A stretch of 64,000 nt of DNA, taken from the NCBI GenBank assembly GCA_030390025.1, contig CM059432.1, positions 54,562,001-54,626,000 on the forward strand, written 5' to 3'. The position numbers were made by a program, and so were the translations under genes. How positions within the stretch are numbered: the first letter of the stretch is position 1; every line of letters starts with the position of its first letter. The notes beneath the pieces were generated by a model. The model was given only the letters and a program-made list of their open reading frames with translations, was not told the DNA's origin and made no database searches. Source of the DNA: Squalus acanthias. Its lineage: Eukaryota. Below, piece after piece: positions 1 to 64,000 of the stretch.

Positions 1-61
1 TCCTGTCGATTTGCCACTTAATCGGCTTTGCGTTTTGGGGGATCTGTGAATTTTGAGAATC

Positions 62-230
62 TTTCAAGGGAATTGGATAAGTATCTGAAGGAAATAAATT
101 TGCAGGGCTTCAGGGAAAGGGTGGGGGAGTGAGACTAGCTGAAGTGCTCTTGCAGAGAGCCGGCACAGGCTCGACGGGCCGAATGGCCTTCTTCCATGTT
201 GTAACCATTCTATGACTCTGACTCTATGAT
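62..230 (+). mobile_element. CR1-type LINE, 3' terminal fragment
   Basis: Ends in GGGCCGAATGGCCT...TTCTATGACTCTGACTCTATGAT, matching the 3' tail of the CR1 copy ending near 31605. Confidence 0.8.
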
Positions 231-540
231 CTCTGCACTCCTCTAATTCTGGCCTGTTGCGCATCCCCGATTTCTATCTCCCCACCATTGGTGCTCGTGC
301 CTTCAGCTGCCTAGGCCCTAAGTTCTGGAATTCCCTAAACCTCTCTGCCTCTCTGCCTCTCTCTCCTCCTTTAAGACCCTCCTTAAAATCTACCTCTTTG
401 ACCAAGCTTTAGGTCACCTGTCCTAAAGGCTCTTTACGTGTCTCGGTGTTAAATATTGTTTGATAACACTCCTGTGAAGCGCCTTGGAACGTTTTACTAT
501 GTTAATGGCGCAATATAAATGCAAAGTTGTTGTTGTTGTT
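231..540 (+). mobile_element. L2-type LINE, 3' fragment
   Basis: Same sequence as the reverse complement of 4966-5270; ends in a (GTT)n tail. Confidence 0.8.
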
Positions 541-872
541 CATACTCATATCTGTCCTGCCATCTCCCACATGAGTGATGTCATGGACCAGTAATTATCA
601 GCAGCCTACCATTGAGCATTTGGCAACACCAGTGGCATTGAAGTGGCAACCTCAGTAACATAGACCATAGGCACAGTACAAGGCCTCTCATTGCTCCCAC
701 TGCTGCTATTGCATCTTTGTGACCCAAATCCCAAGAAGCTGTCACGGCTGGCTTCAACACGGTGTTACAAAAGCAAAATACTGCGGATGCTGGAAATCTG
801 AAATAAAAACAGAAAATGCTGGGAATACTCAGCAGGTCAGACAGCATCTGTGGAGAGAGAAACAGAGTTAAC

Positions 873-1616
873 GGCCCAGAAATTGATCTCGCTCTGTTCC
901 CGCGGGGGTAAGGCTTTCCCGCGATCTCTCACCTCGCTTGTGCTTTTTCAGATCCAGCTCGCACGAACTTCATGTTCTAGAGATCAGCTGGGCAGTGCTT
1001 GCGTATCCCAGCGGCGTAGTGAATTCGTGCGAGCTGTGGGATCACGTGACTCAGTTAGAGCCAATGGCAGCACACCATCTTCCATTCATAAGTTTCACAG
1101 CACCCTGTGAAATCTATGAATCTTACACCCCCCCAAAATAACAGCTAAACCTCAATTAAATTAAAAAAAAAAAACATCACATTAATAAAATAAGTATAGT
1201 TAATTAAATTAACCATTTTAAATTAAAAAAATAAATTTTTGAAAAAATTTAAAATCTTTTAAAAAGTTATAAAAATAAACTTACCTGTCTTTAAAGTCTC
1301 TAAAAAAGATATACCTGTAAAAAAAAATTCAAAAAAATACTTAATTCACTACTTACCTTCTTAAAAGCGGGTCTTACTCCTCCTTTTTACATTTCCAAAA
1401 TCTTCCCTACTTACCTGCGCGTCCAAAGCATGAAGTGCACAGCGTGCGCGCAGCCTGTAGCGCGCACGCGATGCACCCAGGACCCGCCCCCTTTTCAGAA
1501 GAGTAATTGCCGGTTTTCAGCGCATGCGCAGGGCATGCAGAAAACCGGCAATTGGAGTGGGAATACGCGAGAGTACGCAGTGCGTACTCTCGCGTCCCGG
1601 GATCAATTTTCGGCCC
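873..1616 (-). mobile_element. PIF/Harbinger-type MITE, family A copy 1 (744 bp)
   Basis: Imperfect 16-bp TIRs GGCCCAGAAATTGATC / GATCAATTTTCGGCCC; 3-bp TSD AAC (870-872, 1617-1619); near-identical inverted copy at 5774-6516. Confidence 0.9.
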
Positions 1617-1643
1617 AACGTTTCAGGTCGATGACCTGTCGTC

Positions 1644-1680
1644 AGTTCTGATGAAAGGCCATCGACCTGAAACGTTAACT
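1644..1680 (+). ncRNA. Minimal type I hammerhead ribozyme motif (Penelope-associated)
   Basis: AGTT-CTGATGA-A-AGGCC(ATC)GACCT-GAAA-CGTT-AACT: conserved CUGANGA and GAAA boxes, stem I AGTT/AACT, stem II with one mismatch, palindromic AACGTT stem III. Confidence 0.65.
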
Positions 1681-1879
1681 CTGTTTCTCTTTCAACACGG
1701 TGTTGTTGGAACCATTGCTCCTCAGGCAGTGTCTGTATGGCAGAGAGCTTACCCAGCACTCGAGTACAAGGTGAGTTGCTTTGCATGAAATCATTGCACT
1801 GCTGGTGCGCAATTAATGAAGCTACTAGATCTCTAGAGGCACCATGAAGCCAAGTGATAGATTTTTTCAGCAGAATCAG

Positions 1880-2095
1880 CCCTTAAAAGCAGAACCTCTC
1901 TATTTAATGAAACAGCTTTGGAGATGCTGCAAAGAACCATGGCCCATTTTGGAGCTGAGAAACAACCTTCTGTGAAGAGCAGCACCATAGCAGCCTTGGT
2001 AGAGGTAGCTGAAAGAGTGAATGCCATTTCCCCATTGCACCGAACTTGGGAGCAAGTGAGGAAGAAATATATTGGCCTCAGGATGAATGCCAAAG
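1880..2095 (+). pseudogene. Degraded Harbinger Myb/SANT-like exon 1 relic
   Basis: Translation ...EVAERVNAISPLHRTWEQVRKKY... resembles the RTWxQCRKxFNDL motif of the other Myb-like copies here. Confidence 0.55.
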
Positions 2096-2512
2096 CAAAT
2101 TTTGTGCACATTTAACTCAATTTTATCATGTTGCCTTACAAAGCAAGTTAAATGCATTAATGTTTTGAGTTTGGCAGGCACTATGGGAGAAACTTTCAAT
2201 TTCGGCAGGGCATAAAATGGCCCGTAGCAGATTGGTTGCCCGTTATACAGCCCGTCCGATCTTCCTTTCCATTCAAGTTAATTACAGCTCCATTAGTTAA
2301 CACCCACAGATGGCAGGTGGGATGTAACTGTGAGAAGGGGTGAATAGCTGCAGCAGTGAAACCCAATTGACATGAAATTGCTTGATTAGCATGCAGTTAC
2401 TTGATACAACAACTCGGAACACAGGAACAGGAGTAGGCCATTCAGTCCATTGAGCCTGTTCCGTCATTCAATGAGATCATGGCTGATCTGCGATCTAACT
2501 CCATATACCTGC

Positions 2513-3240
2513 AATAACAACAGAAAATGCTGGAAACACTCAGCAGGTCAGGCAGCATCCATGGAGAGAGAAAAACAGAGTTACATTTCAGGTCTGAGAC
2601 CCTTCGTCAGAACTGGAAAAAGTTAGAGATGTAACAGATTTTTAAGCAAGTATAGGGGCAGGGAAAGGGAGGAGGGGAGGAAAGAACAAAAGGGAAGGTC
2701 TGTGATAGGATGGAAGGCAGGAGAGATTAAAAGACAAAAGGGATGAAGGTGCAAGGCAAAAGGAGTTGGTAATAGGACAAGTTAAGAAACAAAAGATGAG
2801 TCTAGATGAAGTGTAAATGGCAATGGCAGAATCATCAACAGCTGCCATGTGAGAGATAAATTTAAAAAAATAGGTTATGGTCTGAAATTGTTGAACTCGA
2901 TATTGAGTCCAGAAGGCTGTAAAGTGCCTAATCGGAAGATAAGGTGCTGTTCCTCGAGCTTACGTTGAGCTTCGTTGGATCAGTGTAAGAGGCGAAGAAT
3001 TAAAGTGACAGGCGACCGGAAGCTCGGGGTCATGCTTACGGACTGAACGGAGGTGTTCTGCAAAGCGGTCACCCAATCTCCGTTTGGTCTCCCCAATGTA
3101 GAGCAGACCACATCGTGAGCAGCGAATACAGTACACGAAATTGCAAGAAGTACAAGTAAATCGCTGTTTCACCTGGAAGGAGTGTTTGGGGCCCTGGACA
3201 GTGGGAAGGGAGGAGTTAAAAGGGCAGGTGTTGCATCTCC
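2513..3240 (-). mobile_element. Penelope-like retroelement fragment (GIY-YIG endonuclease C-terminus plus terminal region)
   Basis: FVYCIRCSRCGLLYIGETKRRLGDRFAEH...VACHFN motif; flanked by a 7-bp duplication TACCTGC (2506-2512, 3241-3247). Confidence 0.88.
2579..2614 (-). ncRNA. Degenerate minimal hammerhead ribozyme motif
   Basis: Minus strand AGTT-CTGACGA-A-GGGTC(TCA)GACCT-GAAA-TGT-AACT; stem III is mutated relative to 1644-1680. Confidence 0.5.
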
Positions 3241-3550
3241 TACCTGCCTTTGGCCCATATCCTTTAATACCTTTGGGTAACAAAAAGCTATCAATCTCCA
3301 ATTTAAAATTAACAATTGATCTAGCATCAATTGCCATTTGCAGAAAAGAGTTCCAAACTTCTACCACCCTTTGTGTGTAGAAGTGTTTCCTAATTTCACT
3401 CCTGAAAGGTCTGGCTCTAATTTTTAGACAATGCCCCCTAGTCCTAGACTCCCCAACCAGTGTAAATAGTTTCTCTCTATCTACTCTATCTGTTCCCCTT
3501 AATATCCTGAAAACTTCGATCAGATCACCCCTTAACCTTCTAAATTCTAG

Positions 3551-3692
3551 GGAATACAATCCTAAGAGGAATACAACCCTAAGAGGAATACAACCCTAAG
3601 AGGAATACAACCGGTTATTGTGCGACTTCTCACTTTTGTCCTCCCCAGTCCAACACCGGCATCTCCGCATCAGGAATACAACCCTAAGAGGA
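3551..3692. repeat. 17-bp tandem repeat (GGAATACAACCCTAAGA) interrupted by a 59-bp insert
   Basis: Three full units plus partial units at the 5' truncation point of the CR1; insert 3613-3671 is flanked by a duplicated AGGAATACAACC. Confidence 0.85.
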
Positions 3693-4555
3693 CTCTGCTT
3701 CAATTTTTTTAAAGTTTTTTTTCATAGCATGTTGTTCAGACTCTGCATTATGGGGCAAGAACCTCATTAATATTTTCCATTAGGCTTTAATGAACCTAGT
3801 GCTTATCTGCTACACAAGCTCTCATTTTCACCGGCACACCACAAACCTCAGGGCCTGGAATTTCCAGTGGGTGTGCACCGACAATTATGCCCATTCCTGT
3901 GCCCATTATGCCGATGTCAAATTACGCTCAAATTTCCTGCCAATCTCATTAGCATACGCCCGAACCTAGAATGGGTGTAAATCAGCATAAATGGCCAGCG
4001 TGGTTTAAATATAATTGGAACATAATTAATGGGGCCACAAGGTGTTAGGATGGAGGACTATCAAAGTGTGAGGGGAAAGAAATTCCTTCAGAGTGAGACT
4101 GGGAAGTGCAAAGTAAGTAGCATACGACGCGCTGTCATAAAGATTTTAATTAATTCATTTAAATTGTTCCGTAGAGTATCTCCATTATCTCAAATCTTTC
4201 CCTTCTCACAGATGACTGATTCATAGGAGAAGGCTGACAGTAAGAGGGTCTTTAACTTCACGGAGGGCAACCTGCAGGCCCTCTTGGCTGAGATAGAGGA
4301 AAGGCAGGACTGGCTCCTCAGCTTCCATAAATCCCAGTCCTGCTGTGCGGTCAGGATGGCAGGCATAGATGGAGGTGACAGAAGCACTCAGTGCCACAAC
4401 CATAGTGCCCAGGATAGCAGAGCAGTACCACAAGAAATTCAATAACCTGACCAGGTAAGATAAGACACTCATCATGCTCTCTCATCCACTTTGGGCACCA
4501 TACTTAAGTCTCTGAGGCAGAACTAGTTGATCAGCAAAAACTCCCCAGAAAGATA

Positions 4556-4919
4556 CAGGAAACTCTTTATTAACCGGCACCGACGGGACCGGCGTGGTGC
4601 CGGTTAATCAAAAAGTCCGGATAATGGAGAGTTATATCTCCCAACGTACGAGAGCCCCGTACACATTGACATGCGCCTGCATTCGGAGCTCCGTCTCCCC
4701 GGGGACCGCCAGCTGACCATCTGTCGTGTCCGCTGCCTACCCGGGCTGCACATTCCCCCCCCAATCTACACGCTCCGATACAAGGCAAACGCCTCGGGGT
4801 TTTTTTTAAAGTTAATTTTAAACGAGAGATGAAGGAAAACCCCGGTTACCTACTCAAGAATTTTGCCGGTTAAGAGAGATTTCCGGATATTTGGGTGCCG
4901 GTTAATAAAGAGTTTCCTG
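4556..4919. mobile_element. Tc1/mariner superfamily (pogo/Tigger-like) MITE, 364 bp
   Basis: Perfect 26-bp TIR CAGGAAACTCTTTATTAACCGGCACC; TA TSD at 4554-4555 and 4920-4921. Confidence 0.9.
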
Positions 4920-4965
4920 TACAGACCAGTAGCACCTTCAATTGTTCCACACATTCAAACGACTG

Positions 4966-6665
4966 CAACAACAACAACAAATTGCATTTATATAGCACCT
5001 TTAACATCGTAAAACGTCCCAAGGCGCTGCGCAGGAGCGTTATCAAACAAAATTTGACACCGAGCCACATAAGGAGATATTAGGGCAGATGACCAAAAGC
5101 TTGGTCAAAGAGGTAGGTTTTAAGGAGCGTCTTAAGGGAGGAAAGTGAGGTAGAGAGGTTTAGGGATGGAATTCCAGAGCTTAGGGCCTCGACAGCTGAA
5201 GGCACGACTGCCAATGTTGATGCGATTAAAATTGGGGATGGGCAAGAGGCCAGAATTGGAAGAGCGCAGACATCTCGGAGGGTTGTAGGGCTGGAGGAGG
5301 TTACAGAGATAGGGAGGAGCGAGGCCATGGAGGGATTTGAAAACAAAGATGAGAATTTTTAAATTGAGGCGTTGCTTAACCAGGAGCCAATGTAGGTCAG
5401 CGAGCACAGGGGTGATGGGCGAACGGGACTTGGTGCGAATTAGGATACAGGCAGCAGAGATTTGGATGAGCTTAAGTTTATGGAGGGTGGCAGATGGGAG
5501 GCTGGCCAGGAGTGCATTGGAAGAGTCAAGTAACAAAGGTATGGATGAGGGTTTCAGCAGCAGATGAACTGAGGCAGGATCAGAGTTTGGCAATGTTACG
5601 AAGGTGGAAGTAGGCAGTCTTAGTGGGGCACGGATATATGGTTGGAAACTTATCTCAGGATCAAATATGACACCAAGGCTCCGAACAGTCTGGTTCAGCT
5701 TCAGACAGTTGCCAAGGAATGATATGGAGTCGGTGGCTGAGGAGCAGAGTGTGTGGTGGGGATCGAAGATATTGGGCCAAAAATTGATCCCGCTGCGCGA
5801 GAGTACGCACTGCGTACTCTCGCGTATTCTCTCTCCAATTGCCGGTTTTCTGCATGCACTGCGCATGCGCTGAAAACCGGCACTTGGTCTTTGGAAAAGG
5901 GGGCGGTTCCTCGGTGCACCGCGTGCGCGCTACAGGCTGCGCGCACGCAGTGCACTTAGTGCTTTGGACACGCAGGTAAGGACGGAAGATTTTAGAAATG
6001 AAAAAAGGAGGAGTAAGACCCACTTTTAACAAGGTAAGTAGTGAATTAAGTATTATTTTGAATTTTTTTTAACAGGTATATCTTTTTTAGAGACTTTAAA
6101 GACAGGTAAGTTTATTTTTATAACTTTTTAAAAGATTTTAAATTTTTTCAAAAATTTAATTTTTTATTTAAAATGGTTAATTTATTTAACTATACTTATT
6201 TTATTAATGTGATGTTTTTTTTTAAAATTTAATTGAGGTTTAGCTGTTATTTTGGGGGGGTGTAAGATTCATAGCTTTCACAGCACGTATGTGAAACTTA
6301 TGAATGGAAGATGGTGTGCTGCCATTGGCTCTAACTGAGTCACGTGATCCCACAGCTCGCACGAATTCACTACGCCGGTGGGATACGCAAGCACTGCCCA
6401 GCTGATGTCTGGAACATCAAGTTCGTGCGAGCTGGATCTGAAAAAGCCAACGCGGAGTGAGAGATCGCGCCTGCTCCTTACCCCCGCGGGAACAGAGCGA
6501 GATCAATTTCTGGGCCAATGGCTTCGGTCTTCTCAATATTTAGTTGGAGCAAATTTCTGCTCATCCAGTACTGGATATCGGACAAGCAATCTGACAATTT
6601 AGAGACAGTAGAGGGGTCGAGAGTGATGGTGGCAAGGTAGAGCCAGGTATCATCAGCATACATGC
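4966..6665 (-). mobile_element. L2 LINE 3' portion (RT C-terminus), split by a MITE
   Basis: YADDT motif near 6650; SLGVIFD; PITPVLADLHWL; GSRAFS..GPKLWNS; (GTT)n tail at 4966-4980. Confidence 0.9.
5774..6516 (+). mobile_element. PIF/Harbinger-type MITE, family A copy 2 (743 bp)
   Basis: TIRs GGGCCAAAAATTGATC / GATCAATTTCTGGGCC; flanks ATT/AAT (TSD with one mismatch); removing it restores the L2. Confidence 0.9.
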
Positions 6666-8370
6666 AAACCTAATTATTCTCTTTGTCCTTTCAGGGTAAG
6701 ATGGCACACATCGCACGGGAGAGAACAAAGAGTGGGGGTGGGGGGTGGTCCGAAACCTCTGCGCCCTGAGATCTCATCATGAGGACAAGGCGGTGGAGTA
6801 GCTGGGCTGCAGCACCACTGTGGCTACAGTGGAGGCCAAGGTGGGGAGTCCAGAGCCAGCTGAGTACCTGTCCACCTGCTATCTATCAATGCTCCAGGAC
6901 AGTGGCCCAGCATTCCCCTAACCAACACTCCCCCCCCCCACCCCCACCCCCACCCCCCGCCCCCCACCCCAGGGCATCTCAGCATGGACAAAGGTAACCA
7001 TTCAAACGCTCTGCTTTTTCTTCCCATAGGTAATTCAAGATGCTAGAAGTTAATCGCTGTGGAGGAGGAGGATTGGCTGGTGGAGGAAGAGGAGGTTTAG
7101 GAGGGGGTGAGGCAGGGGAAGAGGGTGACGGAGCAACTTCCGGAGTAGCTGGAAAATGCGGACCCTGGTTTTGGTGAACAACTTATCTCCATTGAGCTGC
7201 CAGATGAGGGGGTAATGAAAAACCAGAGCCACACACCTCTGCTCTTTCCTGGGAGTGCACCCTCCCCCTTATCTTCAGGCTACCTCTAAACTCACTCAGA
7301 ATCACCCAGCTCTCCTCAACCACATACCAGCGCGGACACGTTCCGCCGGAGCGAATGAGAGCCTCAAGGCTAGGTGGGCACTCAGTGTCACAATTCAGTT
7401 TCGGGCACGGGAAGACTCTGAGGAGGTGGAGGATGTCGCCACCTCTCCAGAGAGACCAGCTAGAAAGCAGCCATGTCCTGGTGAGTCAGTGAAGTCTGAT
7501 TTGATGGCTGCAGGCTTGCAGGCTTGAAGAGGCCCCAGCTGGGGCAACATCAGAAGGGTATGAGGACTCTGGGATCCATTAGCAGTAACATGGAGCTTCT
7601 CACAGGTGTGGCCTCAGAGTCTGCTGTCATGCTGAGAACCAACATTGCACAGGCAGTGTTAGAGGTCCAAGAACCACCTCCGCAGGTGGTGGCTGCATTG
7701 AGACATCTAGCAGGTCCCCCGATAGGGGACAGTGAAGGAGCAGTCAAGGCTTCCAACTTGATGGAAGCTCAGACTTCTGCTCTTGAGGCTTTGGGTGACA
7801 GACGAGAGGGCACAATGAATCATGGCTTTCTGTCTCTTACTGTGGCCTTGTGGGATCTGACGGCTGCCATCGTGCCAGTCATCAGACTGATAATTGGGGC
7901 CACAGATCAAGACCGCAGTAGAAGGGCAGCTGGTATGATCCAAGTGCCTGCTGCTGCCACCTCTCTGGGCAGCAGCACCAGCCTGGGCTCCGGCCTTCTA
8001 ACAGCAGGCATGGTGCCACCTTTACACGGCAGACTGCATGAGCAAACTCCGGATCTCCCTTCAGGGATGCAGCCAGGAGCGGCCCTGGTCTAGGAGCATA
8101 CGGCTGTCAGGATGGACTGCCACAGGCCCATGACTCATCAGCCTGGCATCCTTCCACCATCCTTCCCGCCTTTCCGGTCCCGAGTTTACTGGGACACAGC
8201 GCAGAGCAGCAGCTGGCCGAAGGGCTTGTCTAGGAGCCAGGGCCAAGTGGGGTGTCTGGAGGGAGTAGGGGGAATTGAATTCCCGTCTCTTTTTGCTATT
8301 TGCACCAATTTCATATGCCTCCGGACGCAAATACATAGGAAATTCCAAGCTCAGGTGTTAACACCCAAGT

Positions 8371-8462
8371 GGATAGATTTTGACTTTGTGTGTTAGTGTA
8401 AAATGGGTGATAGTGAATCAGCAGCCCATTTTACACTATCACGCAAAGTCAATATAACCCCC
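8371..8462. mobile_element. Tiny palindromic Harbinger-type MITE (92 bp)
   Basis: Long inverted arms TTGACTTTG..TAGTGTAAAATGGG / CCCATTTTACACTA..CAAAGTCAA; AGT on both flanks; related to 55257-55409. Confidence 0.7.
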
Positions 8463-8513
8463 AGTAATACATTTGCCAGTTTGTATCAATGCTATGGGCG
8501 ACAAACATAGACT

Positions 8514-9252
8514 GGCCCGGATTTTGCGGTCGGAGGCGTAATTACGGATTACATCGCCGGCATGTTGCGAGTCCCCAAACGAAAGTTGCTGTCAGGCGCT
8601 GCAGAGTTGAACGCAGCATAGTGGCCCACAGAACCTAGGGGTGCACCGCATGCGGAAGCGTACCTGGGATCACGTGGGCCGGTGCTCCAATCAGATTGTA
8701 CATTTTCAAATGACTCAAATGGAATGGCTTTGGAGAAAGGCCAGGGATCAAGTCACTTACCTATCATCTTCGCTGTAGATGGTTCATGGCCAGCTGGCTC
8801 CAGTTTGGAAAAAGGGAGAAAGTAAGATTGCTGTGGAGCCCTCATAATAAAACAATGTTATCATATAATGCAATAATATTCATTGCTGAACTGGTTTTTC
8901 TTCTAAATCCTGTTTAAGTGTCAAAGTCTGCAGACAGCTAATAACCCTTAAGGGAAAGGATTTTCACCAAAATGAAGATTTTTTTATTGACAGCTATCCC
9001 CTTACGCTGTGCAAACAGGCTGCTGCACCTGTTTGCACCAGCCATAAAATTTTCAGGTGTAATTGCTGGGCAGTTGGTGGGCAATTAGCCCAACTTTGCG
9101 CCAGCAATTAGGATTTCAATGTCGGAGCGGATGATCTGTCAAATCAGAACTTGCAAGTGTATGCGGAAATCCCGAATATGCTGTCCATTTCAAAGGAGGT
9201 ATGATGGCGTACTCTGAGAGTATGCCATCATACCGACCGCAAAATCCGGGCC
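8514..9252. mobile_element. Harbinger-type MITE, family B
   Basis: Perfect 20-bp TIR GGCCCGGATTTTGCGGTCGG; no clean TSD. Confidence 0.75.
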
Positions 9253-10204
9253 AACATTATCGGCCCCCATGTGTACTGCTGCACAGCACTGATGGGCACT
9301 TTAAGCAGCTGATTAATGCTGAGTAGGATTCCGCTCAGCTGATCTGGGACTAAATGAATGGACCGAAATAAAGCAGGGATATTAAAATCAGCTGACTTTA
9401 ATAGGTGATATTTATGCACTGATATTAAGAGGAGAGGCTGAGAGCTGCTAATTAATCAGTCATTTATGTACCTGTTAGCACTGAACAGGAGTTGTAGGAG
9501 TGCAGGAGAAACTAATTAGTGCATATTTTATATAAATTGATTTTGGCAACTAAGTTTGGACTTTCCATCCGTATGGTCGCTATAAGTGGATTCTACTGTT
9601 TGCAGGACAGAAAAAGAAATGACTAAAAGCATTAAAAATACAGTATTGATTTCTTTACTAATACACCAATCATGGCCGTACACTTGCAAAATAAAGAGGA
9701 ATGATCTGTGAGCTAACCTTGCTTCATTGGCAAGGCAAGGTCCCTGGCACAAAGCATTGCAAAATTCACCCTCATATTAATATTACAGGTTTCAAATTAG
9801 ATTTAAATATATAACCCGCATAACTTTCCAAAACCCCAGACACTTTTGAAATGAGCCCTCTGACATTATTTAGAATTATGAAAATCACTTTTAAGTGTCT
9901 GGTAGTATTATGTGTGTGTGTGTGTGAATGTTATTAGAATCCCTTGTTTCATTATTATGTATCATATGTGGTCAGTTCCTAGTCTTCCATTCCTTTACAG
10001 TAATTGAAATTCACTTGTTTGCATGCAAAACTATAACATTTACTAGAAAATTCCCTGGAGTTCAGCAATTAGGGAGAAATTTTATGCGCCTATTGACAGT
10101 TTGCTGAATGCTAAAATGGTTTCATTCTGGTTGGTTTCTGTTGTCGTGGCAGGAATTTAAATCCAAAAGTTAAGGTGTATATGGCTGAAGTAACTATACA
10201 TAAC

Positions 10205-10276
10205 CTGTAGAGTCTTGTGATAGTTAATACTGCATTTAAAAGTGAAGTTAGGTGTTTTTGCAGTTCAGGCAAGTCC
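10205..10276 (-). other. Candidate host coding exon (72 nt; DLPELQKHLTSLLNAVLTITRLY)
   Basis: Strong acceptor TTTTGTTTTTTCCAG, donor CAG|GTTATG, only one open frame, non-repetitive context; protein not recognised. Confidence 0.35.
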
Positions 10277-11069
10277 CTGGAAAAAACAAAATTCCACTTT
10301 ACAAAAAGCACGTTCATGAATTCACTACAAATAGCGAACAAAGGAAATGTTAACTGCTTCCCCAATATTGGCTACCAGAAAAGTTTGCAAAGTAGTTTTC
10401 AGGTGTGGAGTATTTTCTTTCACTGAACTTAAAACAAGTCATTTGATTTAGCACTGAGAAAATTGGTGATGAAGTGATAGTATCCCTCTGCCAAATGTTT
10501 ATATATTTGTTAAAATTATATACCAATTATAAGTGAGGCAAAAGCATCAAAATAGAAACCAGGGGATCCACAAGATATGCTTTTGCCTTATTTATAATTG
10601 TATTTTTCTTTCTTTTCCTTTCCACATCAATCCTTTGTTCCAATTCTGTAGTTGGTTTAGAACTCTACAACCTGGTGTCTCTTCCCTCATTAAATTGCAA
10701 ATTTCAACTTCGGGAATATCTCACATGTGGAAAGGAAAAGAAAGAAAAAAACCTGCATTTAAGGACCACTGGTTAAGCCATTCTAAATCCAGAAGAACTA
10801 GTTGAGCTTGTGCAGTGCAAGCGCCGTGTAGTTGCTGTCCAATTTCACATCACGTCTTACAACCAGCATAGGACCCCAATTTATGTAACCAAATCAGCCT
10901 GCCGCCTGTTTCAAGTGGGCGCCCTGGGAAACTAAAAGTCGCTTGATTCAATTTTGCGTGATGCGCACTTCCAGAGTCAATGGGGCGTGGGAGATCGTGA
11001 CATGATTTTGGACCCCGTTTAGTCTATTTCATGCTCAAAAAACATCCACATCAATGTCAAATTTCTCCC

Positions 11070-11790
11070 CCATGGTTTCCATTTTATGGGACACTGGCAC
11101 CAGTTTGGGGGAAAATGGGAGCTATTCCACAAGGATGCGCTACATCTAAACAGGAAGGATCTGATGCACTGGCAAAATGGATAAATAAGGAAGTGGAGTC
11201 ATTTAAATTAGGAAGGAACAGAGTAGGAAGGAACAGAGCAGGAAAAATAAAACCAAAGAGGAAGTAGAGAAGATAGAAATCGATACCTTTGGTATGCTAA
11301 TTAAAAAGAATTTAGCAAAAGGGCTAGCATGAAGAAGGAACAAAGGGAGTAGAGGTGGATGACAAATCGACCAGTTATAAGGAAAAGACTGAGATAAAGG
11401 AAAAAGGTATTAGCTTTGACAAAAAAAATCAAGGGAAAAGACATAGCATTAAATGAAAATAAAAGATAAAGAAATATTCCAAAATTCTCATCGAATATAC
11501 ATTTCATTGAAAAATAAAAACTCCACAGGAAAAGTGATCCATCCGTGGCTAACTAAAGAAGTTAAGGATAGTATTAGATTAAAAGAAGAGGCTTATAATG
11601 TTGCGAAGAATAGTAGTAAGCGTGAGGATTGGGAGAGCTTTAGAAACCAGCAAAGGATGACCAAAAAATGCATTAAAAGGAAGAAAATAGAATGAGAGTA
11701 AACTAACAAGAAATATAAAAACAGATTGTAAGAGCTTCTACATGTATGTAAAAAGGAAGAGAGTAGCAAAAGTAAGCATTGGTCCCTTAA
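11070..11790 (+). mobile_element. Degraded CR1 fragments (ORF1 esterase-like C-terminus and ORF2 linker)
   Basis: FMGHWHQF.GKWELFHKDALHLNRK near 11085-11155; PWLTKEVKDSIRLKEEAY near 11545. Confidence 0.65.
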
Positions 11791-12060
11791 ATGTAATTTA
11801 TAGTTATTTTTAAAATGTGATGTTTTTTTTTCTATTTATTTGTAGTTTTAGGGATGTTTTGGGGCCGATCTGTATTCATAGATTTGACAGGTCTATGCCC
11901 TACACACTAACTATGCCCCTGGGATACGCAAGCACTGCACGCCGGCAGTTGGAGGAGGCCCAGGACCGGAATCCCCCGCGGGCCCAGGGGCAGGCGCGGT
12001 AGGTAGGTGCGCGCGCGATCCTTGCACCCGCGGGAAGCCAGGGAGCCGAATTTGTGGCCC
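11790..12060 (+). mobile_element. Right half of a Harbinger MITE related to 44647-45411
   Basis: Ends in CCCGCGGGAAGCC...CCGAATTTGTGGCCC; shares ATTCATAGATTTGACAGG and GGAGGAGGCCCAGGA with 45150-45411. Confidence 0.75.
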
Positions 12061-12644
12061 AGTGTATATTTAGAGATCAAAGATGAAATTGCCATTGTGG
12101 GTTGCACTACAAACCTTCTAATTGCGAGGAAAACGAAATAGTAAATCTGTAGACAGATCAGGGAAATGAGTGGGAATAACAAAATGATTGTTGTAGGAGA
12201 TTTTAATTACCGACTCATTGATTGGGACAGCGATGAAGCAATATGAGTAAAGATAACTGATTTCCTAAAATGTATGCTGGACTCCTTCCTCAAGCACTAT
12301 GTTCACATGCCCACAAGGGGAGAAACATTGCTGGATCTAGTTGTAGGTAACAAAATAGATCAGGTGGACATTAAGGGCTGGATTTTCCACCCGGATGTGG
12401 GATGGTGGCGGGTCCACTGTTTGGCGGGTTCCAGTCCCGCTCCCGGTTCCAGCCACCCTGCAATAATGATTTTCCCCAGATTGGCCTCATTAAGGACGCC
12501 ATGCACGCTACCCGGCCCAATCGGTGGGTGCGAGTCGGCTGATCGCGCTTGATGACGCGCTGGGAGCCTCTATATTTAAGGAGGCCATGTCCCCTTTGAT
12601 TAGTGCTTTCTTTTTTCTGCTTCCGAATGCTGGTTGCTGCAGGC

Positions 12645-14540
12645 ATAGCAGCGCAACGGACCAAGGCTGCTCCCCGGTTTGATGATGACACCCTCCATGC
12701 TCTTGTGGAGGGAGTAAGAGGACGCAAAGAGGTCCTCTTCTTTTCAGATGAAAGGAGGAAGCCTCCTCAGCACACAAAGGCAGCCTGGCTGCAAATTGCT
12801 GAGGAGGTCAGTGCAAGGTAAGTCTTTGCACGCACCTGGGTGCAGTGTAGGAAGAGGTTTAATGACCTGATGCGCTCAGCAAAAGTGAGTATAACACCAC
12901 ACTTACCTTCAATCTGCTTCCCATCTCTTCTCATCCCCATCACTCTGCATTGACAACCTACTCCTGCACATCCCAACTCACCCTAACATCCCTTGCACCC
13001 TCACCCATCCCTCTCTCTCTATGTACAGTATCATGTCACCATCTTACTATGCATCCTCACACTCACTCTCACTGTTATGCAATGACAACAACTAACAACG
13101 CACAGGGAGGCACCTTGGTATTGGCACCTCACTCCATCATAGTCTCCCTCTAAACATCTATGTTATCCATTCTTTATACTCCATCAGTCTCTCTGAAACT
13201 CCACTTGTGTCCCTCATTGCAGGAAAAGAGAGCCCACAATAAGAGGGAGAGGGGGAGGGCAGGAGGAGACTCACCATCCGTGGCGCATTTAACTAACGCT
13301 GAGGAGACAGCTCCGGAGATCGTGGGAGGTGCAAAGGACCTGGAAGTGGGGGAAGGAGAGACAGTACAGCAAGCTGGTGACAGAATTGACTTCCAACCCT
13401 CTGATTTTGCATTCATGAGTGACTGATATGGGATCTGACGTTCATAGAAATTGAGTGCTGATCATCTGCACAATGGGATGTGTCTGCAACCTACATATCA
13501 CATGTCTAACTCATGCCTTTACTCCCCCACAGGACCATCGAGAGCCCCCCTCCCCACTGTCCAGGAGCAAGAGCAGGAGGACTCCTCAGAGGAACCTCCA
13601 GGTTCTGAGGGAGCAGCGTCAGCAGAAATGAGCGCACCCAGCACCAGCGCAGATGCACACCTCGGTGGGACGTTTGCGAGATAGAGTAATGTTCTCACCT
13701 GGTGTATCACAGCTCACAAGTGAGCAGGAGCAGATGGTGGAGACAGGGACAGCAGAGGAGAGTCCTCGTCGGAGGGCGCTGGGCTCTCCAAGCTCTGTTA
13801 AGCTGCATGTGGACGCTGAGCCTCTGGGGCCATCCAGAAAGAGAGCGGTGCTGGAACTTCAGGAACAAGTGCAGGAGGCTCTGAGTGGGTTTGCAACCAC
13901 GGTAACTGCGAGTGTTCAGAGAATGGAGGAGTCCATGTCAAACATGAGCAATGCCATGGTGCATGCAATGGCAAATGTAGGTGCCGCCACGGAAAGGATG
14001 GCAACCGCCATGGAAGACATAAATCACCAGACACAAACCAACATGGTGACTCTTCCAGATAGATGGTCAGTTATGGAGGAAAGATTGGCATCTATCATGG
14101 AGAGGAACCAAAGGTACGTGGACGTCCCCGTTATGAGGACTGTCAGTACAGAGATGGGTCCACATGGTCCCACTGATGTGCAGCAAGGTGCTCTCCAGCT
14201 ACTTGTTAGCAGCGAAGTGCGGGTGACCCATGAGAGGGATGATGGTGGTCAAGAACAAGGAAGTGGGGGTTCCTCTCCAAGCGCTCACACTCCCATGCCA
14301 CTGCCGAGCCCTCGATCAGAGCCCCAGATTCCTCACCCAACAGAGATGGCCGACTCTGCCCCTGCACAGGAGGAGCAGACTTTGGCGGAGCCATCCAAAG
14401 TTCCCAAACCCAGGGGACGACCGTCAAAGGCATCTAAGCAGGTGCAGCAGGGGAGTGAGCAGGCTGCCTCTACATCTGCTGAAGCCACAGGGGAAGCACC
14501 ACGTAGAAGCACGCGTAAGAGAAAGCTAACACACAAATAG
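12645..14540 (+). pseudogene. Harbinger Myb/SANT-like protein gene, 3 exons (~12645-12884, 13223-13376, 13533-14540)
   Basis: APRFDDDTLHALVEGV...WLQIAEEV...RTWVQCRKRFNDL; canonical GT-AG introns; start codon mutated, nonsense codon in exon 1, frameshift near 13653. Confidence 0.85.
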
Positions 14541-14825
14541 TCACAAGGGTAGTCACTTGGGTGTTTTCATATAAACCAAAGTTACATTTGTGATCTTTAT
14601 TTTTATTGCATTAAAGTAATGCGATGTGAATGTTTCAATGCGTTGCCCTATGTGTGCTCAGAATTGGAAGTGGCACAGTGAGGGGTGAACACGCCTTTCA
14701 TCTGCAGTAATCATGGGGAGAGTGATAGGAATGCACAGTTCATTGTACAGATGCTGTATGGTGTGGAAGGAGGTCCTGCCAACCTTCATGTGCATGTGCC
14801 AGCCACATGTCTGTGCTGTGTAAAG

Positions 14826-16043
14826 TTAAGCGAATCTGGCATGGATTAGTCTATCCCTTGCCTCACGGCCAACAATGTGCTCGCGTGCTGGTGGCACTGA
14901 GACAGCCGCCTCCGCCAGGTCTTCCTCATCTGCAGCCTCATTTGGCTCTTCTCCTCCTCCTCCTCTGAGGAAACTGTGTGCTGTGCCACTTGTTCCTCAG
15001 GCAGCGGTAAGCCACGCTGCAGTGCGATGTTGTGCAGAGCACAGCAGACCACGATGATTCTGGACACACTGGCTGGTGTGTACTGTCGGGCTCCAGGCAT
15101 CTGAAGCACATTTGAGCAACGCTATGGTTTGTTCTATGATGCTTCTGGTGGAAATGTGGCTCTGATTGTAGCGCTCCTCAGCTTCGTTTGATGGCCTCCT
15201 TATCGGTGTCATTAACCATGTCTTCAGGGGATAGCCCTTGTCTCCAAGGAGCCATCCGGAAAGTTGGGTTGGCAGATTGAAGAGCTGAGGCGCAGTGAAC
15301 TGGCGCAGGATGTACGAGTCATGGCAGCTGCCAGGGAACTTTGCGCACACATGCATAGTGTTCTTCCTGTGGTTGCACACCAGCTAGACGTTAAGGGAGT
15401 GGAAGCCCTTGCAGTTCACAAATACAGCTGGGTTGTGATGGGGTGCCCTGATGGCCACATGGGTGCAGTCGATGACACCCTGCACCCTTGGGAAGCCTGC
15501 CAGATTGGCAAACCCACACGGTAACACTTGCTTCATTCATTGAGAAGTGGATGTATTCGGCCGACTTGGCAAACAGAGCATCGGTAACCTGCATTGTGCA
15601 TCTGTGGACGGCCAACTGGGAGATGCCACTGATGTCTGCTGCTGATCCCTGGAAGGACCCTGAAGCACAGAAGTTGAGGGCGGTGGTGACTTTGACAGCC
15701 ACTGGTAAGGAGTGTCCACCCGCTCCTCTGGGCTCCAGGTGTTGGTGCAGCATTGTACAGACGTCAGCGACTACCTCTCACGAAAGTCTCAGCCTCCTTT
15801 GGCACTGCTGCCCAGTTATGTTGAGGAAGCTCATCCTCTGCCTGTAAACCCTGTGTTGGAGGTATCTCCTGCGGTGAGGTGCAGCCCTGCGCTGACGCCC
15901 TCTGCCCTGTGCAGCATCAGGTGGCTGAGGAGAAGGTTGGCGCTCTTGTTGTTGTGCTGCTGGTGTGCCTGGTTCTGCTGCTGCTGCGGCTGCTCATCCT
16001 CTGAATCTGAGGACCAGGATGAGAGAATATAAATGGTTCCCAT
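14826..16043 (-). pseudogene. Harbinger (HARBI1-like) DDE transposase, frameshifted
   Basis: [43 protein letters not shown] and CCALHNI spread over several frames. Confidence 0.92.
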
Positions 16044-17261
16044 TCTGCTGGTATATATGTCAGTTTAGGATGAGATGTTATAAGCGCTCAGCCAATGTGG
16101 AGAGAGGTTATTCCAAGGAGGTCACTGTGTATATAGATTTCACAACACACACTTATGTTCAATACACCTGAAATATGTCTTCCAAATCCTGAAATCAGAA
16201 ATCAGAAAGTTCTGGCATCTGAAATTGAACTGTTGTGGCAGATTAGCTTTTATGCGACAGTTGCAGCTGTGAACTATTCAGCTTGTTGGAAGACTCGACA
16301 CAATCAGCTGGCGTGTTTGTCAAACGACGTGGAACGCGGTAAAAATGTGGATAAATTGAAAACCCTCTCAAAATAGCAGTTAACAAGTAGTTAAAAAGCT
16401 GTTAACTACCTTAAGTGCCTCTCCCGCCACTTGGTGTCGGGTCTGATCTGAAGTCGCAGACCCGACACTTTGGAAAGTCACGTGGAGGCAGGTTCGCGGT
16501 GGGTTCACAACCCGCCATCAATCATGTTGGATTTAACTCCTGACCTGCCTCCAAACCTGCCTTCTGAGCACCAGCAAAATCGCAGCCTAAATGTGGGTAA
16601 GCATCTCAGGAGTAGTGACCAGTATATATTAAAGTTTAATGTCCAAATAGAAAGGGATAAAAGCTTACAGAAACAAGGACACCAGATTTTAATAAGACAG
16701 ACTTTGGAACGATTAGGAGTGAGCTGGCTGAGGTGAGCTGGAAAGGGAAATTGGCACACACAACTGTAGACAAACAATGGGATATTTTTAGAAAAGGAGA
16801 TTGCAAAGGTGCAGAATAAATATTTATCATTAAAAAGGAGAGTACTTCAAGTTTCAGAATACCGTGGCTAAATAAATAGGTTCAAAACAACCTAAAATTG
16901 AAGAACAAAGCATATGGGGGCATATAGGTATGATAAAATGAGAGAGAATGGCCTAGAAATTGGATATGGCCCGAAAATGGGCGGTGTCATCGCCCAGCAC
17001 TATTTGGCTGCGCCTGTTCTAAGTGGTCCGGGCAGCACGCAAAATTCGTGCTGCCTGCTCATTTACATGATTGGAGTGCTGATCGCAGCGCTAAACGCGC
17101 AGTTGATTGGCTTACCGCTCAACAGGTGGGCCAATATTGGGTGCAATCTAATGGCCATTAATGTTTGGTCTAGTCTTTCTCCACTACTTAAAGGGGAGGT
17201 ACTTTGATGTAGCAGCACTTCATTGTCATTGGAGTTGGAGCTGGAATTGCAGTTGGAACGC

Positions 17262-18975
17262 ATGGCTCAGCAGCAGAAAAGAGAACGAGCCAGAAGGTTC
17301 TCCGATGCGACTCTGGAGGCATTGGTACTGGCCGTGGAGAAGAGACGGGCTGTCCTGTTCCCGCAGAGTGGCAGGAAGCCATCAGTGCATACATCAAGAA
17401 GGCTGTGGCAAGAGATAGCTGGGTACCTCACGGCCAACAGTGTCGCACTGAGGACATGGATCCAGTGCCGCAAGAATTTAATGACCTTACACAAGTGGTC
17501 AAGGTGAGTGAAGGCTTCAGAAAATGCCATATCCCACAAACTGCACCACAAGCCTCACACACTGCTCAATGCAGCACACCCCCATCACTCACCTACCAAC
17601 AATCTCTAAGTTTCACCACTCAGACCTCATAATCATAGCTTCACTTCACCCTCACAACCGTACCACTGCTGCAAAACTCAAACCCACATCTCACACCTTG
17701 CACACACTGACAGCTATTCAACTATGGCAGGCACATCACCCAAACACATTGCAGTACACTCAATGACACACTTCCCTTTCTCTTGTAGGCCAAGGTGGCT
17801 CACAATCACCGCGAACAGCGGCAGATGGGAGGCGGCCAAGCCGCTTTACAGGCGTTGAGCCAACTGGAGCAGTCGGTGCTCGACATCATTGGCGGAGAAG
17901 TCACCAAGGCCGTGGCAACGGGCGAAGTTGAAGCCCTTGTGGACAATAACGGTCTGCTCATTCCTAATCCTTCTTCTCACATCCCCCTCATCCCACAATC
18001 TCTTACAAGCTGCTGATGTCGTACGCATGGATATCTTTCTTTCCCCGCCCCTTCCCTCACCATAACCCAACTCTTGTGCCTTTCTGCTTTCAGATACCCA
18101 AGAACTGCCACCCACACATCCTGTCCCCGAAGTAATGGAGGAGAATGGAGATGAAGAAGAAGGCAGACCGTCACTGCATCAGACACTAACAGACACCAGC
18201 TCAGAAACTGGCACTGCGCAGAATGTAGAGGGTAGTATAGATGTGGGATCTGCACATGGTGAGTGGGCTGCAGCAAGGTCAGGGGGAAAGGGTAGCTTGG
18301 GGGTCGGTTCTGCGGAGGGTGAGTTCGCGCATGAGTTCTGCTGCATAGGACTCAGATGATGACCTCGATGGGGCGGCCTTCAGAAGAAGGGTGATGGACA
18401 TGCACACCGAAATGCTAGGTGCAATGGCAAGCCTGCCAGAGCGCCTCCTGCCAATGTCAAGGAGCATGGAGGAGTCTGACTCCAACATTGGACGGGGCTT
18501 TGCTGGAAATGATATACAACTCCAGGAGAGACCTTGTGAGCCCAGCCATGATGCTGCGTGCAATAGGCAATGCTGCGGCTTCCACTGCAGCACAGGCGGG
18601 AGCGACCTAACTTCTCAGTCCTGCAGCGGAAGTGCAGATTGCTCTTCTCCAGGCACAGCTTGCTGCCACCCAAGCTCAGACTGCTGCCATCGTGGCTGGG
18701 TCTACTACCGTCGAAAGGGGCTTGCAGGGTGTCGCAGCAGGCCAGCAATCTGTGATCCAACAGATTGCTAGGAATGCTGAGGCGCCGCCCCGGGGAAGTG
18801 GCAGTGGGTCTGTGGAGCAAGAACCTGCCGTCCTCTGTCACGATGACAGCATTTCTGCTCCCACCACTGCCACTCCACCATTGCCCTTGCCACTGCCTGT
18901 CAGCCAGCCAGCCGAATCTGCTGTTGCCCATGCTGAGGTGGTGCAGTCTACAGCTGGGCCTTCTAGGTCCACAGG
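17262..18975 (+). pseudogene. Harbinger Myb-like gene, second subfamily (exons 17262-17503, 17789-17951, 18094-~18975)
   Basis: RARRFSDATLEALVLAVEKRRAVLFP...LWQEIA...RTWIQCRK; GT-AG introns; frameshifts; 3' truncated. Confidence 0.82.
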
Positions 18976-20875
18976 CCCCCGAGCTACCCTTTCCCCCTAG
19001 CCTTGCTGAGCCCACTCGTGCCCGGTGCCTCACTATGTACAGGTCCCACATCTATACTACTATCTACATTCCGAGTAGTGCCAGTTTCTGAGCTGGTGTC
19101 TTCAAGTGTCAGATGCAGTGACAGTGTGTCTTCTTCTTCTTCTCCACTTTCCTCCATAGCATGAGGGACAGGCTGGGCTGCTGGCAGTTCTTGGGTATCT
19201 GAAAGCAGAAAGGCACAAAAGTCGGGTTGTGGTGAGGGGAGGGGGAGGAAAGCAAGATATCAATCCATAGAGCATCAGCAGCTTGTAAGTGAGAAGAGAT
19301 TGTGGGATGAGGGGGAAATGAGATGCGAGAAGAAGGATTAGGAATGATCATACTATCATTGTCAGCAAGGGTTTCAACTTCTCCCATTGTCACAGCCTCA
19401 GATTCCCCTCCAATGATGTCGAGCACAAACTACTCCAGTTGGCTCAAGGCCTGTAAAGCGGTTTGGCCGCCTCCCATCTGCCGTTGTTCCAGCGGTTATG
19501 AGCCACCTTGGCCTGCAAGAGAAAGGGAAGTGAGTCAGTGAGAGGGCGATTTTGCCAGGCCTGGGAAGCGGGTTTGGAGGTGGGACTGCCGGGAAAATGG
19601 CAGAATCTGGGGGCGGGTACCCATCCCGCCTTCGTTCCATCTTCCCAGGAGGCGGGTAGCCGACCTGCGCCAGGTCCCGTCTCCTGGAGGCGGGAAGGGG
19701 ATTACAGCCACTTAACTGCCTGTTAACAGGTAGTTAACAGGCAGTTAAGAAGATTATCCCCATTTTTCCAACAGAGGTGCAGGCTTCCCAATGTCGGGAA
19801 ACCCCGTCAGGGTCAGTGAGGCGAGCAGTGGGTCTGCGGGGGTGAGAGGGGTCCAAAAGTGCGCTGTGGAGGTGAGTGATGGGTGCAAGTGTGGAGAGGT
19901 AAGTATGTGAGGTGAGTGAAAAGTGATAGAAAAAGTTTCCTTACCTTTGTTTCTTCCTGCAGGCTTCAATCGTTGAGGATCCGGAGGCTCCGGCATCTCC
20001 ACGGCAGAGATGACAGAATGGCTGCTGCATTCTCCGATGCAACAGCCATCTGCTTTCTGCTCAGGAAATAGGTTTGTTGAGTCTTGAGTACAAGAACTCA
20101 CCAAACAACAGAGAATGTCAGTGTTTGACAGCTTCTCAAAGCTGTCAAACGATGACAATTCATCTGTCAAAACATTTTGACAGATGAAACGTCATACGCT
20201 GACATTCTCTGTCACCGACTTTCCCTTAATTGGCCTGCTAAGCCCGCTGGGCTGGCTTAACAAGGTCAATCAAGGGAAAATAGCATGAGTTGGCCAGATG
20301 TCGATGGAGGCAGGACTGAAACCCGACAAGCAGCAGTCCCACCTCCAACGCGCCCTCATTGGCAAAATCACCCCCTGAGTGTAGTGTAATGTGTTTGGGT
20401 GATATGCCTGTCATAGTTGAATAGCTGTCAGTGTGTGCAAGGTGTGAGATGTGGATATGAGTGTTGCAGCAGTGGTAAGGTTGTGAGGGTGAAGTGCAGC
20501 CTTGATTGTGAGCTATGAGTGGTGATAGGTAGAGTTTGTAGGTGAATGATGGGGGTGTGGTGCATTGAGCAGTGTAAGGCTTGAGGGGCAGATGGTGGAA
20601 TATGGCATTTGCTGAAGCCTTCACTCACCTTGAGCTGCCGTGTGAGGTCATTAAACTTCTTTCGGCACTGTATCCATGTCCTTGGCCCACACTATTGACC
20701 ATGACGTACCCAGCTATCTCCTGCCAGAGCCTTCTACTGTTAGCCTTTGATGGCTTCCTGACACCCTGTGGGAGCAGGACATCCCACCTTCTCTCAACTG
20801 TCACTACCAAGACCTTGAGTGCAGCATCCAAAAACCTTCTGGCTCTCTCTGTGGGTTGTTCTTGCTGTGCTATGG
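18976..20875 (-). pseudogene. Harbinger Myb-like gene, truncated inverted copy
   Basis: RARRFLDAALKVLVVTVERRWDVLLP...LWQEIA; exon 2 and the start of exon 3 align to the + arm. Confidence 0.8.
19542..20375. mobile_element. Harbinger-type MITE (834 bp) in Myb intron 1
   Basis: TIRs GAGGGCGATTTTGCCA / TGGCAAAATCACCCCC; TSD TGA (19539-19541, 20376-20378). Confidence 0.85.
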
Positions 20876-21653
20876 CTTCAGTCTGCAATGACAATGAGGT
20901 GCTACTGCAACGAAGCACCTCCCCTTTAAGTAGTGCAGAGAACCTATGCCAAACATTATTGGCCTGCTTGTGATATTGCACCCCGACCCCCCCCACCCCC
21001 ACCGTTGAGCGCTAAGCCAAGCAGCGGCGCACAATCATTATAATGGGCAGGCAGCACAAATTCTGTGTGCTGCCTGGATCACTTTCAACAGGCGCAGGCA
21101 AATAGCGCTGACCATTGACACCGCCTGTTTTTGGGCCGAATCCAATTTCTAGGCCATAGAATCTGTAAATCTGCAACAGGAAGGGTAGCAAATTGGCTTT
21201 AAAAACTGGTAGAAAGGGAGGAAACGAAGAGTAGAAGGTAACAGGCAGTTTCTCAGAGTGGCTGGATATGGGTAGTGGTGTCCCACAGGGTTCCATTCTG
21301 GGGCCGCTTCTGTAAATTATGTACATCAAGGATTTGAATATTGGGCTAGAGATTGTGGTGTCCAAATTTGCAGATGATATCAAAATAGGACACGTATAAC
21401 TGATACTCAGGATGTAAGGAAGTTGCAAGGAGATACTGATAAGATGGTGAAATTGGAAAAAGTGGCAGATGGAATTCAATGTTTGTGTAAGATGGTACGT
21501 TTTGGTAATAAAAAGTAATAATTTACTTGAATGGGGGAAGGTTGTGTGATGTAGAAGAGCAGAGGGATTGGGGGTTCATGTTCACAAGACATTAAAAGCA
21601 GCACCTCAAGTGTTTAAGGTAATGAAATATTGGGTTTTATGGCAAGAAGTATA

Positions 21654-22000
21654 GGCCGAGAAATTCCATACCTGTGCGCTGGCCATTAACGCTGGCTTGC
21701 TGCAATAAAATGGCAGCCGCCTCGCTTCCAGCCGCCTCCGGCACAGGACAGGGTGGCCACCATTTTGCTAAGGGGCATAGCACTGCCGTTGACAGCGCTG
21801 GCCCCTGCAGATCGTGACATCAATCGCGTGCAACGCCGACTTGACGCCACGTCTGCAAACTTCGACGTTCTCACTCTGTTTAACGCCTCGTCCTAAGCTC
21901 GCTCAGAAAAACGTGCATGGAGCAGCCCTGCAGAGATGCTGTCAGCGCTTCTTAAAGAGACACAAGCACCTTTCAGATAAGTTTGGATTTAAGCTTTTGG
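21654..22000. mobile_element. Harbinger-type terminal fragment
   Basis: Starts GGCCGAGAAATTCC; CpG-rich; no matching other end found. Confidence 0.5.
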
Positions 22001-22352
22001 ACTTTGTAAAAAATATTTTTGTCACTCTCCCCATTCCTCCAACAAGATCCTCATTGTTTACCACTCCTTGAGACCTTCACCATTTTCTGTTATTCAGATT
22101 TGGATTATGAACTAACTACAGCAAAACTGCTGCAGAACTATCAATTAATCTATTTGCTTCAAGCATACCAAAAGAAAAGGAATTGGGACATTATTATCTA
22201 AGACTTTGCAAGATCTTACTACATTTTATTAGTTTGCATATTAGACAAGACTTTATAAATATTGCTGTGATATTATTTATGAATTATGAAGGATTCTGAA
22301 TAGCAAATTACACACAACAGAGTCAGCAGAAGGCTGTGATACAGAGTTATTA

Positions 22353-23057
22353 GGGGTAATTTTAACCGCAAAAAATGAGTGGGTTGGGGTCGAGTAGGAA
22401 GTAAAAAATTTTAAAATCTCAAACCCGACTTCAACCCGCCTCCAACCCGTGCACTTCCGGTTTGAACGGAGGCCCGACAGGGTGTGGGCAACCAACCCGC
22501 TCACAGGAGATGGGTTGGCCATTTAAATATTATAATGAGGCTGCGTGCCTCTTATTTAACTTGTGTTCCAGGTTTAATGCTGGCAGGCCCAGTTTGGAAA
22601 CCCAGCAGCTAAAGGGAGGCGAGGACTTCTTTGTGGAAAAGATAAGTGCTCTTTCAGCACTGCTTGTGTGCCAGGAGGAGCAGGAGTGCTTCCCCCGGCC
22701 CACCAAGCTTACCTTCTTCCCCCCCGCCCGCCATCAGACACCCCACCCCATCCAAAGACCCCCCGTGATCGGAACACCACCCCCCAGGATCGGTGATCTG
22801 ACGCCCTTCCCAGGGATCGGCGACCACCCCGCCCCTAAGATCCGGACTCCCACGCTCCCACTATTGCAACTGCAGGCTCCCTACCTGCTCTTGGGGCTGT
22901 GGCCTCCTCCAGAATGTTACCCGCCCAACAAGGAGCCAAGCCTGTCAATCAGGCCGGCTTCCGGGCAGGGAACCTGCTAGAAAAGATGCACGCTGTGGAC
23001 ACCCAAACTAAACTCCTCCCCCCGCTCACAGAACCCACCCCAGTCAATATCGGGGTC
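22353..23057 (+). mobile_element. Harbinger-type MITE, family C
   Basis: Starts GGGGTAATTTTAACC; internal similarity (GGAAACCC.GCAGCTAAAGGG, GATAAGTGCT.TT.CAGCACTGCTTGTG) to the reverse complement of 24230-24984. Confidence 0.65.
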
Positions 23058-24229
23058 ATTGTATCCCTTTCCTGAGATTGAGCAGTCATGCAATCATGCG
23101 CTCTGGTTGTACGAGATGTTTCCTTGCTGATCTTTGATTTTCCTGTGCAGTATATTTCTTCTCTTGTGTTGATATTTCACTTCAGCAACCATTTTTCTTT
23201 TGCAATTATCCTCTGAGCTCAGTTCACTCATGAATATCAATTGACTTTATGACAATAATGACCCATGCTTTTTAACAGCCCTCTGGTCAATAACATTAAC
23301 CTGAAAATTATCATTTACTCTGCAATATCATCATGAGAACATTTATTACATTTGTATCAAATTCCTGTTATTCTGACAAGAGGGATAAATCCCAAAGGAT
23401 TAAAGTCACTGTTAAAGTAACAAAGGAATTTGATATGAATTTGTTAATCTTTTGTATGATCATATTTACAATACAAAAGATAAATTTCCCTGAAATGTGT
23501 TGTGAGTTTTGTCTAAGCTGTCATTTGCTGTCATAACCACATTAAATCACATCATTTGCACAGGTCACCTTTGAATAATAACAACTTTCCTCTGAATGTG
23601 CTGCCCACAGAACTTTAAACCCTGGTGAAATTGAAAGTAATTGCAATTGGTCCAATGTGTTTTAATACTAAAATGTTCTTCATGTATTAAGTTTCAAGCC
23701 AGCACCAATTTTTCCCCATTCCTACATTGTGAAGTGGTGAAATAACAAGAAAACCATATTCAGTTCAGAATGGCTTAGAATTTAGCATTGGAATCCCAGC
23801 ACCCTTGTAATAGAAATTTTCCTGTGGAAACTACACTTGTTATAATAATGGGAATTGCAAGCGTAATGTGACAAGTGCAGACTGGAACGGAACTGTGACA
23901 CTTTAGAGTCCTTGTGCACACTTGTAGCTAGCATGTGAAACAGGCTGTTTATACAGCCTGTCTTAATAAATATCTTATGGAAATATTGGCAACTTACATA
24001 TTCATAACTGCATCAGTAATCTTTACCCTGCAGTAGTAGCAACAACTACCAAAATATATTGTTTGGATCTGAATTATTCATATTATTCGCATATTGCTGA
24101 AAAATAACCCCATGAACTATTTAATTAATTAGCATATTGTGAAATATTAGCATTGGCGCAATTTGATTGCATAGCATGAAAATACTATAGCTAGAAAGAA
24201 AAACAATCTTAAAGCAGGCTTCAGACACA

Positions 24230-24984
24230 GGCCCCCGATGTTTATGGGGATGCGGGGAGGAAGCGGGGACGCGTGTCTACAGCCGGGAAATCTGGAAATG
24301 TCAGAAACATGGAGGTCCTGCTGAATTTAACGACATGACCTCATTAGAATTTTTTTACTCCTTTTCCTGCCCGGCAGCCTGCCAGGTTGAAGGCTGGTCG
24401 ACTGCCAGGCGGAAACTTCTGCGGTAGAAGATCAGAAAAGATCGGGGGTTGGCGTGGCGGGCTTGGATCGCGGTAGCGAGGAGGGTGGGAGAGAGATCGT
24501 GGGAGAGAGATCGGGGGAGGGAGAGATCACAGGGGAGGAGAGATTGCGGGGGAAGAGATCATGGAGGGAGAGATCGTGGTGGGTGGTTGGCCGATCACGG
24601 GGAGGGAGAGATTGCAGCAGTAGGTTTGCTTGAGGGGCCGGGGGAAAGCTCCTCCTAAACCACAAGCAGTGCTGGAAAAGCACTTATCTGCTGGAGCTGG
24701 CAGCTTCCGCTTCCCTTTAGCTGCCGGGTTTCCCAAGCCCTGGGAAACAGGCCCGCAGCTGTTAAATCCAAATGGCTCCCTAAATTTGAGGCACAAACCT
24801 ATATTTAAATATTATAATTATGGACTCGCCTCTCCAGAGCAGGATACTCGGCCACCCCCAAACACACTACGGTAAAACCAGAAGTAGGTGCATTCGCAGC
24901 AGGTTGGGGTCTGGTTTCACACTTTTACAGATTTAATCCCCGACCCTCTCCCGCCTGTCGTGGGGAGGGGTTAAAATTATCCCC
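24230..24984 (-). mobile_element. Harbinger-type MITE, family C, inverted copy
   Basis: Ends GGTTAAAATTATCCCC; internal GAGAGATCG-like repeats at 24490-24612. Confidence 0.65.
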
Positions 24985-24989
24985 AAAAT

Positions 24990-25415
24990 CTTTATATAAA
25001 ACCTTATCGTGTACTCAGGACATTTTCAAAGCACTTTTCAAATAATAGATCCCTTTTGAAGTGCAGTCAGTGTTGTTATGTAAACAAACACAGCAGCCAA
25101 AATGCACACAGCAAGATCCCACAAACAGCAACTGAATGAATGACCAGATTATCTGTTTTTGGTGATGGTTGACGGAGGAACGTTGGCCAAAACATTGGGA
25201 CAAATTTTCTCCCAATGCATCCCTGCTCTTCTTCAAATAGTTTGGTGGGATCTTTCACATCAACTTGAGGAAGCAGATGGAGCCTCAGTTTAAAATGTCA
25301 TCCAGGATTTGGCACATCCCTGAAGAGTCAGCCTAGATTATATGCTCAAGTCCATAGTGGGGCTTGAACTCAAAACTTCAAAGATAAGAGTGCTACCAAC
25401 TGTGGAAAACTGACA
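24990..25415 (-). mobile_element. Deu-domain type SINE (tRNA-like head)
   Basis: Contains GCAGCCAAAATGCACACAGCAAGATCCCACAAACAGCAA and ATGACCAGA..ATCTGTTTT, recalled as DeuSINE core; minus-strand B-box-like GAGTTCAAGCC near 25365. Confidence 0.7.
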
Positions 25416-25637
25416 ACAGTATCAATAAAAGTAAATTAATTTAATGACAAAGTTTGCTGCTGCTAATTTAAATAAAAATTGACTGCCTACAAATCAAGGC
25501 TGATTACAGGTCTGCACCACCATGTTATCAGCCATGACTAATCCAGACAGGCATAAGGAGAAGCCAGATTTACTGAACATAACAAACTAAAGCATGAATA
25601 TGCCATAAAGTGCAAATAAAACAATCTTCTTAAGAAC

Positions 25638-26346
25638 CTTCCCGGTACAATTTTTGGGGGAAATAAATTGGTTGGATAAATCAATCTTGGTGTTTCTCAC
25701 TAGCATGACTGAGCAAGCTGATTTTTTTTTAGTCATTTCTATATTCTTCAGCAAATACTGAATTAAATCAGTGGCCAAGGCCATTTCCTAAACAGAATCC
25801 CCAGAATAAAAATGAAGATTTTCCATTATGGAAAATAAGCAATTAACTTTAGATGTTAAGTCTAGAGTCATGGTCCATTTTCTGGTTGGCAAACTGGGTC
25901 CTGCTGGAGAGGAAAGTGTGAGCACGAGCTGGGAAATGGGATCAGGAACCCCTTACACACGATCCCTGCCTGATTTGGGCTGCCTGCGACCTCATAGCAG
26001 GAGCTTTAATCAATGGGAAAGGGCTTTTGCACAAATCATACAAGAGCCCTGAAAATTAAGCAAATAAATGGACAGTACCTGCTGCCGAGATTTCCTGTTT
26101 TCTCTCCTGAAATGTACTCTGCGAGCCCATATAATGTGGGTGATGATAAGAACACATAATCTGACCTTTGAAGAATTGATTTCATAAAGCTGTGTTGACG
26201 TTTCTTTGGCAGAGTTTTGCTTGCTAGATTGCTGCTTTCTGCTTGAGTTTCGCTGCATTTTCGTTGAATTATTTCCTTCATTGTTTCCTGCTTTTTCTCC
26301 TGCCTTTTTGCATTTCTGAATTTTTTTACAGCTGCAATTTTGGTTG
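25638..26346 (-). other. Two phase-compatible candidate host exons (26346-26166 and 25787-25638)
   Basis: AG/GT boundaries; open frames NQNCSCKK...YEINSSK and EMALATDLIQYLLKN...NCTGK join in phase 0; donors are weak; protein not recognised. Confidence 0.3.
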
Positions 26347-26639
26347 CTGCAATCAAAATTCAAAATGAGAATTGCTCCGGGTGCTCTCTTATTGAGGTAT
26401 TGGAGGAGAAAAACAAGGATCTGAGGAGGGTTGAGAGGCAGTTGTGTCAGCATCTTTAATGAGGAAAGACAAGCTAACAGTTCAGGTACAACCCTTTGTC
26501 AGATTCTGAGCGGCCCGCTGTTTATTTCCAGCATGTTTTGTTTTTATTTCAGATTGCCGGGTTTTTTTTGTTGCTTTTTCTTTGTATTTGAGAGGTAGTT
26601 ATATTTACACCAGAGGCAGATTGGTTGCACCCACCTTCA

Positions 26640-28925
26640 CCCAAACAGTCATGTCTACAGATGCAGGCACATGGTAATGACTGAGGAAAACTGCTGTAAC
26701 AGGCTCTGCTTTACTAGGGAGGCAGTGACAGAGTTATGTCATACCCTCGGGCTTAACCTGTAAACAAGATTCACTACAGGGGCGGCTCGGCCAGTGTTTT
26801 GTGAAGGTGACAACTGCACTAAACGTTTATGCCTCTGGAGCCTTTCAAGGCATTTCTAGGGATATGTGTAGCATTAGTCACTCAGCAATGCACTGATGCA
26901 CACAGCCAGGGCAAAGTTATTCATAAATGTTGACATGAAAAACTGGAGTACACTTTTTCGGTGTAGCAGGATTCCCCAAAGTGAAAGGCAATATTGATGA
27001 CACTGTAGTTATCCGGGCCCCTACATTGAATGCTATGGCATTTATGCATGACAAGGAGCTCCATTCAATGAACTTGCAGGTGGTCGGTGACCATTGGCAG
27101 AAAATGCTGCAAGTGGATGGCTACTTTCCTGGCCACAATCACGATGCATTCATTTTAAGACTATCTGTTGAGCCTCCAGACTGGACAGATAGGTGACCAA
27201 GGGTATCCTCTTCGGCCCTGGCTCATGACCCCATTGTGATAGCCACAAACATGAGGCAAATGTTGATATAACGAAGCTCGTGTGGCCAGCTGGATAACTG
27301 TGATGTTGTATTTTAGATGGCTGTGCAGATCAGGGGGCCATATTGCAGTATAGTCCTGCCAAGTAGTCTGTTGCATGTTGAGCAATGTTGCCATACAGAG
27401 AGCTGATGTATGGAGCAGCTAATAACAGTGTAGGACAGTGAGAACAAGCCCCAAAATATCCTTATTTTTACCTAGGAAGAATTATATACCAGACCCTAAT
27501 AGGTGACAATTTCAGCTAAATGCCTGATCGACCCAATGCACACAGTCCAGTCTGCAAAGACCTGCCTCAAGGTTCTCTCCACCCAATTCCCCAGCATGTT
27601 GAAGTTGAATGGGACAGTCTGTTGTACATCGAAATCCAAGACCTCTCTAGTGGAAGTCTGACGATTCACAAGAAGTATTCTACCTGGGCTTTGGACCTCT
27701 GCCACTATAGGATCCACTGTATAGGTTTGTGGCATTGCCACATGCTCCATGGTGCACTGCAATTCTGTTAAGTGGTCATAGACAACTGTACACATACAGG
27801 TAATGGGCAACTCCACAGTCATCACCAGACCTTGCAGGGTGCTTTGCATACTCTCAAATGACTGCATAAAACTTTGGTGCTCATAAAGCAACATTCTTTT
27901 ATATGCATGCCCCGCGAGGACCAAATTCCTTGGAGAGGAAGGATGCAAGTTGGCCCTTTGGTCATCAGGTTCCTGCTCCTCCACTCCCATTTCCACCTAC
28001 TTTTTCTCAACTACGGTGAATGCTTCATCTGATGCTCACACTTCAAACTGATTATCAAAATCTCCTATGGTGACTGTACCTGTGCTGATGCGTGCAGCAG
28101 GTGGAGACATTGATGCAGGGTGCTGTGAAGTGTTGGCTTCTTTTACAGATTCTTTGAGGAAAATATATTAGAATGCTGGCTGCAGGTTGCCCCTTCAAAC
28201 AGAGCTTAGAAATGTGGCAATGATCTGTTAACACTCCTGATTGCCCAGCACTAATGGGTCATCTACAATAACCACACCTTTGGACACCTCCTTATCCTAC
28301 TTATTTCCTGAAGGCTGCTGTTCATTGGTTTCCTGCATGCTGATGTATTTCTCAATTGTGATAACCTCAAACATGCAGCACAGCATCACTATTTTGGACA
28401 CTTTGGCCGGAATTTCCTGGGGTCTGTGCGGACGCTATTGAGGCGGGTAGGGTGGGTCCTCTTGACCACATCCCTGCTGTTTACCTCCTCTGCTATTTGG
28501 AGCCAGGCTCTTTTGGTCTCCTGGGAGGTCTCTTCCACCCATTAGAAGGGAAGAGGGCCCCTGCGTGCTCTGACTCCCTCCACAAGCATATCGGAAAGCC
28601 TGGGTGCAGCCCTCTGTCTCAGTGCAGTCATGTTTGGCACTCTTTCCAGCAGTCCAATTGTGCAGTGTGCTGCCTGCACTATCCTAGATGAATCTTCAAA
28701 TGCAATGTGTCCATGGCCCCTTTAAATATCCCGGCTGAAAATGTGTCATCGCTGACGGCATCAGACCCACACCATTTAATTGGGCCAGGTAACGCGCAGG
28801 GTGGCCTTAAGCGGCCCCGTTAACGCAAAGTCGATCTGAGGAGCGGCATGGAATCAGGAACAAGGTCGCAACCCGCCACGGCGACCGCCCGCACCTGACC
28901 CGCCCAGGTACGGAAAAGTCCAGCC
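26640..28925. mobile_element. Highly degraded two-gene Harbinger element
   Basis: + strand transposase relic (GNIDD, HSMNLQVVGDH, HDAFIL) at ~26700-27400; - strand Myb-like relics at 27500-28640; end AAAAGTCCAGCC. Confidence 0.7.
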
Positions 28926-29218
28926 TTTCTCAGAGGTGTAGTATAAGGTGCCTTCCCCTAAGTGATCCTGGCAATTGAACTATTAGTTTGGAATTTCCTG
29001 CAATGGTGCAAATATCGACGTACACTATTAATTATGTCATTTTGTGCCTGTTCTTCATGTTGCAAACCTACTCCAAAATTTCCTGGAACACTAATTTGAA
29101 TGTGCCCCCGTGAGCACAGTGAAGAATCAGGAACCTGAGAACTGGCACAGCAATAGCTTACCCCATCTGAATCAATTAACTAAGTAAGCAGATCAATATT
29201 GACACAAACAGAGACATA

Positions 29219-29974
29219 GGCCCGGATTTTGCAGTCAGCAACAAAGTGACTGTGCTCGCTGCCGACCTTGAAGAAAGCTGCTCACAAAGTTTTAGCGGGC
29301 TCTGTGGCATCGATTTCCCATTTTCCGATGTGACTTTCCACCTGTCGCCGTCTATAGGGGATTTCTGGTGTGCAGCAACAGTGATGTCATCAAGCAGGTT
29401 GAGCAGCCAATTGAAGAATTCTCACAGGCAGAAAACCAAGAAGTAAAAAGCAGGTTTTATCATTCACTTTTTAATCATTTTACAGAAAGCGAAATAAAGA
29501 TTGGGACATACACATGGGATTAAGGTAAAAGGTGAAATATCATAAACAAACTTTAAAAAAAATAAAAATTAATTTAAATTATTTTAAAAATCTATGGAAT
29601 TTTTATCATGGAATGGAGGAAATGACACTCCACAATATAAAATTAGTTTTTCAGGGCCAGAGAGTTGTTCAGCAATAATTATGACTTAGTATGCTGTTAA
29701 AAACTCAGTTACACCTCATTCAACAAGGCTTAACTTTTTCAAGGGTTTTTACAGCAAGAATAATGCATAAAAAGTTAAAGTTCATGTCAGGTCACTGATT
29801 CTGTGTTGATTGCAGCTGCGAAGACTGCAACAGTGCACCCTATGGAGAAGCAGGGTATCACTGACAGAAACCTTCGGATTTCCGCATTTAACTGCGCATG
29901 TACGGACGCCAGAAGTTGCTGTCAGTTTTATAGAGTAATGACAGTAAGCGTCATTACAACCGCAAAATCCGGGC
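29219..29974. mobile_element. Harbinger-type MITE, family B-like
   Basis: Termini GGCCCGGATTTTGC / GCAAAATCCGGGC; internal similarity to 41563-47172 and 58492-59145. Confidence 0.75.
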
Positions 29975-30047
29975 ATTGAATTCTGAATTTCAAATCTTTT
30001 CATTAAACTAAAAAGTACTAAAAAGATTCGCATTACTAAAAGTTGGT

Positions 30048-31605
30048 AAGTCACCTGGTCCAGATGGAATGCATCCTAGGTTGCTGAAAGAAGCAAAGGT
30101 AGAAATAGCAGAGGCATTGGTCAGAATTTTTCAATCCTCATTGGATACAGGAGTAGTGCCAGAGGAGTGGAGGGTTGCTAATGTTATACCACTATTCAAG
30201 AAAGGGAAGAGGAATAAATTACAGGCCATTCCATCTCATATCGGTGGTGGGGAAGTTATTGGAAACCATTATCAGGGACAAAATAAACTTTCATTTGGAA
30301 AGGCATGAGTAAATCAAGGAGACCCAACATGGATTTGTTAAAGGTAAATCGTGTCTGATAAACTTGACTGAATTCTTTGACGAGGTAACAGAGAAGGTTG
30401 ATCAAGGTAGTGCAGTAGTGTTGTATATATGGACTTCCGGAAGGAATTCAACAAAGTGCCACACAGGAGGCTTATTAAGATGGAAGCCCATGGAATTAAG
30501 GGGAAAGTGACGGTACGGATACAAAATTGGCTCAGTGACAGGAAGCAAAGGGTGGTGGTGGACGGATGCTTTTCAGACTGGGAGGTGGTTTGCAGTGGTG
30601 TTCCCCAAGAGTCAGTTTTGGGTCCATTGCTCTTTGCAATTTTTATAAATGACCTTGGCTCGAGTGTAGGGAACACCATTATAAAGATTGCAGATGATAC
30701 AAAACTTGGCAAAGTAGTAGATCATGATGAGGATCATTGTATTCTTCAGGCTGATATAGACAGGATGGTGAAATGGGCAGAAGCATGGCAAATGGAGTTC
30801 AATGCGGAGAAGTGTGAAGTGATGCACTTTGGGAGGACTAATATGGAAAGGCAGTATACTATAAATGGCACATATTTGAAAAGTGTAGATGGGCAGAGAG
30901 ATCTTGGTGTCCATATACACAAATCCTTAAAGGTGGCAGGGCAAGTTGGTAAGGTGGTCAAAAAAGCATATGGGTTTTAAATTTTGTTTTATAAATAGAG
31001 GGATAGAATAAAAAACCGAAGAGATCATGTTAGAACTTTATAAATACTCAGAACGAGTATTCTGGACAATTCTGGGCATCACATTTCAGGAAAGATGTAA
31101 AGGCCTTAGAAAGGGTACAGAGAAGGTTTACCAGGATGTTACCAGGAATGTGGGACTTCAGTTATGAGGAGAGGTTGGAAGAGTTAGGACTGTTCTCCTT
31201 GGAACAGAGAAGGGTAAGAGATGACCTAATAGAGGTTTTCAAGATGATGAGAGGTGTTGATAGAGTAGATAGAGGAAAAACTATTCCCTCTGGCGAGTGG
31301 GTCAATAACTAGAGGTCATAGATTCAAAATCATTGGAAAAAGATCTAGAGGGGAGATAAGGAGATTTTTTTTCACTCAGAGAGTTGTCGGGATCTGGAAC
31401 GCTGTACCTGAAAAGGTGGTGGAAGCTGATTTCATAAATAATTTTAAAAGGGAGTTGGACGGGTACTTGAGGATGAGGAAATTACAGGGTTACGGACAAA
31501 AAGTGAGGCTGTGGGACTAAGCACGACTGCTCTTTCAAAGAGCCCGCACAGGCACAATGGGCCGAATGGCCTCCTTCTGTGCTGTAAGTTTCCATGAATC
31601 TATGA
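30048..31605 (+). mobile_element. CR1 LINE, 5'-truncated (RT domain plus 3' tail), frameshifted
   Basis: SPGPDGMHPRLLKE, GVPQESVLGP, IADDTKL; tail GGGCCGAATGGCCTCCTTCTGTGCTG. Confidence 0.92.
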
Positions 31606-31860
31606 ATTATTCTGAACTTGATCACTTGCAGAAAATGGAGATATGAACACACTAAGCTGCTGTACTCAGTTTTCAGAAACATTCTAAGTTAGAACTTTAT
31701 TTTTTTGCCATTTATTTAGTAGATGACATTAGTAATTTAAGTTGCCTAAAAAGTCGCATAAAACAAACACTGTATTTCAACAATGGCATCTATCGTATCC
31801 ATTCTTTACACTCACTGATGCCCAGTTTGTGTTCCGCCAAGACCACTCAGCTCCCGAACT

Positions 31861-33800
31861 CATAGAAAGTTACAGCACGGAAGGAGGCCATTTCGGCCCA
31901 TCGTGTCCGCGCCGGCCAACAAAGAACTATCCAGCCTAATCCCACTTCCCAGCTCTTGGTCTATAGCCCTGCAGGTTAGAGCATCCCAAGTGCACATCCA
32001 AGTACTTTTTAAATGTGGTTAGGGTTTCTGCCTCTACCACCCTTTCAGGCAGTGAGTTCCAGACCCCCACAACCCTCTGGGTGAAGAAATTTTCCCTCAA
32101 ATCCCCTCTAAACCTTCCACCAATTACTTTAAATCTGTGCCCCCCCCCCCCCCTGGTTTTTGACCCCTCTGCTAAGGGAAATAGGTCCTTTCTATTCACT
32201 TTATCTAGGCCCCTCATAATTTTATACACCTCAATAAGGTCTCCCCTCAGCCTCCTCTGTTCCAAGGTAAACAAACCCAGCCTATCCAATCTTTCCTCAT
32301 AGCTAAAATTCCCCAGCCCAGGCAATATCCTCGTAAATCTCCTCTGCACCCACTCCAGTGCAATCACATCTTTCCTGTAATGTGGTGAGCAGAACTGCAC
32401 GTAGTACTCTAGCTGAGGCCTAACTAGTGTTTTATACAGTTGAAGCATAACCCCCCTGCTCTTGTATTCTATACCACAGTTAATAAAGGCAAGCATTCCG
32501 TATGCCTTCTTAACCACCTTATCTACCTGGCCTGCTACCTTCAGGGATCTGTGGACATGCACTCCAAGGCCCCTTTGTTCCTCTACACTACTCAGTGTCC
32601 TACCATTTAATGTGTATTCCCTTTCTTTGTTAGCCCTCCCCAAATGCATTACCTCACACTTCTCCGGATTTAATTCTATTTGCCACTGTTCTGCCCACCT
32701 AACCAATTTATTGATATCTTCCTGCAGTCTACAGCTTCCTTCTTCAGTATCAACCACACAGCCGATTTTAGTATCATCTGCAAACTTCTTAATCATACCC
32801 CCTATATTCAAGTCTAGATCATTGATATATACCACAAAAAGCAAGGGACCTAACACTGAGCCCTGCTGAACTCCACTGGAAACAGCCTTCCAGTCACAAA
32901 AATACCCATCAACCATTACCCTCTGCTTCCTGCCTCTGAGCCAGTTTTGAATCCAACTTGACACTTTGCACTGGATCCCATGGGCTTTTAACTTCGTGAC
33001 CAGTCTGCCATGTGGAACCTTATCAAAAGCCTTGCTAAAGTCCATATACACTACATCAAATGCACTACCCTCATCTACCCTCCTTGTTACCTCTTCAAAA
33101 AATTCTATCAAGTTTGTCAGACACGACCTTCCCTTAACAAATCCGTGTCTTTCTAAATGAAGATTTATCCTGTCCTTCAGAATTCTTTCCAATAATTTTC
33201 CCACCACCGAGGTTAGGCTGACTGGCCTGTAATTACTCGGTCTATTCTTTTCTCCCTTTTTAAACAAGGATACCACATTAGCAGTCCTCCAGTCCTCCGG
33301 CACTACACCTGAAGCCAGAGAGGATTGGAAAATGATGGTCAGGGCCTCTGCTGTTTCCTCTTTTGCTTCGCTTAACAGCCTGGAATATATTTCATCCGGG
33401 CCTGGGGATTTATCCACTTTTAAAGCTGCTAAACACTTAATACTTCCTCTCTCACCATGTTTATTTCATCTAATATTTCACACTCCTCCTCCCTGATAGC
33501 AATGTCTGCTTCGCCCCTCTCCTTTGTGAAAACAGATGCAAAGTATTCATTAAGAACCCTACCGACGTCTCCTGCCTCCACACACAGATTACCCTCATGA
33601 TCTCTAATAGGCCCTACCCTTTCTTTAGTTATCCTCTTACTCTTAATATATGTATAAAACATCTTTGGGCTTTCCTTGATTTTACTTGCCAAGAATTTTT
33701 CATGCTCTCTCTTTGCTTTCCTAATATCCTTTTTTAATTGCACCCCTGCACTTTCTGTACTCCTCGAACGATTCTGCAGTATTTAGCCCTCAGTATCTGT
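31861..33800 (-). mobile_element. CR1 LINE, 5'-truncated, with a 493-codon open RT-containing ORF2 segment (31936-33417)
   Basis: NYRPVSLTSVVGK, YMDFSKAFDKVPH, QGSVLGP, FADDTK, GKWD stop; 3' tail at 31861-31935. Confidence 0.95.
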
Positions 33801-35030
33801 CATTACAGCCTTGGTCCAAACATGGACAAAGGAGCTGAATTCCTTAGGTGAGATGAGAGTGACTGCCCTTGATATCAAGGCAGCATTTGACCGAGTGTGG
33901 CATCAAGGAGCCCTAGTAAAACTGAAGTCAATGGGAATCGGGGGGGAAAACTCTCCATTAGCTGGAGTCATACCTAGCACAAAGGAAGATGGTTGTGGTG
34001 GTTGAAGGTCAATCATCACAGCCCCAGGACATCACTGCAGGAGTTCCTCAGGGCAGTGTCCTAGACTCAACCATCTTCAGCTGCTTCATCAATGAACTTC
34101 TCTCCAACATAAGGTCAGAAATGGGGATGTTCGTTGATAACTGCACAGTGTTCAGCGACATTCACAACTCCTCAGATAATAAAGCAGTCCATGCCCGCAT
34201 GCAACAAGACCTGAACGACGTTCAGGCTTGGGCTGATAATTGTCAGGTAACATTCGCACCACACAAGTGCCAGGCAATGACTATCTCCAACAAGCAAGAG
34301 TCTAACCACCGCCCCTTGATATTCAATGGCATTACCATCGCCGAATCCCCACCATCAACATCCTGGGGTTCACCATTGACCAGAAACTTAACTGGACCAG
34401 CCACATAAATACTGTGGCAACAAGAGCAGGTCAGAGGCTAAGTATTCTGCGGCGAGTGTCTCACCTCCTGACTCCCCAAAGCCTTTTCACCATCTACAAG
34501 GCACAAGTAAGGAGTGTGATGGAATACTCTCCACTTGCCTGGATGAGTTGGGCTCCAACAACACTCAAGAACCTCAACACTATCCAGGACAAAGCAGCCC
34601 ACTTGATTGGCGCCCCATCCACCACCTTAAACATTCACTCCCTCCACCACCGGCGTACTGTGCCTGCAGTGTGTACCATCTATAAGATGCACTGCAGCAA
34701 CTCACCAAGGCTTCTTCAGCAGCACCTCCCAAACCCACGACCTCTTCCACCTAGAAGGACAAGGGCAGCAGGCACATGGGAACACCACCACCTCCAAGTT
34801 CCCCTCCAAGTCACACACCATCCTGACTTGGAAATATATCGCCGTTCCTTCATCATCACTGGGTCAAAATCCTGGAACTCCCTACTTAACAGCACTGTGG
34901 GAGTACCTTCATCACACGGACTGCAGCGGTTCAAGAAGGTGGCTCACCACCACCTTCTCAAGGGCAACTAGGGATGGGCAATAAATGCTGGCCTTGCCAG
35001 CGACGCCCACATCCCATAAATGAAATTTTA
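33801..35030 (+). mobile_element. Second, divergent CR1/L2-group LINE family, 3' portion
   Basis: ALDIKAAFDRVWH, GVPQGSVL, IYKAQVRSVMEY; tail GGGCAACTAGGGATGGGCAATAAATGCTGGCCTTGCCAGCGACGCCCACATCCC. Confidence 0.88.
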
Positions 35031-35035
35031 AAAAT

Positions 35036-37492
35036 GTGCACAATGGGATGTGTCTGCAATCTACATATCACATGTCTAACTCATGTCTTTACTCTCCCAC
35101 AGGACAATCCATAGCACCCCTCCCTACTGTCCAGGAGGAAGAGCAGGAGGACTCCTCAGAGGATGCTGCATCCTCTGAGGGAGCAGCGTCGGTAGAAGTG
35201 AGCGCACCCAGCACCAGCGCAGAGACGCACACCTCGGTGGGTCATTTGCGAGATAGAGTAGCATTGTCACCTGGTGTATCACAACTCACGAGTGAGCAAG
35301 AGCAGATGGTGGAGACAGGGACCGCAGTGGAGAGTCCTCGTCAGAGGCCGCAGGACGCTCCTAGCTCTGCTCAGCTGCATGTAGACACTGAGCCTCGGGG
35401 GCCATCCAGAAAGAGAGCAGTGCTGGAGTTTCAGGGACAAGTGCAGGAGGTTCTGACTGGGTTTGCAACTACGGTGACTGCGAGTGTGCAGAGAATGGAG
35501 GAGACCATGTCAAACATGAGCAATGCCATGGTGCACGCAATAGCGAATATAGGTACTGCCTACAGGAACATGGTGACTCTTTTAGATAGATGGTCAGATA
35601 TGGAGGATAGATGGGCATCTATTGTGGAGAGGATCCAGAGGTATATGGACGTCCCCGTTATGAGAACTGTCAGTACAGAGACGGGTCCTCATGGCCCCAC
35701 TGATGTGCAGCAAGGTGCTCTCCAGCTACTTGCTAGCAGAGAAGTGCGGGTGGCCCATGAGAGGGATGATGGTGGGAGGTGGCATGCAAGTGGGGGCTCC
35801 TCTCCAAGCACTCATACTTCCATCCCCTTGCCAAACCCTCGGTCAGAGCCCCAGATGACTGCCCGAGCAGTGATGGCCGAGTCTGCTCAGCTGCACGTAG
35901 ACACTGAGCCTCGGGGGCCATCCAGAAAGAGAGCAGTGCTGGAGTTTCAGCCACAGGAGGAGCAGACTTTGGCGGGGCCTTCACAGGCTCCAAAACCCAG
36001 CGGACGACCGCCAAAGGCGTCTAAGCAGGCGCAGCAAGGAAGTGAGCAGGCTATCTCTACATCTGCTGAAGCCACAGGGGTAGCACCACGTAGAAGCACG
36101 CGTAAGATAAAGCTGACACATAAATAATCACAATGGTACTCACTTGGGTGTTCTGCTAGAATTCAATGTAAAGTTTCTGTTCTTTTATTCTGTTAGAATA
36201 AATTAATGTGGTATGAATATTTGACATCGTTGCCATATGTGTGCTCACAATTTGAAGTGACACTGAAGTATGAGGACGTCTTTTATGTCCAGCAATGCAG
36301 GTGACATTGGATACAGAGTTAACACTACACATTTACAGCCTCAAGACAGAATGGGCTGGATTTTGATACTGGGGCGGGTTGGGGTCGTGTCATCCACTTT
36401 TCGTGTTATCCACTCGACTGCAATTGGATGTGGGACATTGATGCAATTTTCACCTAATTGGGCAATTGAGTTCCAGCATGTGGGAATCCATGAACCAATT
36501 AGTGTTTTCAGTCTGAAAATCGCCTCTGATGATGTCATCATTGCTGCTGCATTGAAGGTCTTCAGAGACTGCCTGGCCTTTGCTGTGAGAGGACCTGCAA
36601 AATGAGCAGCAGCAGTCCTAAGTCTGCTCCCAGATATTTTTACACCACCACTCCCAGATATGTCTCCTCTCCATCCATCCATATATACATCCATCCACAT
36701 AGCCATCCATATATGCATCCCCATAGCCAGCCAGCCAGCCAGCCAGCCGGCCGGCTGGCTAGTCATAGTCAGCTCTCCAAATGTGCTCCCGCCAGGTTTC
36801 ACATTCGTGGTTCAGAACAGGCATGCTTCACGTAGAAAAAGGATTAAAATCACAAAGGCCTTTCAAAATAGCATTATAGAGGCAATTTAGTGCTTGTTAA
36901 GGGCCTTAACAGCCTATCCCGCCTCTTAGAGGCGGGGCGGAATCGGGACCAGCAGACACGATTTAATGAAAATTGTGTGGAGGTGGGATGGAGGCGGACT
37001 TATGCCCGCCCGCCAGTTTTCGCAATTTTAACCCCCCACACGCCTCCAAACCCACCTCCACGGGTCAATGAAAATCCAGCCCAATATGTCTCCCAAATCA
37101 TGAAATCAGCAACCTCTGACACTTGAAATTGAGCAGATGTGAGATTGCAGCTTTTAGACTGCAGTTGCAGCTGTGAAGTATCCAGCTCGTTGGTCCTCCC
37201 GACACACTTAACTGGCGTGATCTCCGAATGTCGTGAAACCCGTTGAAAATGTTGGAAAATAGGAAAAGTCTGTCAAAATAGCAGTTAACAAGCACTTAAC
37301 AAGGAGTTAAGTGCCTTAAATCCCTTACCTGCCGCTTGGTGTCGGGTCTGTTGTGAAATCGCAGACCCGACACTCTTGAAACGCACACGGAGGCGGGTTC
37401 GCAGCGGGTTTCCAACCCGCTGTCAATCATTGCGACTTTAACTGCTGACCCGCCTCCGAACCCAGCCTCTGAGCGCCGGCAAAATCGTAGCC
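35036..37492 (+). mobile_element. Internally deleted Harbinger of the 12375-16587 family (Myb exon 3 kept, transposase and left end missing)
   Basis: 35036-36270 aligns to ~13470-14680; 37083-37492 aligns to ~16170-16587 and ends AAAATCGTAGCC; exon 3 is open to the stop at 36127. Confidence 0.85.
36353..37082. mobile_element. MITE derived from the 50379-54661 Harbinger family (730 bp)
   Basis: Perfect 12-bp TIR GGGCTGGATTTT; TSD AAT (36350-36352, 37083-37085); both subterminal regions align to the ends of 50379-54661; central (ATCC)n/(AGCC)n filler. Confidence 0.9.
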
Positions 37493-39139
37493 AAGGCTTT
37501 TATTTTACTTCAATCAATTATTTTGAACACATGAATTTAAATGCGTTTGCTGGTCAAACAAATTGATTTAATGATGTTGTACTTACCTCAGTGTACTTCA
37601 TCCACAGTGAACATGATGCTAATTTATTTTTGATGGTGATGTCAAGGTGTCTATTTATTATATATACAGTCCATTCACATGATTTCAGACTTCAGAGATG
37701 AATCTCTCAAATTTTATGGTCCACTCAGGCTGAGAATCATGTTAATACCAGGTGACCAAGGGCCCACCTGCACCATTATTTTTCAGTCTAAGTGGCTGCT
37801 GCAGGAAAACTAGTGTAAATCTAGGAAATTCATGATCGCCATTGACTTAAATGGGAGGTGAAGCTATGAGAATCAAATTTTTGAGGTCTCGGCAAAGGGT
37901 ATAGGTGGAGCAGCGCAGAAGTCCCAGGAAATTATGGCACGACATGAAAAATGGCGTAACTCGCTTGCGACATCATTTCCTCTGTCTTTTACAGTGCAAA
38001 TTGAATGCGCAAGTCTCCAGAAAATTCTGGGCCATTGTTTCAAGCCTCCAAAACATTGCTCAGTGAACACCCTGATTTTAGCTTGGGACTCAGTGTAGTG
38101 CTTCTCAGCTCTATTGATTGAAGAGAATACCTGGAATCCCCGAAGAGCCAGGTATCCAGTCCGCCATCTCTGTGGAACAGTTCTTGAAAGTTGAACTGTG
38201 GAAAGATGTAAGAATCATGGCATCTCCCCAGATACCTGATGTTAAAGAGGTGGGTACACAGATTGACATCGCACTAATTTTGTATGGTACAGCTTATCCT
38301 GATGAAGTCTGAACTCCTGTCAAAACTCCCATGGCCTTTTGAATGGGGTCTGAAACATAAAGGTTTAGGCTGTGGTTACTTTAAGAGTTATGGACAGAGG
38401 TATGCTCGCAGTGCATTGTTCCTCTTGTGCCACCCCAAGATGGCACAAGACATCTAACCAATGATGTCCAAGGTAACCACAGGCACTGCATGCACTGCTC
38501 TACAGTCATATCCAGGTAGTTGGTGCTGAGGTGGTAAATGCATTCCTGTGAATGGCTGCTGTGAGCGTTCTATGCAATCTGTGTGCCCTTTCAGCCCTTT
38601 ACCTTCTGTGCCTATGCATTAAATACAAATCAGGCAGGGTGTACAATGGACAACCGACAGTTTTCCACCTGTATGCAATGTGAAAATTACCCCCCTTCAC
38701 TCCAGTATGGAACCAACAGATAAGTCCAATTTCTGTCAGCAGTGGCAGTTGCTGCTGCTACCTCAATTTTAGATATTCTCTGATGAGTTTAACGCATTTG
38801 ACAATGAGCACTAGATCTAAAACCTGATAAAGAAATTAGCCCCATAAAACACAACGAAGGCCAGGATATTCCTTGGAGCTGCTGCCTACTGTTTACCTGC
38901 GTTAACAGGATTTCCACTGCACTTCTGGCGAAGTAACGCCAGTGGGATGGCAGCAGCTCTGGGGAATTTCCTGGGTTTAGTGTTAACACAGCTCAAAGAA
39001 ATATTAATGCCATGTGCGCTATTTTCCAGTTGGCATTCAGTCAACAGAAAGGTTACCTGGACTCAGCAATAAATCCCTCAGATGCCTAAATCCAGAGACC
39101 AAGCATTAACACAACCACGCGCACAACCTACTCACTTAC

Positions 39140-39217
39140 CCTTTTATCCATGTCTAGAGTGGATAAGCAAGAGTGCACACCAAAAATAACAGAAGCTAGA
39201 TCCAAAAACACGTAATT
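39140..39217 (-). other. Candidate host coding exon (78 nt; NYVFLDLASVIFGVHSCLSTLDMDKR)
   Basis: Acceptor CTCTATTCCAG, consensus donor AGG|GTAAGT, only one open frame. Confidence 0.35.
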
Positions 39218-39380
39218 CTGGAATAGAGGCTCACAAATTAACCCCAAATTTGACCCAATCAAGAATTTAATTAAATTTGGCCAACATCTCTGCTATTATA
39301 GCCTTCAGCCTTTCAAAGAGGTCAAAGCAGGTTTAAGCCAGTTTTACATATGTCTGTGATTTGCACCAACAAATAATTCA

Positions 39381-40349
39381 GAAAACACCAGGGATGGTAG
39401 GGGATACGGCAATACAGTGATAAAACACCAGGGATGGTAGGGGATACGGCAATACAGTGATAAAACACCAGGGATGGTAGGGGATACGGCAATACAATGA
39501 GAAAACACCAGGGAAGGTAGGGAATACAGCAATACTGTGAGAAAACACCAGAGACGGTAGGAGATACGGCATTACTGTGAGAAAACACCAGAGACGGTAG
39601 GGGATATGGCAATACAGTGAGAAAACACCAGGGAAGGTAGGGGATATGGCAATACTGTGAGAAAACACCAGGGACGGTAGGGGATATGGCAATACTGTGA
39701 GAAAACACCAGGGAAGGTAGGGGATACGGCAATACTGTGAGAAAACACCAGGGAAGGTAGGGGATACGGCAATACTGTGAGAAAACACCAGGGAAGGTAG
39801 GGGATACGGCAATACTGTGAGAAAACACCAGGGACGGTAGGGGATACGGCAATACTGTGAGAAAACACCAGGGACGGTAGGGGATATGGCAATACTGTGA
39901 GAAAACACCAGGGACGGTAGGGGATATGGCAATACTGTGAGAAAACACCAGGGATGGTAGGGGATATGGCAATACTGTGAGAAAACACCAGGGATGGTAG
40001 GGGATATGGCAATACTGTGAGAAAACACCAGGGAAGGTAGGGGATATGGCAATACTGTGAGAAAACACCAGGGATGGTAGGGGATACGGCAATACTGTGA
40101 GAAAACACCAGAGACGGTAGGGGATACGGCAATACTGTGAGAAAACACCAGGGAAGGTAGGGGATACGGCAATACTGTGAGAAAACACCAGAGACGGTAG
40201 GGGATACGGCAATACTGTGAGAAAACACCAGGGAAGGTAGGGGATATGGCAATACTGTGAGAAAACACCAGGGAAGGTAGGGGATATGGCAATACTGTGA
40301 GAAAACACCAGGGATGGTAGGGGATACGGCAATACTGTGAGAAAACACC
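39381..40349. repeat. 40-bp minisatellite, ~24 copies
   Basis: Unit GAAAACACCAGGGA(A/C/T)GGTAGGGGATA(C/T)GGCAATACTGTGA, head to tail with no indels. Confidence 0.98.
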
Positions 40350-41089
40350 TTCTAAGATGAGAGAAAATTTTGAAGTACTATAGCTTGGAAATTAGGCTCA
40401 ATGATGTTAACCTACTTATTTTAAACAAATAAATGCCTCTATTAAACAGAGGAATTTGATCTAAACATGTTAATCATTCATCTGCTAATATCGTTCTGCA
40501 TAATTTCTAAGCTTACATGCAAATAATTTTTAAAAGTAAACTAGAACTGTAATGTTTTATATTATGATTCGACTATACCCAGAATTAGCAGGAAAATTAT
40601 TCGATAGTTCAAGCAGTAGCACTTCTATTGGAAAGGTTTGCTTAAACAAAATATTTTTTTATTTATAGTTTGTTTCCAATATTGTTGAAATTCTTAATTA
40701 TATCTTTTAGGCTTAATGACTGATGCAGTAGTGATTCAACAACTCATCTCCTAACTCTTTAAACATATAAGCAGATGTGTGATTTAATTCGGACAGAAAA
40801 TAGAGCAAGAAAATTGAAGGCTTAATGTTATTCCTTTACTTGCTGTAATGGTGAAGTACCATCGGATTAAGTTGGATGTAATGCACATCAGCAGGCTGTT
40901 CACTCATATATCAGTTGGATGTTCTTCAACTTCGAATTAGCTAAGTGAGGCTGAAACAGGGTAAGCTGATTAGTCGCTTTCCAAGTGGAGCTTACTAAAA
41001 TGAGTTTGATGCAATGTGTTCCTTCTTAGTTCTGTTTGTTTTTCAAAATGTTGCTAGGGCGGGCAGAGATGGCTAATTATATATTTTTT

Positions 41090-41375
41090 AATTTGTTCTT
41101 GGGATGTGGGCAACACTGGCAAGGCAGTATTTATTGCCCATCCCTAGTTGCCCAAAGGACATTAAAGGTGAGCCATGTATGTGGGCCTGGAGTCACGCGT
41201 ACAGCAGACCAGGTAAAGATGATAAGTTCTAGTTGTTTCAACAATCCAGTAGCTTTCATGGTCATGTTCTGGGGCTATCAGATTTATTGCATTCAATTTC
41301 ACAATTTACTATGGTGTGATTATAAACACACAACCTCTGGATTGTTACTCCAATATTATAACCGCTAGGCTACCA
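41090..41375 (-). mobile_element. tRNA-derived SINE with a 3' tail shared with the LINE at 33801-35030
   Basis: Minus-strand head GGTAGCCTAGCGGTT (A-box-like); tail GGGCAACTAGGGATGGGCAATAAATACTGCCTTGCCAGTGTTGCCCACATCCC. Confidence 0.7.
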
Positions 41376-42268
41376 TACTCCATACTTGATAGTAAGAGAA
41401 AGAGAAATAAAGGAACCAGATTGATTTAGAGGTGAAGTTCAACTTGACTAGACTTGATACAAAGTAGGTGAATCACCTGTCTGATGAACCAGATCTCTTA
41501 GCCCTGTATAGTAATATGCACAGTCGAGATGATTTCTTTAAAAAGCAGATTGACAATATAAAGGCCCAGAATTTGTGGTCAGCGGCAAACGCTTCCAAGT
41601 AAGCTTTGCAAATAGATCTCACAATCTGTGTCAAGAAGTTCGGGTTTTCCGACATTCAATTCAAATCAACGGAGTACAGTGGGAATCCCCTAATGCAAGC
41701 TGCTGTGACGTCAGCAAGCTGTCTAAGCAGCCAATCAAAATACAGAATTCTCACAGGCAGCAAACAAGGGAAGTGGGTAAGCTCTTAAAACTCTAAGGGA
41801 GAGAAATTCACCATGTTAGCGCCTCCCGTTAGTGCCTGGGGCGCTAACGGGGCGCTAATGTGTTTCCGGCAGGACGCGGCAAATCCAACGCCGCACGCGA
41901 CATTCACCCAGGATTTAGCACTGCCAATAACATCGAGCGTCTACGCCTTTAGCAGCTGCCAGATCGTGATGTCAACGCATGTGGAACGCCCCGTTAACGG
42001 CCCAAATGCAAAATTGACTGCCGCCCCCTGCCTTAGCGCCTGGCGTGAACAACAGCAGGAAGAGGAGGCGTGATGCAGTCAGATGGCTGCTGTAGGAGTG
42101 GTATTTAAAGGCATCAACATCCGGTTTGATTTTAGTCGCCACTCAATGCTGCCTTCTCAGTTTGACATAGGAAAACAGCTGTTTTCACTGAGGTAAACAT
42201 TCTGGCTGCTAAAAATTTGTCAGTTTCAATGTGCTGAGATTGCAATCTCCTACACTTGTATACGTTAA

Positions 42269-43520
42269 TTGGGGGCTGTACTGGCACTTAACCTCGCTCT
42301 CCAGCATCAACGTCGGAGGCAGCGGAGGCAGAGACAGAGATTGGAAAATGTGGCCAGAGTGAGGAGGGCCAACAGGGCTCTCAACAGGAGGCCTTAACCA
42401 CCCAGGGTATTCCGGGAGCACTTCTCCTACATAAATTTAACTGAGGAGCAGTGTCTTAGGAGGCTCCGCTTCAACAAGGAGGTGGTCACAGAGCTCTGCC
42501 ACCTCCTGCAGCCAGACTCGAGCCTCAGATCAGGACCACCACGGCTCTCTCAGTGGCAGTCAAGGTCACCGTCGCCCTCAATATCTATGCCAGCGAATCC
42601 TTCCAGTCTGCAGCAGGAGACAGATCTAACTTTTCACAGTTCGCCGTCCATTGCTGCATCCAGGAGGTCACAGAGGCTCTCTGCAGAAGGAGAAGGAACT
42701 ACATTTCCTTCCCCATGACCAGAGAGAAGCAGGACAAGCGTGCATGTGGCTTTGCCAGGATAGTGGGCTTCCCTATGGTGCAGGGCGCCATTGACTGCAC
42801 CCACGTGGCTTTGCGGGCACCGCATGACAATCCTGAGATCTTCTGTAACCACAAAGGATACCACTCACTTAATGTGCAGCTGGTGTGTGACCACACACAG
42901 CGAATCCTCACCGTCAATGCCTGCTATCCTGGCAGCAGCCACGATGCCTTCATCCTGTTCCAGCTCTGTTCCAGCCACCACATCAAGCTCGTGGCTGGCT
43001 GCTGGGAGACAAGGGCTATCCGCTCTCCACCTGACTCATGACTCCACTCCACAACCCCAACACTCCTGCCCAGCACTCATACAATGAGAGCCATGCCACC
43101 ACCAGGAACATCATCGAGCAGACCATCGGAGTGCTCAAGCAATGGTTCCGCTGCCTTGACCGCTCGGGAGGAGTCCACCAGTACTCGGCTGAGCGGGTGT
43201 CCCTTTTCGTCGTAGTGTGTTGCATGCTGCACAACTTAGCCATTATGAGGGCGCAGCCATTGCCACCAGGCATAAAGAAAGAAAATAGAAAGACTTGCAT
43301 TTATATAGTGCCTTTCATGACCACCGGGTGTCTCAAAGCGCTTTACAGCCAATGAAGTATTTTTGAAGTGAAGTCACTGTTGTAATGTGGGAAACCACCT
43401 CAGGAGAAGGAAGAGGGAGAGGAGGAAGACGAGGAGGAGGAGGAACAGCAGCGAGGGAGGAGGCAGCCATTCAATCAGCCTTCTGGAAGTGACCGCCTCA
43501 TCACACTACGGTTCCAATAA
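42269..43520 (+). pseudogene. Harbinger DDE transposase, frameshifted
   Basis: [42 protein letters not shown]; interrupted by a SINE tail. Confidence 0.92.
43272..43392 (-). mobile_element. 3' tail fragment of a Deu-type SINE inserted in the transposase gene
   Basis: TTGCATTTATATAGTGCCTTT...TTTTGAAGTGAAGTCACTGTTGTAATG, similar to 24990-25080. Confidence 0.7.
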
Positions 43521-43685
43521 ATTCTACCCCACATCCCGGTTGCTGACCACATCCCCATCATTCCATCCATTTTGTTTGCCAAAGCACAGCGCAAAGCTGA
43601 AATGAGAGACATCACAAAATCAGCAACATTTCATTAATAAATTTATCAACATTCAATAAACGCATATATACAACAACAGTATTAA

Positions 43686-46333
43686 CTAATCACTCTTGTG
43701 CAAACCCTTACTTCCCCTCTTTACAGTGCCTTTTCCTAATCTACTGCTCCTACGTAGTCTATCCCCAGTGGCTGCAGCAGGGCTGGTGGAAGGCTGCTGA
43801 GTGTCGGTGCCAGAGACTACAGATGGCCTTGCAGGTCGCCCTCGACCAGCTCTGGGCCTGGAAGGCCCGGCTATAGACTGCACCACCTCAGGCTGGGCGG
43901 CGGCAGTCTGGGCTGGTTGGATGACAGGCAGCGACAAGGGCAATGACGGAGTGGCAGTAATGGGAGCAGGAATGTTGTCATCCTGTGAGAGGACAGCAGG
44001 TTCCTGCTCGAATGACACACTGCCACTCCCTGGGGCAGCACCTCAGCATCCCTAGCCATCTGCTGGAGCACAGATTGCTGGCCTGCTGCAGCACCGTGAG
44101 ATCCCCAGTGGACTGTGGTGGACCCAGCGACGATGGCAGCAGTCAGAGCTTTCATGGCATCAAGCTGAGGCTGCATCAGAGCATTCTGAGACTCGATGGC
44201 AGCAACGATTGACTGCATGACAGCACTAAGACGTTGCTTGGCTTCCACCTGTGCTGCAATGGATGCTGCCACATTACCCATGATATGCAGCATGAGGTCT
44301 GCATCTCCACGGTCTCTCAGGGAGTCCACCATCCTTCGCAGACTGCCACGGATGGGCTCCATGTTGTGCGCAGAGCTCTGTGCAATGTTGGAGGCGGACT
44401 CCTCCATGCTCCTTACCATTGCCGATAGGCTCTCGGGCACCCTTGCCATTGCACCTATGATCGTGTGCATGCCTATCACCCTTCTTGTGAACACCTCCCC
44501 ATCGAGGCCCTCATCTGAGTCCTCTGCAGCAGAACATGTGCGCTGGCCCCTGAGCTACCCTTTCCCCGTGGCCTTGCTGCAGTCCACTCATCCCCAGTGC
44601 ATCACCCAGTGCAGACCCCTCTACTAAACTTGCCTCTAAAGATAGTGGGGCAGAAATTCGGCTCCCCACGGGTGAGTACGCGCTGTGTACTCACCTGTAG
44701 GGCCACCGGAAGTGCCGGTTTCGCGCATGCACTGCGCATGCACAGGAAACCGGAACTTCCGGTCTTGTGAAGGAAGGAGTTCGTGGGTCAACCGCGTGCG
44801 CGGGAGAGGCAGCGCGCACGCAGCGAACTTCAGCTTTTTTTACAGGTTTCTCCGTGCGGGTAAGTCCCTAGCAGCTGCGCGGGGAAAAAGCAGGCGCAAG
44901 GCCTGCTTTTAACAAGGTAAGTGGTGAATTAAGTAAAATTAAAACATTTTTTCCATAGGTTTATTATTTTTAAATACTTTAAAGAAAGGTAAGTTTATTT
45001 TTAGCCCTGTTAAAAACTGTAATTAATTTTTTCAAAAATTTAAATTATTGTTTAAAATAGTTATTTTATGTAATTTATAGTTATTTTAAAAATGTGATGT
45101 CTTTTTTTTAATTTTTTTGAAGTTTTAGTTAGGTTTTGTGGCCGATCTCTATTCATAGATTTGACAGGTCTTCCTGTCAAATCTATGAATGGAGATTCCC
45201 TGCTCCGATTGGCTCCCCATGGCCCATGTGATCCCAGGGGACGCTTCGAACTAACTGCGCCGCTGGGATCCGCGAGCACTGCACACCGGCAGCTGGAGGA
45301 GGCCCAGGATCGGAATCCCACGTGGGCCCACAGCACAACGGCAGGCGCGCTATGTAAGTGCACCTGCTATGCTTGCACCCGCGGGAAGCCTCCGACCCGA
45401 ATTTCTGGCCCAGTGTAGTCCCAGTATCTGAGCTGGTGCCTGCGGGTGAGACATGCAGTGATGCGGTGCTTTCTTCTTCCTCCTCTTTTCCTGCCTCACT
45501 CTCACTGGGAGGCTCAGGGACAGGCTGGTCATCTGGTTGCTGATTACCTGAAAGCATAAAGGCACAAGAGTCGCGTTAAGGTGAGGGAAGGGGGGCAGGA
45601 AGGGAGCAAGGAATGTAGACATTCTCAGGAGGTGGGAAGTGAGAAAGGTTTGTGGTGTGAGGGGGAAGTGGGATGAGAGAAGGAGAGGGGATGAACATAC
45701 CATTATTGCCCCCAAGGGGGTCGACATCGACATCGCCGACGGCGCCCACCACCTGGCGCCCAATGACTCTCAACACTCGCTCCTCCAGGTCTATAAGCTG
45801 TTGGATGTCCATTTCACCCCCACCTGTTCGTTGCTGCTCCCTCCTATTTTGGGCCAACTTAGCCTGCAAGAGAAAGGAAAGTGTGTGAGAGAGTGTGCAG
45901 CTATGTGTTTGGGAGATGTGCCTGTGATAGTTGAATAGCTGTGATTGTAGGCAGGGTGTGAGATGTGGATGTGAGTTTTAGTAGGTAGAGATGCTTGGTG
46001 GGTGAGTGGTGGGGGTGTGGTGGTTTGTGCAGTGTGTGCAGACTGAGGTTCAGATGCTGGTATGTAGGACTTGTTGAAGCATGTACTCACCCGGACCACC
46101 CGAGAGAGGTCATTGAATTTTTTACAGCAGTGTGTGAAGGTCCTGAGGACCAGACTGCTGGCCGAGACGGCCTGGGCCACTTCGCTCCACATTACCCTGA
46201 AGACCTGGGGCAATGGCCTCCTGCCAGTGGCCAGGAACAGCACTGCCCGCCTTCTTTCGACTGCCATGACCAATGCCTCCAATGCCTGGGCGCTGAAACG
46301 GCGAGCTCCCTCCCTGGGACTGGGATCAGCCAT
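43686..46333 (-). pseudogene. Harbinger Myb-like gene (exons 46333-46091, 45863-45701, 45547-43686)
   Basis: MADPSPREGARRFSAQALEALV...WSEVA...KKFNDLSRVVR; GT-AG introns; exon 3 interrupted by a MITE and frameshifted. Confidence 0.87.
44647..45411 (+). mobile_element. Harbinger-type MITE, family A2 (765 bp)
   Basis: TIRs GGGGCAGAAATTCGG / CCGAATTTCTGGCCC; TSD AGT (44644-44646, 45412-45414). Confidence 0.9.
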
Positions 46334-47198
46334 GGGGATAAGAGGTGTAGCTGTTGAGTTGCTTGGAGGTCGCCTTCAGAGCCAGCAATGTTGAGAATGA
46401 GGTTGTGCTGAATCTTCAACCTCCCCTTTAAGAGCTGGAAGGAGCCAATGTGAATGATGAGTCCCGATTGGAGTGCACCTGAAATTGGTTATCGCTCTGC
46501 GGGTAGTGCCCTGCTCTGTGTGTGTAGCGCCCTAAGTGAGGTGATTAGCGCTTGATTTAGCGCTCCAGTTTTCCCTTGGAGCACTAACAATCAATTTAGC
46601 GGGAGGTCAGAAGGATTAACGCCTGGCACTAATCCTCCAACTTTTTAAAATTTAGCGCCCCACCTGAGGCGATAACAAATTTCTAGCCTTAACTTTTTAA
46701 AAATATTAGAGGGAGCAAAACAAAGATTGGGGCTCTCATTTTTTTTTTAAAGTTTCTTAAAATGTTTAATTTTTATTAAAATGGATAAATTTCACACTGC
46801 GCAAAATTAAAATTAGTTTTTCAGGACCATAACCTTTGTTTAACAGTCAATACGTTGTTAAAACCCCAGTTACACCGAATCTCTTTGGGTCTAACTTTTA
46901 GTGGGGAATTTAACAGAGTAATTACTGCGGTTGAGCCGAAGTTTTCGTCAGTTTCCCTGATTTGGCTGATTTCACAGATTGCCGGCTCTGTGTAGGGGTT
47001 GGGGGGTGGGGCACAGTGCGGCCAATGTCGGAGCTTTGAATGACAAACCACAACTTCAGGATTTGCGCGTGTGCCTGTGCATGCACCAAATTCCGAAGTG
47101 TGGTCAGTTTCAAAGGCGTAATGACGGTGAACGCTGCCAGTTCGCCATCGTCCAGACCGCAAATTCCGGGCCAATTATTGATTCTCCAGATATACATG

Positions 47199-47959
47199 AA
47201 CCCTGAATTTCCGACCCCCATGGGTGCGTACGAGGTGTGTACGTGCCCATAGGGGCCGCGCAAGTTCCGGGTTTAAGCATGCGAAGCGCATGCGCTGAAA
47301 CCCTAAACTTACGATCTGTCAAGAATGCTCTTGACAGATCATCCGCATGCCCGGGAAAGTGCCTCTGCGGGTGAAGAGTTGCGTTATTTGCTCAACTTCC
47401 GCCCGCTGAAAGACCACAGAATTCTTACGCCGGGCGTAAGACCTGCTTTTACCAGCATAAGAGTTTAAAAAAATAGAAAAATAAGATTTTATCACTCACT
47501 TATAAATTAAAAACCCTGCCCAATAAGGTAAGGTTATATTAAGCCCCGTTAAAACCTATTAAAAATAAATTCAAAAAATTAAATTTTTGTTTAACATATT
47601 TAATTAAATGCCGTTTAAATTAATTTTATATATGTAATGGTTTTTATTTATTTATTTCAATGTGTTAGTGCATTTTTGCAGTCATCCCCATTCATACTTT
47701 TGACAGTTCTGTACGTACGGAACTGTCAAAAGTATAAAGGGGGATTCCATTCTTCCATTGGTTGGGCTGGCCCACGTGATCCCAGGGGCGCTTGTGAACC
47801 GCATGCGCCCCTGGGATACCTGGGCCTCTGCGCATTTTGATGAAGAGAGGCCCAGGATCGGAAGCCTCGGTATCTACGGAACCAACAGGTAGGTTCGTAG
47901 AATTTTTTCTGATTGTAGGCATCCGCCCGCAGGAAGCCTCCGATCGGAAATTCAGGGCC
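47199..47959 (+). mobile_element. Harbinger-type MITE, family A3 (761 bp)
   Basis: TIRs (AA)CCCTGAATTTCCGA / TCGGAAATTCAGGGCC; TSD ATG (47196-47198, 47960-47962). Confidence 0.85.
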
Positions 47960-48199
47960 ATGATTTGTGAATTAATTGCTTTTACTTTCCTATGTCATGA
48001 GGGTTGTATACATTGAAAGAATAAAACACGTGTTCACACTGACCTATAAAGAAATGCTTGTTTATTTATCTTGATGAACATGAAAGCCATCAGCTTGAAA
48101 AGACTACAGGAGCAGTGGGTAATCATGTGAAACTGAATATGTTTCATTCAGTATAATTGTTGTCTGAGATCCTGAGCTCAGATGAACTCAAAACACTGT

Positions 48200-49981
48200 G
48201 GGGGCAATTTTTCGGGGTTCAGCGGGTGCATTCGGTGGCGGGTCAGGTGGGAAAATATTTTTTGACAGCGGGTCAGGAACCCGCTGTCAACCCGCCGCCA
48301 CGTGACTTTTCCAAATATCGGGTCTGTCAGGGCTGAACAGACCCGACACGCAGTGGCAGGGGAGGCAATTCAGGTCATTATGACCTTGTTAACAGCCTAT
48401 TAAAAAGTATTTTGAGCTCACCTTACCATTTTGCGAGGTTGCCCACAGGGTCCACGCTGCTGGGGATCACATCAGGTAAGGAGGTCGGGAATTGTATCAC
48501 CATGGGATCATCTCATTACTTGACAGCTGCAAATGTGCTATAAAAGGTCCCATCTCACAGCTGTTCACTTTCCAAGCTCAGAAGCTGTTGCTTACTACAT
48601 TTGGAAAACAGATTGAGCTTTATGCAGGTTGCAAGTGTTTGGAGCAAACACTCTATCCAGTGTCACCTCATTGGAACAACCTGTTCACCACTGACAGATC
48701 GCTTCTGTCATCTCAAGTTCATCTGCCATCTATTACATCAGCATCAGTGCCCTTGATACTATCTCACCTTGGTCCTCAGAATCCCACCATGATAAGCCCC
48801 AACACCAGCAGCACCAGGCACATCAGCAGCACCAACAACAAGACCAACCTTCTCCGCAATCAACTGACGCTGCACAGGACAGAGGGCATCAGCACCCGAC
48901 CATATTGCTGCCCGTGAGGCGAGGGAAGGCCTCACCATGGCTAGATTTACTTCACTTGACGCTGTAAACCCTGGCTGCCACATGATGCGCCAGGTTGGCA
49001 CCACCCCACACCAACACCATAAAGCATCCCTACAATGCCCAAGCCATTCCTTTCTCACTCATCGCCATTGCGGGGGGTACCGTTATGTCTCACCATTCAC
49101 TGCAACTCACTAAGCCACTTCGAAAGATGCACACAAATCTGTCCAAGAACACAAAGTGTTGAAAATAAAGGTTTCAATGTTTGACACCACATTAACAGAA
49201 ACTTTACATGAAAATTGCATAAAACACCCAAGTGCCTACCCTTGTGTGTTGTTAGTTGGTATGATTGGACTAGGGTGAGGGTGAATGTGAGGGGTGGCTA
49301 GTGAGATGGGGAAGTAACAATGTAGATAGAGAGGGACGGGTGGAGGTGCAAGGTAAGTTGGTGTGAGTAAGGATTGCAGGAGTAGGGTAGGGAAGGCAAA
49401 GTGATGGGGATGTGATGAGTGGCACAGCAGGATGAGGTTGAGTGTGGCTTTGCAGTAACGTTTCATGATCTACTGAGATCATTGAAAGGTTTGCGCTACT
49501 GCAGTCTGGTCCTCCTGACCACATCCCTGCTTTTGCCCTCCTGTGCAATGTGCAACCAGGCTGTGTTGATCTCCTGGGGAGGTCTCTTTCGCCCATTGGA
49601 AGGGAAGAGAACCTTCCTGTGTGCTGTGACTCCCTCCATAAGCATATGGAGGGAGTCATGGGAGAGCCTGGGTGCAGCTCTGCACCTCTGTGTAGAGCTT
49701 GTCAGTGTCTGCAGCACCTCAATGTTGTAAAACACTGACAGCACAACTGTCAAAATCAATTTGCGCATGGTCCCTTTAAGGAAACCAACTGATCACACGT
49801 CATCAAGTGATGTCATCAGACTCGCTTCCTTCAATTGGCCGGCAAACGCACTGGGCGGGCTTTACAAGTCCAATCAGTGTAAAATCATTCTACACAGCGG
49901 GCTGGAGTCAGCAGCGAGGTCGGGACCCATCACTGACGTCGCCCACCACGGATCCACAGAGGTTGGGGAAATCGCAGCCCC
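48200..49981. mobile_element. Internally deleted Harbinger element
   Basis: Termini GGGGGCAATTTT / AAATCGCAGCCCC, probable TSD TGT; transposase 5' relic at ~48790-48900 (+) and Myb exon-1 relic at ~49450-49700 (-). Confidence 0.7.
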
Positions 49982-50908
49982 TGTTCCAGTTTGGATGGAA
50001 GGAGAGACCTCTCATACGATGATTTGGAAAGAAGATGCTGTCCATTATAATGAACTGAGGTTTCCACAATAACTGGTGATGACTTTGTTGATACATTTTC
50101 TAAAAATTCAAAAGAAATCCAACATATGTGTTTGTAGCTTGTGAAAATAGATTTGTTTGAAGAATCAAAATGAAATGTCAGTGTGTTATAATATGCTGTG
50201 AATTGCAGTTATTAAATATTGGTCCTACACAGCTTTGCACACTGCCACTCTAACCTTTCTGTTGGTAACAATGTATGTTTCTCTTCCTTCCATAAACATT
50301 TGGCTTATTTGAGTTCTATGCAATGATCAGTTCAAAGTAATGAAAAAGGTAACTCATGAAACACTCTACAGACTTTTAGGGCTGGATTTTCAATGACCCA
50401 TGGAGTCGGGTTTGGAGGTGTGTGGGGGGTTAAAGTTGCAGATTCGGGGGTCCCGACCCCATCCCGACTCCAACCCGCCTCCACGCAATTTTGACAAAAT
50501 CGGTCGCGGGGTTCCCGACTCCGTCCCACCTCCAAGAGGCGGGAGAGGCCATTAAAGCCCTTAACAATCCCCAAATTGGCTCAGTAATGCCATTTTGAAG
50601 CATTTTAGGTAGTTTAACCCTCTTCCCACGTGAAGTACGCCTGATGTGAAACACGCCAGTGAAACCTGGCGGGAGCACAAGTGGATTGCTGACTCTCAGC
50701 TGCAGCTCAACCTTTAAATAGGAGATTTGATCAGCCATCAATTGCAGGTGGCAGGACTTTGTTGTCACAGGTCTGGTGGAACTTTTAGAAGGCATAACCA
50801 CAGCTCTGGAAGTTTGGAGCCTGACACCCATCTGCAGTGTGACCTCCTGGGAAACCCCTCTCGCCACCCTCATTGAGCGCTTCCTCAACTGAGGCATATA
50901 CCAGAGGC

Positions 50909-52161
50909 ATGGGAGCCATTTATTTCTTTCCCTCCTGGGCATCCGATGAGGACGAACAACAGCCGTGGCACCAGCAGAACCACGAACAACAGCAGCACCA
51001 ACAGCAGCAGCAACAGCAGGAGCGCCAAGCTGCTGCTCACCCACCTGAAGCTGCACAGGACAGAAGGGGCCAGCGCATGGAAGGCCGTCGGCGCAGGAGA
51101 TACCCCCCAAACAGGGTCTACAGACAGAGGGTCAGCTACCTCAACATGTCTGAGCAGCAGTGCCAAAGGCGGCTCCGACTTTCGCGACAGGTAGTGGGTG
51201 ACATCTGCGCAATGCTGCAACAAGACCTGGAGCCCAGAGGACCAGGTGGACAACCCTTACCAGTGCCCGTCAAAGTCACCACCGCACTCAACTTTTTTGC
51301 CTCAGGCTCATTCCAGGGATCAGCAGCAGACATCAGCGGCATCTCCCAGGCGGCCGCACACACCTGCATCACGCAGGTAACCGATGCCCTCTTTGCCATC
51401 GCGCACAATCATATCCATTTCACCAAGGATCGAGCAAGTGTCACGGCGCGTGCGGTTGGATTAGCTAATCTGGCAGGCTTTCCAAGGGTGCAGGGCGTCG
51501 TTGACTGCACACATGTGGCCCTTAAGGCACCCCGTCGTAATCCAGGTATTTTTGTCAACCGCAAGGGCTTCCACTCCCTCAACGTTCAGCTGGTGTGTGA
51601 CCACAACAAGGAAGTTCTGCATGTTTGTGCCAAGTACCCTGGCAGTTGCCATGACTCCTTCATACTGCGCCAGTCTAGTGTGCCTCCGCTATTCAGTCCG
51701 CCAGACCAACTTCACGGATGGCTACTTGGAGACAAGGGCTATCCCCTGAAGACGTGGCTAATGACGCCGTTGAGGAGCCTATCCAACGCAGCTGAGGAGA
51801 GCTACAACCCCAGCCACATTTCCACCAGAGCCATAATCGAGCAAACCATCAGTATGCTGAAGATGTGCTTCAGATGCCTGGATAGATCAGGTGGAGCCCT
51901 GCAATACTCAGCAGCCAGGGTCTCCAGAATCGTCCTGTTTACTGTGCATTTCACAACATGGCACAGCATCGTGGCTTACAGATGCCGGAGGACCAAATGG
52001 CTCCTCACATATCCTCCTCAGATGAGGAGGAGGAGGAGGAGGAGGAGGAGGACAGAGAGAACGAACAAGTTGCAGAGGCCCCTCAATCAGCGGCAGCATT
52101 ACGCGAGACCATAGCTGCCCGGAATGCAAGGAACGCACTCATCTTGGCCAGATTTGCTTAG
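50909..52161 (+). pseudogene. Harbinger DDE transposase with a single apparent frameshift near 51935
   Basis: [10 protein letters not shown]...GVVDCTHV...CHDSFIL...LGDKGYP...RAIIEQTI; C-terminus (HNMAQHRG...LARFA stop) continues in the 51958-52161 frame. Confidence 0.93.
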
Positions 52162-52418
52162 CCTAGACAAGAAAGCACTTTTGCCTCGCAGCTTCTTACC
52201 AGAGCTACGACAATGGCCCAGACCCAGTGGATCCCTAACAATGTGACCACCATACTGACAATTGCAAGTTATCCTGAGGCCTCATTGTGGAAGTCCCATT
52301 AGCAAAATGACAGATGCCACAACTGCAGCTGTAGCCATCAGAGTTTTTATTTACACTTTACACCTGATGGCTTTTTCACATTAAACATCAAAATCCACCC
52401 AAGTGACTACCCTTGTGA

Positions 52419-54384
52419 CTATTTGTGCAGTTTCTTTCTCTTACGCGTGCTCCTACGTGGTGCTTCCCCTGTGGCTTCAGCAGAAGTGGAGGCCCCCTAC
52501 TCAGTTTGTTGCTGCTCCTGTCTCGACTCCTTTGGCGGGTGTCCTCTGGGGTTGCGAACCTGCGAGGGCTCGGCAACAGTCTGCTGCTCCTGCGGCTGGG
52601 CAGGGGTTGAGACGCCGATCTCACTTGGGTGCGGACTCTGGTGGGGCTCTGACCGAGGACTTGTCAGTGGCATGGAAGTGTGAGCGCTTGGAGAGGAGCC
52701 CCCACCTCCTTGTTGTGTGCCACCAACATCCCTCTCATGGGTCAGGTCCACCTCAGCGCTTGCAAGTGGCTTGAGAGCACCTTGCTGCACATCAGGGGGG
52801 CCATGGGGACCCGTATCTGCACTGGAAGTCCTACTCAGAAGGACTTCCATGAAGGTCTGGTTTCTCTGTTCAATAGATGACCATCGCTCCTCAAGAGATG
52901 CCAGTCTATTCTGAACAATGACCATGTTTTCTGCACTCTGGCGACTTATCTCCTCCATAGCCGTATCCATCCTCTCCTCTACTGTAGCCATCCTTTCCAC
53001 GGAGGTTGCCATCCTTTCCGTGGTGATGCGTTCATGCACCAATGACTCCACAAAGGCTCTGCTGATGTTCGCTATGGACTCCTCCATTCGCTCCACACTC
53101 GCAGCGACCCTGGAGACAAAACCTGTCAGAGACTCCTGCATCTGTTCCTGGAGTCCCAGCACCGCTGATCTTATGGATGGACCCAGAGGCAGAGGGTCGA
53201 CATGCAGCTGAGCCGAGCTAGGACAGTCCTGCGCCCTCCGACTAGAACTCTCCACTGCTGTCCCTGTCTCCACCATCTGCTGATGCTCACTTGTGAGCTG
53301 TGATACACCAGGTGACAACACTACTCTATGTCCCGAGGGTCCCACCGAGGTGTGAGTGTCTGCGCTGGTGCTGGGTGCACTGAGTTCTGCTGATGCTGCG
53401 CCCTCAGAGGTTGCAGCTTCCTCTGAGGAGTCTGTCTGCTCAGGCTCTTCCTCCTGGCTAGTGGAGACGGGTGCTTGCGATGGTCCTGTGGGGGAGTAAA
53501 GGAAAGAGTCAGAGATGTGATGCCAAGGTTACATGCACATTGCATATTGCAGATGATCATAAATCCATCTGTTAGAGCTTCAGATTCATTATCAGCGACT
53601 CATGCAATGTCAATGAGAGAGATGGAACACTATTCAGTCACCAGCTTGCTCTGATGCATCCGTCTGTCCGTCCCCCACTTGCGTTTCCTCCTCTACGCCC
53701 ACGATCTCCAGGACCGCATCCTCCCAGGGGGTGAGCTGGGCTAATGAGGGTAGCCCTCCTCCTGTCCTGGCTCTTTCCCTTTTATTGTGAGCTCTCTTTT
53801 CCTGCAATGAGGGAGACAAGTGGAGTTTGAGTGAGAATAAAGGATTGAGTGTAGAGAATCCATAGCATAGATGCTTAGAAGGAGACAAAGATGGATTGAG
53901 GTGGCGACACTAAGGGCCCTCCCTGTGTGTTGTAAGTTGTTTTCAAAGCATGACAGTGATAGGTAGTGTGAGGGCTGCATAGTCGAATAGTAAGGTGAAT
54001 GTGACCATAGAGGGAGAGGGAATGGGTAAGGGTGCATGGATGTCAGTGTCAAGTGGGATATGGAGGAAGAGGTTGCTAAAGCTGAGTGCTGGTGAGGAGA
54101 GGCAATGGGGATCAGATTGAGGGTGAAGGGAAAGTCATACTCACTTTAGCAGTACGTAGAAGGTCATGAAACCTCTTCCTGCACTGGATCCAGGTTCTGC
54201 AGGTGAATGATAAGGAGGTGACCTCCTGGGCGATCTGGACCCACACAGCCTTGGTCAGCTGGGGAGGCTTCTTCCTCCCTGAGGAGGGGAAGAGCACCTC
54301 CCTGTTGGCTCTTGCTCCATCCACCAAAGCCTGCAGGGCAACGTCATGGAATCTGGGAGCAGCCCTGGGCCGTTAGCTGGCCAT
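52419..54384 (-). pseudogene. Harbinger Myb-like gene (exons 54384-54145, 53801-53642, 53485-52419) with two nonsense codons
   Basis: APRFHDVALQALVDG...WVQIAQEV...RTWIQCRKRFHDL; GT-AG introns; TAA at codon 4 and TAG at 52497-52499. Confidence 0.88.
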
Positions 54385-55256
54385 TCCTGCTGCAGGTGCT
54401 TAGATTTGAGGTCCAAAAGCTTGGCAGCCTGCAGAGGAAGCAAGGCTTGTTGCAAACCTTAAATGCAGCAGCAATGATGACGTCATCAGAGGCGACTTTC
54501 AGACTGGAATAACTCATTGGCCATGGGTTCCCACATGTTGGAACTCAATTGGCCAATTAAGTTAATATCGCATCATTCATCCACATTAATCTGGAGTCGG
54601 GGGGGCAACACGAAATGTGGGTAACACGACCCCAACCCGCGACAGTATCAAAATCCAGCCCTTAAGGTCTGTTTGATATTAAAGTAGCTGCACCTTATCT
54701 GGATCTACCGTAATGTTTTCCAGTTTTATTCACATTGGCATTTGATGATGATACCATAGAGAAAAAAATTGTATTATTACAATTATATTAAAGTGTTTGG
54801 AACCACCACCACCAATCCCCGATTGCGCCTGGGACCCCAGTCGCCTCGAGACCCCCCACCGACTGTCGGGGAACGTTCCCACTGATCCCCGGCTGCGGCC
54901 GCCTGCCGTCAAATTCCTGCTCCCAGCCGCTGGTCAGGTAGTGGATCAGGCTGGATTCGGGCAGAACTCTGGGAACATTTATGTAAATGAGGCCCAGCCG
55001 TTAAGATCGATTGGGCCTAATGGCTGGGCCTCCATGTTACCGGACTCCCCAAGTGCGCCGTCTGTTTAAGGGCTCACGGGCACCGTAACCACTGCCCCTT
55101 TAAAATAGGGGCCGTAATTTCTACATAATGTGATAGCTGATCCAACAGTAGAGAAGAGTGACACAAAGGCTTTTGTGCATTTAATAAAATATATATTTTT
55201 TTTTTTAAATCATGCACTGGTTTGTATAATTGTGCAGGAGCACAAACTGACATAGT

Positions 55257-55409
55257 GGGGGTAATTTTGACTTTCGGCTGTAGGGTAAAATGGGCGATAT
55301 CGGATCAGCCACCCACTATACAACTCTCCCTATTTTCAGGAGAAATGTATAACAGGTGGTAGATCTGATTCCGCTCGTTTTCCATTCGCCCAAAGTCAAA
55401 ATTACCTCC
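55257..55409. mobile_element. Short palindromic Harbinger-type MITE (153 bp)
   Basis: TIRs GGGGGTAATTTTGACTTT / AAAGTCAAAATTACCTCC; TSD AGT. Confidence 0.8.
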
Positions 55410-56159
55410 AGTGAGTCTGTCGGCATAGTTATACATACTGCTATAGGAATATTGTGAGCTTCTGTGTCAGGAGATCACATTGGGACTGCGAAGAACAGGT
55501 AGCTTACCAGCCACTGCACAAGAGGGAAGCAGTTGTAGCCCACTCCTTAGTGCAGCCCGAGGCCGAGGATAATATAGAAAAGGTGCTCTGGAAAATGAAA
55601 AAGGGCTTACAGCAGTTCTTCAAAGAGCTGAGAGAGACCAATGCTACAAGTGCAAGAGGGCTGGGAAGCCACTGGTAACTCTTGAAGCAAGTAAATGGGC
55701 TGGAAGCATACAATCTGGTGTGATGAGGGGAGTAAACTCAACTGCCGCAGATGTCAGGAACAAGAGCATGCAGAGCATTAGTACTGGATTTAACAACAGT
55801 CCAACTACCAATTTGAAGTCAAGTACTGGCCAAGGAAGAATTGGCAGCATACTGCCTAGGATGTCATTGAAAGGTGGAGGACCCAGAAGAGACATCTCAT
55901 ATTGAAGATATGGAGAAGCATGTCTATGGCGCCAAGAGGACAACAACATTGATTTGCAATAATAGGACAGAAACAACCAAGGCCATCTGTGAGGTCTTCT
56001 TAGATCTAGTTTCAGTAGCAGGAGGAACCTACAACAAGAAAGAGGTCAACCAAGAAAAGTAAGGGAAAGGCTGCAACTGCAAAGTATTCTCTTTTGTAAC
56101 ACAGACTGAGTGGATGCAACTGGACACCAAGGATGAATAAAGCCATAAGGAAAAAATTG

Positions 56160-58112
56160 AGGGTAGAGAAAGGCATAAATTAAGTACATAGACAGCAGGG
56201 GAGAGCATGATAAGGGAAAATACGAAGAGATTAGGAAAGAAGTCAAAAAAACAATTAGGAAGGCAAAGAGGAACTATGAAATAAAATTATCAAGGAACAT
56301 AAAATAAAATAGTAAAATATTTTACAGGCACATCAATAAAAAAGGAAGGTCAGGATGGGAATAGGGTCACTAAGGGATGGACAGGATAAAATCACAGGCA
56401 GTGATAGAGAAATGGCAGAAATATTAAATAATTACTTTGCCTCAGTATTTACCAGGGAGACAGAACAGGTGGACATGACATTGGATCATGAGATTAGTAA
56501 TGAAATAACTGCATTTAAAATAAAAAGAGTAGATATATTAAATAAACTAATCAAACTCAAAGAGGAAAATAATCCTGGTCCGGATGGATTACATCCGCGC
56601 ATTTAAAAGAATCTAGGGAAGAGATAGCAGAGGCATTACTACACATATTTAATAATTCATTAGAAAAAGGTGTAGTGCCAAAGGACTGGCGGATAGCTAA
56701 CATAATACCTATATTTAAGAAGGGAGATAGAACATGTCCAGGGAACTATAGACCAGTCAGCTTAACATCGGTGGTAGGAAAAATAATGGAATCCCTACTA
56801 AAGGAGAAAATAGAAGAACATCTAGAAACCAAAAATATAATAATGAATAGTCAGCATGGATTTCAAAAGCGAAAGCCTTGCTTGACCAACCTAATTGAAT
56901 TTTTTGAAGTGATAACAGAGAGAATAGACAAGAGTAATGCAGTAGATGTAATTTATCTAGATTTTCAAAAGGCCTTTGATAAGGTACCACATAATAGACT
57001 AATGAATAAGGTCAGTGAATGCAAAGTCAGGGGACAAGTAGCAGAATGGATAGTTAGCTGGCTTCAAGACAGAAAGCAGAGAGTAGGGGTAAAGGGTAGG
57101 TATTCACAGTGGCAGAAGGTGAGTAGTGGTGTTCCACGAGGATCAATGCTGGGACCACTGCTGTTCACAATTTATCTTAATGAATTAGACTTTGGAATCA
57201 AAAACACAATTTCTAAATTTGCGGATGACATCAAATTGGAAGAGATAGTTAATACTGAGGACTGCAACAAATTACAGGAAAACATTAATAAACTTGCAGA
57301 ATGGGCACATAATTGGCAAATGAAATTCAACACAGATAAATGTGAGGTATTACATTTTGGCAGGAAGAATAGGGAGGTCACTTATTACTTGGAGGGTGCG
57401 GGTCTGGGTGGGGTAGAGGAGCAAAGGGATCTCGGAGTACAAATACACAAATCATTAAAAGTAGCAACACAGGTTAACAAGGCCATTAAAAAAGCAAACC
57501 AGGCACTAGGGTTTATTTCTAGAGGAATAGAATTGTAAAGTAGTGAAGTTATGCTAAACTTGTATCGAACCTTGGTTAGACCACACTTGGAGTACTGCAT
57601 ACAATTCTGGTCGCTATATTATAAAAAGAATATAGAGGCATTGGAGAGGGTGCAGAGAAGATTTACAAGGATGATACCAGAAATGCGAGGGTATACCTAT
57701 CAGGAACGGATGAACAGGCTGGGTCTGTTTTCGCTTGAAAAAAGAAGACTGAGGGGTGACCTAATTGAGGTCTTTAAAATTATGAAAGGTTTTGATACAG
57801 TAGTTACAAAGACAGTGTTTCCACTTGTGGGGAAAAGCATAACTAGAGGCCATCAATATAAGATAGTCACCAAGAAATCAAATAGGAAATTCAAAAGAAG
57901 AGAGTGGTGAGAATGTGGAACTCGCTACCACAGGGAGTGGCTGACGTGAATAGTATAGATGCATTTAAGGGGTGGTTAGATAAGCATATGAGGGAGAAGG
58001 GAATGGAGGGTTATGCTGAGAGAGTTAGATGAGGAAAGACAGGAGGAGGCTCGAGTGGAGCATAAGCAACGGCATGGCCTGGTTCTGTGCCGTATATCCT
58101 ATGTAATTCTAT
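56160..58112 (+). mobile_element. CR1 LINE, 5'-truncated
   Basis: NYRPVSLTSVVGK, YLDFQKAFDKVPH, FADDIKL, RRLRGDLIEVFK; tail ...CCTATGTAATTCTATG. Confidence 0.93.
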
Positions 58113-58491
58113 GTAAACTGCAATGGGAGGACCCTGTGTTGGAGACTTTTTTTGAACCTGAAGAAGCAAGTCCAGCCCACAGGAACAGTCAGGAGTCACC
58201 TGATATCACATAGCTATTGACACAATAGCATCAGTTGCAATTGCACAAGGGCTCCTGTACAGGATGGAATGTGAGCAGAAACACCCTTTTCCAATACACC
58301 AGTTGTTGCCCCCAACAGAAAAGAGACAGAAGATCTTTCCATCTCCCTGCACCCACAGATGATTGAACTCTTCCTTCACACAGGAAAGTCACACAGGGAG
58401 AGTATTTAAATGATGGCCCAAATCAGTGGTGAACAATCAATGCCAGCCATTCATTACACTTACACTTGACCACAGACATTCGATGGGCTTT

Positions 58492-59145
58492 TGCATTGGA
58501 ACTTGCGGTGATTAGAGAGCCATTTTGGTGCAGCACCTTCTACAGGGGATCTGGGACCTGTGCGAACCGGGCAAGCAACTGTGTGTCTCCTTAAGCAATC
58601 AGATTGAAGGATCGTTAGTGAGCTGTGCAGAGTCTGAACCAGGAAGTGTCAGTTAGAATATTTAATTCAATGTCAAATCATGCACAGAAAGCGAAATAAA
58701 GAGAGGGAAAGAATGATGGGATTAAGAGAGAGAGTTAAAAGAGAAAGAAAGAAAAAGTTTTTTAAAGTATTTTAATTTTTTAATTTTTTTAAATCTCCAA
58801 CAATAATTAAAATCTGAAGGAATGAAACTCCACACTTGTAAAAGTTAATTTTCACCACACTGTTAAAAATTTACTTACACTGGAATGTACAAGCCTTAAC
58901 TTTTTCTGGCGAGTTTAGTGGGTATATATCACGTAAGTACAGCAACTTCACACTGTTCCATGTGTTTCACTGCCGAGTCTCTCGGCAAAATACTGTTAAA
59001 GCAAAGCTTCTGGAGGAGCAGGGCAAATTCTTGATTTTGCGTTTAACTGCACATGTGCGGTTGCTGGAAGTTGCTGTCCGATTTATGCTTTAATAACAGG
59101 GAGTGTTGTTAGCCTCACTGTTATTGTTACCGCAAAATCCAGGCT
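58492..59145. mobile_element. Family B-like MITE, degraded
   Basis: Ends ACCGCAAAATCCAGGC; internal CAGAAAGCGAAATAAAGA and GAAGTTGCTGTC shared with 29219-29974. Confidence 0.65.
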
Positions 59146-59767
59146 GTAGTTAATTAACTGATGCTCCAAATCTACTGATGGGTTTCCACTCAACCAGTGA
59201 GGATGCGCCAGGAATAAGAGCCATTTCTTGACCTGACTGCAGAATCGACCCTTACATTTAACAAAGTGCTACCATTTAACTTCCCTGCAAGGGAATTGTG
59301 CACGCGGCGCTATTATTTGGCAACCTTGGTAACAGTGTTTGGCTTCTCAATGCTAATTGACTGCTCCTTCAACTGCTGCCACATTGGATGGATGTGGCCT
59401 TGTGGGGGTGAAATTAGTTAATGCCAGTTGTACAAATGTGTAGCTGACTGAGAGGCAGCTGCCTTATCTGTGCCTCTGGCCAGACATGGTGTACTGCCAT
59501 CCTTTGGGGAATGTCCCTGGAGTGCCAAACAGGGAAATGATCCTCACACTCACCTCTTGCACATCACCAGCCATCAAAAGCAGTTGAGTACAATGCTGCT
59601 CGACAATTTCTTCACAGATTCCATTTTGTGCTTCCATCTTTTGTTTTAGCCCCTTAATCATTCTACACCTCATACAATGTTTGGAAAGGCTGGCAAATAT
59701 TCAATATTAGTATGAAGCCTTTATAAGGCTCAACAATATTTGAACCCAATTGCAACTAATACACCAG

Positions 59768-62700
59768 GGGGGAGAAATTCAAATGATTAGTGCCTTCCAT
59801 TAGCACCTGACGGGGGCGCTAATGGGGCACTAATGAAATAGTGCTGGGGCGAGGCGAATCCAGCGCCACACGCCAAATCCAGTCATCCCTTAGCGCAGCC
59901 GCTAACAGTTAGCACCTGGGGCTGGATGACGGGCAGCGACAAGGGCAATGGCAGAGTGCCAGTGGTGGGAGCAGGAATGCTGTCATCCTGAGAGAGGACA
60001 GCAGTTTCCTGCTCCACTGACCCACTGCCACTCGCCCGGGGTAGCACCTCAGCATCACTAGCAATCTGCTGGAGCAAAGATTGCTGGCCTGCTGCGACAC
60101 CATGAAAGTCGGTAGTAGACCCAGCCATGATGGCAGCAGTCAGAGCTTGCGTGGCATTAAGCTGAGGCTGCATGAGAGCAGTCTGGGAATCGATGGCACC
60201 AAGCATAGCCTGCTTTACAGTGCTAAGACGTTGCGTGGCTTCCGCGTGTGCTGCAATGGAAGCTGCGACATCACCCATCACACGTGGCATGAGGTCTGGG
60301 TCACCACGGTCTCTCTGGGAGTCTACCATCCTTTGCAGACTGCAAATGATGGGATCCATTCCCCCCTCATTCTTCTGAACTCCAGAGGATACAAGTTCAG
60401 TTGACCCAATCTTTCTTGATATGTCAGTCCGGCCATCCCAGGAATCAATCTAGTGAACCTTCGCTGCACTCCCTCAATAGCAAGAATGTCCTTCCTTAAG
60501 TTAGGAGACCAAAACTGCGCACAATACTCCAGGTGTGGCCTCACCAAGGCCCTGTACAACTGCAGCATCACCTCCCTACTCCTGTACTCAAATCCCCTTA
60601 CTATGAAGGCCATCATTCCGTTTGCTTTCTTGACTGCCTGCTGCACTTGCATTCCCACCTTCAATGACTGATGTACCATGATGCCCAGGTCTCGTTGCAC
60701 CTCCCCTTTCCCTAATCTGCCACCATTCAGGTAATAGTCCGCCTCTCTATTTTTACCACCAAAGTGGATAACCTCACATTTATCCACATTGTACTTCATC
60801 TGCCATACATTTGCCCATTCACCCAACCTGTCCAAGTCACTCTGTAGCCTCCTAGCATCCTCCTCATTGTTCACACTGCCTCCCAATTTAGTGTCATCCG
60901 CAAATTTGGAGATATTACATTTAATCCCTTCGTCCAAATCATTAATATATAATGTAAACAGCTGGGGTCCCAGCACCGAACCCTGTGGTACCCCGCTGGT
61001 CACTGCCTGCCATTCTGAAAAGTACCCATTTACTCCTACTCTTTGTTTCCTGTGTGCCAACCAGTTCTCAATCCACGTCAACACATTACCCCCAATCCCA
61101 TGTGCTTTAACTTTGCTCACCAATCTCTTGTGTGGAACCTTGTCGAAGGCCTTCTGAAAGTCCAAATACACCACATCTACTGGTTCCCCCCTGTCCACCC
61201 TATTGGAAACATCCTCAAAAAATTCCAGAAGATTTGTCAAGCATGATTTCCCTTTCACAAATCCATGCTGACTTGGACCTATCATGTCGCCACTTTCCAA
61301 ATGGTCTGTTATGACATCTTTAATAATTGCTTCCATCATTTTACCCACAACCGATGTCAGGTGTGCGCAGAGCTCTGTGCAATGTTGGAGGTGGACTCCT
61401 CCATGCTCTTTACCATTTCCGAGATGCTCTCGGGCATGCTTGTCATTGCACCTATCATTTCCGTGTGCATGCCTACCACCCTTCTTCTAAACGCCCCCCC
61501 ATCGAGGTGCAGCAGAACTCGCGCACGAACTCGCCTTCTGGGGAGCTGACTCCTGAGCTACCCTTTCCCCCTGGTCTTGCTGCAGCCTACTCGTCCCCGG
61601 TGCCTCACCCTGTGAAGATCCTGCTACTATACTAGCCTCTAAAGAACACGTAGTGCCAGTATCTGAGCTGGTGGCTGCGGGTGAGAGATGCAGTGACATG
61701 GTGTGTTCTTCCTCCTCCTCTTCTCCCGCATCGTTCACAATGGTGCCCTCAGGGTCAGGCTGCTCAGGTGCTTGCTCATTATCTGAAAGCATCAAGGCAC
61801 AGAAGTCAGGTTAAGGTGAGGGGAGGGGGGCAGGAAGGGAGAAATGCATGCATACAGCATGATTAGCCGGAAGGTGAAAAACGTTTGTGGGGTGAGGGGG
61901 AAGTGGGATGAACACACCGTTGTTGTCCCCAAGGGGGTCAATGTTGCCGGTGGCCACGTCACCCACCACCTGGCACCCAAAAATCTGCAGCACTCTATTC
62001 TCCAGTGCAGACAGTGGTTGGATGTCAGCTTGTCCCCCGCCTGTGCGCTCCTGCTCCCTCCTGTTGTGAGCCACCTTGGCCTGCAAGAGAAATTAAAGTG
62101 TGTGAGTGAGTATGGAGCAATGTGTTTGGGTGATGAGCCTGCCATAGTTGAATAGCTGTCATTGTATGTGAGGAGTGAGATGTGGGTGTGAGTGTTGGTA
62201 GGTAGAGATTGTTGGTGGTGCTTTGGGCAGTGTGTGAAGACTGTGGTTCAGATGGTGGTATGTTGCATTTGTTGAAGCATTCACTCAACCTGACCACACA
62301 AGCGAGGTCATTAAATTTCTTCCTGCACTGTGTGTGGGCCTTGGGGACCACAGTGCTGCCCTAGATGTGCTGCGCTACCTCCCTCCACATGGTGCGGAAG
62401 ACTTGAGGCGAGGGCCTCCTGCCACTTGCCGGGTAGAGCACCACACTCCATCTCTCCACAGCGAACACCAGCTTGATCGCTGAATCTGTGGCTCTCTCCC
62501 TGGGGCATGGATCTGCCAGAGTACAGCTGCTTCATTCCTCCGGCTACTTCTCCTTGACCTGCTGTTGCTTGCTGAGGCAGCTGCACAGCCAGCAATGCTG
62601 AGAATGAGGTTCTGCAGCATCAATGAACCTCCCCTTTAAGAACTGGAAAAAGCCTGTGGCAATAATGACTTGCGATTAGACTGCACCTGATATTGGTCCA

Positions 62701-62862
62701 CCTTTTGAGATTGGGCTTAAAGACTTGAATTAGTGCTCCAATCATTTCTTTGAGCAGTGAGAATGAATTTTGCATGCAGTCTAAAGCATTAGCGCCTCGC
62801 GCTAATTCTTCAACTTTTCTAATTATACTGCCCATTCCTGGGCTATAATGAATTTCTAGCCC
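59768..62862 (-). mobile_element. Myb-only Harbinger derivative of the 41797-46689 family
   Basis: Termini GGGGGAGAAATTCA / TGAATTTCTAGCCC; the left terminus joins directly to Myb exon 3 near 59912; degraded 3-exon Myb gene at ~62510-59912. Confidence 0.82.
60360..61361 (-). mobile_element. Internal CR1 RT fragment without 3' tail
   Basis: Open frame LTSVVGKMME...QHGFVKGKSC...FADDTKL...LEFRRMRG; both junctions rejoin Myb exon 3 (compare 44351-44380). Confidence 0.9.
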
Positions 62863-63744
62863 CTTGTTTCTCCTTTCTAATGCTACATCCTGGTGCCCAT
62901 GAATGTGACTGATTTTTTTTTAACAGAGTAATTGATGCATAAGGTACCCCCACCATATGTCCCTCTCTCTCTCTCTCTCATCTAAAGCAACAACTACCAA
63001 GGTATTAGCCTATGGAACCTGAACAAAACTCACCAAGTCTCCCTTACCGCAACAAGGGGGCTGCCCCCATTCAAAGTAGTATCCACAACATGGTTAGGAC
63101 TGGAAACCTCCTTTTAGCCAAGGTAAGGCCTGTTTTTTTATATGCAGAGTTAGCAGTAGTGCAAGTGGGTTTAGTTATATTCCCAAAAATTGAATTTTTC
63201 CCTTATGTAGAAATTTAAAAAGAGAACATAGACTCGCTATAAATTACTGCAGTTCTAGAAAATAATGGATTTGGTTATGTGCATATTTTACTTAAATGTC
63301 AGCTGCTAGGTTAAATTTTTATAGCTATGAGGAAGGCCAGTAATGAGAATAGTTCTTGTTTGAAGTAAATAATCTGAAGGTTATTGTTTGCTTTCTTTGA
63401 ATGTCTCCAATTTTAATGCAGCATTGGGATTAATCATGCAAATCAGATCAACCGAATCAAGAATTAGATGCTGTAAATGAACCGATCTCTGATAACGTGT
63501 GTGACTTCTGTTAATTGTTTCTATCTATGTGAAACATCCATGGGGTATTAATATGATGGGTTTTGAAAGATAAACTATGAAACTTTTATGATTTTTTTTA
63601 GTTTATATTATACTATTCACAAACAATTTTTAGGAAGCGTGGGGGGGATATTTTGCTTGTTAATGTGAGGTATGTTAGAGAATAGAACATCTTTGTACTT
63701 TTTCCTCAAAAGTACTACCTAGCTGTATTTGCAAACCCTTTACA

Positions 63745-64000
63745 GGGTCAGCTTGCCTCAGTTGGTAACAGCCTCATCTCTGAGTCATACAGTTATGATT
63801 TAAGCCATACTCCAGGATTTGAGTATATATTCTGGACTAGCATTCCAGTGCAGTACTGAGGAAGTGCTGCATTGTCAGAGGTGCTGTCTTTTGGCAGAGA
63901 CATTAGCTTGTTCAGGTGGACATAAAAAATCCCTCAATGTCCTGATCAACATTGCTTCCTGAACCAACATCACCAAAAGCAGATTAATTGGTTGTTCTCA
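63745..64000 (+). mobile_element. Deu-domain type SINE, running off the window end
   Basis: A-box-like GCCTCAGTTGGT; CAGTGCAGTACTGAGGAAGTGCTGCATTGTCAGAGGTGC core; similar to the reverse complement of 24990-25415. Confidence 0.65.

Follow-up and report, generated by a model that had tools for sequence, protein, structure and literature searches.

What keeps a series of palindromes in place inside transposable elements that have otherwise diverged is the question raised by this locus, where several MITE families lie within one window (the whole 64-kb stretch of DNA analysed here). A first-pass annotation had proposed that families A, A2 and A3 conserve their hairpins, numbered H1 to H5, by position and pairing rather than by sequence, and that compensatory change in them implies selection on a fold. 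The explanation favoured in this study, with about an even chance of being correct, is that dimeric proteins recognise the palindromes as sites in duplex DNA with a fixed spacing, their symmetry being kept by arm-to-arm copying.

Identity and copies of the elements

Judged from their ends, TSDs and copy number, the elements of families A, A2, A3, B and C are most likely non-autonomous PIF/Harbinger elements forming one old, diversified group. The four elements first named, whose reported positions (Table 1) and lengths proved correct, measure 744 and 743 bp (the A copies), 765 bp (A2) and 761 bp (A3), and the range remains a uniform 730-765 bp when the distant families are included. TIRs of 14-21 nt were found in A, A2, A3 and B. 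The 3-bp TSD is exact in three of the four named elements (AAC, AGT and ATG) and reads ATT/AAT in the fourth; none was found exact in B, C, C2 or C3. The ends are of the GG(G/C)C..GAAATT type common to two-gene Harbingers, and neighbouring Harbingers gave matches to DDE_Tnp_4 and Myb_DNA-bind_5. Since these are the ends of an ordinary PIF/Harbinger MITE, the earlier designation as an undescribed system was too strong. Assignment to a piggyBac-like element was tried and rejected, the TTAA target duplication being absent. Open frames overlapping the elements are stop-to-stop frames of only 115-135 amino acids, and no autonomous partner with the same subterminal sequence was found within the window.

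Element A2 sits inside the Myb-like gene region of a Harbinger (41797-46689), and a paralogous empty site for it lies near 61640. The short repeat into which A copy 1 was inserted is presumably a shark SINE. In the sets X5, X6 and X7, 13,571-53,463 contigs mapped on A2, depth not being equal to copy number, and agreement of their loose ends at the TIR was just 0.37-0.47, which points to many insertion sites. Empty sites of A2 skip 768 nt, or 771 nt with three letters between (net 768). In scans for further copies, a metagenome scan returned one locus, where the short seed stretch alone matched and which was judged a chance match, viral contigs gave 0, 0 and 4 loci, none of them usable, and prokaryote genomes gave 0; among the scan loci, L001 and L002 had short profile matches only and L003-L005 had none. 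The phased analysis comprises seven sequences, all from one window, and read variants were mapped on A2 only, with 40 of the 244 variants listed.

Table 1. Elements and internal features in the window
Feature	Position	Strand	Remarks
MITE family A copy 1	873..1616	-	TSD AAC; inserted in short repeat
MITE family A copy 2	5774..6516	+	TSD ATT/AAT; 93% identity to copy 1
Distant family B, 739 bp	8514..9252	-	H1 axis 37, different arms; CCAAT/E-box 10 nt apart
A2-type copy, partial right half	11785..12060	+	H4-to-H5 stretch deleted
Distant family C, 757 bp	29219..29975	-	H1 centre deleted (~14 nt)
MITE family A2, 765 bp	44647..45411	+	TSD AGT at 44644-44646 and 45412-45414
A2 left TIR and family-specific extension	44647..44664	+	Pairs with 45394-45411; 18 nt, 89% complementary
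H1 dyad of A2	44664..44702		Axis nt 37 from end; core GTAC-N7-GTAC
H2 of A2	44705..44763		Outer stem axis nt 88; ETS-like arms around two GCATGC
NRF1-like 12-mer in A2 H2	44733..44744		
H3 of A2	44794..44821		Axis nt 161.5; shared with A
Three GGTAAG splice-donor-like motifs of A2	44859..44993	+	At 44859, 44916, 44988; entering AT-rich core
Extra hairpin of A2	44886..44910		Similar stem in B at 9009-9038
H4 of A2	45145..45196		24-bp arms; H4 loop 4 to 16 nt among families
CCAAT box and E-box of A2	45208..45230	-	45208-45212 and 45225-45230; 12 nt apart
H5 of A2	45230..45270		
C-type element C2, left part	46693..47172	-	Right part 41563-41796; split by Harbinger 41797-46689
MITE family A3, 761 bp	47199..47959	+	TSD ATG; first two TIR bases decayed
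Parts of A3			H1 ~47215-47255; H2 ~47259-47313; H4 47684-47745; CCAAT 47757-47761; E-box 47773-47778; H5 47779-47817
A3-only perfect 12-bp palindrome	47313..47340		Annotated earlier as H3; no homologue of H3
A3-only perfect 11-bp inverted repeat	47819..47856		
C-type element C3, ~730 bp	58416..59145	-	Left boundary approximate; H1 axis 37.5

Stems and paired changes

The hairpin series of A, A2 and A3 is real. Each element has 4-5 stems scoring at least 10, whereas 40 shuffles preserving local composition averaged 0.10-0.20 and never gave more than 2, and 18 of the window's 52 stems at this score sit in the 3,013 nt of the four elements. Covariation stands above both controls, with both sides changed in 19 of 81 stem pairs, a number reached in none of 500 shuffles, and with 1-7 both-sided pairs in the slid-partner control. 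Of 48 pairs, 6, 7 and 6 show strict Watson-Crick to Watson-Crick swaps when the families are compared two by two, where about 1-2 are expected; these three comparisons are mutually dependent, and the structure was derived from the same sequences that were tested. Among the read variants mapped on A2, the pair 44724/44744 changed on both sides, but to T·G, which is no Watson-Crick pair. The TIR extensions also show both-sided change, in 3, 6 and 4 of 18 pairs, across 700 bp; a protein dyad is the usual explanation there, and this counts for protein sites. The 48 pairs of the two A copies differ by 7 one-sided changes and by no two-sided one, in keeping with one-sided decay of resting copies, though with 0.3 two-sided changes expected the comparison has little power.

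Conservation by position and pairing rather than by sequence does not describe A, A2 and A3, which are alignable (70% between A and A2, 64% between A2 and A3). In a leave-one-out control, where stems are defined in one family and identity is scored between the other two, stems exceed non-stem GC-rich sequence in all three comparisons (84/124 vs 200/349, 70/114 vs 148/337 and 84/115 vs 207/348; p = 0.04, 0.002 and 0.01). Invariant cores in these families are GTAC-N7-GTAC, GCATGC twice, ATTCATA..TTT.ACAG and ATCCCA..TGGGAT. The description holds in part for H1 of the distant families, whose arms share 4-7 of 15 letters with A. New perfect palindromes specific to one family comprise the two of A3 (47313-47340 and 47819-47856) and one formed by 956-967 with 1024-1035; the H4 loop has also been filled in A3.

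The dyad near the left end

In A, H1 (1565-1595) is a perfect 15-bp dyad, as annotated. Its axis falls at nt 37 in six elements and at 37.5 in the seventh, and is kept in B, C2 (end 47172) and C3 (end 59145), all barely alignable with A; C2 has a decayed H1 at axis 37 and H2 at axis 97. Eleven of the 15 pairs covary across families, often among three pair types, and six pairs are identical in 5-6 of the 7 sequences. In A2, the T at 44696 is private to the window copy, C occurring in 84-99% of depth. A covariance model of H1 recovered, beyond its seven training sequences, mirror matches and the deleted C copy and no full new H1, its weaker matches being other TIR ends.

The dyad is confined to a single end, and no further repeats of its arms occur within the element. 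The window's autonomous elements, none of which carries H1, differ in having 7-mer arrays at their ends. At the ends of the MITEs, arrays of that kind are mostly absent; in A3, CGCATGC occurs six times. The H1 centre was also compared with a target-site pattern (A-N-N-Y-NNN-R-N-N-T), which fits A, A2 and B and not A3 or C2, and which has too few letters to serve as evidence.

Internal palindromes and the promoter-like module

The names NRF1-like, ETS-like and those of other factors follow consensus motifs, and the sites are putative. The NRF1-like 12-mer has its best or joint best match at nt 86-87 in A1, A1b, A2, A3, C, C2 and C3 (in C after allowing for its H1 deletion) and its third best in B. 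The axis of the H2 stem shifts from 88 to 97 while this motif stays at nt 86-98. H3 was upheld in A and A2 and not in A3, where the hairpin reported under this name has its axis at nt 128.5 instead of 161.5 and the true H3 segment is broken.

H4 was located where annotated, with a perfect core at 45151-45190 in A2 and counterparts at 6267-6305 and in A3. In mid-H4, two pairs are defective in each of the A copies. Paired swaps occur at adjacent positions between families, and no H4 was found in B or C, the distant families. H5 stands in A3; in A only about 6-7 of its 10 pairs are left. The E-box of A2 is CATGTG in the window copy, while four runs have CACGTG at 79-99% of depth. The gap from CCAAT to E-box is 12, 12, 12, 11 and 10 nt in the five elements measured, which fits known NF-Y/USF spacing, since NF-Y sites are described in the available text of PMC3730095 with an E box at -12/-11 and TATA at +50. 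The TATGAA in the left arm of A2 H4 lies 55 nt from CCAAT on the minus strand, is a weak TATA match and is missing from B.

What the palindromes may be for

Under the favoured explanation, two-gene Harbingers would supply the transposase and Myb-like proteins that mobilise the MITEs in trans, and the internal palindromes would be cis-sites, each at a set distance from the ends, to which paired proteins bind in double-stranded DNA. Centred 37 bp in, H1 is a candidate site of an element-encoded dimer that would help assembly of the transposition complex at the left end, and H2 and the H4-H5 region would hold sites for host promoter factors (NRF1-like and ETS-like; CCAAT plus E-box), which may keep a copy in open chromatin and hence available to the transposase. 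Selection would act on lineages that go on transposing and not on resting copies, and template switching in replication or gap repair would copy one arm onto the other. Matched changes would then arise because such copying restores symmetry in one step, including at letters that no protein reads; the available part of PMC8794818 describes template switching that can create perfect stems and repair pairing in one step, and the family-specific palindromes and adjacent paired swaps in H4 fit this process.

The fixed H1 axis, the H1 pairs that recur unchanged, the fixed position of the NRF1-like motif, the CCAAT/E-box spacing and the sequence conservation of stems count in favour of protein sites. 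Against them count the stem arms of 14-24 bp, longer than typical half-sites, the one-ended H1 with its unrepeated arms, absent from the window's autonomous elements, and the TATGAA match, weak and lacking in B. The extent of covariation in H1, which protein contacts alone do not need, and the hairpin-like variation of the H4 loop with its stem kept also count against, and both count for selection of the fold itself. In this possible but doubtful alternative, supercoiling, or the single strands exposed in gap repair, would let H1, H2 and H4 form extruded DNA hairpins or cruciforms that are recognised by their shape or that help the element to be copied back into its donor site. With DNA energies, the first 120 nt fold on both strands with z of -4 to -9 in A1b, A2, A3 and B, but not in C2. 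Unphased variants in the contigs of another organism (X6) show C-G to A-T swaps at 44706/44762 (94%/97% of depth) and 44792/44823 (98%/99%); the same pairs are, however, ill-matched in X5 and X7 (18%/1%, 17%/2%, 44%/95%, 65%/97%). Structure-based recognition has been proposed, though not demonstrated, for the inner repeats of piggyBac (PMC12324416, available portion), and homology-dependent repair permits replicative transposition of PIF/Harbinger MITEs according to the accessible text of PMC10288884. The fold is contradicted by the mid-H4 defect of both A copies, whose type of right arm recurs in the loose ends of X6 and X7, by the lack of H4 in B and C, the loss of H3 in A3 and the shortness of H5 in A, and by an H2 axis that moves while the sequence motif does not. 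That a vertebrate cut-and-paste element with TIRs should depend for its mobility on the shape of a DNA hairpin or cruciform centred exactly 37 bp inside one of its ends is likewise rather unlikely; if true, many sequence-divergent MITE families could use any active Harbinger transposase, and NRF1-like and NF-Y/USF-like host factors would supply the open, supercoiled state for extrusion.

Mutation alone, with template switching making and re-perfecting palindromes and selection confined to a few short motifs at most, is improbable. It would account for the new family-specific palindromes and clustered paired changes by a mechanism documented in the available part of PMC8794818, and the difference in H4 loop between the A copies fits an inversion in part, which is suggestive only. 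Unbiased arm-to-arm copying would presumably not make stems outdo their neighbours in sequence conservation, however; H1 is retained at nt 37 in elements that otherwise hardly align, though a resting C copy has lost its centre, and old copies gather one-sided changes that go unrepaired. Real compensatory change and constraint on the stems support selection on something symmetric. Selection on the fold, which the annotation had drawn from compensatory change, does not follow, because template switching can re-pair stems and the TIR extensions covary alike. Among the three options it had offered, the best fit is given by dyad protein sites; a DNA fold keeps a place and a structured RNA is the least supported.

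Such a non-coding RNA, transcribed from the CCAAT/E-box promoter (minus strand) or the H2 region (plus strand) with its stems selected as RNA helices, is highly improbable. Base pairs do covary, but covariation in a transposon is by itself no evidence of RNA. The promoter-like spacing and splice-donor-like motifs would suit a transcript, as would the RNA fold of A2 (z of -17.9 on the plus and -11.3 on the minus strand, 20 shuffles), values inflated by uneven composition, and a lean of right-half stems to G·T on the plus strand (11 vs 3 A·C, p 0.057, a count that takes in the AT-core stems). The five named stems, however, have no wobble bias (16 G·T vs 13 A·C), nor do the left-half stems (13 vs 14), and private decay accounts for one G·T in A2 H1. 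Strand-specific tolerance of G·U, proposed earlier as a way to tell RNA from DNA structure, was not observed in these single copies, in which private decay dominates; a strand-wise G·U bias seen in A2 folds disappeared in a symmetric count. The dyads are perfect down to a centre of 1 or 0 nt, H1, which precedes the candidate left promoter, has its position tied to the end of the DNA, and Rfam gave no match at gathering threshold (six miRNA-model matches, at E 0.47-0.97, lie far below it). Read set X19, guessed to be RNA, covers 30 of 30 bins and shows no splice among 15 listed of 130 joints, which is neutral on expression; the contigs reveal neither the start or end of a transcript nor its strand.

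Comparison with known systems

The single-strand HUH elements IS200/IS605, REPINs and Helitrons have subterminal hairpins at a set distance from the end. Unlike them, the present MITEs have TIRs and Harbinger-type 3-bp TSDs, both of which HUH transposons of the IS200/IS605 or Helitron kind lack. No description of this MITE group was found in a literature search whose scope left most subscription papers, Repbase and Dfam outside.

Two general questions are touched here: by what means MITEs outcompete the autonomous elements they derive from, and which signals inside the ends PIF/Harbinger proteins read. The present group is a natural experiment at very high copy number, with a dyad at nt 37, fixed letters inside it and covarying letters around them, in which a simple set of mutants could tell sequence readout from fold readout. 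Each copy carrying a promoter-like module and donor-like motifs, the group may also have shaped gene regulation in these genomes.

Zebrafish Harbinger3N_DR and rice mPing resemble the present MITEs in having TIRs, a 3-bp TSD, two-gene partners (Myb-like plus DDE) in the genome and, as far as the open frames suggest, no gene; a Myb-like protein binds their subterminal sites and internal sequences tune transposition (PMC2836001, PMC9710019 and PMC9921582, available sections). No homology or motif is common to the regulatory regions inside mPing and mPong, whose effects are ascribed to GC content or nucleosomes, and neither 'hairpin' nor 'secondary structure' occurs in the accessible text of PMC9921582, whereas the present MITEs have long covarying dyads at fixed positions.

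Xenopus Harbinger-N12A_XT and the Kolobok T2-MITEs are likewise vertebrate MITEs with internal palindromic repeats, the former sharing NRF-type sites and the latter long-lived subfamilies; they differ in length (342-496 bp), and the available portions of PMC12676858 and PMC6004289 report no covariation or fixed dyad axis. The palindromes of Harbinger-N12A_XT (PMC12676858, Supplementary Figure S1) may bear on novelty. Coral CMITEs also have an internal region conserved across families and proposed to matter for transposition, but are about 100 bp long and piggyBac-related, with no palindromes mentioned in the accessible part of PMC2872659.

The closest match to H1 in way of working is the near-end palindrome of piggyBac and piggyBat, which is placed alike and unrelated in sequence between relatives and is read by a dimer in duplex DNA (PMC11707139 and PMC12324416, as far as their text is available). 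These elements belong to another superfamily, with a TTAA target and a single transposase, and their palindromes are shorter and imperfect.

Identity and mobility of the elements

The window is crowded with PIF/Harbinger elements; about 30 similar TIR ends were detected, and frames neighbouring the MITEs match DDE_Tnp_4 and Myb_DNA-bind_5. The four MITEs of families A, A2 and A3 lie where the first-pass annotation had placed them, with lengths of 743-765 bp; their TIRs span 14-21 nt and their TSDs 3 bp. That length had been taken as a conserved property, which holds for the four elements; as a clue it is weak, because a simple deletion product of another Harbinger also measures 730 bp. Small size favours PIF/Harbinger transposition, according to the available part of PMC10288884.

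MITEs and other repeats in the window
Feature	Position	Remark
A, copy 1	873-1616	interrupts a short repeat, presumably a shark SINE (770-872, 1617-1690), exactly at the foot of the repeat's own 29-bp hairpin
A, copy 2	5774-6516	
A2	44647-45411	inside Myb-like gene region of Harbinger 41797-46689 (TSD TAA)
A3	47199-47959	
B	8514-9252	
C	29219-29975	
C3	about 58416-59145	
Three-level nest	41563-47172	C-type MITE, holding two-gene Harbinger 41797-46689, holding A2
Deletion derivative	36353-37082	730-bp internal-deletion MITE without strong hairpins; both ends match those of two-gene Harbinger 50379-54661
7-mer array, 7 copies	41797-42046, 46440-46689	autonomous ends; family-specific, both orientations
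7-mer array, 4 copies	50379-50628, 54412-54661	autonomous ends; family-specific, both orientations
Second group of Harbinger-like ends	about 16180-16590, 37100-37494, 48199-48450	own dyads (axes about 78-83, 134-139) and donor-like motif
Tiny fold-back elements, 95-150 bp	about 8370-8460, 38859-38990, 55258-55410	Harbinger-like ends
Dyad series	19711-19749, 20116-20195	three near-perfect in a row; two hold TGACAG/CTGTCA
Tandem array	39260-40479	40-bp period

Contigs matching A2 number 13,571-53,463 in three organism labels (X5, X6 and X7), their loose ends at the A2 TIR disagree among themselves, and empty sites differ from the filled site by 765+3 nt; the A2 group is therefore an abundant, once-mobile family. 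The TSD of A2 (44644-44646) reads AGT, and most empty host copies have CAC, CGC or TGC at these positions. Across 28 TIR flanks in the window, families alike show a common target preference: position -7 is A in 23 flanks, and position -4 is C or T in 22. The 7-mer arrays at autonomous ends are candidate sites for a Myb-like protein.

Conservation and covariation of the hairpins

Each element of families A, A2 and A3 contains 4-5 strong stems, where local shuffles average 0.1-0.2. Compensatory change within these hairpins, as first proposed, is real: in the four-sequence alignment 19 of 81 stem pairs changed on both sides, a number reached by 0 of 500 shuffles (slid partners, 1-7), and in the three family comparisons strict Watson-Crick swaps affected 6, 7 and 6 of the 48 pairs that H1, H2 and H4 hold together, where about 1-2 are expected, although these figures are not exact probabilities, since the structure was derived from the same sequences and the comparisons share branches. 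The phased analysis covers seven sequences from one window. With A2 as sole reference, and among the 40 of 244 variants listed, two further C-G to A-T swaps occur as unphased variants in the X6 contigs (94%/97% and 98%/99%); X5 and X7 match poorly at these two pair sites. In the H3 right arm, C>T at 44817 reaches 96-100% of depth in X6 and X7, giving a GTAC core as in H1; the partner position, 44798, lies outside the variants listed.

The hairpins had been described as conserved by position and pairing rather than by sequence. Pairing is indeed kept, but so is sequence: the three families align at 64-70%, and invariant columns make up 59% of stems versus 21-29% of GC-rich non-stem sequence, a difference that persists under a leave-one-out control. 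Conservation of the stems thus concerns their letters as well as their pairing. The A3 hairpin listed as H3 (axis 128.5, counted in nt from the left end) is specific to A3, whose real H3 segment (axis 161.5) is broken; family A holds only a short H5, and H4 has a two-pair defect in both A copies.

The group extends to the more distant elements B, C, C2 (the MITE split by Harbinger 41797-46689) and C3, which measure 730-757 bp where intact. Alignment links them weakly, with scores above the null maximum for C-C2 (168 vs 44), B-C2 (98 vs 37) and A3-B (63 vs 49); A-B and A-C scores were not above the null. The H1 axis falls at nt 37 in both A copies, A2, A3, B and C2 (37.5 in C3), while the distant arms have only 4-7 of 15 letters in common with A. 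Eleven of the 15 H1 pairs covary (0/500 shuffles), and six have an identical pair in 5-6 of seven sequences. H4 was not found in B and C, nor was an autonomous partner with H1 found within the window.

Promoter-like motifs

A 12-mer at nt 86-87, which we take to be NRF1-like from its consensus, has the top or joint-top score in seven of eight elements and ranks third in B; the enclosing stem shifts its axis from 88 to 97 while the motif stays in place. Close to the right end, CCAAT and E box are 10-12 nt apart in all five elements measured; four of the five also have TATGAA, within the left arm of H4, 54-65 nt beyond CCAAT. The hexamer TGACAG/CTGTCA, presumably a TALE homeodomain site, is also present in H4 and in the A3-only hairpin. 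Human NF-Y sites place the E box at positions -12/-11, with TATA at +50, and NF-Y and USF1 can bind closed chromatin (PMC3730095, available part).

Interpretation of the dyads

The dyads combine a fixed distance to the DNA end, conserved internal letters, promoter-type spacing and covariation. The reading we favour, to which we give roughly an even chance, is that they are read in duplex DNA by dimeric proteins and owe their symmetry to arm-to-arm copying. H1 would be a candidate site for an element-encoded protein, and H2 with the CCAAT/E-box region candidate sites of host factors keeping the copy accessible. Copying between arms would best explain matched changes at letters that no protein reads; such template switching can create and repair stems in a single event (PMC8794818, in the part available). 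Consistent with it are palindromes newly arisen in single families and, in A3, an H4 loop that has been filled. The TIR extensions, which covary over 700 bp (3, 6 and 4 of 18 pairs), serve as an internal control.

A selected DNA fold, though rather unlikely, accounts better than protein contacts for arms of such length, for how widely H1 covaries and for an H4 loop that varies. Less easily reconciled with such a fold are the H4 defect fixed in family A, the fact that some families have lost H3-H5, and the shift of the H2 axis. An origin by mutation alone is improbable, as it does not explain why the stems are conserved in sequence and why H1 persists at nt 37. As for a structured RNA, the right half leans to G·T over A·C (11 vs 3, p 0.057), but the named stems lack a wobble bias (16 vs 13; left half 13 vs 14), a G·T seen in H1 reflects private decay and there is no Rfam match, which makes this reading very improbable.

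The elements had also been proposed as the best candidate for an undescribed system. What stands is a real, well-ordered cis-architecture, borne, however, by ordinary Harbinger MITEs. A partial library of papers yielded no description of Harbinger MITEs whose dyads covary at fixed positions. In Xenopus, a Harbinger MITE is already known that carries internal palindromes with NRF-type sites; the present MITEs resemble it in this respect, as far as the available part of PMC12676858 describes it.
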